Shown: positions 1 to 40,283 of the stretch, piece by piece | Position numbering within the stretch: position 1 is the stretch's first letter | How the letters are laid out: every line of letters starts with the position of its first letter | Virus record (IMG/VR): IMGVR_UViG_3300050185_000003 | Location: 1 to 40,283 of that record | DNA from: a virus | Direction: 5' to 3' (one strand) | Length of the DNA stretch: 40,283 nucleotides | Made by a program: the position numbers and the translations under genes | The notes under the pieces: model-generated | Databases searched by the model: none | Seen by the model: the letters and a program-made list of their open reading frames with translations, nothing else | What the model was told of the DNA's origin: nothing

Positions 1-127
1 CACCGCGACGCCAGGAATCCACCAGAGCTGAAGTCGCGCGGGAGGGGGAGGGGACGGTCCGGCGCATGACAAAGGAAACCGCCTCCCCCGAACGCGCCAT
101 CCAGGGGCCGCTTTTCGCATAGGGGAG
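1..127. repeat. Terminal direct repeat, left copy (identical to 40157..40283); circular-closure overlap of the contig
   Basis: Read directly: bases 1-127 (caccgcgacgccagg...ttttcgcataggggag) equal the last 127 bases of the window. The repeat carries the 3' end and TAG stop (120..122) of the CDS that starts at 40036. Confidence 0.95.
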
Positions 128-132
128 GGATC

Positions 133-300
133 ATGTCGAGACACAACGGCGAGAATAGTTCGAAGCGCGGGCAGGTCGCCAAGCTCGGGCTCCACGTCAT
201 CGGCGCCCGCAAGCGCCGCAAGGTCAAGATCGACCGTCCCGTTCCCGGCTTCCGCGGCTGTACCAGGTCGCGATTCTTCGGGATGGTCTGGGGGGCGTGA
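133..300 (+). CDS. hypothetical small basic protein (55 aa, below the ORF-track cutoff)
   Basis: Hand translation MSRHNGENSSKRGQVAKLGLHVIGARKRRKVKIDRPVPGFRGCTRSRFFGMVWGA. ATG 133 follows a GGGGAGGGA Shine-Dalgarno-like run. The stop overlaps the next start (GTGATGA). Confidence 0.4.
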   Translation: MSRHNGENSSKRGQVAKLGLHVIGARKRRKVKIDRPVPGFRGCTRSRFFGMVWGA

Positions 301-479
301 TGAACCTGACCGCGCTTGCCCTGCTCCTGCTCAAAACGCTGGGCGTCCTGGCCACGTTCGGAATCGCCCTGCTCATTGTCTGCGTCATCGCCGGGGCCCG
401 CGAAGACCGCCGTATCAATCGCCTCCGCCGGGGGCATGTCAACCCCGCGCGGATCGCCCACGATTACCGCGAAGACTGA
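300..479 (+). CDS. small membrane protein (one hydrophobic helix, basic tail)
   Basis: ORF track 297..479, with ATG at 300. Hydrophobic stretch LTALALLLLKTLGVLATFGIALLIVCVIAG is followed by REDRRINRLRRGH. Confidence 0.45.
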   Translation: MNLTALALLLLKTLGVLATFGIALLIVCVIAGAREDRRINRLRRGHVNPARIAHDYRED

Positions 480-501
480 CCAACCGAAAAGGAGAGGAAC
501 C

Positions 502-1806
502 ATGTCAAAGACTTCTGAGGCGCTCGCACAACGCCCGGCAGACGCCCCCGCCAAGCTCAGGCTTTCGACGGGCGGCGTCATGAACAGCGCCGAGGAGATG
601 GCCAACGCCATCAAGGCCCTCGGCGTAAAGCACAACCTCATCGTTCCCGGCGGAGCCATCGGCGCCGACATGCCCATGCTCCACGCCGCCGCCATCTCAT
701 TCGTCTTCATCGATGCCAAGAACGAGACCTACAAGATCCCGGGCAGTGAAAAGCGGGGGATCGGCAAGAACGCCCTGGACAGGATCGCCGCGGCCGCCGG
801 CGTCCGCTGGATCCCGAGCTACTGCGGCCGCGTCGACGACGGATCCGACATGAACTTCGTCGAGTACCAGGTCTCCGGCGTCGTCCTCCAGCTGGACATG
901 ACCGAGCGCACGATCAGCGCCACCAAGCGGATCGACCTCCGGGCGGAGCGAACCTACGCCGGCAAGGTCCCGACCGACGCCGACATGGAGGGCTGGGGAG
1001 CCGACGCCCGCGAGATCGCCAGAACGGCGGCGATGGCCAAGGATCGGGACGGCAATTCGGATCCCCGTGATCCCTGGCCGCAGATCCTCGCGGCGCGCCA
1101 GCACATCCTCAGCCTGGCTGAGTCCAAGGCCAAGAACCGGGCCATCCGCAGTCTGGGCGTTCGGACCGCCTACCTCCCGGCCGAGATCGACAAAGGCTTC
1201 GCCGTGGCCAGGCTCCAGTTCACGGGCCGCAGCGATAACCCTGAGACCCAGCACGAGATCGAGATCATGATGGCCCAGCGGGCGATGTCGGCGTCGTCCA
1301 TGCTCTACGGCGGCCAGGGACCGGCTCCCGCGCGCCTGGCCCAGCCGGCCCACACGGTGCAGCGGATAGTCACGGCGCCCGAGACCGAGGCCGACGATAC
1401 CGACGTCGTCGACACAACTGCCGTCCCGCCCAAGGCGGAGCCCAAGGCCGAGGCCCCCGCGCCACGGGCGGATCAGCCCGCGGCTCCGCCGGCGGCCGCT
1501 CAGGGCCCGCGCCGGCCCGAGCACGATCCAGAGATGCCTGTCGGAAAGAGGGATCCCAAGACCGGCGAGTACCACAAGAAGAGGGCGTCGGCCATGAGCG
1601 TTGATCAGCTGACCAACCTCATCGAGTACCACGAAAGCAAGAAGCCGACCTGGAACCCGCGTTGGGCCGAGAAGAACCAGCTCGACCTCGATGCCCTCTA
1701 CGAGTGGCGGGCATTCAAGGCCTTCGACCCCAGCCAGGGAGTCCTGCCGGCGGCGGATGAGTTCGCCGATGAGCAGGGCCAGGGCGACGACGAGATCCCG
1801 TTCTGA
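502..1806 (+). CDS. recombination-module protein, possible ssDNA-binding or annealing protein, ending in an SSB-type acidic tip (GDDEIPF)
   Basis: In-frame ATG at 502 is preceded by AAAAGGAGAGGAA. The protein has a globular N-terminal part, a low-complexity linker (PPKAEPKAEAPAPRADQPAAPPAAAQGP) and the C-terminal residues DDEIPF. It lies directly upstream of the SbcD/SbcC-like genes. The family of the N-terminal domain was not recognised with certainty. Confidence 0.6.
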   Translation: MSKTSEALAQRPADAPAKLRLSTGGVMNSAEEMANAIKALGVKHNLIVPGGAIGADMPMLHAAAISFVFIDAKNETYKIPGSEKRGIGKNALDRIAAAAGVRWIPSYCGRVDDGSDMNFVEYQVSGVVLQLDMTERTISATKRIDLRAERTYAGKVPTDADMEGWGADAREIARTAAMAKDRDGNSDPRDPWPQILAARQHILSLAESKAKNRAIRSLGVRTAYLPAEIDKGFAVARLQFTGRSDNPETQHEIEIMMAQRAMSASSMLYGGQGPAPARLAQPAHTVQRIVTAPETEADDTDVVDTTAVPPKAEPKAEAPAPRADQPAAPPAAAQGPRRPEHDPEMPVGKRDPKTGEYHKKRASAMSVDQLTNLIEYHESKKPTWNPRWAEKNQLDLDALYEWRAFKAFDPSQGVLPAADEFADEQGQGDDEIPF

Positions 1807-1812
1807 GCGGCC

Positions 1813-2970
1813 ATGAAGCACCCCCGCGTTCTTCAATTAGCCGACCGACACGTCTACCTCCAGGGCCCGCGGGCGGAGGAATGCCGGCGGATCCACAGCT
1901 GGATTGCCGAGCACGTCCGCGACGCCAAGCCCGACCTCATCATCGACACCGGGGACGTGAGCGAGAAGCTCATGAGCCCGCAGGAGCGGCTGTTCCAGGT
2001 CGAGTTCCTGCGCTCGGTTTCCTCCGTCGCCCCTGTGGTCATCATCTCCGGCAACCACGATGACCGCGATGACCTCCGGCTCTTCCGCAAGGAGTACGGC
2101 TGGACGATGCCGGTCCAGATCTTCCTCGAGCCAGGGCTCATCATGGTCGGCGGCGTCGTCCTGGCGCTGCTGCCGTGGCCCGACCTGGGCCGCCTGGCCG
2201 CGGTCAGCGTGACGGACTCGATCGAGGGCCGGCGCGAGATCGCCAAGGCTGCGCTGATCGACGTCCTGCGCGGGCTGCGCGACAAGATCCCGGCAGGGGA
2301 GCCCTCGCTCCTGCTGGCCCATATGCCCGTGACCGGGGCCTCAATGGACTCTGGTCAACCCGTCAGCGGAGGCCATGAGATCGCGCTCTCTCCCGACGAG
2401 CTGCTTGAGTGCGGCGCCGCGGGAGTAGCCCTTGGGCATATCCACCTGCGGCAACAGATGGTCTCCGGCGATGGCCGGCCCGTGTTCTATGCCGGCGCTC
2501 CATTCCGCGGCGGATTCGGAGAGGCCAAGGGCACGAAGGGCGGGCTGATCTGGGGCTGGGACGGCAAGGCCTGGCAGGTCACGCCTTGGGAGATCCCCGC
2601 CCGCAGCATGGTCCTGGTCGAGACGACCTGGACGCCGCCCCAGGAAGACGCCCTGGCCCAGGATCCGGTCCCGCTGGCGGATCCCGATATCACCAAGGAC
2701 GCCGATGTCCGCGTCCGCATCACGTTCCCAGCCGAACACCGGGAGGCCATGAGGGCCGCGATGGCGCCGGCGCTTGACGCGCTGCGCGCGATCGCCAACT
2801 CCGTCAAGGTCGAGGAGACGGCCATCGTCGTCTCCAGGGCCAGGTGCTCAGAGATCCAGGCCGCGCGGACCACGATCGAGAAAGTCCAGGCCTGGGCCCA
2901 GGCCGTGGGCCAGGACGTCCCGGCCGGGGCCGAGACCAAGCTGTCCGTCATGGAAGGGGCCGCGTCATGA
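1813..2970 (+). CDS. SbcD/Mre11-like metallophosphoesterase nuclease
   Basis: Calcineurin-like phosphoesterase motifs appear in order: LADRH, DTGDV, SGNHDD, GHIH. The stop overlaps the start of the SbcC-like gene (ATGA). Confidence 0.8.
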   Translation: MKHPRVLQLADRHVYLQGPRAEECRRIHSWIAEHVRDAKPDLIIDTGDVSEKLMSPQERLFQVEFLRSVSSVAPVVIISGNHDDRDDLRLFRKEYGWTMPVQIFLEPGLIMVGGVVLALLPWPDLGRLAAVSVTDSIEGRREIAKAALIDVLRGLRDKIPAGEPSLLLAHMPVTGASMDSGQPVSGGHEIALSPDELLECGAAGVALGHIHLRQQMVSGDGRPVFYAGAPFRGGFGEAKGTKGGLIWGWDGKAWQVTPWEIPARSMVLVETTWTPPQEDALAQDPVPLADPDITKDADVRVRITFPAEHREAMRAAMAPALDALRAIANSVKVEETAIVVSRARCSEIQAARTTIEKVQAWAQAVGQDVPAGAETKLSVMEGAAS

Positions 2971-5183
2971 GGATCGACAGGTTAACCATCAAGGGCCTCA
3001 CCACCTATCGGGACGAGCAGGTCCTTGATCTGGCCGCGATCGGGGCCGGCGTCATCGCCGTCTCTGGTCCCAACGGCTCCGGCAAGACCACCCTCCTCGA
3101 GGCTGTACCCGGGGCGATCTATCGCCAGACCCCAAGCCGCGGCTCAATCGCCACCCTGGCCACGGACCGGGACGCGAGGATCGAGCTCGAGGGTGAGAAC
3201 GGGGCTCCGTTCCGGATCCGGCTTGACGTCGACTCCCACACCGGCCGACAGGAAGCGGTCATCTGCGACGGCGCCGGAGAGCCCCTGGCCGGGCCAAAGG
3301 TTAAGGACTTTGATGCCTACATCGCCCAACACCTGATTCCCATTGACGTCTATCTGGCCTCGTATTTCGCCAGCCAGACCGGCGCCGGCAGCCTGTTCAA
3401 GATGTCGCGCTCCGACCGCCGGTCTCTGTTCGGCCGGCTCCTGGGCCTCGAGCGCCTGGAGCAGCTGGCGGGCCAGGCCCGAGACCGCTCCCGCGCGACC
3501 GAATCCGAGATGGCCGCCGCCCGCGCGGCCTTGGACGCGATCGCCAGTCAGGCCGAGGACGTGGCCAAGCTCGAGCAGAATCTGTCCTCAGCCAGGGCCA
3601 ACGCCGCCACAGCCAAGGCCCAGCAGGAAGAGACACAGGCCCAGCTCGACCAAGCCATCAAGGTCCGGTCTGATCTCGAGGCTGCTGCGGCCGAGGTGCA
3701 GCGGGCCAGGAAAACGGCCCAGGAGGCCCGCTGGAGGGCCGATCAGGCCGGCCAGGACCTTGGCAAGGTTCGGCGCGAGCTCGACGCCCTGGCCGTGGTC
3801 CTGGGCCAGGCCGAGGCCATCCGCAAGGTCACCGCGGATATCCACGCCACAGAGGCCGAGCTCGAGCAGATCCGGGCCCGGGGAGAGGCCGCGGCAGCTG
3901 AAGAGCGTGCGGCCAAGGACACGGCGACTGAGGCTGCGAGAAAGCTGCAGGAGGCCAAGACGATCGAGGCCGAGGCGTTGCGCAACCTCAAGGATCTGCA
4001 TCAGGCTGACGTCGACTGGAAAGCCAGGCTCGAGCGGGCCCGCAAGGCCACGGCTTCCGTGCCCTGTTCCGGATCCCTAGACGACGCCACCCGCGCCAGC
4101 TGCTCGGCCCTGGTCGGGCACTTCAAAACCATCCAGGAAGCCGAGGCCGCGATCACTGACGTCGGGAACAAGATCATCAAAGCCAACACGCGGCACGCCG
4201 ATAGCATGACCGACCGCGGTTGCTTCGAAGGCGAAGCCTCAGAGGCCCAACGATTGGCCCTTAAAGCAACGTCTGCAGCCGAGGCCGTCCGCGCCGACTA
4301 CGGCAAGGCTGCGAAGCAGCTGCAGGCGCTGCGCACACAGGATCGGACCTCCGACCTCACAGCAGCCGAGGCTCGGTCCGCCGTCATCAAGGACAGGATC
4401 CGCGACCTCGAGGCCAAGGCGGCCGCCGCGGCTGACGAAGCCGCGAAGACGGAACGGGCTATTCCCACGGTCGACGAGTCCGCCAAGGCCAGGTCCGAGA
4501 AGGACGTCCGCGACCTGACCGATTCCGTCGCCGCCATGAGGCGCTACTACGAGGAAGACTCAGCTAAGGCCGTCCGCATCGAGACCACGCTAACGGCCGC
4601 GATCAAGTCCCAGGCCAAGGCCGAGGCGCTGCGAGAGAAGCTGGCGCCGCTCGAACGCGACCTCGCCGACTACCGCTGGCTGGGCCGGGCCCTTGGCCGC
4701 GAAGGCGTCCAGGCCCTCGAGCTCGATGCCGCCGGGCCGCGCGTCGCCACCCTAGCCAACGAGCTCCTGGCCGACGCCTACGGCTCCAGGTTCCAGATCC
4801 GGTTCGAGACCCAGGCTGCTCTGGCCTCAGGCAAGGGCGTCAAGGAAACCTTCGACATCGTCGTCTGCGATTCCGAACGCGGGCGCGAAGGCGACGGCGA
4901 GGACCTAAGCGGCGGCGAGAAGGTCATCGTCGGCGAGGCCCTGGGCTTGGCCGTGGGTCTCTTCCACGCCCAGAGCGCCGGCGCCAACCTCGGCACGGTC
5001 ATCCGCGATGAGACGGTCGGGGCCCTGGATCCGGAGAACGGCCAGCGCTACATGTCGATGTTGAGGGCGTTCCTTCGCGTCGGCCACGTCCACCAGCTGC
5101 TCATGGTCTCACACGCACCGGCGATCACAGCGCTTGCCGACCGCGTCGTCAACGTCGACAACGGCAAGATCAGGGTCAACTGA
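2967..5183 (+). CDS. SbcC/Rad50-like SMC-type ATPase
   Basis: From the internal ATG at 2967 the protein reads MRIDRLTIKGL.. with Walker A GPNGSGKTTLLEA. A roughly 450-aa Ala/Glu/Arg-rich coiled coil follows, then signature LSGGEKV, Walker B/D-loop VIRDETVGALD and an MVSHA H-loop. The upstream part of the 2844 ORF is Gly/Arg junk overlapping the previous gene. Confidence 0.85.
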   Translation: MRIDRLTIKGLTTYRDEQVLDLAAIGAGVIAVSGPNGSGKTTLLEAVPGAIYRQTPSRGSIATLATDRDARIELEGENGAPFRIRLDVDSHTGRQEAVICDGAGEPLAGPKVKDFDAYIAQHLIPIDVYLASYFASQTGAGSLFKMSRSDRRSLFGRLLGLERLEQLAGQARDRSRATESEMAAARAALDAIASQAEDVAKLEQNLSSARANAATAKAQQEETQAQLDQAIKVRSDLEAAAAEVQRARKTAQEARWRADQAGQDLGKVRRELDALAVVLGQAEAIRKVTADIHATEAELEQIRARGEAAAAEERAAKDTATEAARKLQEAKTIEAEALRNLKDLHQADVDWKARLERARKATASVPCSGSLDDATRASCSALVGHFKTIQEAEAAITDVGNKIIKANTRHADSMTDRGCFEGEASEAQRLALKATSAAEAVRADYGKAAKQLQALRTQDRTSDLTAAEARSAVIKDRIRDLEAKAAAAADEAAKTERAIPTVDESAKARSEKDVRDLTDSVAAMRRYYEEDSAKAVRIETTLTAAIKSQAKAEALREKLAPLERDLADYRWLGRALGREGVQALELDAAGPRVATLANELLADAYGSRFQIRFETQAALASGKGVKETFDIVVCDSERGREGDGEDLSGGEKVIVGEALGLAVGLFHAQSAGANLGTVIRDETVGALDPENGQRYMSMLRAFLRVGHVHQLLMVSHAPAITALADRVVNVDNGKIRVN

Positions 5184-5298
5184 ACATGTTCTTCCCAGCC
5201 GGCCGGGCCAGCGTCTCATCCAAGGCGCAGCGGTGCTCCCCCTTCCTTCACCGCGGCCCGGCCGGACTCTTCCTCCACTGCCAGGAAAGGAAAAAACC

Positions 5299-6111
5299 AT
5301 GCCGAGGTCTCGAATGATTAAGCCTGAATTCTGGGACGACGAGAAGCTCGCGAGAGTCTCGCGAGAGTCTCGGTTGCTCTTCGCCGGGCTCTGGACATAC
5401 TCGGACGACTTCGGTGTCGTCAAGGGAAATCTCGGCTGGCTGCAATCCAAGATATTCCCCTACGATCGGGACATCAAAGCCGCCAAGTTCACGGCCTGGA
5501 TCGAAGGCCTGGAGTCCAACGGATTCATCATTCCGTTCGATTCAGACGGCGAAAAATACTTCTATATCAAGAATTTTCATAGGCATCAGAACGTCGATCA
5601 TCCGTCGAAACAAAGAAACCCCGAGCCCCCTGTCGGCATCCTCTCGCGAGACAATCGCGAGCCCTCGCGAACCCCTCGCGTTGAAACAGAATCTGAATCT
5701 GAAACAGAAACTGAAACAGAAACTGAAACCGAAACTGAAACAACAAGTCCCGACTCTCGGCTTCCGGCCAAGGCGCCGGACGCCGTCGACGTGCATCTGA
5801 CCCAGCTGCTCATCGACCTGATCCTCAAGAACAATCCCGAGTCATCGATCATCAAGCGCCTGACGCCCAAGCGCCAGGCCGACTGGATCAACCAGGTTCG
5901 CCTTATGCGCGTCTCCGATGGCCGGACGCCAAGGCAGATCGAGGCCATCATTCGCTTCTCCCAAGCCGATAAATTCTGGCGGGCCAACATCCTCTCGACG
6001 CCGAAGCTGAGGGAGAAATGGGACACCCTGGTCATGCAGGCCCGCCGAGGAGACAAGCTCGACGGAGTCCGCGACTGGCTCAACGAATCTCCGAAGGAGA
6101 AAAACCCATGA
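5299..6111 (+). CDS. putative replication initiation/organiser protein (N-terminal MIKPEFWDDEKL..LLFAGLWTYSDDFG region)
   Basis: ATG 5299 follows AGGAAAGGAAAAAACC. The N-terminal pattern is remembered from phage replication-organiser-like proteins. The central ETESESETETETETETETETT stretch is encoded by a hexamer repeat. Confidence 0.45.
   Translation: MPRSRMIKPEFWDDEKLARVSRESRLLFAGLWTYSDDFGVVKGNLGWLQSKIFPYDRDIKAAKFTAWIEGLESNGFIIPFDSDGEKYFYIKNFHRHQNVDHPSKQRNPEPPVGILSRDNREPSRTPRVETESESETETETETETETETTSPDSRLPAKAPDAVDVHLTQLLIDLILKNNPESSIIKRLTPKRQADWINQVRLMRVSDGRTPRQIEAIIRFSQADKFWRANILSTPKLREKWDTLVMQARRGDKLDGVRDWLNESPKEKNP
5347..5373. repeat. tandem 11-mer ctcgcgagagt x2.4 containing the 10-bp palindrome TCTCGCGAGA
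   Basis: Read directly: ctcgcgagagt ctcgcgagagt ctcgg. Four related TCGCGA-core copies occur again at about 5639..5680 (ctctcgcgagacaatcgcgagccctcgcgaacccctcgcg). Confidence 0.85.
5683..5742. repeat. ten tandem GAAWCW hexamers (AT-rich microsatellite inside the replication gene)
   Basis: Read directly: gaaaca gaatct gaatct gaaaca gaaact gaaaca gaaact gaaacc gaaact gaaaca. Confidence 0.9.
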
Positions 6112-6647
6112 CGCCCGAGGATAAGCCGCGCTTTGCGGCGCTGATGTCGAACCTGGGGCTGGTCTTTAACCGCACGCTGTCCAGGGAATTCCTGACCATC
6201 TACTTCGACGTCCTGTCCGACGTGACGATCGAAGCCATGGAAGAGGCGGCGAAGACGATCATCCGGACCAGGCCTCGCGGATACTTCCCCATGCCGGCCG
6301 AGATCCGAAACGAAGCACTCGGAATCTCGACGCCGAATCTTTGGGGTGACGCCGAGGCGGCCTGGGCCTACGCCATGCAATTCATCGACGGCCCCTACTT
6401 CGCCTGGCTGGATTCTGATATGCGGCTGGCCCAGCCCCGGGCTGACGTGGATGTCATCATCCGCGGGACCTATCGGACCTGGACGGCGTTCATGGAGGCG
6501 ATGGAGGCCGGCGAAATCCGGCATATGAAGCGCGACTTCTGTGAGTCCTACGTCCGCCGGCGCCAAGCCAAGATCGCCGCGCAGCTGGAGGAAGGCCAGG
6601 GCGGCCACGAGATAGCGCTTCTCGGGCCGGAGCAGGAGCGGCCATGA
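6108..6647 (+). CDS. hypothetical protein (replication module)
   Basis: The ATG at 6108 overlaps the previous stop (ATGA). Protein MTPEDKPRFAALMSNLGLVFNRTLSREFLTIYFDVLSD.. has ordinary composition. No family was recognised. Confidence 0.6.
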   Translation: MTPEDKPRFAALMSNLGLVFNRTLSREFLTIYFDVLSDVTIEAMEEAAKTIIRTRPRGYFPMPAEIRNEALGISTPNLWGDAEAAWAYAMQFIDGPYFAWLDSDMRLAQPRADVDVIIRGTYRTWTAFMEAMEAGEIRHMKRDFCESYVRRRQAKIAAQLEEGQGGHEIALLGPEQERP

Positions 6648-7222
6648 AGCGCATAAAAGCCGGAGCGTCGATCCCCGTCATCGCAGCCGTGGCCGCGCTC
6701 ATCATTGGCTTGATTTCCCTGGCCTATCTGGAGACCAGGGCCACACTCGCAGGTAAGCGTGCCGCCGCCGCCCAAGAGAATACCGAGGCCCAGGTCAAGA
6801 TCATGCGCCATGTCCAGAGCGAGCGCCAGGCCGGCGCGATGGTGGCCAGGATCCGTCGCCTGAGCCGAGGCCTGATCCGTCAGGCCCAGGCCGTCGAGAT
6901 CGTCCGGATTCTGCGGGCCAAGTGCGATGAGTCGATCAAGGTCGAGACCATCATGCGGATGATCACCCGGGAAAGCGGCTGGGATCCCCAGGCGCGCGGC
7001 AGGCACGGCGAGGTCGGGCTGCTGCAGCTCAAGCCGACTACGGCGCGGTTGCCGGCACACGTCCTCACGGACCCAGCGCGGAACATAGAAGCCGGGATCA
7101 ATCATTTGCGGGACTTGGTCGAGCAGACCGGGAGCCTGCCCTTGGCCCTGGCCGCCTATAACGGCGGGCTCTACGCGGGGCCGATCCGATACGCCAGGGC
7201 CGTGATAGGAGAACGACCATGA
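6644..7222 (+). CDS. membrane-anchored lytic transglycosylase (SLT domain)
   Basis: N-terminal hydrophobic segment IPVIAAVAALIIGLISLAYL. SLT motifs are RESGWDPQARG (catalytic ES), GLLQLKPTTA and AAYNGG. Confidence 0.8.
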   Translation: MKRIKAGASIPVIAAVAALIIGLISLAYLETRATLAGKRAAAAQENTEAQVKIMRHVQSERQAGAMVARIRRLSRGLIRQAQAVEIVRILRAKCDESIKVETIMRMITRESGWDPQARGRHGEVGLLQLKPTTARLPAHVLTDPARNIEAGINHLRDLVEQTGSLPLALAAYNGGLYAGPIRYARAVIGERP

Positions 7223-7593
7223 CCGCCGAGAGAATCCACTTTCTCAACGCCATGCACGGCATCCTCAAGGCCAACGCCAGGGGACGGGCCTGCGCGATGG
7301 TCCGGTCCGAGCTGGAGCGGCGCCTGCTCCACATGGGATACGGCCTCACCGATCGCAAGTACCGCGAGGGCTATGCCGCGCTACCGATCTGCAGCTGCGA
7401 GGACGGGCTCTATGTGCCGACATGCGGCATGGATCTGAAGATGGTCCGGGAGTATTGGCGGCCGAAGATGGGGCCTGCGCTCCTGGAGGCGAAGATGGAG
7501 CGGCTGCGGCTGGCCTATCCGGAGTTCGCCGAAGAAGCGAGACAGCCGGGGCTATTCGACGCCGCGCAGATGAGCATGGGGGCCACGTTATGA
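7219..7593 (+). CDS. hypothetical protein
   Basis: ORF track entry. The start overlaps the previous stop, with GGAGA upstream. No family was recognised. Confidence 0.55.
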   Translation: MTAERIHFLNAMHGILKANARGRACAMVRSELERRLLHMGYGLTDRKYREGYAALPICSCEDGLYVPTCGMDLKMVREYWRPKMGPALLEAKMERLRLAYPEFAEEARQPGLFDAAQMSMGATL

Positions 7594-8063
7594 CCAGCCC
7601 CGCCGTCCTCGGCATGGAGCCGCGCATGGGAGAGGCGAGAGAGGGCGAGCTGATCCAATTCGTCGTCCCCGGCCAGCCCGTAGCCAAGGCCCGCGCCCGG
7701 ACGTTCGCTCACAAGCAGAGCGGGCGGATCGTGAGCATGACGCCGGAGCGGACGCGAAAGTACGAGGTCGAGGTCCGGCGGGCGTTCTTCGCCGCCTACC
7801 CCGGCTTCAAACCGTTCGGCCCGCGTGTCCCGGTCATGTGCCACGTTCATGCCATGTTCAAGGCCCCGGCGAAGCTGCCGCCGGAGATGTTGGCCCGCCC
7901 CATCTGCTCGCAGTATTCGGATTGGGACAACATCGGCAAGATCGTTTCGGATTCGCTCAACGGTATCGCCTGGGCCGATGACCGGCAGATCGCCGACGGC
8001 CAGACGCTGAAGTATTACAGCCGCGACCCCCGCGTCATCGTCGAGATTCGGAGGCTGGGATGA
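7590..8063 (+). CDS. rusA: RusA-family Holliday-junction resolvase
   Basis: From ATG 7590 (ATGA overlap) the protein has VVPGQPVAKARAR.. and the RusA hallmark YSDWDNIGKIVSDSLNGIAWADDRQI. The start could instead be an internal Met a few codons downstream. Confidence 0.8.
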   Translation: MTSPAVLGMEPRMGEAREGELIQFVVPGQPVAKARARTFAHKQSGRIVSMTPERTRKYEVEVRRAFFAAYPGFKPFGPRVPVMCHVHAMFKAPAKLPPEMLARPICSQYSDWDNIGKIVSDSLNGIAWADDRQIADGQTLKYYSRDPRVIVEIRRLG

Positions 8064-8248
8064 CCGCCCCAATATCTGACGGCAACGGAAGGCTCCTGTT
8101 GACCATTCGGGTTTATGAAAGGGCCACAGACCTAAAGGTGCATCGAAGCATGAACGAGAGGATTGCCGGGCGAGCAATCATGGCCGTGGTTCACGAGCTT
8201 GGCATCCTGACGCACTCCATGTTGGAGAAAATGGGGGCGCTTAAGTGA
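8060..8248 (+). CDS. hypothetical small protein
   Basis: ORF track entry with an ATGA overlap with rusA. G+C is slightly lower here than in flanking sequence. Confidence 0.45.
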   Translation: MTAPISDGNGRLLLTIRVYERATDLKVHRSMNERIAGRAIMAVVHELGILTHSMLEKMGALK

Positions 8249-8499
8249 CCGCCCCGCTCTACGAAATCAATTCATTCCAGGACATCATCGACAAGATCCC
8301 CCCGCACCGCGTTCCGATTTTCCTGTCAGAGTTTTGCTCGATGATGCTCCACGCCAGCGCTGTTAAAGCCGCCGTGAAAATTGGATCGAAGATTCGCCTT
8401 CCTCTGGTTTGGAAGGACGACGGATTAGGGAACTTAAAAAGCACCTTTCTCGATATGGATGGAAAGGCGGTTTTCTCTATCGAGGAACGTCCCCGATGA
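8245..8499 (+). CDS. hypothetical protein
   Basis: ORF track entry. The GTG start overlaps the previous stop. Two lines counted by hand gave 52-55% G+C. Confidence 0.5.
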   Translation: MTAPLYEINSFQDIIDKIPPHRVPIFLSEFCSMMLHASAVKAAVKIGSKIRLPLVWKDDGLGNLKSTFLDMDGKAVFSIEERPR

Positions 8500-8687
8500 T
8501 GACCTCCTCCGTCTGCCCTCATGCCCGCTGGCGCACGATGACGACGCCGAAGAAGCGCAAGGTCGCGGGCTGGTACTGCGACAAGCGCAAGGCGTTCATC
8601 GATATGCGGATGTGCGCCGTGTGCAAGCATCGTCCCAACATCGAGCCGCCCACAGCGGCCGACAATTCAAATCTAGGAGGTCGATGA
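8496..8687 (+). CDS. small Cys-rich (Zn-finger-like) protein
   Basis: Internal ATG 8496 overlaps the previous stop. Protein MMTSSVCPHARW..WYCDKRKAFIDMRMCAVCKH has a C..H / C / CxxC arrangement. Confidence 0.45.
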   Translation: MMTSSVCPHARWRTMTTPKKRKVAGWYCDKRKAFIDMRMCAVCKHRPNIEPPTAADNSNLGGR

Positions 8688-8959
8688 TGACCATCGATCA
8701 AAACACTCTGGCCCTGATCCTGACGCTGCTTGGCGGCGGGATCGTCACCACCCTCGTCCAGGCCCTGAAGAAGTGGCTGAAGATCGAGGGCGGCTGGAGG
8801 GCGATGGTGCTGGCCGCTGCGCTGTCCCTGGGAGGAACCGCCTACGTCCTCGTCAGCGCGCACGCTTTCACCATCGTGGCCCTGCTGTGCTACGGCGCGG
8901 CGGTGTTCGGTGAAAGCACGGGCCTCTACCACCTGACGGGGAAGACGAAGACGGCCTGA
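8684..8959 (+). CDS. small integral membrane protein, holin-like (about 3 hydrophobic helices)
   Basis: AGGAGG at 8675..8680 precedes ATGATG at 8684/8687. Hydrophobic segments are LALILTLLGGGIVTTLV, AMVLAAALSLGGTAYVLV and FTIVALLCYGAAVFG. Confidence 0.55.
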   Translation: MMTIDQNTLALILTLLGGGIVTTLVQALKKWLKIEGGWRAMVLAAALSLGGTAYVLVSAHAFTIVALLCYGAAVFGESTGLYHLTGKTKTA

Positions 8960-8966
8960 CCGCTTG

Positions 8967-8996
8967 GGGGAGGGGGCTGGTGACGGCTCCCTCCCC
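8967..8996 (+). terminator. GC-rich stem-loop (12-bp stem including 2 G-U pairs, 6-nt loop), possible terminator or RNA-stability element
   Basis: ggggagggggct / ggtgac / ggctccctcccc paired by hand. No U-tract follows. Confidence 0.3.
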
Positions 8997-9016
8997 ACAG
9001 CGAAAGGAGAAAAGCA

Positions 9017-9208
9017 ATGACCGCCCAGGAATCAATCGACAAGGCCAAGGCCGCGATTTCCGAAGTCATCTATTCGGAGCTTAACAACCTCCAGGATGAA
9101 ACCGGAATGCTCCCGTTTGCGGTCGGGGTGGACCTCGTCATCAGTCGCCTCGTAGGCGGAGGGAAGCGGCTTGTGCATGTCAACGTCTCCATCAGGATCG
9201 AGGCCTGA
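9017..9208 (+). CDS. hypothetical small protein
   Basis: ORF track entry, with AAAGGAGAAAAGCA upstream of the ATG. Confidence 0.55.
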   Translation: MTAQESIDKAKAAISEVIYSELNNLQDETGMLPFAVGVDLVISRLVGGGKRLVHVNVSIRIEA

Positions 9209-9209
9209 C

Positions 9210-9833
9210 ATGACCGGACCGCAGCTGCGCGCCATGCGCGAGAAGGCGGGCGTCTCGGCCCTCGTCTTCGCCAAGTCCGCCGGGGTCTCGGTGCCGACCC
9301 TGTTCGCGTTCGAGACAGGCGGCCAGATCCGAGACTCCAAGCGAGAGAAGATCGTCGCCGCCAGAGCCAAGCTCGACAGCATGCCCAAGGCCAAGCGCGC
9401 CCTGAACGGGCAGGGGAAGCGCGGAAAGCCCGCGGCCGCGGCCCCGCCGGAGAAGCCCAAAGCCAGGCGCTTCAAGGCGACGCTGAGCGATGGCCAGGAA
9501 GCCGTCAAGCGCGTCCGCGCCCGGGTGGCGGAGGAAGACGCCGAGGAATCCGAGAGGCCCCGGCCCCGCCAGACCGGCCGCGCCCTTCACGGCGTCCGCC
9601 CGGGAGCGATGGACGCTGATGATCCCGCCGCCGCCTGGAACGGGCGCTTCGACGTGGCATGGCTGCGCTCGCAGATCCAGGCCTGGATCAAGGGCGGCGT
9701 CACCCGGGCCGAGCTCAGGACCGGCGATCCGGCTTCGGCTACGCGGGTCTTTTACATGGCCAGCGAGGCGCAGCTGCTGGACCTGGGGCGGCGGCTGGGC
9801 GTTGCGATGACCGGGAAGACGTTGCAGGAGTAG
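9210..9833 (+). CDS. XRE-family helix-turn-helix DNA-binding protein
   Basis: From ATG 9210 the protein reads MTGPQLRAMREKAGVSALVFAKSAGVSVPTLFAFETGG, a typical HTH_3 pattern. A basic linker and a C-terminal domain follow. Confidence 0.65.
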   Translation: MTGPQLRAMREKAGVSALVFAKSAGVSVPTLFAFETGGQIRDSKREKIVAARAKLDSMPKAKRALNGQGKRGKPAAAAPPEKPKARRFKATLSDGQEAVKRVRARVAEEDAEESERPRPRQTGRALHGVRPGAMDADDPAAAWNGRFDVAWLRSQIQAWIKGGVTRAELRTGDPASATRVFYMASEAQLLDLGRRLGVAMTGKTLQE

Positions 9834-9837
9834 CACC

Positions 9838-10125
9838 ATGACCGATGAAGCGATCAAGAAGCGCCTGGCCCGAGCCAGATCTGCCGCGGCCGACAACCTC
9901 CGCCGATCCGGCTACGGCATCATCGAGACCCGCGGCGGCTCCTTCGATATCATCGCCGTCCGTTACTCCGAAGCCCGCTTCGTCCGGATCGTCCTGGATC
10001 AACCGACGTGCGCGGACATGAAGGCCGCCGGGTCCTACGACGTGCCGACCAACTGCGTCCGCGAGATCTGGGAGGCAGACAGCTCTGACGGCTCGCGGCC
10101 TGAGTTCGCAATCAGGAAAGTTTAA
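9838..10125 (+). CDS. hypothetical protein, weak resemblance to the Hjc/YraN-type PD-(D/E)xK nuclease fold
   Basis: AGGAG lies upstream of the ATG. The GYGIIETRGGSFDIIAV pattern resembles the fold, but no E-x-K follows (RIVLDQ instead). Confidence 0.5.
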   Translation: MTDEAIKKRLARARSAAADNLRRSGYGIIETRGGSFDIIAVRYSEARFVRIVLDQPTCADMKAAGSYDVPTNCVREIWEADSSDGSRPEFAIRKV

Positions 10126-10237
10126 CCATGTCAAGGGTTTTGTTGGACGCGGTTTCCGTCCCGTTTGGACGGGGTTAGACGTCGCCATCAGGGGGGGGCC
10201 CGCGGCAACCCCGTCCCGCAAGCCTGACGCTTAAAAA

Positions 10238-10261
10238 TCACGCCCCATAATCGGGGCGTGA
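10238..10261 (-). terminator. perfect 9-bp hairpin (tcacgcccc / ataatc / ggggcgtga) whose U-tract lies on the minus-strand side
   Basis: Read directly. On the minus strand the stem is followed by TTTTT (the complement of aaaaa at 10233..10237). On the plus strand no T-run follows. Confidence 0.4.
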
Positions 10262-10312
10262 GCCACGGTTCCCTTTCCTCCTCCTTTCGAGTCGGGCGGG
10301 GAGGCGTCTGAC

Positions 10313-10687
10313 ATGGTCGCCTCCCCGCAACTTTCGCTCACCCAGAAGCAGGCCCGCTTCGAATACCTGACCGCTAAGCTCGTCATCGAGTGCGCCCTGG
10401 CCGGCGTCGAAATCATCTGCTACCGGCACCGCTCGACCCTGGCGGAGGACTTAGCCCACTTCGAGGCCGGGCGCTCCCAGATCGACCCCCGCCTGACCCC
10501 GACCCCGCACATGCGCGGGCTCGCCAAGGACTACGCCATCCCCAACGCCGACGGCTCGGGCTACGACTGGTCCTCTCCAGGCTACGACATCTTGGGCCGG
10601 ATCGCGGAATCACTCGGGCTCACATGGGGCGGTTCCTGGGTCTCCCTGGTGGATAAAAACCACGTCCAGTACGCGGACGGAGCCTGA
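10313..10687 (+). CDS. peptidase M15 family endolysin (D-Ala-D-Ala / L-Ala-D-Glu peptidase type)
   Basis: Zn-ligand pattern H-x6-D (HMRGLAKD) and D-x-x-H (VDKNHV), with LTWGGSW between them. GGGGAGG lies upstream of the ATG. Confidence 0.8.
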   Translation: MVASPQLSLTQKQARFEYLTAKLVIECALAGVEIICYRHRSTLAEDLAHFEAGRSQIDPRLTPTPHMRGLAKDYAIPNADGSGYDWSSPGYDILGRIAESLGLTWGGSWVSLVDKNHVQYADGA

Positions 10688-10690
10688 GCC

Positions 10691-11398
10691 ATGACCAAGA
10701 CCCTCCGCGCCTGCCTCGCCGTTGTCGTAGCCATCGTCTTGGCCCTGGCGGGCTGGGGCGTCATCGAGCGCAAGGCCTACGTCGCCGCCAAGGCCAAGGC
10801 CGACATCCTCCGCTCCGACTACACGGCCTATGTCGAGCAGGCCGAGGCCGTCAAGGCCGATATGGCCATCGAGGCCGCAACCCTCCGCGCCGAGAAGGCC
10901 GCCGCCATAGACGCGGCCATCTCCGCGGAATCCTCAAAGGCCAAGATTGCCGCCGACCTGGCCGCCGAAAAAGCAAAAACGGCCGCCCTCCCTCCCGACA
11001 GCCTATCCGGCAGCATCAACCTACGGATCGGGGCGGGGCAATCCTACCCGACGGGGGACGGCCGTTTTTCCTTTTCCCGCCCCGGAGCCGACGCGACGCT
11101 CGATAGCTTCCTTGAAGGCGAGGCGTCGCACAACCTATATGAGGCCGAGCGATCCGTCACCGCGAATCTTCGGACGGCTTTGACCGCCGCGGAAAGCGAA
11201 AACGGCAACCTCAGCCATCGGCTCTGCCTCACCCAAGGCGAGTTGGACCGGGCCGTCAACGCCTGGGGTGCCGAGACATCGGCGCTTAACCACCTCCGCC
11301 TGTCCATCATCGGCCGAACCGTCACCACGGCGGCCATCAGCTTCGGCGTCGGCCTCGCTGTCGCGTGGGGTCTGCACGCTGCGGGGATCCTCAAATGA
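10691..11398 (+). CDS. membrane protein with N- and C-terminal hydrophobic helices and a central coiled coil (lysis accessory, spanin-like?)
   Basis: N-terminal LAVVVAIVLALAGWGVI, an Ala/Lys/Glu-rich helical middle and C-terminal AAISFGVGLAVAWGLHAAGIL. It lies directly downstream of the endolysin. Confidence 0.55.
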   Translation: MTKTLRACLAVVVAIVLALAGWGVIERKAYVAAKAKADILRSDYTAYVEQAEAVKADMAIEAATLRAEKAAAIDAAISAESSKAKIAADLAAEKAKTAALPPDSLSGSINLRIGAGQSYPTGDGRFSFSRPGADATLDSFLEGEASHNLYEAERSVTANLRTALTAAESENGNLSHRLCLTQGELDRAVNAWGAETSALNHLRLSIIGRTVTTAAISFGVGLAVAWGLHAAGILK

Positions 11399-11433
11399 CC
11401 AAGGCGCGCACCTCACCGGCGGCGGAGTAAACC

Positions 11434-11718
11434 ATGACCACGCCCAACCCCATCGGCCAGGTTCTAAAAGCCAAGTCGCCTTGGACGGCCATCATCCTCT
11501 CGCTGTTCATCATCTACGTCCTCGTCACCCAACTCTCCCCGGCCAGGACCAGCGACGATATCAACGTCCGGCTGATCCGGCTGGAGACGGCCGTCATGGA
11601 CCTCAAGAACACCCCACAGGCCTTGGCCACTCTGACCGAGGCCATCTCCAACCTCAAGTCAAGCGTCGATCGGACGGAACGCAAGCTCGACCAGCATATC
11701 AACCGGGAAGCCAAGTAA
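11434..11718 (+). CDS. small membrane protein with one N-terminal TM helix and a coiled-coil tail (holin or spanin-component candidate)
   Basis: WTAIILSLFIIYVLV is followed by a helical heptad-like tail. GGCGGAG lies upstream of the ATG. Confidence 0.5.
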   Translation: MTTPNPIGQVLKAKSPWTAIILSLFIIYVLVTQLSPARTSDDINVRLIRLETAVMDLKNTPQALATLTEAISNLKSSVDRTERKLDQHINREAK

Positions 11719-11721
11719 AGC

Positions 11722-12171
11722 ATGAAGAAAAAGACATCCCCTCGCTCTCGCGTGGCCTGCAAGGCCGCCGCGGCGTGGTCTGTCCGAGAGAAAGCCGAGA
11801 GCACAAAAGACACGGCTACAAAAAAAGCCCGCTTCCTGAAGGCCTATGAGCAGCAGTCCTGCAACATCTCCGCCGCCTGCCGGGCGGCCAAAATCAAATC
11901 CCGAAAGACGTTCTACCGCTGGTTAGAATCCGACCCCGTATTCGCCGAACAGGTAAGCGACCTCGATGAAGCCGACCTGGACTTTTCGGAGGGCGCGTTG
12001 AAAAAGCAGATCGGGAACGGGAATATCGCCGCGATCATCTTCCATCTCAAGACCAAGGGCCGTCGCCGCGGCTACATCGAACAGATCGACGGCAACATCC
12101 GCCACTCCCAGGCCCTCTCCCTGACCGACCTGCAGGGCTCGCTCAACGCCTACGAGGGGGCCGGAGCGTGA
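11722..12171 (+). CDS. terS: terminase small subunit (HTH type)
   Basis: KARFLKAYEQQSCNISAACRAAKIKSRKTFYRWLESDPVFAEQV...GNGNIAAIIFHLKTKG matches the remembered phage TerS HTH pattern. It lies immediately upstream of and overlapping terL. Confidence 0.7.
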   Translation: MKKKTSPRSRVACKAAAAWSVREKAESTKDTATKKARFLKAYEQQSCNISAACRAAKIKSRKTFYRWLESDPVFAEQVSDLDEADLDFSEGALKKQIGNGNIAAIIFHLKTKGRRRGYIEQIDGNIRHSQALSLTDLQGSLNAYEGAGA

Positions 12172-13625
12172 TTACCGCCGAGGCCTTGCTGATGCAGAGG
12201 TACCGGGCCCGCCCGGACTTCTTCGTTGAGCACGCTCTGGGCCACAAGACCTGGAGTAAGCAGCGCGAAGTACTACGCTCGGTCCGCGACCACGTCCGGA
12301 CCGCCGTCCGCGCCAGCCACGGCGTCTCCAAGACCTACACCGCAGCCGAGGCTGCCGTCTGGTTCCTCAACTGCGTCCCGCGCTCCAAGGTCATCACCAC
12401 GGCGCCGACGTTCATGCAGGTGGCGAAGCTGCTCTGGGCCGAGATCAACACCATCTACACGACATCCCGGATCCAGCTCGAGGGCGAGTGCCTGGCCGTC
12501 GAGATCAAGACCAAGCACCCCGACCATTTCGCCGTTGGGTTCTCGACCGACAAGCCGGCCCGGGCCGAGGGCTGGCACTCCCAGTCCATTATGTTCATCC
12601 TCGACGAAGGCAAAGGCATCGCGCAGTGGATGTGGGACAGCGTCCGCGGCGCCATGACCGGTGGCTTCTGCCGGCTGCTGGTGCTCTCGACCACGGACGG
12701 CGTCCAGGTCGAGGAGAACTTCTACCGCATCTTCCAGGGCGAGGACGCGGACAGCCAATGGAACCGGATCCATATCTCAGCCTTCGACTCGCCCTACGTC
12801 ACCGGCGAGAAGTTCCGCTCGGTCAAGATCCCGGATCCGCGCCGGCCCGAGCGCTTCGAGGTCGAGTGGACCGAGCCCAAGGACGTCAAGATCCAGATCG
12901 CCGATCAGGGCTACATCGACGCCGCGAAACTGGACTGGGGCGAGGACTCGGTCCTGTACCGGACCAAGGTCCTGGGCGAGATCGTTGACGACGCGGCCGA
13001 CTCCATCATCACCGTGGCCCAGACAAATCGCATGTTCGCCAACGCCTCCGCCCCGGCCTTCATCGACGCCGGGGCCCTGCAGGCCGGGATCGACGTTGCC
13101 CGCGGCGGGACCGATGACGCCGTGTTCTTTAGGTCCAAGGGGTTGCGGGTCACCGGCAGCAAGGTCATCCCTCCCCAGCGCGTGCCCGATAAGGCCAAGC
13201 TAGTCTTCATCGCCGACGAGTTCGAGCGTTTCATCGACCACGACAAGGCCTACCGGGTCAAGGTCGATGACACCGGCGTCGGCGGCGGCGTGACGGACAT
13301 CCTCCAGGACCGCGGCTACGCAGTCGCTCCCGTCAACAACGGCGGCGAGCCCTCCCAGCCAGACCGCTACAACAACGTCGCGGCCGAGATGTGGTACGAG
13401 GTCGGCAAACTCGTTCATGAGATCGCGTGCCCCGATCTCCCGCGCCTGGCCGGCGAGCTCACCGGGCGCAAGTCCGCGAGCCTGGACAGCAAGGGCCGGC
13501 TCCGGGTTGAGTCCAAGGACGACTACAAAAAGCGCAGCGGCGGCAAGTCGCCGGACATGGCGGATGCCTTTCTGCTTTGCTTCTACAACGGGGTTTCTAG
13601 AGAACCCCACATTTGGAGGGCGTGA
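12168..13625 (+). CDS. terL: terminase large subunit
   Basis: Walker-A-like RASHGVSKT, Walker B MFILDEGKG and nuclease-domain GIDVARGGTDDAV..VKVDDTGVGGG. The start (GTG 12168 or ATG 12192) is uncertain. Confidence 0.85.
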   Translation: MITAEALLMQRYRARPDFFVEHALGHKTWSKQREVLRSVRDHVRTAVRASHGVSKTYTAAEAAVWFLNCVPRSKVITTAPTFMQVAKLLWAEINTIYTTSRIQLEGECLAVEIKTKHPDHFAVGFSTDKPARAEGWHSQSIMFILDEGKGIAQWMWDSVRGAMTGGFCRLLVLSTTDGVQVEENFYRIFQGEDADSQWNRIHISAFDSPYVTGEKFRSVKIPDPRRPERFEVEWTEPKDVKIQIADQGYIDAAKLDWGEDSVLYRTKVLGEIVDDAADSIITVAQTNRMFANASAPAFIDAGALQAGIDVARGGTDDAVFFRSKGLRVTGSKVIPPQRVPDKAKLVFIADEFERFIDHDKAYRVKVDDTGVGGGVTDILQDRGYAVAPVNNGGEPSQPDRYNNVAAEMWYEVGKLVHEIACPDLPRLAGELTGRKSASLDSKGRLRVESKDDYKKRSGGKSPDMADAFLLCFYNGVSREPHIWRA

Positions 13626-16219
13626 TGAAAAAGAAACTGACCCTGATTGGAATCATCCTGGCGATTGTGTCCCTGGCCTTCGCCCTGGATACGGTGGTGG
13701 TCAAGACCGACAGCTACAACGTGACCGGAGAGGACGACGGCAAGGTCATCGTTATGAATGCGGCCACGGCTAAGGTCGTGGCTCTTCCGGGGCTAGGGTC
13801 TACTCAGGTCGGCTACGTCCTCACCGTCATCAAGCAGGGGGCCGGGGCCGTTACGATCGACGTCGGGGCCGGGGTGGTGATCGCCGATTCCACGGCCGGG
13901 GCCTACATCCGCAACACCACGTCCGAGACCTACGCCGCGATCCGGATCATCTACAGCGCCGTCAATTACTGGAAGATCTTGGGAGCGCTCGGAACCTGGG
14001 CCACAGATGTTTCTACGTTCTCGACAGGAGTCACGCTTCCGGTCGCGATAGCCAACGGAGGGACAGGCGCCTCGACCAAAGCGGCGGCCCATGACGCCTT
14101 GTCGCCGATGTCGACACTGGGGGACATCGTCTATGGCGGAGCCTCAGGGACCGGCACTAGGTTGGCGGGTAATATCGCGGCGACCAATAAGTGGCTACGC
14201 CAAATCGGGACCGGTTCGGCCAGCGCGGCCCCGACTTGGGAAGCCATCACAGACGCCGACCTGCCGTCGACGATCAAGGGTTTCACCCTGAGCCCTCTGG
14301 CGACCGGTTTTAGCATCGCGGCCGGAACGACCCCCAAGACCCTGACCGTGAATGAGACCACGGCTCTGAACGGCGGGACGATCTATAAGCTGCCCGTGTT
14401 CTCGGCCGCCAACTCCATCGGCGAGCTTGCCGCTGTCGGCGCGACGGGCGAGTATTTGGCGGGCGCGACGGGGGCAATCCCTGTATGGGCTACGCTGAAT
14501 CAGGCGGCTGTGGCGGGACTGACCACGGCGAGTAGCCCGACCTTTGCGGGGTTGACGATTACGGGAGCAAGCGGCGCGGTGTCTGCCTCTGCCGGCGTTC
14601 TGAGCGCCGGAACACTATCCGCTGGCAACGGCGGAACGGGTCAGTCCTCGTATACCATCGGTGACATCCTCTACGCCTCGGCCTCCGGAACGCTATCGAA
14701 ACTGGCGGGCGGCACCGCCGGGTACGTCCTCACGGCTCAGGGTGCTGGCGTTGCCCCGGCCTACGCGGCCGCTCCGACGGCCCAGGTTGTCCCGCACGTT
14801 ATCGGCGTCCAATGGAATCAGGCGACTGGCACTTGGACCTACATCGACCAGGACGCGGCGGCTCTGGCGATCACCCAGGCTCAGTTCGACCGCCATCCGG
14901 TCTGGGGTGGGATACGGCGCGTGAACCTCAACGCCGCCGGAACGGTTGTCGCGGCTATCGGGGATCAGGGCTTCGCGCTTGACGGGGCCAACGGCCGGGT
15001 CATGGTCGAGATTCCTAAGTTCTATGTCAAGACGAATTCTCCTTCGGCGAACGTCTATCAATGGTTCGTTTCCGACGTTCCGCTCCCCGGATACTACCTC
15101 CATCCAGCGTTCAAGCAAAGCAATGGCGGGGCGGTGACGCGGGCGGGTAATTACCTCTACATCGGGGCCTACGCGGCTGACCTGGACTACGACGGCGTGG
15201 GCGGTCATGTCGAGTTTAACAGCCGGACCGGGACCCAGCCCATGACCGGAACGGAAGCCATCTTCAGCGTCGCATTCACGGCTGGCGATAATGAGCCAGC
15301 CATCGGCGACTCGCTGGAAACCGCGACGGACAGCGGCTGGCTGGTCGTGGATTACGTCGTTGCAAGCGGGGCCTGGGCCACGAACGACGCCGCCGGGACG
15401 CTCTATCTGAGAAAGCCCAGCGACGCGGCTTGCGGGTTCACGAATACCGAGGCCATCACGAACACCACCCAGGCCAACGCGCTTGGAACGTCGGGAACAC
15501 CATCGGCCTTGACCCTGACCCTCGCCAACGCCCGCACCTACGCCGGGAACATCGGCACGGGCTGGTGCGTCGAGAACATCTGGGAATGGTCCGCTGTCCG
15601 CCTGCTCATGTACATCGAGTACAAGGGCGCGGCGCTCGATACCGGGATTGGCCTGGGCGTAATCAATAAGGCCAGCGGGACCGGATTCGCCGGGGAACTG
15701 AACGGAGCGGCGTCGATCGACAGCAACCTTGCCGCGAACGGGACGGGGGTCGGGACCGGGACGAACGGCCTTGTCCCCGTAGCATGGCGCGGGATCGAGA
15801 ACCCCTGGGGCAACGTCTGGCAGTGGGTCGAGGGCTGGAACACGGTGGACGGGACCGACACGGCGAACCAGGTCAAGTACAGGATCGCCAAGGCAGACGG
15901 GACAACGGCGTTCGCGGATTCGCTGGCCACCTATGACCAACTGGAGGCGACGCACACGGGACTGCCGGATGGATACGTGTCGAACGTCCACTTCGACGCC
16001 GGGTTCTCGCTGCTGTTCCTGCCGTCGGCGGTAGCCGGGGCGTCGGACACCTATCTCCGCGATTATTACTACGAACACAACACTGGGGGATCGGAGGCCC
16101 TGCTGGCCGGTGGCGTTTGGCGTAGCGGCGCGAATGCGGGCCCAGGCGATCTGAATTCGAATTATTCCGCGGGCGGTTCCGATCGCGATGTCGGCGCCCG
16201 CCTGAGTTTCCTCCGATAA
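13625..16219 (+). CDS. DGR target protein: fibre-like protein with a signal-peptide-like N-terminus and a C-terminal C-type-lectin-fold variable region
   Basis: ATG 13625 follows GGAGGG and overlaps the terL stop. The N-terminus is MKKKLTLIGIILAIVSLAFA|LD. Tail-fibre-type motifs are IANGGTGASTKAAAHDAL, GDIVYGG..GTRLAG and NGGTGQSSYTIGDILYAS..LSKLAGG. The C-terminus ALLAGGVWRSGANAGPGDLNSNYSAGGSDRDVGARLSFLR is the VR. Confidence 0.9.
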   Translation: MKKKLTLIGIILAIVSLAFALDTVVVKTDSYNVTGEDDGKVIVMNAATAKVVALPGLGSTQVGYVLTVIKQGAGAVTIDVGAGVVIADSTAGAYIRNTTSETYAAIRIIYSAVNYWKILGALGTWATDVSTFSTGVTLPVAIANGGTGASTKAAAHDALSPMSTLGDIVYGGASGTGTRLAGNIAATNKWLRQIGTGSASAAPTWEAITDADLPSTIKGFTLSPLATGFSIAAGTTPKTLTVNETTALNGGTIYKLPVFSAANSIGELAAVGATGEYLAGATGAIPVWATLNQAAVAGLTTASSPTFAGLTITGASGAVSASAGVLSAGTLSAGNGGTGQSSYTIGDILYASASGTLSKLAGGTAGYVLTAQGAGVAPAYAAAPTAQVVPHVIGVQWNQATGTWTYIDQDAAALAITQAQFDRHPVWGGIRRVNLNAAGTVVAAIGDQGFALDGANGRVMVEIPKFYVKTNSPSANVYQWFVSDVPLPGYYLHPAFKQSNGGAVTRAGNYLYIGAYAADLDYDGVGGHVEFNSRTGTQPMTGTEAIFSVAFTAGDNEPAIGDSLETATDSGWLVVDYVVASGAWATNDAAGTLYLRKPSDAACGFTNTEAITNTTQANALGTSGTPSALTLTLANARTYAGNIGTGWCVENIWEWSAVRLLMYIEYKGAALDTGIGLGVINKASGTGFAGELNGAASIDSNLAANGTGVGTGTNGLVPVAWRGIENPWGNVWQWVEGWNTVDGTDTANQVKYRIAKADGTTAFADSLATYDQLEATHTGLPDGYVSNVHFDAGFSLLFLPSAVAGASDTYLRDYYYEHNTGGSEALLAGGVWRSGANAGPGDLNSNYSAGGSDRDVGARLSFLR
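16097..16211 (+). repeat. DGR variable region (VR)
   Basis: 115-bp ungapped match to 16317..16431 with 18 mismatches. Sixteen of these fall at positions that are A in the other copy. The VR is in frame at the last 38 codons of the target gene. Confidence 0.9.
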
Positions 16220-16316
16220 GGCCGACAATGAAAATAAATGGCTTCGACCGCTTAGATCCGGGATTTTGTCCCGGTCTTCTTCGCGGTGGGAATAGGTCGA
16301 GAGGCATAGCGGTGCA

Positions 16317-16431
16317 AGCCCTGCTAGCCGGTGGCAATTGGAATAACAGCGCGAATGCAGGCCCAGGCTATCTGAATTCGAATAATTCCACGGGCAATTC
16401 CAATCGCAATATCGGCGCCCACCTGAGCTTC
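16317..16431 (+). repeat. DGR template repeat (TR)
   Basis: Adenine-rich copy with 29 A and 10 AAY codons when read in the VR frame (ALLAGGNWNNSANAGPGYLNSNNSTGNSNRNIGAHLSF). It lies in the non-coding gap between the target and the RT. Confidence 0.9.
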
Positions 16432-16568
16432 CAGCGGATCGGCAAGGAGTCCGTGGAGAGGAAACAGCCTCGGAACCTCACCCCCAAGGTGAAACAGTCA
16501 ATCTTCAAGGCCGTGCTGGTAGGGACAACCGAACGCTCGGCCTCCATCCTTGCCCCGGCGGTGCCCCT

Positions 16569-17666
16569 GTGAAGCGCTACGGGAACCTTTTCCAGCGGAT
16601 CTGCGCCATCGACAACCTCGCCCGCGCTCATGAGAACGCCCGCAAGGGCAAGACCCACTACTCGGCCGTCAAGATGATCGACGCCGATCCGGGCTTCTAC
16701 CTTAGCGAGCTGCGTCTCATGCTACTGGCCAAGAAGTTCACGACCTCTCCCTATGTTCACTTCACGATCCACGAGCCCAAGGAGCGCGAGATCTCGCGGC
16801 TTCCGTACTTCCCGGACCGGATCGTCCATCACGCGGTCATGCAGATACTGGGTCCGATCTGGGATCGCCAGTTCATCCGCGACAGCTACGCGGCGATCCC
16901 GGGGCGCGGCATCCACGCCGGATCCTACCGACTTCGCCAATATCTTCGCCGCCCCGGCTCCGAGTACTGCCTCAAGATGGACATCAAGAAGTTTTACCCG
17001 AACGTTGACCACGGCGTTCTAATGTCCATGCTCGAGCGGAAGATCAAATGCCCCGACACGCTATGGCTGCTCGAGGACATCGTCCGCAGCGTTCCCGGCG
17101 GCAAGGGCCTACCCATCGGGAATTACCTTAGCCAGTATCTATCGAACATCTACCTGGACGGGTTCGACCACTGGATCAAAGAGACCATGCGGTGCCCCTT
17201 GTATATCCGATATTGCGACGATGCCGTCATCTTGGCCAAAGACAAGAAGTATCTTGGGTGGCTGCTTGAACGTATCAGGCTATACCTCGAGAACAGCCTC
17301 CGCCTCGAGCTCAACCGGAAGACGAGGATCTTCCCTGTCGGCTCGGGAGGCGTTGATTTCTTAGGCTACAAGACGTTCCGTGATCGCGCCCTTCTCCGGC
17401 CAGGTTCGCGGCGGCGCCTGGTCCAGAAGATGCGCCTGATCATGCGGCGGTGGCGGTCCATGCGCCCCATCACCATCGTCAATACGATCATGTCCTACGT
17501 CGGGTGGGCCGTCCACTGCGACGCCCGCGGTCTGTTGCGAAAGCACATCACCGGAAACCGCTCGATCATGGCCGCCTTCACCTGGGCAGTGGGCAGGCTG
17601 GGCCTCAAACGATCGCCGATGGCCAGGCTCGGCATCAAGTATCGGAACCTATTCGAAACAGCATAG
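16569..17666 (+). CDS. DGR-type reverse transcriptase
   Basis: GTG start. The N-terminus MKRYGNLFQRICAIDNLARAHENARKGK is typical of DGR RTs. The protein carries the DGR-specific motif LPIGNYLSQYLSNIYL, the catalytic YCDD, and GVDFLGY after it. Confidence 0.9.
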   Translation: MKRYGNLFQRICAIDNLARAHENARKGKTHYSAVKMIDADPGFYLSELRLMLLAKKFTTSPYVHFTIHEPKEREISRLPYFPDRIVHHAVMQILGPIWDRQFIRDSYAAIPGRGIHAGSYRLRQYLRRPGSEYCLKMDIKKFYPNVDHGVLMSMLERKIKCPDTLWLLEDIVRSVPGGKGLPIGNYLSQYLSNIYLDGFDHWIKETMRCPLYIRYCDDAVILAKDKKYLGWLLERIRLYLENSLRLELNRKTRIFPVGSGGVDFLGYKTFRDRALLRPGSRRRLVQKMRLIMRRWRSMRPITIVNTIMSYVGWAVHCDARGLLRKHITGNRSIMAAFTWAVGRLGLKRSPMARLGIKYRNLFETA

Positions 17667-17676
17667 GAGCATCACC

Positions 17677-17910
17677 ATGGCAGAAATCACAAGCATCAGC
17701 AAGGCGCAGATCGTGGCGGACGTGGACGGCCTCGCCGTCCAGGTCACGGACATCACGGCCAAGATCAAGGCGGCCGAGGACGCTGTGCTCGCGGCCCAGG
17801 GCAACCTCGATCAACTGCGGATCGAGAAGTACCGTCTCGAAGGCGAACACCGGGCCATTGCCCGCATGAAGGCCAGCATGGACCCCGTGGCGGAAAAGGC
17901 GGTCATCTGA
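17677..17910 (+). CDS. hypothetical coiled-coil protein (77 aa)
   Basis: ORF track entry. GGAGCATCACC lies upstream of the ATG. The sequence is heptad-like: ITAKIKAAEDAVLAAQGNLDQLRIEKYRLEGEH. Confidence 0.55.
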   Translation: MAEITSISKAQIVADVDGLAVQVTDITAKIKAAEDAVLAAQGNLDQLRIEKYRLEGEHRAIARMKASMDPVAEKAVI

Positions 17911-17912
17911 CT

Positions 17913-18023
17913 ATGCGCCTCATCAAGCCAGCCCTCCTCGCGCCGACGGCGATCCTGCTGTTCCCCCTGGTCTGCCTCATCGGGTGGGCCAAGGGGATAG
18001 CGGAGATGATGAGGGAGACCTGA
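17913..18023 (+). CDS. possible 36-aa membrane peptide (below the ORF-track cutoff)
   Basis: Hand translation MRLIKPALLAPTAILLFPLVCLIGWAKGIAEMMRET fills the gap between 17910 and the portal start. Confidence 0.25.
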   Translation: MRLIKPALLAPTAILLFPLVCLIGWAKGIAEMMRET

Positions 18024-18034
18024 GGACAGCCATC

Positions 18035-20140
18035 ATGGGCATTATCGACCGCGCCCGCTTCGTCCTGTTCGGGGATATCCCCGGCCACCAGAAGGGGCGC
18101 GCCTCGGCCGTCGACAACCCCATCACCCGCGCCATCCTGATGAGCGTTGGAAAGCAGGCCATTTGGTCAAAACAAAACTTCGAGACCCTCTCCCGCGAGG
18201 GATACGAGAAGTGCATGGCCGCCTACGCCTGTGTGTCATTAATAGCGAACGCGGCCGGGGGCATCGAGTTCAAGGTGATCCAGGGCAAGAAGGACATTGA
18301 GGAGCACCCGGTCCTGGACCTTCTCCGCCGCCCCAACGCCTACGAGGGCAAGCGGGCATGGATGCGGAAGCGATTCTCGCAGCTGCTGTTGGCCGGGAAC
18401 GCCTACACCCAGGCCATCCGGCCAACTAAGTCGCGGCCGCCAGCGGCCCTCTATCTCCCCATGCCGCAGCGGATGGCGGTCGACCCTGGTACCCCGCCCA
18501 TTCTCGTCGGCGGCTACATCTACGAGGTCAATGGTCGCAAGACCAACCTCGATGCCGAGCTCGTTCTGCACAGCAAGCTCTTCCACCCCACGGATGATTG
18601 GTACGGGCTCTCGCCTCTTAGCGTGGCCAGCCGCGGCGTCGACATCTCCAACATGGCGGCCGAGTGGAACATGCGCCTGCTGCAGAACGACATGCGGCCG
18701 GCCGGAATCCTGTCCTCAGAGACCAGCCTTGGCGAGCCTACGCGCGAGCGAATGAAGACCGAGCTCAAGGAGTCCTACGGCGGCTATGAGAACGCCGGGA
18801 CCCCGCTCGTCCTAGAGGGCGGTCTCAAGTGGCAGCAGTTGGGGATGTCATCCAAAGACCTGGACTGGCTCGGGGCCGTCGACCGCAATAAGCGCGAGAT
18901 CGCCTCTGTCTACAACATCGCCCCGGAGCTCATCGGCGACTCTGCCAATAAAACATACTCCAACTTCCAAGAGGCCCGCCGCGCCCTCTACACAGAGACC
19001 GTGCTGCCGCTGATGGATGAGTACGTTGACGACCTCAACAGCTGGCTCTGCCCCATGTTCGAGGAAGGCCTCCGCCTGGTCGTTGACCGCGACAAGATTG
19101 AGGCCCTCCAAGAGGACCGGGAGAAGAAATTCACCTACATCAACGGCTGCCGGGTGATGAAGATCGACGAAAAGCGCCGCGCCCTAGGCCTGGATCCGAT
19201 CGGGGAAAAGAACGGCGGAGAGATGATCCTGGTCTCGGCCGCAGATATCCCGCTGGAATTCGTGGCCGTGGATCCCGATCCTCCAGCCGAGACCGAGCCC
19301 GCCGCCGACCCGGATCCAGACGATAGCGAAGAGGGGCAGGACGAAGGTGCCAAAGCTGCGGGCAAGAAGCCTCGCCGGATGCTTCGCGACGCCCCCTCCC
19401 GCAAGTCCTGGTCCGCGCCAGAGCGCAAGGACGCGCTGTGGAAAAACTTTGCCCTCCGCGTCGAGACCAAGGAGCGGGGCCTGGTGGCAACGGCGCTCCG
19501 CTACCTCAAGGATCAGGCTCAGCGCGTCGCCAAGGCCAAGAACGTTGATATCCAGACTGAATCGCAGGCATTTGCCAAGGCGATCAGACCCTGGGCCATA
19601 TGGTCAGCCATCCGAGCTGGTGCCTCTGGGGTCAGGGCTTCGAAAGGGGAGCTCCCGGATCTCGACGAGAAGGTCAATCTGTTCGAGCTCACGGCTGAGC
19701 AGATCAGGCACCTGGACGAAATGATCCTTCACTCGGGTACTAAGATCGCCGAAAGCACGATGGCCCTGGTCCGGGACATTCTCAAAATTGCAGAGTCTGA
19801 GACCTGGACAACTGAGGAGCTGGCGCAGGGGCTCAAAGATAAGCTCGAAGGGTTTGCGCAGTGGCGGTGCCGCACGATTGCCAGGACCGAGTCTGCGAAG
19901 GTTGAGAACTGGGGCCAGCTCGAAGGCTATAAGTCAACCGAGTTCGTGAACAAAAAGGGTTGGCTGTGCTCCCGGGTCCCCGAATCCCGGGAAGACCACG
20001 TCCAGGCCGATGGGCAAGAGGTCGGCATCGACGAGGCCTTTATCGTCGGAGGCGAACAGATGCAATACCCCGGAGACCCAGCCGGTGACGCCGGTAACGT
20101 TGTCAACTGCCTGTGCTCCCACTATCCGATTGTGGAGTGA
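18035..20140 (+). CDS. portal protein (HK97-type) fused to a C-terminal Mu-F / SPP1 gp7-like head-morphogenesis domain
   Basis: The portal-like body (ACVSLIANAAGGIEFKV.., NAYTQAI.., SVYNIAPELIGD) is joined by the acidic linker DPDPPAETEPAADPDPDDSEEGQDEG to a Mu-F-like end (WRCRTIARTESAKVENWGQLEGY...GDPAGDAGNVVNCLCS). Start is ATG 18035 (GAGGAC upstream) or the ORF-track start 17984. Confidence 0.8.
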   Translation: MGIIDRARFVLFGDIPGHQKGRASAVDNPITRAILMSVGKQAIWSKQNFETLSREGYEKCMAAYACVSLIANAAGGIEFKVIQGKKDIEEHPVLDLLRRPNAYEGKRAWMRKRFSQLLLAGNAYTQAIRPTKSRPPAALYLPMPQRMAVDPGTPPILVGGYIYEVNGRKTNLDAELVLHSKLFHPTDDWYGLSPLSVASRGVDISNMAAEWNMRLLQNDMRPAGILSSETSLGEPTRERMKTELKESYGGYENAGTPLVLEGGLKWQQLGMSSKDLDWLGAVDRNKREIASVYNIAPELIGDSANKTYSNFQEARRALYTETVLPLMDEYVDDLNSWLCPMFEEGLRLVVDRDKIEALQEDREKKFTYINGCRVMKIDEKRRALGLDPIGEKNGGEMILVSAADIPLEFVAVDPDPPAETEPAADPDPDDSEEGQDEGAKAAGKKPRRMLRDAPSRKSWSAPERKDALWKNFALRVETKERGLVATALRYLKDQAQRVAKAKNVDIQTESQAFAKAIRPWAIWSAIRAGASGVRASKGELPDLDEKVNLFELTAEQIRHLDEMILHSGTKIAESTMALVRDILKIAESETWTTEELAQGLKDKLEGFAQWRCRTIARTESAKVENWGQLEGYKSTEFVNKKGWLCSRVPESREDHVQADGQEVGIDEAFIVGGEQMQYPGDPAGDAGNVVNCLCSHYPIVE

Positions 20141-20143
20141 AAC

Positions 20144-20836
20144 ATGGCCAAGAAGTACGAGAAAAAAGAGCTCGAAATCAAGTTCACGATGGGTGAGGGC
20201 GAGGGCGAGACCGGCTCGTTCTCTGGTTACCTGTCCATCTTTGGCGTCATCGACAGCTATGGAGACGTGGTCAAGAAGGGCGCGTTCAAGAAATCGATCA
20301 AGGACAAGAAGGAATTCCCCCTACTCTGGAGCCATGACATCTTCGAGCCCATCGGCGTTTTCACGGCCACCGAAGATGAGAAGGGCTTGCTGATCCAGGG
20401 CAAGCTGAATCTGGACGTGCAGCGGGCCAGGGAGCTGCGCTCCCTTATGGCCCAGGGCGCAGTCAAGGGTCTGTCCATCGGTTTTCGTGTCATCGACTCC
20501 AAGCCTATGGAACAAGACGGAGTCCAGATCCGCTTGCTTCGTGAGATCGACCTCTGGGAGGGCTCACCCTGCGTTTTCCAGGCCTGCCCAGAAGCCGAGG
20601 TCGACCAGGTCAAGGGTGCCATCTTTCTCCTGGACCGCGACGAGCGCGGAGAGGTCCAGGCTTACATCGAATCCCTTTCGGCACTTCTCGGGAAGGTGGA
20701 GCCGCCCGCGGGCACTCCCAAGGCAAGCCCTCCCCAGGAGCCGCCGCCGGATAGCGACCTCGCTCCGTATTACGAGGCCGCGAAGTCCGCCATCCAAGAG
20801 ATGCGCGGGCCATCCCAAGTGCAGGAGTCAACATGA
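20144..20836 (+). CDS. HK97-family prohead protease (S78)
   Basis: FSGYLSIFGVIDSYGDVVKKGAFKKSI..PLLWSHD..PIGVF..GLSIGFRVID matches the remembered family pattern. It sits between the portal and the capsid gene. Confidence 0.85.
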   Translation: MAKKYEKKELEIKFTMGEGEGETGSFSGYLSIFGVIDSYGDVVKKGAFKKSIKDKKEFPLLWSHDIFEPIGVFTATEDEKGLLIQGKLNLDVQRARELRSLMAQGAVKGLSIGFRVIDSKPMEQDGVQIRLLREIDLWEGSPCVFQACPEAEVDQVKGAIFLLDRDERGEVQAYIESLSALLGKVEPPAGTPKASPPQEPPPDSDLAPYYEAAKSAIQEMRGPSQVQEST

Positions 20837-21987
20837 CCCCCGAAGAGCTGAAACAGCAACTCATCGAGGCGCAGAACCAGGCTCTCTCCGAGTACCGGAG
20901 ACAGAACGAGGCCCTCCTCAGCGGCAAGCTCGGCCCGGCCGAGATGAAGGCGTATGAGGACAAGATCAACGTCCGCCTGGACGAGCTCGGCAAGGCCATC
21001 GCCAAGCTCAGCGCGCCCGCCGCCCCCGCCACCACCCCCGACCTGAAGGCCGAGACCAAGGCCTGGTTCGACGGCTTCCGCAAGAAGCTCCTGGGCCAGC
21101 CCATGACCGAGGTCGAGACCAAGACCATGACAGTCGGCGATCCGACCACCGGCGGCTACCTGGCCCCGGTCGAGTTCGTCAACGAGCTGCTCAAGGACGA
21201 GGTTCTGTACTCGCCCATCCGCAGCCTGGCCCGCGTCCGCACCACCTCCAACCGGTCGGTGCAGCAGCCCAAGAAGACTTCCGACGCCTCGGCGTCGTGG
21301 GTCACCGAGATCGGTACCCGCGCCGAGACCACCAACCCGAAGATCGGGCTGGAGGAGATCCCGACGCATGAGATGTTCGCCCTGGCCAAGATCAGCAAGC
21401 AGGACCTCGAGGATACCGCGTTCGATCTTCAGGGCTTCCTCCGCGAGGAGTTCGCCGAGCAGTTCGGCGTGCTCGAGGGCACGGCCTTCATCAGCGGCAA
21501 CGCCGTTGGCAAGCCCGAGGGCATCCTCTCCAACTCCTCCGTCACCGGCTTCACCGGCGTCACCACGTCCGCCAAGGTCGTGGCCGACGACCTCATCAAT
21601 CTGCTCTACAGCCTGAGCGAGACCGACGCCAGGGGCGCCACCTTCATCTGGCGCCGGGCCGTCACCCTGGCCATCAGCCTGTTGAAGAACTCCACCACCA
21701 ACGAGTACCTGTGGAAGCCGGGCTTCCAGGTGCAGGGGGTTCCCAACCTGCTGGGCTGCCCCTGGGTCGAGTGCCCGGACATGCCCGCCGAGGGCTCCTC
21801 GGCCAAGGCCGTCGCCGTCGGCAACTTCCGCCGGGGATACGTGATCGTCGACCGCCTGGCGATCGAGATCATGGTCGACCCCTACACCAGCAAGTCGACC
21901 GGCTGCATCGAGATCAGCGCTCGCAAGCGCGTCGGTGGCCAGGTCGTCATGCCCTCGGCCATCAAGGTCTACACCCTGAAGGCCTAA
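20833..21987 (+). CDS. major capsid protein, HK97 fold
   Basis: N-terminal delta-domain-like coiled coil, then TTGGYLAPVEFVNELLK, FALAKISKQDLEDTAFDL and VDRLAIEIMVDPYT. AGGAG lies upstream, and the start overlaps the protease stop. Confidence 0.85.
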   Translation: MTPEELKQQLIEAQNQALSEYRRQNEALLSGKLGPAEMKAYEDKINVRLDELGKAIAKLSAPAAPATTPDLKAETKAWFDGFRKKLLGQPMTEVETKTMTVGDPTTGGYLAPVEFVNELLKDEVLYSPIRSLARVRTTSNRSVQQPKKTSDASASWVTEIGTRAETTNPKIGLEEIPTHEMFALAKISKQDLEDTAFDLQGFLREEFAEQFGVLEGTAFISGNAVGKPEGILSNSSVTGFTGVTTSAKVVADDLINLLYSLSETDARGATFIWRRAVTLAISLLKNSTTNEYLWKPGFQVQGVPNLLGCPWVECPDMPAEGSSAKAVAVGNFRRGYVIVDRLAIEIMVDPYTSKSTGCIEISARKRVGGQVVMPSAIKVYTLKA

Positions 21988-21997
21988 GGAGACCAAC

Positions 21998-22414
21998 ATG
22001 AACAAGGACCTGTACCCCTACATCAGCTTCGAGGGCGCCAAGCTCTACACCGCGGCTCATGACGGCGACAACATAGTCGACATGGCCGGCTACGAGGAGG
22101 CGCTCGTCCTGGTCGCTGCCGAGACCCTGACCGATGGCGGCTTCGTCTTCGAGCTCAAGGAAGGCGATAACTCCGCCCTGTCCGATGCCGCGGCCGTGGC
22201 CGATGCCGACCTCGTCGGCGGCGGCCCCACGGCCGGCGACAAAGAGCCGACCTTCGCCGCCACCGAGGACGATACGCCCAAGTGGTTCTACTACAAGGGC
22301 GGGAAGCGCTACCTGCGCCTCGACCTCAAGACCGTCACTGGCACCCCCAGCACCGGCGGCTCGTTCATGGGCCTTATCATCCCGATGAAGGCTCGGCACA
22401 TGCCGACCGTCTGA
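21998..22414 (+). CDS. hypothetical head-module protein
   Basis: ORF track entry with AAGGAGACC upstream of the ATG. No family was recognised. Confidence 0.6.
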   Translation: MNKDLYPYISFEGAKLYTAAHDGDNIVDMAGYEEALVLVAAETLTDGGFVFELKEGDNSALSDAAAVADADLVGGGPTAGDKEPTFAATEDDTPKWFYYKGGKRYLRLDLKTVTGTPSTGGSFMGLIIPMKARHMPTV

Positions 22415-22438
22415 GCCTGGGCTGGAACATGCTCACCA

Positions 22439-22478
22439 GCGGGCGGGTGGTTCGGAGGATATCCGGCCACCCGTCCGC
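22439..22478 (+). terminator. 12-bp GC-rich stem-loop after the capsid block (attenuator or terminator candidate)
   Basis: gcgggcgggtgg pairs with ccacccgtccgc (one G-U pair) around a 16-nt loop. Only TT follows. Confidence 0.35.
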
Positions 22479-22527
22479 TTCCAAGTCCTGGGAAACGCTC
22501 GAGCACAAGACACAGCAGGAGCCAGCC

Positions 22528-22803
22528 ATGAAGATCGTGCCCACGCGAGACCTGACCATCTACGTCGACGGCATTCACCCCCAGATCTTCGAGGCCTGGA
22601 GGGAGGTCGAGATGCCCGAGCGAATTGCCGGGGTCCTTCTGGGCGATGGACGGGCCCAGCCGGCCGAGGCCTTCAAATCCGTTCCCGAGGCCCCCGAGAA
22701 CAAGATGGAGGCCCCCGGCGAGGACAAGGCGAGGATCCAGGAGACAGGACCCAAAAAGCCTACCCAGACCCGGGCCCGGAAGCGAGCGCAGCTAAAAGGC
22801 TAA
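22528..22803 (+). CDS. hypothetical protein
   Basis: Internal ATG of ORF 22282..22803 follows AGGAGCCAGCC. Protein MKIVPTRDLTIYVDGIHPQIFEAW.. has a basic tail. Confidence 0.5.
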   Translation: MKIVPTRDLTIYVDGIHPQIFEAWREVEMPERIAGVLLGDGRAQPAEAFKSVPEAPENKMEAPGEDKARIQETGPKKPTQTRARKRAQLKG

Positions 22804-22806
22804 GGC

Positions 22807-23376
22807 ATGAGCGACATCATCACCCTGGCGGAACTTAAGGCTCGCCTGAGCGAGGCATCTACCACTCTCGACACGATATTCTCGACCTACATCTCCGACG
22901 TGTCGGAGGCGGTGCAGAAGTATCTTGGGACGCCGCTTATTACTCCGTCAGCTGCCGTGACCGTCCTCCTCGATGGCAAAGACCGGCAGACGCTTTGGCT
23001 CCCGAACTGGCCGGTCCTGGCGACTCCGGCCCTGGTGGTATTGGAAGACGATGTCGCACTTACCGAGGGCAACGACATGGACTTCGTCGCCTACACCGAA
23101 GACGGACGCCTGGTCCGCGTTGACAGGGGATGGGCCGCGGGGCTGCAGAACATCAGCGTCACCTACAAGTACGGCTACGCTGTCGCGGACATCCCGAAGC
23201 CGCTCAAGACAGTCTGCTATCGAGAGATCGGGAGGATGTGGAACGAGCTCAAGACCAAGAGCTATGACGAGATCAGCCGCTCCTTCGAGAACGGTTCGAT
23301 CAGCGTCTTCGACTCCGGTCAGTTCATGAAGGCCTCCATCGAGGCCATGCGTCCCTACACGAGGCGCTGCCTATGA
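22807..23376 (+). CDS. head-tail connector (gp6-like) protein
   Basis: The N-terminus ITLAELKARLSE....YISDVSEAVQKYLGTPLI..LDGKDRQTLWLPNWPV matches the remembered gp6-like connector pattern. Confidence 0.6.
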   Translation: MSDIITLAELKARLSEASTTLDTIFSTYISDVSEAVQKYLGTPLITPSAAVTVLLDGKDRQTLWLPNWPVLATPALVVLEDDVALTEGNDMDFVAYTEDGRLVRVDRGWAAGLQNISVTYKYGYAVADIPKPLKTVCYREIGRMWNELKTKSYDEISRSFENGSISVFDSGQFMKASIEAMRPYTRRCL

Positions 23377-24002
23377 GCGATTCCGTGAAGGTCGACGTCT
23401 CGCGGGCACAGCTCAAGGTCGTCCGCGTTATTGACGGCCTGGATCCCGTAGCCAGGAAGAGGCTTTCGACCTTCGGCGCCATGACCGTCTTGAAAGCCAA
23501 GCGAAACGCCAGCGGCGGAATCGTCGGGAAATACAAGAACGGCCGCAAGTCCGGACAGCTGCACCGGAACATATCCTTCAGGCTCGCGAAGACAGATGGC
23601 GGCGTCAGCGGGGTCGCCATCGGCACGGGCCCGGAGGTAGGCGGCAAGGAAGAGGTCAAGTACGCCTCGATCCTGGAACACGGCGGGACGATCAAACCCA
23701 AGAACTCCAAGCTGCTGGCCATCCCATTGACCAGGGATGGGCTGCGGCCGCGCCAGTATTTCAATACGTTTTTCTTCCGCAGTGGAGGGAAGTTGTTCCT
23801 GGCCCAGAGCATCCTACGCTTCGCCAGCGGCAGCGGCAAGGGCAAGAACGCCGGGATGCGACTCCTATTCGTCCTTAAGAACAAGGTCACGATGCCGGCG
23901 TTCCATTGGCTATCCAGATCGATCGACCTCGAGCTTTTAGACGGGCTCTTGGACCCTGGGCTCATGGTCGATGATCTCCTGGGCGGGATGAGGGAGGACT
24001 GA
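23373..24002 (+). CDS. HK97 gp10-like head-tail joining / tail-completion protein (tentative)
   Basis: VKYASILEHGG resembles the YA..vE.G core of the gp10 family. The gene lies in the neck module. Confidence 0.45.
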   Translation: MSDSVKVDVSRAQLKVVRVIDGLDPVARKRLSTFGAMTVLKAKRNASGGIVGKYKNGRKSGQLHRNISFRLAKTDGGVSGVAIGTGPEVGGKEEVKYASILEHGGTIKPKNSKLLAIPLTRDGLRPRQYFNTFFFRSGGKLFLAQSILRFASGSGKGKNAGMRLLFVLKNKVTMPAFHWLSRSIDLELLDGLLDPGLMVDDLLGGMRED

Positions 24003-24003
24003 C

Positions 24004-24480
24004 ATGCCCAGCCCCGCCGACTGCCTCCGCCTCACCGTCAGGGACAGGGTCATCACCGTTCTTCAGGCGATCACGGCGGGGTCCACCTACAACATCACCC
24101 CGGCCGAGGTTCTTTCGGTCTGGGTCGAGCTGGAACAAACCAAGGGCGATACCTACTGCGTCTTCCCCAACGAAGACGGTCAGATCGAGGAGAGCGGGGC
24201 CAATGACGAGTACGAGGGGGACTTTTTCCTCGTCGTCATGGGCCGCGTCTTCGATAACGTCGACCCCGGCCGTAAGCTCTTCCAGGCTACGGCGGACATC
24301 ATGCTGGCCATCAATACGGATTCGAAATCCGGGGCCTCGGGAAGCCTGGGCGTTCTCGTCGATCGCACTTTTTTCCCGGAGTTCCCGGACACCGATTCCG
24401 GGTACATGAGCACTCACGGATTCGCGGAGTTCGCGCTCCGAGTCGGATTCCGAATCCACGGCGATTATGGCGAGCTCTAA
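24004..24480 (+). CDS. putative neck / tail-terminator protein
   Basis: The call rests on position between the connector genes and the major tail gene. GGGAGG lies upstream of the ATG. Confidence 0.45.
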   Translation: MPSPADCLRLTVRDRVITVLQAITAGSTYNITPAEVLSVWVELEQTKGDTYCVFPNEDGQIEESGANDEYEGDFFLVVMGRVFDNVDPGRKLFQATADIMLAINTDSKSGASGSLGVLVDRTFFPEFPDTDSGYMSTHGFAEFALRVGFRIHGDYGEL

Positions 24481-24491
24481 GGAGGCCAAAT

Positions 24492-24689
24492 ATGGCGAAA
24501 GAAATCAAAGCGATCGAGTGGACGGGGGATGACCAGTTCTCCCCAGACTACGGCCGGCTGCAGCGCGGCGACGTGATCATCCTGAGTGAACGCGGGATCC
24601 CGCAGCGGGTGGCCGAGACCTGGATCCGGGACGGCTGGGCCGTCGAGCAGAAGCAGATGAAGCAGGCCGAAAAGGCCAAGGAGGCTTAA
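24492..24689 (+). CDS. hypothetical small protein
   Basis: ORF track entry with AAGGAGG upstream of the ATG. Confidence 0.55.
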   Translation: MAKEIKAIEWTGDDQFSPDYGRLQRGDVIILSERGIPQRVAETWIRDGWAVEQKQMKQAEKAKEA

Positions 24690-24690
24690 C

Positions 24691-25725
24691 ATGGGCGATA
24701 TCGAACGCAGGCTCAACAAGACCGCATTCAAGAAGGGCGTGACCTGGGGCACGGAGGTCGACGTCAACGTCGCCGGGACGGGGCTGCTGGCGCTCAACGC
24801 GGGCGCCCCCAAGCTCTCGATGTCCGGCATCGAGGAGGAGTCAGCCGCCTCCGCGAACGAGACGGACCTGGACTTCGCCGAGGTCAACGCCTCGGATTTC
24901 AGCTGCGATGTCGACTACCGCTACAACGGCATCGAGAACATTCTCCTGGCCATGCTCATGGGCACGGCTGGGACCCCGGCGCAGCAGGGGGCCACGACCG
25001 CCTATTTGCACACGCTCCAGATGGCCAACAGCCGGGCCGGCCTGTTCGGCACCTACGCCACCGAGAAGCTGGGCAAGATTCATGTCGTGCCCTCGCTCAA
25101 GGTGATGAAGTACACGCTGTCTCTGAATAAGGGGCTGCTCAAGGCCAGCTTCGGCGTCCGCGGAGACCGCGTCATCGACAACAGCTCGGTCATCACGGCC
25201 ATGTCCTCGGTCACCTACCCGGACAAGCACAACCGGGCCCGGTTCTACCAGGGCGTCTGGCGGATGAACGCCCAGAGCGGGGCCGCGCTGGCGACGGGGG
25301 ACATCATCAAGCCGAAGTCGTTCCAGCTGGAGATCGATGTCCCGATGGACAGCGAGCGCGAGAATGGTCGCTACATCGTCGAGCCCAGGGAGAACGGCAA
25401 GCCCAAGGTCAAGCTGACCTTGGAGTTCCCGCGCATGGACACGGTCAACGACGACTACTTCTCGGAATGGATGGCCGAGACCGAGAAGAAGCTGGACCTG
25501 ACCTTAACCGGCGCCCTTATCGCCTCGACCTACTATTACGGGAAGATCTTCCAGTTCCCGCGGCTGAAGATCGAGGACGTGGAGTACGCGGATTCCAACG
25601 TCATCCCCGCGAAGCTCGTTCTGCGCGGCCTCGAGGCGGACGCGGCCCCGACCGGCATGACCGGGATCACCAAGCCCGTTCAGATCGGCATCATGAACAC
25701 CAGGACGACCGACCTGCTGGCCTGA
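24691..25725 (+). CDS. putative major tail (tube) protein
   Basis: 344 aa with AAGGAGG upstream. The gene lies immediately before the chaperone/frameshift pair and the tape measure. The call is positional only. Confidence 0.55.
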   Translation: MGDIERRLNKTAFKKGVTWGTEVDVNVAGTGLLALNAGAPKLSMSGIEEESAASANETDLDFAEVNASDFSCDVDYRYNGIENILLAMLMGTAGTPAQQGATTAYLHTLQMANSRAGLFGTYATEKLGKIHVVPSLKVMKYTLSLNKGLLKASFGVRGDRVIDNSSVITAMSSVTYPDKHNRARFYQGVWRMNAQSGAALATGDIIKPKSFQLEIDVPMDSERENGRYIVEPRENGKPKVKLTLEFPRMDTVNDDYFSEWMAETEKKLDLTLTGALIASTYYYGKIFQFPRLKIEDVEYADSNVIPAKLVLRGLEADAAPTGMTGITKPVQIGIMNTRTTDLLA

Positions 25726-25727
25726 TC

Positions 25728-26132
25728 ATGGGAAATCTGAAAGCCGACTTCAAGCCCCTCACGGACTGGGTCGAGATCAAGCTCGATCTCAGCCCCGAGG
25801 TCATGGACCCGCCGACGCTCAAGGTAAAGCTGGGACCGTCCTCGATGGATGAGCTGCAGGACCTGATCAACCCCTCAGGGCCGAACAAGATCTCCGGGAT
25901 GCTGCGCCAGGTCATCTCTGACGCGATCGTCGAGTGGGATCTGACCCTGAACGGGGAAGCCGTTCCCTGCACGGGTGAGAACAAGAGGAAGTATCTCCGG
26001 CACCTTGTCGGGCAGCGCGTCCTCGAGGTGAACGGGCAGCCTCTCCGGAAGGACATCGATGGGATCGGCACCCTCCTGGGAGGCCAGATCCTGGAGATCT
26101 CGGGCGATCCGAAGAGCTTCCTAAAAAACTGA
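25728..26132 (+). CDS. tail assembly chaperone (gpG-like, zero-frame product)
   Basis: Internal ATG 25728. The gene ends ..CTA AAA AAC TGA, so it carries the slippery heptamer at its last codons, and it lies directly upstream of the tape measure. Confidence 0.7.
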   Translation: MGNLKADFKPLTDWVEIKLDLSPEVMDPPTLKVKLGPSSMDELQDLINPSGPNKISGMLRQVISDAIVEWDLTLNGEAVPCTGENKRKYLRHLVGQRVLEVNGQPLRKDIDGIGTLLGGQILEISGDPKSFLKN

Positions 26133-26482
26133 TCGCCTACCTGGAGCTGTACAGCGAGCGGCACGCTGAGATCCTCAAGCCCGGGGATCACCAGCACCAG
26201 GTAGGGGAGCAAGGCCGGGAGGACTGCATGAACTGCATTCTTGCCGGGAAGGCCAGGAACATGAGCCGATTCGAAGTCCAGTGCTTCAACTGGTACTGCG
26301 ACAACGTCACCGACTTCACGCGCGAAGCCGGTCTGGTCGGCGACCTGGTTCGTGATCTTGAGCTTGCCGGGATCGTCAAGAAGCTCTTTCTCCAGGCGAT
26401 GAACAGGATCAAGGCGGCTTTCTCCAACATCGAGGCGGATATCGCGCGTCGACAGATGGACCAGGCTCGAAAGGCTTACTGA
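25728..26482 (+). CDS. tail assembly chaperone frameshift product (gpGT-like), -1 shift at 26123..26129
   Basis: The -1 frame is open from 26129 (CTG ATC GCC TAC ...) and runs into ORF-track entry 26228..26482. The coordinate arithmetic was checked: 25728 is frame 0 and 26228 is frame 2. Confidence 0.65.
26123..26129 (+). promoter_or_regulatory. programmed -1 ribosomal frameshift slippery heptamer A AAA AAC
   Basis: Read directly. It fits X XXY YYZ in the correct phase with the chaperone reading frame. Confidence 0.7.
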
Positions 26483-29142
26483 TGGCCGACATTAAGTTCC
26501 TCGTCTCGATCGACACTAAGGCGGGCACCGCCTCCCTGAAAGAGTTCGAGGGGGCTGTCGACGGGTTGGGGAAGACTGGAAGCCGGGCGGGCAGCCAGTT
26601 TCAAGACGGCCTGATCGCAAAGATCGCGGCCGGCGTCACCATCGCGAACCTAGCGACGAAGGCCTGGCACGGGTTCGTCGGGATCGGGAATGAGGCCGTG
26701 CAAGGAGCTATGGCCCAGGAGCAGGCCGACGCCGACCTGACGGCAGCTCTTGAGCTGACGGGCCGAACCGTCAAGGCCAACCGAGACCATTACCTGGCCT
26801 TTGCCCAAGCCCAGCAACTGGTTACGAAATACCAGGATGAGGAAATCGAGAGGTCCCAAGCCCTGCTCCTGCAGGTGACCAACCTCGATCAAAAGGGAAT
26901 CGACCGGGCCATGAAGGGGGCGATGGGCCTCGCCTCCGTTATGGGGATGGACCTGTACAGCGCGACGATGGCCGTGACCAAGGGCATGGAGGGCAACTAC
27001 CAAGCTCTCGGCCGGGTCGGGCTCAAGGTCGATGAGAACCTGTCCGCGGAGCAGAAGCAGGCTTCCCTCCTCTCCCAGCTCGAGGCGCTCTATGGCCGAT
27101 CGACTGCCGAGATCAACACCTACGGCGGAGGCGTCAATCAACTCAAGAAGTCCTGGAGCGAGGCGCTTGAAACATTAGGAACGGCGGTCACGAAGAACGA
27201 AGGGATCCAGAAGATCGTTAAAGACGTCACCAAGGTCCTCCAGGATTTCGTGGCCGATGGGACGGCCGAGGAGTGGGCCGAGAAAGTCAGCCGAGCTCTG
27301 GATACGATCGTCCGTTCCGTGACCATGCTTCGGACGATGGCCAAGGGGCCGACGGGCTGGGGCCAAGCGATCGCCGACGAGCTGGTCCCGCTCGATCAGG
27401 CGTCCCAGGATATGGCCGATCGGAACAAGCAGCGCGTCCGGGAGTTCCGGGATTCGCTCGAAAACTTCCACCCGACGATGGCCACGCTTCGGGATGAAAT
27501 CGAGAAAGGGGAAGCCAGCTGGTCTGCCTACACGACCCGTCTCTCCGCTGCGGACAAGGCTTTCACCCAAAGCAAGGGACCGATCACCGATTGGATCAAG
27601 GGTGTCCTGGGGATCAAAGAAGCGACCAACGAGACGGGGAATGAGGTTAAGGAGAAATCCCAGGAGATCGCCAAGTTCATCCGCGACATGAACAAAGATG
27701 TCGCGGCCAGCACGAAGGCCCAGTTCGACGCCTCCCGCGAAGCCGCAAGAGCTGAGTACAGGGACCGGCTCGATACCGTCAACAAGATGAAGGGGACTGA
27801 GGCCGAGCATGCTTCCGCCCGGGCGGCCGCGGCTTCTGCGCTCTCGGCCAAGCTAAAGAAGATCGATCTTGACGAAGCTGAGGCCATAGAGAAGATCAGG
27901 GCGGATCTGACCAACAAGATTGCGGCCGGATACGAGGACCAGTACCAGGCCGCCAGGATCGCGGCAGACAATGAGTACCGCGAATCGGAAGCCAATATTG
28001 CCAAGACCGTGAAGGCCGGCGAGGAGCGGGATCAGCTGCTGATCTTGTCGGCCCAGGCCAGGGCCGCGGCGATGGCCAACATCGATCGCGAGGAGGCCGC
28101 TCATCGAGGCGATCTTCAGAAAAAGATCGCCGACGGAGCGAAGGCCTACGACGAAGAGCGGAAGAACGTCTACAAAGCCTATGTCTCGGCCGCGAGCGAG
28201 GCCCAAAACGCTCTCGCCATGATCGGGAAGAAGGGCTTCGCGGCGGAGCTGCTGCAGCTGCGCCAGGAGAAGGCGGCCAAGATCCAGGCCATCAAAGACG
28301 ACGAGAAGATGGCCGGCAACCATAAGGCCGAGCTGATCGAGATCTGGGAAGGCTACTACAAGAAAGCCGAAAAACAGGCCAAGCAGGCCAAGATCGTCGA
28401 ATACGCGAGCATGGCCTTCGACGCCATCGCCCAAGTCGCAACGGCGGCGCTTTCGAGCGTGGCCCAGAAGTGGCAGCAGTTCTACGAAAATCAGCTTGCC
28501 CTCACCGAAAAGGAATATGAGGGCAAGAACAACGCCCTGGACGACTGGTACGAGCAGCAGAAAGAAGCGATCGAGAACAGCGTCTCGACGGAAGAGGAGA
28601 AGCAGGCCGCCCTCGAGGCTCTCGACAAGGAATACGCTCAGAAGCAGGAGGCGCTCCAGAAAGAGCAGGAGGCCAAAGAGTGGGGCCTGAAGAAGAAGGC
28701 CTTCGAGGCCCAGAAGAAGGTCGACATCGAGACGGCCTATATCACGATGGCCAGCTCGATTCTCTCCGCTCTGGCGACGAAGCCGTTCCTCGTCGGCCTG
28801 GCGATGGCGGCCCTTGCCGGCACCCTGGGCATGATCCAGATCAACGCCATCAAGCAGAGGTCTTTCCCCCTGGCCGGGGGGGCGATTTTCAGAGAGCCGA
28901 CCCAGTTCGTCACAGCAGGGGGTCGGTCGTTCGAGACCGGAGACGACGGCGTCGAGATCATGCAGACCGAGAAGATGCTGCGCCGGATCGTCCGGGAAGA
29001 GACGGGCGGAAGGTCCGGAGCAAAGATTATCCACGTGCACAACTATATGGGCGGAAAAAAGGTCGACGAGTACATCATCAAGGTCGCCAACGACGGCTTC
29101 CAGACCGGGCAGATTCGGACCTACTACCGGAACATGAATTGA
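26482..29142 (+). CDS. tail tape measure protein
   Basis: 886 aa, largely Ala/Glu/Lys/Gln helical, with a hydrophobic segment (FLVGLAMAALAGTLGMIQI) near the C-terminus. The start overlaps the GT stop. Confidence 0.85.
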   Translation: MADIKFLVSIDTKAGTASLKEFEGAVDGLGKTGSRAGSQFQDGLIAKIAAGVTIANLATKAWHGFVGIGNEAVQGAMAQEQADADLTAALELTGRTVKANRDHYLAFAQAQQLVTKYQDEEIERSQALLLQVTNLDQKGIDRAMKGAMGLASVMGMDLYSATMAVTKGMEGNYQALGRVGLKVDENLSAEQKQASLLSQLEALYGRSTAEINTYGGGVNQLKKSWSEALETLGTAVTKNEGIQKIVKDVTKVLQDFVADGTAEEWAEKVSRALDTIVRSVTMLRTMAKGPTGWGQAIADELVPLDQASQDMADRNKQRVREFRDSLENFHPTMATLRDEIEKGEASWSAYTTRLSAADKAFTQSKGPITDWIKGVLGIKEATNETGNEVKEKSQEIAKFIRDMNKDVAASTKAQFDASREAARAEYRDRLDTVNKMKGTEAEHASARAAAASALSAKLKKIDLDEAEAIEKIRADLTNKIAAGYEDQYQAARIAADNEYRESEANIAKTVKAGEERDQLLILSAQARAAAMANIDREEAAHRGDLQKKIADGAKAYDEERKNVYKAYVSAASEAQNALAMIGKKGFAAELLQLRQEKAAKIQAIKDDEKMAGNHKAELIEIWEGYYKKAEKQAKQAKIVEYASMAFDAIAQVATAALSSVAQKWQQFYENQLALTEKEYEGKNNALDDWYEQQKEAIENSVSTEEEKQAALEALDKEYAQKQEALQKEQEAKEWGLKKKAFEAQKKVDIETAYITMASSILSALATKPFLVGLAMAALAGTLGMIQINAIKQRSFPLAGGAIFREPTQFVTAGGRSFETGDDGVEIMQTEKMLRRIVREETGGRSGAKIIHVHNYMGGKKVDEYIIKVANDGFQTGQIRTYYRNMN

Positions 29143-29149
29143 GGCGGCT

Positions 29150-29911
29150 ATGACCAAGGCCAGAATCGCTTACGATAACTTCCTCCGGGACGCTACCATC
29201 CTGGCCGTCTCCTCCGAGGATCCTCAGTTCCCGGCCGAGTACACACAGGACGACAACATCGCCGAGATGGTCTTCCGGTCTCTTTCCTGCGCCTCGGCCG
29301 TGACTGTCGATTACGACCTGGAATCAGCGAAGACCTACAACTACGTGATCCTCCTGGGCCACCGGTGTACGAGTGGGGCGACGATCAAGGTCATCGGCGC
29401 CGATGACTCCGCCTTCTCCTCCGGTGTGGTCGAGGATACCCTGACCTACAACGGGAACAATATCCGCCAGTACCTGAGCACGGCCCGGACCAAGAGGTAC
29501 ATCCGGATCTCTGTCACCGATACCTCCAATCCGGACGGCTTCATCCAGTTCAGCGTCCCGGGGCTGTTCTTCTACTGGCAGCCGGAGCGCTCCTTCGGCC
29601 CTCGATCTCATGGCGTGATTGACGGCTCGGAGGTAAACCAGACCCCCAGCGGGGCCGTCTTTTCGGTCCGCTCCGAGCCCAAGCCGGGCGGCATGACCCT
29701 GACCTTCAAGGGCGGATCGGGCACCGATTGGTCCGGATTCATGGCCATGTTCGCCAAGGTCGGCGTCGAGCGGGCCTTCGATCTCTGCATGGATTACAAC
29801 AGCCCCAACTCCTACGGCTACTGGGTCATCCTGACCGGCCTGCAGTACCCGGACCAGGGCGGGCACTACGACTATTGGACCGTCACAATGGACCTTAAGG
29901 AGCATGCCTGA
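29150..29911 (+). CDS. putative distal tail / minor tail protein
   Basis: The call is positional (the first gene after the tape measure). 253 aa. Confidence 0.5.
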   Translation: MTKARIAYDNFLRDATILAVSSEDPQFPAEYTQDDNIAEMVFRSLSCASAVTVDYDLESAKTYNYVILLGHRCTSGATIKVIGADDSAFSSGVVEDTLTYNGNNIRQYLSTARTKRYIRISVTDTSNPDGFIQFSVPGLFFYWQPERSFGPRSHGVIDGSEVNQTPSGAVFSVRSEPKPGGMTLTFKGGSGTDWSGFMAMFAKVGVERAFDLCMDYNSPNSYGYWVILTGLQYPDQGGHYDYWTVTMDLKEHA

Positions 29912-32900
29912 TGGCTGTGCTTCTGACGCCCACCCTGGCCGTCTCGATCACATCCCCCACGGCGGCCAGGCTCACGATCGGGAATGTCGGCGTTGGAACC
30001 GTCAACATCGAGATCGAGCGCAAGGCGGCTGGCGGGTCGTTCGCCTTGGTGGAGACAATCGGCGGATCCGGAACCGTCCTCTGGGATGACAACAGCCTGG
30101 TCGACGGAACGGCCTGGACATGGCGGGTAAGGCTGACTGACGGGGCCGGGAGCTATGGTTCCTACAGCTCCGAGGAGAGCGGAACGACTCTGCTGCCTGC
30201 GGCCGATGGGCTCTATACCGTAGGCTCCCCGACCTCCGTCGATCTCCATTGGACCCGCAGGGCCCAGAACAACACCGGAGTGAAGATCTGGCGGACCGGC
30301 GCAGGGGGGGCCACGTTCGGCTTGCTCTATACCGGGACGACGCCCTCGGAAGTGTCCTATACGGACAACACCGTATCCCCTGGCCAGACCTATAAATACT
30401 ATGTCGAGACTTATAACTCCCTGACCTCAGCCGACAGTTCCGAGGTAAGCGTCTTCACGGCGGACCCTCCGAATGCTCCCACCCTGACCGCCCTGATGGC
30501 CCTGGGGACGACATCCCTCCGGGGGGTGATCCAGGACAACTCCGACAACGAGGAAGGCTTCACCTGGGAGTGGGGGACGGACGGGGTGACCTTCGGATCG
30601 TCCGGAACGACAGGCCCGAACATCACCACGTTCGACATGACGGGGTTGACCTCGAATCAGCGCTACTACGTCCGGGTCATGGCTACGAATGCCAGCGGAT
30701 CAAGCGCGTACTCGAATGTGCTCTCCCTCTCGACTCTGGCGGCCGTGGCGCCGCCCCGGCTGGCGGTTACTCCCTGGGGATCCGGTCGGATCGAATGTGT
30801 CCTGACGGACTGCTCGGAGCTGGAGACCGATCACAGGATCGAGCGGCGGGTGAAAGATGCCTACGCCTACACAGCCGACCTTTCGGGCGGAATGACGTTT
30901 TCATCCGATTCCGAGTACTCCGGATCCCATCTCGATGACAACGCCTTCGACAATAGCGCCGCGACGGGCTGGGCCAGCCTGGATGTCGCTATGCCCCATT
31001 GGATTAGCGTGGACTTTGGGTCTGGCGTAACGAAGACGATCCGGAAGCTGACGCTGCATCCGCCCGAATACGGATTGGGGGCGAGGGTCAAGGATTTTAC
31101 CTTGGACGCATCGGCCGACGGATCGTCATGGACAACGATTTATACTGGCCAGTGCTCGGATAGCGCCACAGCGCAGACCTTCCTTTTTGCCAATGCCCTC
31201 GCTAGGAGATACTGGCGCGTCACCGTCACCTCAAGCTGGGACACGGGCTCGCCGAATATCGCCCACATTCTTGAAATCGAGATGATGGAATACTCCTTGA
31301 CCGATTACGTTGAGATTGCCACCCTCGAGCCGAACAGGGAGTTCTACCCCGACACCGGGCTCACGGCCGGGGTCACCTACGAATATCGCGCCCGGGCCCG
31401 GCAAGCCGGCTCCCCGGACGTCTACTCGGCTTATTCCGATGTCGTCTCTGCGACGGTCCTCTCCGCTCCGGACGCTCCAACAAGCCCGGCCGTTTCCGAG
31501 TACCAGGACACCTTCGCCCGGCTGACCTGGACGAAGAGCGCAAGCGGGAACGAGGCCGGCTATGAGATCTACAAGGCCCTCTCCGGCGGCGCCTTCTCCC
31601 TCTACAGGACGGTCGGGGCGGGGATCGAGGACTGCAGGATCTCGGGGCTGGCGGCTTCCACGGCCTATGAGTTCAAGGTCCGGGCTATCAACGCGGCCGG
31701 GAATTCGGCCTACACCAGTACCGTCTCCCTTACGACCAGGTCGTCCTACGTCCGGAGCAAATTCGAGAAGCTCCAGCTGCAGACCAAGCCGGCCGACTGG
31801 TTGGACTTGATCGAGATCAATCCCACGATCACCCTTGCCGGATGGGCTCTTTCTTCCGGCAAAACCTATACCTACCAGATCGCCCTTTCTGAGCCGGTCG
31901 GGATCCTGATTGAGGGCGTCACGGAAAACGGCGAGGATCTGGATCTCAAGGCTTCGATTGCCGAGGTGGAAGCCGCGGCCGGGTCTTTCTACTTCGACTA
32001 TGCCAGCCAGACGATCTACGTCCACCCATCTGGTTCGGATGACCCGGCCGATTACTATTACCTGGGATCTTTCTGGATGCGGTTCACGACTGGGGACACC
32101 CGTCAGGCGGCCAGCCGGCAGCCGGTGGTCCTCAACGGGAAACACTATATCCCGCTCGTCCCGTCCGATGGGATCCCAGATATCACCCAGACTATCCAGC
32201 CCCAGTATCAAGGCGATTATAAACCCGCCCATGGATCCGTCTCGCTGATCAACGGCATCTCGAAGGCCTGGGGGAATGTCGGGTTCTTCGACAAGCTGAG
32301 CGCCAGGTACAATTGGAAGGGCCGCCGGGTCCTGGCCTTGGGCGGGAGAATAGGATGGTCCTATCAGGATTTCTATCCGTTCTCCGGCGGAGTCGTAACG
32401 TCGACCAATTGGGGTGATGCCCGTTTCACGCTGACGCTGCGGGACATTCGGGAGCTCATGGGGAGAGATCTCCCGCGCTACGATTACTGGGAAAGCGACT
32501 TCCCCAACCTCGACACCAATTCCAGGGGCAAGCCGCGGCCGCTGTTTTATGGGGACATTGTCGGCTACTCGCCGGTCTGCATCGACACGGTCAACAGAGT
32601 CTTTGAGCTCAACAACGGCCGGATCTCCGGCAGCAGGACGATCAATGTCTACCAGAACGACGTTGCCCTGACCTCGGGCACCGATTGCTACATCGACTAC
32701 CAGAGGGGGCGGATCACTCTCTCCCGCAGCCTGACCTATGAATCGACAGACAAGATCACGGCGGATTTCACGGGGCGTCCCGATGATCTTGATGCTCCTA
32801 TCGAGCTCGGGCCTATGATCCTGCTCGATCTGCTGCGGCAGGAGATCGGCCTGGCTTTGGCGGACATCGATCTGGATTCGTTCTATGAGGCGGCCGAGAC

Positions 32901-33486
32901 GGCCACGACAGCCTTGGTCCTGCCGATCAGCAAGGTCCGGTCGCTGGACTCCTGCAACGAGCTCATCGAGAAGAGCTGCATGGGATGGCTTGTGCAGGAC
33001 AACAAGGGCCGCCTGGCCTTCCGCCTGCAGCAGACATCGGCTCCGAGCGGTATCCTCTACATCCCCAACGCCAGGATCAAGGACGGCTTCGCCTCGGACG
33101 ATCCCGAGGACAACACCTATGCCGGAATCGATGTCGGTTATGCCGAAGGATTTGATGGGACCTATCAGACCGTCAGGATCTACAACAACGTGGCCAGGTG
33201 GCGGGACGGAGCTCAGGACATCCTGACCATCAACACCCTGGTTCCGACCGAAGCCGCGGCCAACGCTTTGGGCACGTCGATGGCGGCGGCCCTCGGGCGC
33301 AGGATCGTAAGCTTCGAAGTCGACCGCTGCCTGTACACCGCAACGCCGGGAGACCTTGTCTATCTCTCGCGGACCCGTTACCCATCAGCCACAGGGGTAG
33401 CCGCTAACGTGCTGTGCCGGGTCATGAGCCTGACGAAGTCCAGGTCGACGGGATCCACCTCGGGGACTCTGTGGGAGGTCGCATAA
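29911..33486 (+). CDS. tail tip / host-specificity protein with about five fibronectin type III repeats and an inserted F5/8 type C (discoidin) domain
   Basis: FN3-like repeats end in YKYYVETYN, RYYVRVMATNASGSS, TYEYRARA and AYEFKVRAINAAGNS. The discoidin-like block reads NAFDNSAATGWAS..HWISVDFG..IRKLTL..DFTLDASADGSSWTTI..RRYWRVTVTS. A roughly 600-aa C-terminal body follows. Confidence 0.75.
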   Translation: MAVLLTPTLAVSITSPTAARLTIGNVGVGTVNIEIERKAAGGSFALVETIGGSGTVLWDDNSLVDGTAWTWRVRLTDGAGSYGSYSSEESGTTLLPAADGLYTVGSPTSVDLHWTRRAQNNTGVKIWRTGAGGATFGLLYTGTTPSEVSYTDNTVSPGQTYKYYVETYNSLTSADSSEVSVFTADPPNAPTLTALMALGTTSLRGVIQDNSDNEEGFTWEWGTDGVTFGSSGTTGPNITTFDMTGLTSNQRYYVRVMATNASGSSAYSNVLSLSTLAAVAPPRLAVTPWGSGRIECVLTDCSELETDHRIERRVKDAYAYTADLSGGMTFSSDSEYSGSHLDDNAFDNSAATGWASLDVAMPHWISVDFGSGVTKTIRKLTLHPPEYGLGARVKDFTLDASADGSSWTTIYTGQCSDSATAQTFLFANALARRYWRVTVTSSWDTGSPNIAHILEIEMMEYSLTDYVEIATLEPNREFYPDTGLTAGVTYEYRARARQAGSPDVYSAYSDVVSATVLSAPDAPTSPAVSEYQDTFARLTWTKSASGNEAGYEIYKALSGGAFSLYRTVGAGIEDCRISGLAASTAYEFKVRAINAAGNSAYTSTVSLTTRSSYVRSKFEKLQLQTKPADWLDLIEINPTITLAGWALSSGKTYTYQIALSEPVGILIEGVTENGEDLDLKASIAEVEAAAGSFYFDYASQTIYVHPSGSDDPADYYYLGSFWMRFTTGDTRQAASRQPVVLNGKHYIPLVPSDGIPDITQTIQPQYQGDYKPAHGSVSLINGISKAWGNVGFFDKLSARYNWKGRRVLALGGRIGWSYQDFYPFSGGVVTSTNWGDARFTLTLRDIRELMGRDLPRYDYWESDFPNLDTNSRGKPRPLFYGDIVGYSPVCIDTVNRVFELNNGRISGSRTINVYQNDVALTSGTDCYIDYQRGRITLSRSLTYESTDKITADFTGRPDDLDAPIELGPMILLDLLRQEIGLALADIDLDSFYEAAETATTALVLPISKVRSLDSCNELIEKSCMGWLVQDNKGRLAFRLQQTSAPSGILYIPNARIKDGFASDDPEDNTYAGIDVGYAEGFDGTYQTVRIYNNVARWRDGAQDILTINTLVPTEAAANALGTSMAAALGRRIVSFEVDRCLYTATPGDLVYLSRTRYPSATGVAANVLCRVMSLTKSRSTGSTSGTLWEVA

Positions 33487-33977
33487 TGGCCGGGAACGAA
33501 AAAGAGGTAGCTAGCAGCGCCGCCCTCGAGGACCATCTCCGGCAGAATCCTAAGGACGCCCACAAGATCTGGGAGATGGTAAAAGCCTACGTCGACGCGA
33601 AGTTCTCCCGTTACGTAGCGATGGCCAGCCCTGTTGACTTGGCCGGGTCGATGACCTGGAACGACTCCGCTTGGCACGATCTGAGTCTCGCGTCCTATGT
33701 GCCGTCGACGGTGTTCAAGATCCGAGTACAGATTGTGGCGACGGACGATGGTGTCAGCCGAGATATCCGGCTGCGCCCGAACGGATCCTCTTTGAGCAAC
33801 GGCGAGGAACGGTCGATCTGGGAAGTCGTGGATGCGGCCGACAACAACATGCAGGCTCGGCAGCTGACCGATCATCTGGAGAGCTCGATGGTCGATCAGA
33901 CCGTGGAGTACTACGCCGGGAAGAGCGGCGGGACCGTGGCGGTTTACCTGATCGGGTATTGGAAGCTCGGATTATAA
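33486..33977 (+). CDS. hypothetical tail-module protein
   Basis: Internal ATG 33486 overlaps the previous stop (TAATG). No family was recognised. Confidence 0.55.
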   Translation: MAGNEKEVASSAALEDHLRQNPKDAHKIWEMVKAYVDAKFSRYVAMASPVDLAGSMTWNDSAWHDLSLASYVPSTVFKIRVQIVATDDGVSRDIRLRPNGSSLSNGEERSIWEVVDAADNNMQARQLTDHLESSMVDQTVEYYAGKSGGTVAVYLIGYWKLGL

Positions 33978-33987
33978 GAAGCCCATT

Positions 33988-35139
33988 ATGAACAAGTCCT
34001 CCCGCAATATCGTCCGCTTCGCAGCGGTGTTGCTGATCCTGGCATTTGCCTTCGGCTGCCCGACGCCGACGCCGAGTACGACCCCGAGCACGCCAACGAC
34101 GCCGGCGGAGCCGGAGCCTGCCTTCGAGGTCTGCGTCGAGATCCTGGATCTCCCGGTTGCCGAGGGCGACTGGAAGGCGGCGCTCTTGGCCATCTACGGC
34201 GCCGGCGGGAAGCGAGTCCGCTTCATTGCCGATACTCAATGGAACTGGACCGGGACGCAGCCTTATGAGTACGCGGCCTACGATGAGGCCACGGCCGAGA
34301 AGATCCGCTGGAAGGATCCGAGCGATCCCAAGACGATCGTCAACCGCGGCGGGATAATGACCCTGGTCCGGGAGTCAGGGGCGGAGTTCCCTCTATACGA
34401 CTACACGCGCCCGCGCGCGGCCTATTGGGCGCACCTGCGGGAGATACTGGACTTCTGCCGGCAGATCGGCATGGGGGTTCACGTCGTAATCCTGGACTAC
34501 TGTACGCTCAAGACCGGCGGAGATGGGAAGTATTTCAGTCCCTGGTACTGCGCCGTGCAGAGGATGCTCCCCGGGATCCAGAACGGTACCTGGGGCGAGC
34601 AGATGAAGCCCTGGATTGCCCTCTACTACCAGGCGGTCATCGTCCAGGTCAAGGAAAGCCGTGTCGATTACCTGATCGAAGATATGAACGAGGGCGACGC
34701 CCTGGGCTGGGACGACGCCTTCATGCTGGCCTGGTTCACCTGGTCGAACCAGACGCTGAGGGCCCTGGGGATCCCCCAGGAGAAGATCGTCACTTCCGCC
34801 GGGCGGAACATCCAGGCCCTGGCCGAGCTCTGCGGTTGGGTCAGCGTCCACGGAGTTGGCACCGCGGCCGGGATCCGGGAGTATAACGGGATCCCCGAGG
34901 CCAAGACGATCTGGTCCTCGGACGGGTACTGGGGCGGATCCGGAGGTTGCGATGCCAAGGGGCGTTGCGGGGTCGGGGCCACGGCTGCCGGCGAGATCGG
35001 GGCGGCCGTAGTCGCCGGCGGCGGGAAGAAGTACTCGATCCTGGTCCGGGAGATCTACGCCCGCAACAATGACCGGGCAGACCTGAGCCTGCTCGACACG
35101 GCGCCGATTGCGGCTCTGGCGAAGATGGCCAAGCAATAA
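33988..35139 (+). CDS. predicted lipoprotein, possibly glycoside-hydrolase-like (TIM-barrel, IEDMNEGD resembles a GH5-type ..NE.. acid/base motif)
   Basis: Signal sequence MNKSSRNIVRFAAVLLILAFAFG|C is followed by a Pro/Thr linker (PTPTPSTTPSTPTTPAEPEP). It is the last + strand gene before the att/int region. The enzyme call is weak. Confidence 0.6.
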   Translation: MNKSSRNIVRFAAVLLILAFAFGCPTPTPSTTPSTPTTPAEPEPAFEVCVEILDLPVAEGDWKAALLAIYGAGGKRVRFIADTQWNWTGTQPYEYAAYDEATAEKIRWKDPSDPKTIVNRGGIMTLVRESGAEFPLYDYTRPRAAYWAHLREILDFCRQIGMGVHVVILDYCTLKTGGDGKYFSPWYCAVQRMLPGIQNGTWGEQMKPWIALYYQAVIVQVKESRVDYLIEDMNEGDALGWDDAFMLAWFTWSNQTLRALGIPQEKIVTSAGRNIQALAELCGWVSVHGVGTAAGIREYNGIPEAKTIWSSDGYWGGSGGCDAKGRCGVGATAAGEIGAAVVAGGGKKYSILVREIYARNNDRADLSLLDTAPIAALAKMAKQ

Positions 35140-35331
35140 TATCAGTTTGCGGATTTGCGCAAGTCGCGGGCGACGATAACTTGACGGGCCATGAGCGTGA
35201 TGGACCGCTTACAATTCCGTCACCGAATCCCGCCCAAATAGCCCATCATGCGCAAATAGCCAGCCTGTTGGACGGGGGATAAGGTATGCCGAAGAGGGGA
35301 CTCGAAGCCCTCGCCGCCTGTTGCGGTTCTG
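35140..35331. other. candidate attP region (non-coding, next to the integrase gene)
   Basis: 192-bp gap containing direct repeats caaatagcc (35235, 35253) and gcctgttg (35263, 35316). A tRNA 3'-end-like segment lies on the minus strand (35287..35315). Confidence 0.35.
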
Positions 35332-36429
35332 CTATACCGCGCCTGAAGATTCGTCAGGGTAGCCGGGAAGCGCCGCTGACAATATCGTTGACGCGGCCTT
35401 GATTTCGGCCAGCCGGGGATGGCTGTATCGGGCCGTCGTTTTTAGGTCGGAATGGCTGACCAGGGCCTGCGCCGCCGTGGCCCCAAGCCGGCCCGAGGCC
35501 TCGGTGACGAAGGTATGGCGCAGGACGTGGAAGCCGAAGGCGGGGACCTTAGACAACTCCCGGATCCTGAGCACGGCCAGTCGGACGCTGTCGGGATGGC
35601 GGCTCTGGAGGGGGAAGACGTAGCCTTCGCTGCGGCCGCCGCGGTTTCGCTCGACAGCCGAGGCGGCCACGGCGTTGAGGGGGATCGTCTTGACCACGGC
35701 CGCGGCCCGGCGGTTCGAGCGCCGCCTGCTCTTGGTCTTCTGAATCGGGATGAAGGCCGCGCCGTCCCTGATCCACTCCAGCCGCAGCTCCAGGATCTCG
35801 CTCAGGCGCGCGCCCGTGTGCAGGGCGAAGACAACCATATCCAGGATCGGCCGCCAGTTCGGGGCGCGTGGGGTCTTCGCGGCCACGGCCGCGGCGTCTA
35901 TCACCCGCCGCAGCTCATCGGCCGTCAGCGCCGTCCTGGTCGCCCCCTCCTGGTAGGGGAGGTAGTGTTGCGTCGGCGATTCCCGGGCGTAGCCGTCGGC
36001 GATGGCCAGGCGGTAGAGGCTGCGCACGATCTCGAAGTAGCGGTTGCAAGTCGTCTCGCCGACGCCGCGATCCCGAAGCAGGTGCCGCTCCAGCCTAGCC
36101 ACGTCCTCGCGCCCGATCTGCCGCAGCTCCCGCGTTCCCCACAGGGCCTTGACGACTTCAAGGCGGCGGCTCTGCTTCTCCAGCTCGGCCGGGCTGACCC
36201 TGGTCGCCTGGGCCCTGAGAAAGCGAGGGCAAAAGGCGTTGAAGCTCATGCTGGCCTGGCGCTGGTAGGGGAGGCCGAGGTGCTGGGCCGTGACGCGGAG
36301 GTCCATCTCCCGCACGGCATCGGACAGCAGCTGCTCCTGGCCGGCGCGGATGTGGAGGCTCAGGTCATAGACGCGGCCGTCCATCATCCGGCGGAAGCGC
36401 CAGATGCGCCCGCGCTTGTACACGGTCAT
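35332..36429 (-). CDS. int: tyrosine recombinase / phage integrase
   Basis: Box I TGARLSEIL, box II HVLRHTFVTEA and the catalytic Tyr context LKTTARYSH. There is also an N-terminal SAM-like region. Confidence 0.9.
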   Translation of the reverse strand: MTVYKRGRIWRFRRMMDGRVYDLSLHIRAGQEQLLSDAVREMDLRVTAQHLGLPYQRQASMSFNAFCPRFLRAQATRVSPAELEKQSRRLEVVKALWGTRELRQIGREDVARLERHLLRDRGVGETTCNRYFEIVRSLYRLAIADGYARESPTQHYLPYQEGATRTALTADELRRVIDAAAVAAKTPRAPNWRPILDMVVFALHTGARLSEILELRLEWIRDGAAFIPIQKTKSRRRSNRRAAAVVKTIPLNAVAASAVERNRGGRSEGYVFPLQSRHPDSVRLAVLRIRELSKVPAFGFHVLRHTFVTEASGRLGATAAQALVSHSDLKTTARYSHPRLAEIKAASTILSAALPGYPDESSGAV

Positions 36430-36617
36430 GACGGGCTGGCCACCTGGGCGATAAGCCGTCCGGTCTCGGGGTCTCTCTTGGCCTCGATCAACGCCCCGCA
36501 GGATTTACAGGTGGCGTGGTAGAGTTCGGGCTCCCTGGGGTCCCGGATCGAGTGGGGGATGATCTGCGCCCCGCAGACGGGGCAGGTGAGGATGAAGGCG
36601 GCGAAGATGGGGGTCAT
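36426..36617 (-). CDS. small Zn-ribbon protein (CPVC ... CKSC), co-transcribed with int
   Basis: ORF track entry. It has 4-nt overlaps with both neighbours (ATGA). Confidence 0.5.
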   Translation of the reverse strand: MTPIFAAFILTCPVCGAQIIPHSIRDPREPELYHATCKSCGALIEAKRDPETGRLIAQVASPS

Positions 36618-37132
36618 TTTATTGCATCTCTCCGGGATTCATATTTGCTCCAGTCTATTTCTTTTTCTCGCTCATTCAATAGCGTGACGAGATCCCTTAT
36701 TCTGCCCTCTTCTTTAATGTCGGTTTTTGCTTCAATAATCAACATCCTTGACTTATCCAGGAGGCGATACGCGGTGGTCTTGCTGGCGACTACCAGGGCT
36801 TTATCGATATTGTTTCCAATCGAGCGCTTATAGAAGGAGTAAAGACTCTCATCGCGTCGGCCATCAAACTGCGCTCTAAAATCGTCGGCGGACGGTGATG
36901 TTCTAACATTGTGCTGAGTCTCTAAATTTTTCAACCTCTCAATTGCTTGGTTAATAGCATCAAACCGCGTGCGCATTGTTTGGAGCGTTTTAGTGGAGAG
37001 AGCTAGTTGGTAGCTGTGTTCGATGATCTGAAGCTCCCTCTTGGCCATAGTATCGAGGGCGCGCCTGACTTTGTCTCGTTGCCTCTGGCCGCGCTGGATC
37101 GCACGGAAAAACGATCTAATAAGCAAACCCAT
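36614..37132 (-). CDS. hypothetical helical protein encoded by an AT-rich moron
   Basis: ORF track entry of 172 aa. Two 60-nt lines counted by hand gave 42% and 33% G+C, against about 70% in a capsid-gene line. No TM segment and no recognised family. Confidence 0.7.
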   Translation of the reverse strand: MGLLIRSFFRAIQRGQRQRDKVRRALDTMAKRELQIIEHSYQLALSTKTLQTMRTRFDAINQAIERLKNLETQHNVRTSPSADDFRAQFDGRRDESLYSFYKRSIGNNIDKALVVASKTTAYRLLDKSRMLIIEAKTDIKEEGRIRDLVTLLNEREKEIDWSKYESRRDAIK

Positions 37133-37134
37133 AG

Positions 37135-37143
37135 CCCCCCCCC
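37135..37143 (-). repeat. homopolymer G9 (C9 on the + strand), 2 nt upstream of the moron start codon
   Basis: Read directly: the minus strand reads cctttctGGGGGGGGGctATG. Confidence 0.9.
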
Positions 37144-37155
37144 AGAAAGGTTAGA

Positions 37156-37911
37156 TTAAAGTTTATTCCAAACCCAGACAGCCCTTCCTCGGATCGGATT
37201 GTAGCCCAGGTTCTTCAAGCTGAGCGCCTTCGGAAAGCCGCGGGCGTCCTTGTTATCGGCCATTAGGATCAGGTGCTCGTCAGCGCGGAGGACTCGCTTG
37301 ATCGTCATCCCCTCGTCGGGGATGTAAACAGCATAGATTGATCCGTCTCTGATCTCAGAGGAGTCTTCTAGGTCGAAGGCGACCAAGCCCTTGTCTCCAA
37401 TCGCGGGCTCCATGGAATCGCCCTTGGCGTAGGCGCAGACGATCCGGGGGCGCTCGTGCTTCATCCGCTTGTCGGAGCCCTTGGGGAGTGCCTGGCGGTA
37501 GATGAGGGCGTAACTCTGGGTTTCTTCCTGTTCGATGATAAGGCCGGGGCCGAGGGAGCCGGTCGCGACGATCCGGATCGGGACGAATTCGTCCTTGAGC
37601 CTCATGCGCTCGAAGTCGAGCTTGGTCTTCTCGTCCGGGAAGGTCTCGATAATCGTGGGCTCTTTCTCGGCCTGGGCCTGGGGGATAAGAGGCCCGTCGG
37701 AGAAGAATTCGTAGGGCTGGACTTGAAGCCGTTGGGCGATCTTTAAAAGTTTCTCTATGGTGAAGTTGGCGCCGCCCTTCTCTATCTTCGTGATGTAGGA
37801 GACATCAGCCCCGAGAACGGAGGCGATTTCTTTCCGTTCAACCCCCCGGGCTTTTCTTAGAACCCGAATTCGCTCGCCGACGGCTCCCTTGTCCATGTGC
37901 GTACCAGTCAT
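37156..37911 (-). CDS. CI-type repressor: XRE HTH domain plus LexA/S24 autopeptidase domain
   Basis: HTH ERIRVLRKARGVERKEIASVLGADVSYITKIEKGG, S24 Ser motif AKGDSMEP and Lys context GMTIKRV. The start is ATG 37911 or 37896. Confidence 0.9.
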   Translation of the reverse strand: MTGTHMDKGAVGERIRVLRKARGVERKEIASVLGADVSYITKIEKGGANFTIEKLLKIAQRLQVQPYEFFSDGPLIPQAQAEKEPTIIETFPDEKTKLDFERMRLKDEFVPIRIVATGSLGPGLIIEQEETQSYALIYRQALPKGSDKRMKHERPRIVCAYAKGDSMEPAIGDKGLVAFDLEDSSEIRDGSIYAVYIPDEGMTIKRVLRADEHLILMADNKDARGFPKALSLKNLGYNPIRGRAVWVWNKL

Positions 37912-37949
37912 ATTCTAGGCCGCAATCTCATATAAAGAAATATAAAAAA

Positions 37950-37966
37950 AGTGCTTGACAATCACT
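37950..37966. promoter_or_regulatory. operator-like 17-bp palindrome AGTGC-N7-TCACT overlapping the -35 element
   Basis: Read directly: agtgcttgacaatcact. Confidence 0.4.
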
Positions 37967-37983
37967 ATCTCTGGATTTATAAA
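37955..37983 (+). promoter_or_regulatory. sigma70-type promoter TTGACA - 17 nt - TATAAA driving the cro-like gene (PR analogue)
   Basis: Read directly: ttgaca atcactatctctggatt tataaa, 18 nt upstream of ATG 38001, with GAGG in between. Confidence 0.6.
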
Positions 37984-37999
37984 GTGACTGTGAGGCACT
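37983..37999. promoter_or_regulatory. operator-like 17-bp palindrome AGTGA-N7-GCACT between the -10 element and the cro-like start
   Basis: Read directly: agtgactgtgaggcact. The half-sites match those of the site at 37950, and the two centres are 33 bp apart. Confidence 0.4.
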
Positions 38000-38000
38000 A

Positions 38001-38186
38001 ATGGAAAACCTGAGAGAGCGACTTCAGGCCTATATGGGGGAGAAAGACCTATCCGTCCGGGAGGTCGCCGCCCTCCTCAATCGGCACCCCCTGACCATCT
38101 GGAAATTCCTCCGTGGGAAGACCGCTCCCCACGACCAGACCATCTACCAGATCAAGAAGCTGGTCCGAGGCCGGAGGGTTCAATGA
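38001..38186 (+). CDS. Cro-like small HTH regulator
   Basis: 61 aa, divergent from the repressor gene. The HTH-like stretch is LSVREVAALLNRHPLTIWKFLRG. Confidence 0.65.
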   Translation: MENLRERLQAYMGEKDLSVREVAALLNRHPLTIWKFLRGKTAPHDQTIYQIKKLVRGRRVQ

Positions 38187-38542
38187 CCATCACCTCGACC
38201 GACAAAGCCGCGATGGGGCGCCTCGCCCACTTCGCCAAATACTTCGGCTACTGCGAGGAATGGGCCGAGGCCGACGGCCGCCCGGTCTACAGCATGGAGA
38301 CCAGGCCCGAAGACCTCGCCTACATCATCGCCGACAACGTCTTCGCCGTCACCTTCACCCGCGAAGCAGACGGCCGATTCGTCTACCGCGAATTTGACGC
38401 CGCCGCCTGGGACGCCGAGGAAGAGCGGCTGTGTGAGATCGCTGTCGCAGCCGAGGACAAAGAGGCCGCCGAGGCCGAAGCCCAAGACGCCCGCGAAGCC
38501 GCCGGATACATCGAGGGGTCGGCAGTCGACCCGAGAGACTAG
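38183..38542 (+). CDS. hypothetical acidic early protein
   Basis: ORF track entry with an ATGA overlap with cro. The C-terminal half is rich in Asp, Glu and Ala. Confidence 0.55.
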   Translation: MTITSTDKAAMGRLAHFAKYFGYCEEWAEADGRPVYSMETRPEDLAYIIADNVFAVTFTREADGRFVYREFDAAAWDAEEERLCEIAVAAEDKEAAEAEAQDAREAAGYIEGSAVDPRD

Positions 38543-38551
38543 GAGGGGAGC

Positions 38552-38830
38552 ATGACCACCGCACAGGCCAAGAGTCGCCGCGCCCGCGCCGAGCGCCAGA
38601 TCGTCGCCGCAGGCCGCGCCTTCGCGTCCCGCAAGTCCGAGCGGATCGCCTACTGGAGAGGCCAGGTCCGGCTGTTCAACCTGGCCATCGCCGGGGCCGA
38701 CGCCGCCGGGCGCAAGATGTTCCGCGCCCAGGTCGAGCGCGCCAAGGCCCGCCTCAACGAGTGGGCCAACAAGCGGCCTCCGGTGACGTACAGCGGCCGG
38801 GCCATCGACATCCTGACCGCGGCGGCCTGA
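38552..38830 (+). CDS. hypothetical basic helical protein
   Basis: ORF track entry with GGAGGGGAGC upstream of the ATG. Confidence 0.55.
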   Translation: MTTAQAKSRRARAERQIVAAGRAFASRKSERIAYWRGQVRLFNLAIAGADAAGRKMFRAQVERAKARLNEWANKRPPVTYSGRAIDILTAAA

Positions 38831-38833
38831 CCC

Positions 38834-39031
38834 ATGTCTATGGGGGATCGGATCATGCGCCTGGGAGAAGTCGCCTACGAGCTGCACGTCAGCCGCCGCC
38901 AAGTCGATCGATTGATCGAGCGCGGCGTCATTCGCGCCTTCGCTATCGCCGGCATCCGCTACGTCTACGCCTACGACGTCGACCAGCTGATCAAGGACTC
39001 CATGCGGCGGCCGGTCGGGAGTGCTCAATGA
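38834..39031 (+). CDS. MerR/excisionase-type (HTH_17-like) DNA-binding protein
   Basis: MRLGEVAYELHVSRRQVDRLIERGVIRAF fits the remembered Xis/AlpA-type HTH pattern. Confidence 0.55.
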   Translation: MSMGDRIMRLGEVAYELHVSRRQVDRLIERGVIRAFAIAGIRYVYAYDVDQLIKDSMRRPVGSAQ

Positions 39032-39269
39032 TTACCCCTGCCGCCGTCCCCGTGGCCCCGGTCGCGCCCAAGCCCGGCTCCGATCGCAGCAGGCGGCCGG
39101 TCCGCAAGCCCAGGCGCGTCACCATCCGCCGGCGGGATCAGAAGCAGCGCCCGCGCCCGGCCGTCGTCCACGCCCGTCCACAGTTCGCCGGTATCATCGT
39201 CGAAGATCCAAACATAGGTCATGTGGTCTTCTCCTTTTCTGCTTACCGCGAATATACGGGAGCCGCGTC

Positions 39270-39755
39270 TTGAACCTCAACCCAAACGATCGCGACGAAT
39301 TAGGGGCCGGAATCCAGAGCCTTCTCTACGTCAACCTGATCGTCCACAAAAAGGCCTCGATCAAAGAGGTTGCCGACAAGATGGGGATTCAGCCGGATAC
39401 CCTCTACAAGTACGCAGAGGGCCGCCAGGCCTTCCCGGCCGAGCGCCTGGGGGACCTGGTCAGGGCGACGGGGGATCACGAATACCTGGCCTACGTCGCC
39501 GACAAGGCCGACCTGATTGTCCTGCCGAAGACCAGGGTCAAGGCCTGTGTGAAATCGATTCGTCAGATCGAGATCGAGCTAGCCATCGCCGACGGCGCTC
39601 TCATGAGCCTTACCGAGGACAGTCTGGCCGACGATGAGATCGACGGGGCCGAGTTGAAGAAGGTCCTAACCAAGGCCAACGAGGCCATCCGCCACATCGA
39701 GAGCCTCAAAGAATCCCTCAAAGCCAAGATGGAAGGCCGGGAGCCAGGGGAATGA
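39270..39755 (+). CDS. putative HTH regulatory protein (CII-like, tentative)
   Basis: TTG 39270 follows GGGAG. SIKEVADKMGIQPDTLYKYAEGRQAFPAERLGDLVRATGD resembles phage CII/CP76-type regulators, with a helical C-terminal part. The start is uncertain. Confidence 0.45.
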   Translation: MNLNPNDRDELGAGIQSLLYVNLIVHKKASIKEVADKMGIQPDTLYKYAEGRQAFPAERLGDLVRATGDHEYLAYVADKADLIVLPKTRVKACVKSIRQIEIELAIADGALMSLTEDSLADDEIDGAELKKVLTKANEAIRHIESLKESLKAKMEGREPGE

Positions 39756-40039
39756 ACGCCGCTCGTCCGGACCATGGAATGGCCCAGGATGTTGCAGGGA
39801 ATGGTTCTAACGAGTTCGGAACGCATCCGGCGTCCAACGCCACGAAAAGCCGATTCCAGCCCCGCAAATGCGATTATTGCGGGAACATCTATTCGCCAAG
39901 GCGGCGCAAGTCCGAATACTGCGGAACGCCCTGCCGCGTAGCCGCTTGGCGTGAGCGCGACAAGGCCGCGTCCAGGTCGTTCTCGGCCAGGCTAGCCGCG
40001 CTTGAATCCCGCGTAGCGGAGTTGGAGCGGGGCCGATGA
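39752..40039 (+). CDS. small Cys-rich (Zn-binding-like) protein
   Basis: CDYCGNIYSPRRRKSEYCGTPC (CxxC ... CxxxC) is followed by a coiled-coil tail. There are ATGA overlaps on both sides. Confidence 0.5.
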   Translation: MNAARPDHGMAQDVAGNGSNEFGTHPASNATKSRFQPRKCDYCGNIYSPRRRKSEYCGTPCRVAAWRERDKAASRSFSARLAALESRVAELERGR

Positions 40040-40278
40040 TCCGCGCCGCTATCTGCCCCGCCTGCGGAACGACCTACCTGATCAAGGAAGGCTGTACCCG
40101 ATGCAATCCCGTCCCGCCTGTGCGGGTCAGGAAATACACACGGAAGGGGATCGAATCACCGCGACGCCAGGAATCCACCAGAGCTGAAGTCGCGCGGGAG
40201 GGGGAGGGGACGGTCCGGCGCATGACAAAGGAAACCGCCTCCCCCGAACGCGCCATCCAGGGGCCGCTTTTCGCATAG
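40036..40278 (+). CDS. small Zn-ribbon protein (CPAC ... CTRC)
   Basis: ORF track entry. Its last 122 nt lie in the terminal repeat and are therefore also present at 1..122. Confidence 0.5.
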   Translation: MIRAAICPACGTTYLIKEGCTRCNPVPPVRVRKYTRKGIESPRRQESTRAEVAREGEGTVRRMTKETASPERAIQGPLFA

Positions 40279-40283
40279 GGGAG
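40157..40283. repeat. Terminal direct repeat, right copy (identical to 1..127)
   Basis: Read directly. Confidence 0.95.

Follow-up and report, generated by a model that had tools for sequence, protein, structure and literature searches.

The window, by which we mean the whole 40,283-nt stretch of viral DNA analysed here, very probably carries a genuine diversity-generating retroelement (DGR) of the simplest architecture (target-TR-RT, accessory-free) within the complete 40-kb genome of a temperate, siphovirus-like phage. [quoted passage not shown]

Template and variable repeats

The variable repeat (VR, 16097..16211) forms the last 38 codons of the target gene and aligns without gaps over 115 nt to the TR (16318..16432) at an offset of 221, with 18 mismatches. 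The initial annotation had described the same gapless 115-nt pair with 18 mismatches but placed the TR at 16317..16431 (offset 220), where the two copies differ at 84 positions; the length and mismatch count stand, while the correct TR is 16318-16432. At the offset of 221 the adenine specificity proposed in that annotation was confirmed, with 16 of the 18 mismatches located at TR adenines and 16 of the 29 TR adenines altered. The probability of at least 16 of 18 mismatches falling on 29 adenines among 115 positions is 5.3e-10 (hypergeometric test), so the differences are clearly enriched at these positions. From TR to VR the adenine changes comprise 13 A>G, 2 A>T and 1 A>C, and at other bases T16369>G and C16428>T are the only mismatches. 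We asked whether so many A>G changes (13/16) might be an anomaly and rejected this, as the relatives overall show 58% G, 28% T and 14% C. Read in the VR frame, the TR holds 10 AAY (Asn) codons, of which three are unaltered in the VR and seven are altered to V, R, S, Y, G, D and D, exactly as first reported. The pair, originally aligned by hand, was also returned by an independent repeat finder (84% identity) and by a blastn-based DGR screen. A search of both strands of the window with the TR, its A replaced by N, returned no second VR.

The 3' end of the VR (16193..16211) is IMH-like, with a G+C run GGCGCCCGCC followed by TGAGTTTCC, and T16207 is a fixed difference from C16428 of the TR. The resulting pattern, GAGCTT in the TR and GAGTTT in the VR, is identical in four lineages (the window, L082, L164 and L165), and homology between the repeats stops at 16211/16432, 4-5 nt past the C/T difference. 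The repeat 3' ends show an asymmetry of the IMH/IMH* type, and by analogy they would tell donor from recipient. Further downstream, a hairpin (CCGGGA-TTTTG-TCCCGG, 16258..16274) with a T-rich stretch behind it probably serves as the target-gene terminator, and its being a part of the DGR is doubtful. We also considered this hairpin as a target-recognition cruciform of the BPP-1 type, which is likewise doubtful since 46 nt separate it from the VR end and the sister locus L082, conserved in other respects, has lost it. Unlike BPP-1, the window has no conserved hairpin directly 3' of the VR.

Comparison with a sister element and with other assemblies

Concerted evolution of VR and TR was observed when the window was compared with L082. 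The two VRs differ at 12 of the 24 shared TR-A positions and at only 1 of the 79 other positions (P=2e-8), while the 300 nt upstream of the VR are only 73% identical, which indicates that the VR has been rewritten repeatedly from the TR and that retrohoming occurs in this lineage. The TRs themselves are about 90% identical (12 differences in 115 nt) and the spacers (16433-16568) about 93% identical (9 differences). The segment 16412-16580 as a whole is 93% identical, a value above that of the flanking coding DNA.

All assemblies of this phage (JGI, NCBI, Logan) contain one target protein sequence and one VR, with no VR polymorphism seen among them at the consensus level, and over 13 kb no base differs between L081 and the window. 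SRR14656042 also contains an identical contig. Searches for near-identical phages in IMG/VR, metagenome contigs (JGI, ENA records) and GTDB genomes returned no RT that was more than 54% identical, and blastn against GenBank phages gave no match. The 90% clusters of the target and of the RT contain this phage alone. As to clues to the host, no tRNAs and no close prophage were found.

Reverse transcriptase

The RT gene (16569..17666) encodes 365 aa from a GTG start without a clear ribosome-binding site. Both motifs pointed out initially, IGNYLSQ and YCDD, are present and fit the DGR-clade patterns [I/L/V]GxxxSQ and YxDD, and the protein matches RVT_1 (E=2e-17) and phrog_1423 (E=1e-123). Its best sequence match in the PDB is the RT of Bordetella phage BPP-1 (bRT, 8ub7_A; E=4e-42), whereas a group II intron RT gave E=3e-25 and chains that their depositors named 'retron-type' RT gave 2e-18. 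Ten of ten bRT residues compared (K29, F66, R74, I76, D138, I181, G182, Q187, D215 and D216) are kept, covering catalytic, fingertip and adenine-mutagenesis roles, so that all of these functional residues are shared between the homologous enzymes. Among loci encoding relatives of this RT, 71 of 82 carry an adenine-biased TR/VR pair directly upstream of the RT. By pairwise sequence comparison, the RT appears to be a DGR-clade enzyme, nearer to bRT than to retron or intron RTs, in line with its original designation as a DGR-type RT.

Target protein

The target (variable-protein) gene (13625..16219) encodes 864 aa, and the coding sequence initially assigned is correct, with a GGAGG ribosome-binding site and an ATG that overlaps the terminase stop codon. 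The cassette is placed between the large terminase gene and the portal gene. Residues 1-23 of the protein, as read by eye, resemble a Sec signal peptide (KKK, a hydrophobic core and AFA|LD), and signal-peptide-like N-termini also occur in 18 of the 113 target family members. Homologue coverage along the protein points to a fibre-like region at residues ~130-390 that is common to many tail-fibre-type proteins, followed by an Mtd/TaqVP-like lectin-fold module at residues 395-864 that ends in the VR. The phrog_5302 family, annotated as 'tail protein', matches the target over residues 422-867 (E=2e-58).

An AlphaFold2 model of the C-terminal 470 residues (395-864) reached a pLDDT of 91.4, and the best solved structures matched by Foldseek were the three solved DGR variable proteins, TaqVP (5vf4, E=5e-10), then Mtd (1yu0-4) and TvpA (2y3c), with sequence identities of only 11-15% and TM-scores of 0.2-0.5. 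According to this model, the C-terminal module is predicted to have a C-type-lectin-type fold, as in DGR variable proteins. TaqVP (Thermus aquaticus, PDB 5VF4), Mtd and TvpA likewise combine a lectin-type fold with variable residues at the C-terminal end, whereas the module in the window is larger than any of these and belongs to a separate large family, which numbers 2430 cluster representatives and lacks its own Pfam domain. Precomputed Pfam matches in this family (e.g. Mtd_N) are few and fall in other parts of those proteins, and PF18454 (Mtd_N) is present in three distant relatives only. At the sequence level the target gave no match in Pfam or the PDB, neither to Mtd and its Pfam domains nor to others, and the resemblance to Mtd is structural only.

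Spacer RNA and upstream box

Between TR and RT lies the spacer (Sp) RNA (16433..16568), whose structure came to light by comparative analysis only; folding the whole TR plus spacer as a single sequence gave no structure signal (z=+1.06). The predicted structure contains a post-TR stem-loop (16435-16453), a strand pairing with the TR 3' end (GGA at 16460-16462 and A16466 with UUCC at 16429-16432), a strand at 16467-16478 pairing with a box upstream of the TR, a hairpin at 16479-16491 followed by AAACA and a single-stranded stretch, and a 3' stem-loop domain (16508-16543). The box, AGGUCGAGAGGC, is located at 16294..16305, and its counterpart in BPP-1 is the upstream strand of the 'cPRT Stop' duplex. 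The box:spacer duplex is predicted in 8 lineages, with compensatory changes in 7 of its 12 pairs. Across the 12 pairs, 95.2% of the alignment cells are paired (95.5% over all 16 pairs counted), whereas sliding the register gives 19-56%. The window's own duplex is interrupted by a 3x3 internal loop, leaving 9 of the 12 pairs, and the single-sequence minimum-energy fold favours a local alternative over it. For spacer positions 16467-16470 two pairing partners are conceivable, the TR 3' end and the upstream box.

The Rfam motif RT-17 (RF03020), with its core of ACC-hairpin-AAAC ... GUGCUGGUAG ... CGAA, aligns to 16474-16553 with 28.1 bits (E=0.002 in a 421-nt search), below the gathering score of 40.4. 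The motif scores above this threshold (40.7-64.8 bits) in the same position between TR and RT at L011, L038, L022 and L019. We built our own covariance model (R1), which matched 36 loci, all of them in TR-RT spacers on the RT strand, with 88.5% of cells paired in its alignment and compensatory changes in 22 of 25 pairs. R1 links the window to the spacers that pass the RT-17 threshold. Covariation and the RT-17 matches support the spacer as a structured RNA related to RT-17. The RT-17 model spans just the 3' two-thirds of the spacer and leaves out the strands pairing with the upstream box and the TR end. A search near the TR returned no sigma-70-like promoter, and Rfam detected neither a group II intron RNA nor a retron RNA.

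Accessory genes and alternative explanations

Pfam detected no Avd (PF05635), HRDC or four-helix-bundle protein in the ORFs from 5134 onwards (ORFs at 133-5183 excluded), and NCBIfam detected no accessory gene among the four ORFs of the DGR region and nine other small ORFs, both libraries being without a model for the accessory types MSL and CH1. A 77-aa ORF after the RT was examined as a candidate accessory gene and rejected, as its product is acidic and is kept only together with the phage head module, in L163, which shares the portal context. The initial annotation had called the DGR complete; TR/VR pair, lectin-fold target and RT are indeed present, but as judged from the ORFs scanned the system appears complete in a minimal sense only, with neither Avd nor another accessory gene detectable.

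The TR had also been described as non-coding, although it sits inside a mechanical ORF (16228-16572) that runs through TR and spacer to the RT start codon. That this ORF encodes a small accessory protein replacing Avd is very improbable in our view. ORFs across TR and spacer that end at the RT start also occur in L082, L165 and L166, and L167 and L168 have open frames there without an evident start codon; a start-like AATGAAA motif after the target stop codon is conserved in four lineages, and with no clear ribosome-binding site at the RT GTG, translational coupling to the ORF is conceivable. The frame is closed in L164 and L169, however, more distant relatives have no ORF over the TR, and, counted from the conserved AACAG RNA motif, the window uses another frame than L166, L167 and L168, which leaves no conserved peptide. 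In addition, the only family matches of the ORF product lie in its TR-derived stretch, the '+4' stop is merely ATG/GTG followed by A, and spacer conservation tracks base-pairing and not codons. We therefore rejected the ORF as a gene, since neither its frame nor its peptide is conserved among relatives, and the TR can be regarded as non-coding in the sense that the ORF does not behave as a gene.

A relic DGR, with recognisable parts but with retrohoming lost (e.g. through loss of Avd) and the TR/VR differences left as fossils, would agree with the lack of a detected accessory gene in the ORFs scanned, with a VR that is the same in every assembly holding this phage, with a box:spacer duplex less perfect than that of the relatives and with the two non-adenine TR/VR mismatches. 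We consider this improbable, because the RT ORF is intact with every key residue kept, one of the two non-adenine mismatches is the fixed IMH-like difference, and the spacer is about 93% identical to that of L082 whereas the coding DNA that precedes the VR is 73% identical, a difference that indicates purifying selection. The whole clade, moreover, lacks an avd gene between VR and TR and yet displays fresh adenine-specific VR divergence. The element in the window may be active in the present-day phage. Far less probable still is a plain segmental duplication of the gene 3' end, now decaying beside an unrelated RT from a retron, group II intron or defence system. Direct repeats of such size do arise through duplication, and the RT matches Drt3a, Drt2 and retron models weakly, all far under the cut-offs, but 16 of 18 differences on the adenines of one copy only (P=5e-10) would not be expected from decay, and given this mismatch spectrum a chance duplication is effectively refuted. 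Asymmetry and spacing are alike in 71 of 82 relatives, the flanks diverge but the VR remains identical to the TR at non-adenine positions, the best solved relative of the RT comes from the BPP-1 DGR, and Rfam revealed neither group II intron nor retron RNA.

Discussion

The DGR in the window resembles the prototype of Bordetella phage BPP-1 (mtd-avd-TR-brt) in several respects. Both are phage-borne, both carry the VR in the 3' end of the gene for a receptor-binding-type protein with a lectin fold and the TR just upstream of the RT (with a spacer of about 140 nt in BPP-1 and 136 nt in the window), and IMH/IMH*-type asymmetry is seen at the repeat 3' ends of both. The order of RNA elements in the window is also that of the BPP-1 ribonucleoprotein. 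The two systems differ in that BPP-1 has avd, while the window has no such gene in the gap of about 100 nt between VR and TR and no homologue in the ORFs scanned. The RNA scaffold of BPP-1 needs the Avd pentamer, and its spacer is RT-10, whereas the spacer in the window is RT-17-like, a different Rfam motif. The target in the window also differs from that of BPP-1, with 864 aa, a signal-peptide-like N-terminus and a gene position outside the tail module, between terminase and portal.

Avd is present in about 74% of DGRs and is essential in BPP-1, which to our knowledge is the only DGR studied biochemically. In a survey of 372 DGRs, accessory-free elements were termed Architecture A, with the TR-RT form as A1, and made up 29%; a TR-RT core with an adjacent upstream target and no accessory gene was found in 75 of the 372 (Wu, Gingery et al. 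2018, PMC5758913). The same survey found no avd elsewhere in avd-less genomes and proposed Avd-independent retrohoming, so that Avd is not a defining feature of the DGR family as a whole; the spacer RNA of avd-less elements is not described there (PMC5758913). By gene order the DGR in the window corresponds to the published Architecture A1 and is a typical member of an already described DGR architecture; it may belong to 'Lineage 3' of that study. The paper that introduced the RT motifs connected just RT-10 with a DGR and only speculated about the rest (Weinberg et al. 2017, PMC5737381).

In the mechanism that we propose, an RNA of about 16290-16568 containing the upstream box, the TR and the spacer would be made, probably as part of a late transcript. 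By covariation, the spacer folds back twice, with one segment on the TR 3' end and the adjacent one on the box upstream of the TR, and further spacer stem-loops would presumably hold the RT. By analogy with BPP-1, the RNA itself would serve the RT as primer, cDNA synthesis would begin near TR 16424-16428 and proceed toward the TR 5' end, with random bases placed opposite adenines, and the target gene would then take up the cDNA in place of VR positions 16097 to about 16206. Donor and recipient would be marked by the C/T difference fixed at 16428/16207 and by the end of homology past 16432/16211, and for this reason the TR would never be overwritten. As an outcome, up to 29 positions could be diversified, mostly the first two bases of the 10 Asn codons, and these variable positions are predicted to lie at the surface of the lectin fold that forms the C-terminus of the 864-aa binding protein.

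Possible, though in our judgement unlikely when all parts are taken together, is a reading in which retrohoming here is Avd-independent, with RT-17-class spacer RNA alone as scaffold, and in which the target may be an exported or cell-surface protein and not a tail fibre. The scaffold would then consist of the duplex with the TR 3' end, the 12-bp duplex with the upstream box and a stem-loop where BPP-1 binds Avd. An exported target is suggested by the location of the gene in the head-packaging module (terminase/portal) and by the predicted Sec-type signal peptide, also found in the closest relatives.

Tens of thousands of phage DGRs have already been catalogued, but we know of no biochemical study of the mechanism in the accessory-free architecture. 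The window offers a compact and complete example of this architecture in a closed 40-kb genome, and the comparative data give testable roles to the box at 16294-16305, the TR 3' end, the spacer segment 16460-16478 and the RT-17-like domain. Should Avd prove dispensable to the RT and RNA, they would provide a smaller chassis than BPP-1 for targeted in-vivo mutagenesis. The link between RT-17 and DGR spacers also assigns a function to an orphan RNA motif. A target that is encoded in the packaging module and has a predicted signal peptide prompts the question which proteins other than tail fibres are diversified by phage DGRs, and if the target is exported, this temperate phage would diversify an exported or cell-surface protein.

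Template and variable repeats

Pairwise alignment of the variable repeat (VR, 16097-16211), at the 3' end of the target coding sequence (13625-16219), with the template repeat (TR, 16318-16432) extended over 115 nt without gaps and contained 18 mismatches, and a repeat finder returned the same pair at 84% identity. Sixteen of the mismatches fell where the downstream copy has one of its 29 adenines (13 A>G, 2 A>T, 1 A>C; P = 5.3e-10 for at least 16 of 18 landing on 29 of 115 positions), the remaining two being T16369>G and C16428>T. Ten AAY codons were present in the TR when read in the VR frame, and in the VR seven of these code for V, R, S, Y, G, D and D. The counts and codon changes are exactly those given in the initial annotation, which had proposed a diversity-generating retroelement (DGR) from reading the sequence; the repeat it described is present, but its placement of the TR at 16317-16431, an offset of 220, yields 84 mismatches and is mended by a one-base shift. 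The A>G share (13 of 16) was ordinary for the clade, where totals of 432 G, 204 T and 103 C were counted. No further VR-like copies were found on either strand of the window.

All assemblies holding the window phage had one and the same VR. The closest other element, L082 (a Logan contig), has a target module 68% identical to that of the window, a TR that is approximately 90% identical (12 differences in 115 nt), and its own VR, in which 17 of 18 mismatches to its own TR were at adenines. Where the two TRs have the same base (103 positions), the VRs differed at 12 of 24 adenines but at only 1 of 79 non-adenines (Fisher P=2e-8), while identity over the 300 nt of coding sequence preceding the VR was only 73%. 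Given this split and flank identity, the VR has been kept matching the TR at non-adenine positions and randomised at adenine positions; in both lineages, then, it has undergone concerted evolution through mutagenic retrohoming.

The TR ended in ...CTGAGCTT and the VR in ...CTGAGTTT in the window, L082 and two further relatives, L164 and L165 (RT identity down to 58%), with TR/VR homology stopping a few bases beyond this fixed difference. Since the difference is fixed while everything upstream is homogenised, the position is not transferred, the same logic as that of IMH and IMH*, the 3'-boundary elements of VR and TR in the prototype DGR of Bordetella phage BPP-1. The last adenine substitution was at TR 16421 (VR 16200), and with the untransferred position this would place the start of cDNA transfer between 16421 and 16428.

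Reverse transcriptase

The reverse transcriptase (RT) ORF (16569-17666; 365 aa, GTG start) matched RVT_1 and phrog_1423 (E=1e-123). Its best match among all PDB sequences was the BPP-1 RT (bRT, 8ub7_A, E=4e-42), with weaker matches to a group II intron RT (3e-25) and to chains termed retron-type RT by their depositors (2e-18), and the NCBIfam group II, Drt and retron RT models all scored far under their cut-offs against the window RT. All ten bRT residues highlighted by the cryo-EM study were conserved, namely K29, F66, R74, I76, I181, G182, Q187 and the catalytic D138, D215 and D216. We screened 82 sources for DGRs, consisting of 80 RT-relative loci (32-52% identity), L081 and the window, and in 71 of these a TR was present whose mismatches to its VRs, one to three in number, were adenine-biased. 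The TR ended 100-250 nt upstream of the RT in nearly all of the 71, and the VR-to-TR gap was too short for an avd gene in most of them. None of these sequence comparisons placed the RT outside the DGR clade, the outcome that the initial annotation had named as refuting it.

The RT start codon, a GTG within CTGTGA (16566-16572), is also where an ORF spanning the TR stops; no clear ribosome-binding site was seen at this start in the window, and GGAG with an ATG was seen in L082. Translational coupling of the TR-spanning ORF and the RT is possible. In crAss-like relatives (L023, L039-L060 and similar; human-gut contigs, sample 3300045988), an in-frame stop was observed at RT codon 137-169, and because the tblastn RT alignments continue beyond it, stop-codon reassignment is suggested.

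Spacer RNA

A stretch of 169 nt (16412-16580) containing the spacer between TR and RT (16433-16568) was 93% identical to L082, above the coding flanks. No Rfam family was found at its gathering score in the window, and a permissive Rfam scan placed RT-17 (RF03020) at 16474-16553 (28.1 bits, E=0.002, against a gathering score of 40.4). RT-17 reached the gathering threshold in the equivalent TR-RT spacer position of four relatives (L011, L038, L022, L019). RT-1 to RT-19 are motifs near RT genes, of which only RT-10 was tied to a DGR, namely the BPP-1 spacer, and other RT motifs were speculated to serve other DGRs (Weinberg et al., PMC5737381); our observations support this role for RT-17. A second orphan motif, RT-18, also maps to DGR spacers, since it was found at the gathering threshold in the TR-RT spacer of L064 (5902-5979, 67 bits). 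L064 is a more distant DGR, its RT being 35% identical.

Closer relatives were gathered through RT homologues at 55-81% identity, and seven spacers were aligned to produce a covariance model. Run against 99 sources, the model gave 36 matches, each of which lay on the RT strand and extended as far as the RT start, and several of these were loci outside the model-building set. In the alignment 88.5% of cells paired, compared with 67% when shuffled and 34-51% when the register was slid, and 22 of 25 pairs had compensatory changes, although the alignment was fitted to the model and these pairing figures somewhat overstate the case. Duplex prediction in eight lineages paired a box 13-24 nt upstream of the TR (16294-16305) with spacer positions 16467-16478, which come right after an invariant AACAG. 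With the segments put in register by hand, 7 of 12 pairs showed compensatory changes and 95.2% of cells paired; including four TR 3'-end pairs, 95.5% of cells paired over 16 pairs, again in a hand-set register. The window duplex carries a 3x3 internal loop, and single-sequence folding prefers a local hairpin. Comparable helices of 9-16 bp between an upstream box and the spacer appeared at equivalent relative positions in more distant DGRs.

From 5' to 3', the spacer contains a stem-loop directly after the TR (16435-16453), a strand pairing the TR 3' end (GGA 16460-16462 and A16466 with UUCC 16429-16432), the strand pairing the upstream box (16467-16478), a hairpin (16479-16491) followed by AAACA, a single-stranded stretch, and a long 3' stem-loop domain. 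Positions 16467-16470 could pair with either the TR (GAGC) or the upstream box.

Target protein

The target (864 aa) begins with an ATG at 13625 that overlaps the stop codon of the terminase gene and has GGAGG ahead of it. Residues ~130-390 drew most database matches to the full protein; this region is common to long fibre-type proteins, several of which contain PF13884, a tail-fibre chaperone domain. A separate module, residues 395-864, also occurs as stand-alone proteins of ~500 aa, with 103 family matches by word-indexed search and 2430 cluster representatives (E<=1e-3) by full HMMER search. The family has no Pfam domain of its own, and Mtd_N was found in a few distant members. An AlphaFold2 model of the module (49-sequence alignment) had a pLDDT of 91.4 and a pTM of 0.92. 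In a Foldseek search of the PDB, TaqVP (5vf4) gave the sole matches at E<=0.001 (E=5e-10), directly followed by five variants of Mtd, the BPP-1 variable protein, and TvpA, with everything lower being noise. As these top matches are the three solved DGR variable proteins, the module has a lectin-type variable-protein fold that ends, like that of Mtd, in the VR.

Read by eye, the target N-terminus (13625-13693) resembles a Sec signal peptide (MKKKLTLIGIILAIVSLAFA/LD), with KKK, a 17-residue hydrophobic core and AFA/LD. Of 113 family members, 18 had a similar N-terminus, among them the closest ones, P0123 (L082) and P0130 (L165). Such an N-terminus is unexpected for a virion fibre, and judging from it the target is possibly exported. 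Just after the target stop codon, a non-coding stretch (16220-16257) is highly conserved with L082 (7510-7546) and includes an AATGAAA(A/T)T motif common to four lineages (window, L082, L164, L165), which could be the start of the TR-spanning ORF, a target-site element or a promoter.

Genome context and accessory genes

The window begins and ends with the same 127 nt (1-127 and 40157-40283, a perfect direct repeat), which marks the assembly as circularly closed and gives a true genome length of 40,156 bp. GC content was 63%, and no tRNAs were found in the window. The genome is that of a temperate siphovirus-like phage, whose lysogeny and early genes encode an integrase (35332-36429, minus strand), a CI-type HTH/S24 repressor (37156-37911, minus strand), a CII-like protein, RusA, an SLT transglycosylase and an M15 peptidase. 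The small (11722-12171) and large (12168-13625) terminase genes are followed by the DGR cassette and then by a portal-MuF fusion (17984-20140), an S78 prohead protease, an HK97-type capsid, a tail tube, an 886-aa ORF without a family match in the usual tape-measure position (26482-29142), and an FN3/discoidin tail protein (1191 aa). The cassette is positioned between the terminase and portal genes, outside the tail module, similar to L163 (RT, then portal context) and L165 (RT, then prohead protease). The closest DGR relatives, L082 (1-4300) and L168 (4592-5406), adjoin glycosyltransferase, methyltransferase and LicD-type genes without phage head genes, and the cassette therefore moves among very different genomic contexts.

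Other repeats observed in the window were an imperfect GAAAC/GAATC tandem (5682-5741) coding for an acidic low-complexity run, ETESESETETETETETETE, in ORF 5134-6111; an overlapping palindrome of TCTCGCGAGA repeats (5337-5386); and a 31-nt inverted repeat (10964-10994 and 11050-11080; 81% complementary, 55 nt apart) in ORF 10691-11398 of the lysis region.

Neither the accessory protein Avd (PF05635) nor any HRDC or four-helix-bundle family turned up when the ORFs from 5134 onwards were searched with Pfam and the four DGR-region ORFs plus nine other small ORFs with NCBIfam. A 77-aa acidic ORF after the RT was rejected as an accessory gene and belongs to the head module, since L163, with its matching portal context, is the sole relative that conserves it. 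ORF 16228-16572, which crosses the TR, has counterparts in some of the close relatives, but L164 and L169 have no open frame there and, with respect to the conserved RNA motif, the frame is not constant across lineages; it was therefore rejected as a conserved protein. On these grounds the element matches Architecture A1 (target-TR-RT), which accounted for 75 of 372 DGRs, with no avd elsewhere in A1 genomes and Avd-independent retrohoming proposed (Wu et al. 2018, PMC5758913). In L167 (1607-1858), L168 (1381-1692) and L169 (5438-5767), all avd-less relatives, the RT is closely followed by a conserved protein of 83-109 aa (…GDKVKID…FTGSDVLI…RYYT.S), different from the 77-aa product and a candidate accessory gene.

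Discussion

The window element would work like the BPP-1 DGR, showing every family-defining feature tested. It differs in having no Avd among the ORFs scanned, a spacer that is RT-17-like where that of BPP-1 is RT-10, a cassette between terminase and portal genes, a longer target, and a target N-terminus that by eye resembles a Sec signal peptide. These five differences are within the variation already described for DGRs. What deserves attention is the RNA anatomy of an Avd-less DGR and a target that is possibly exported.
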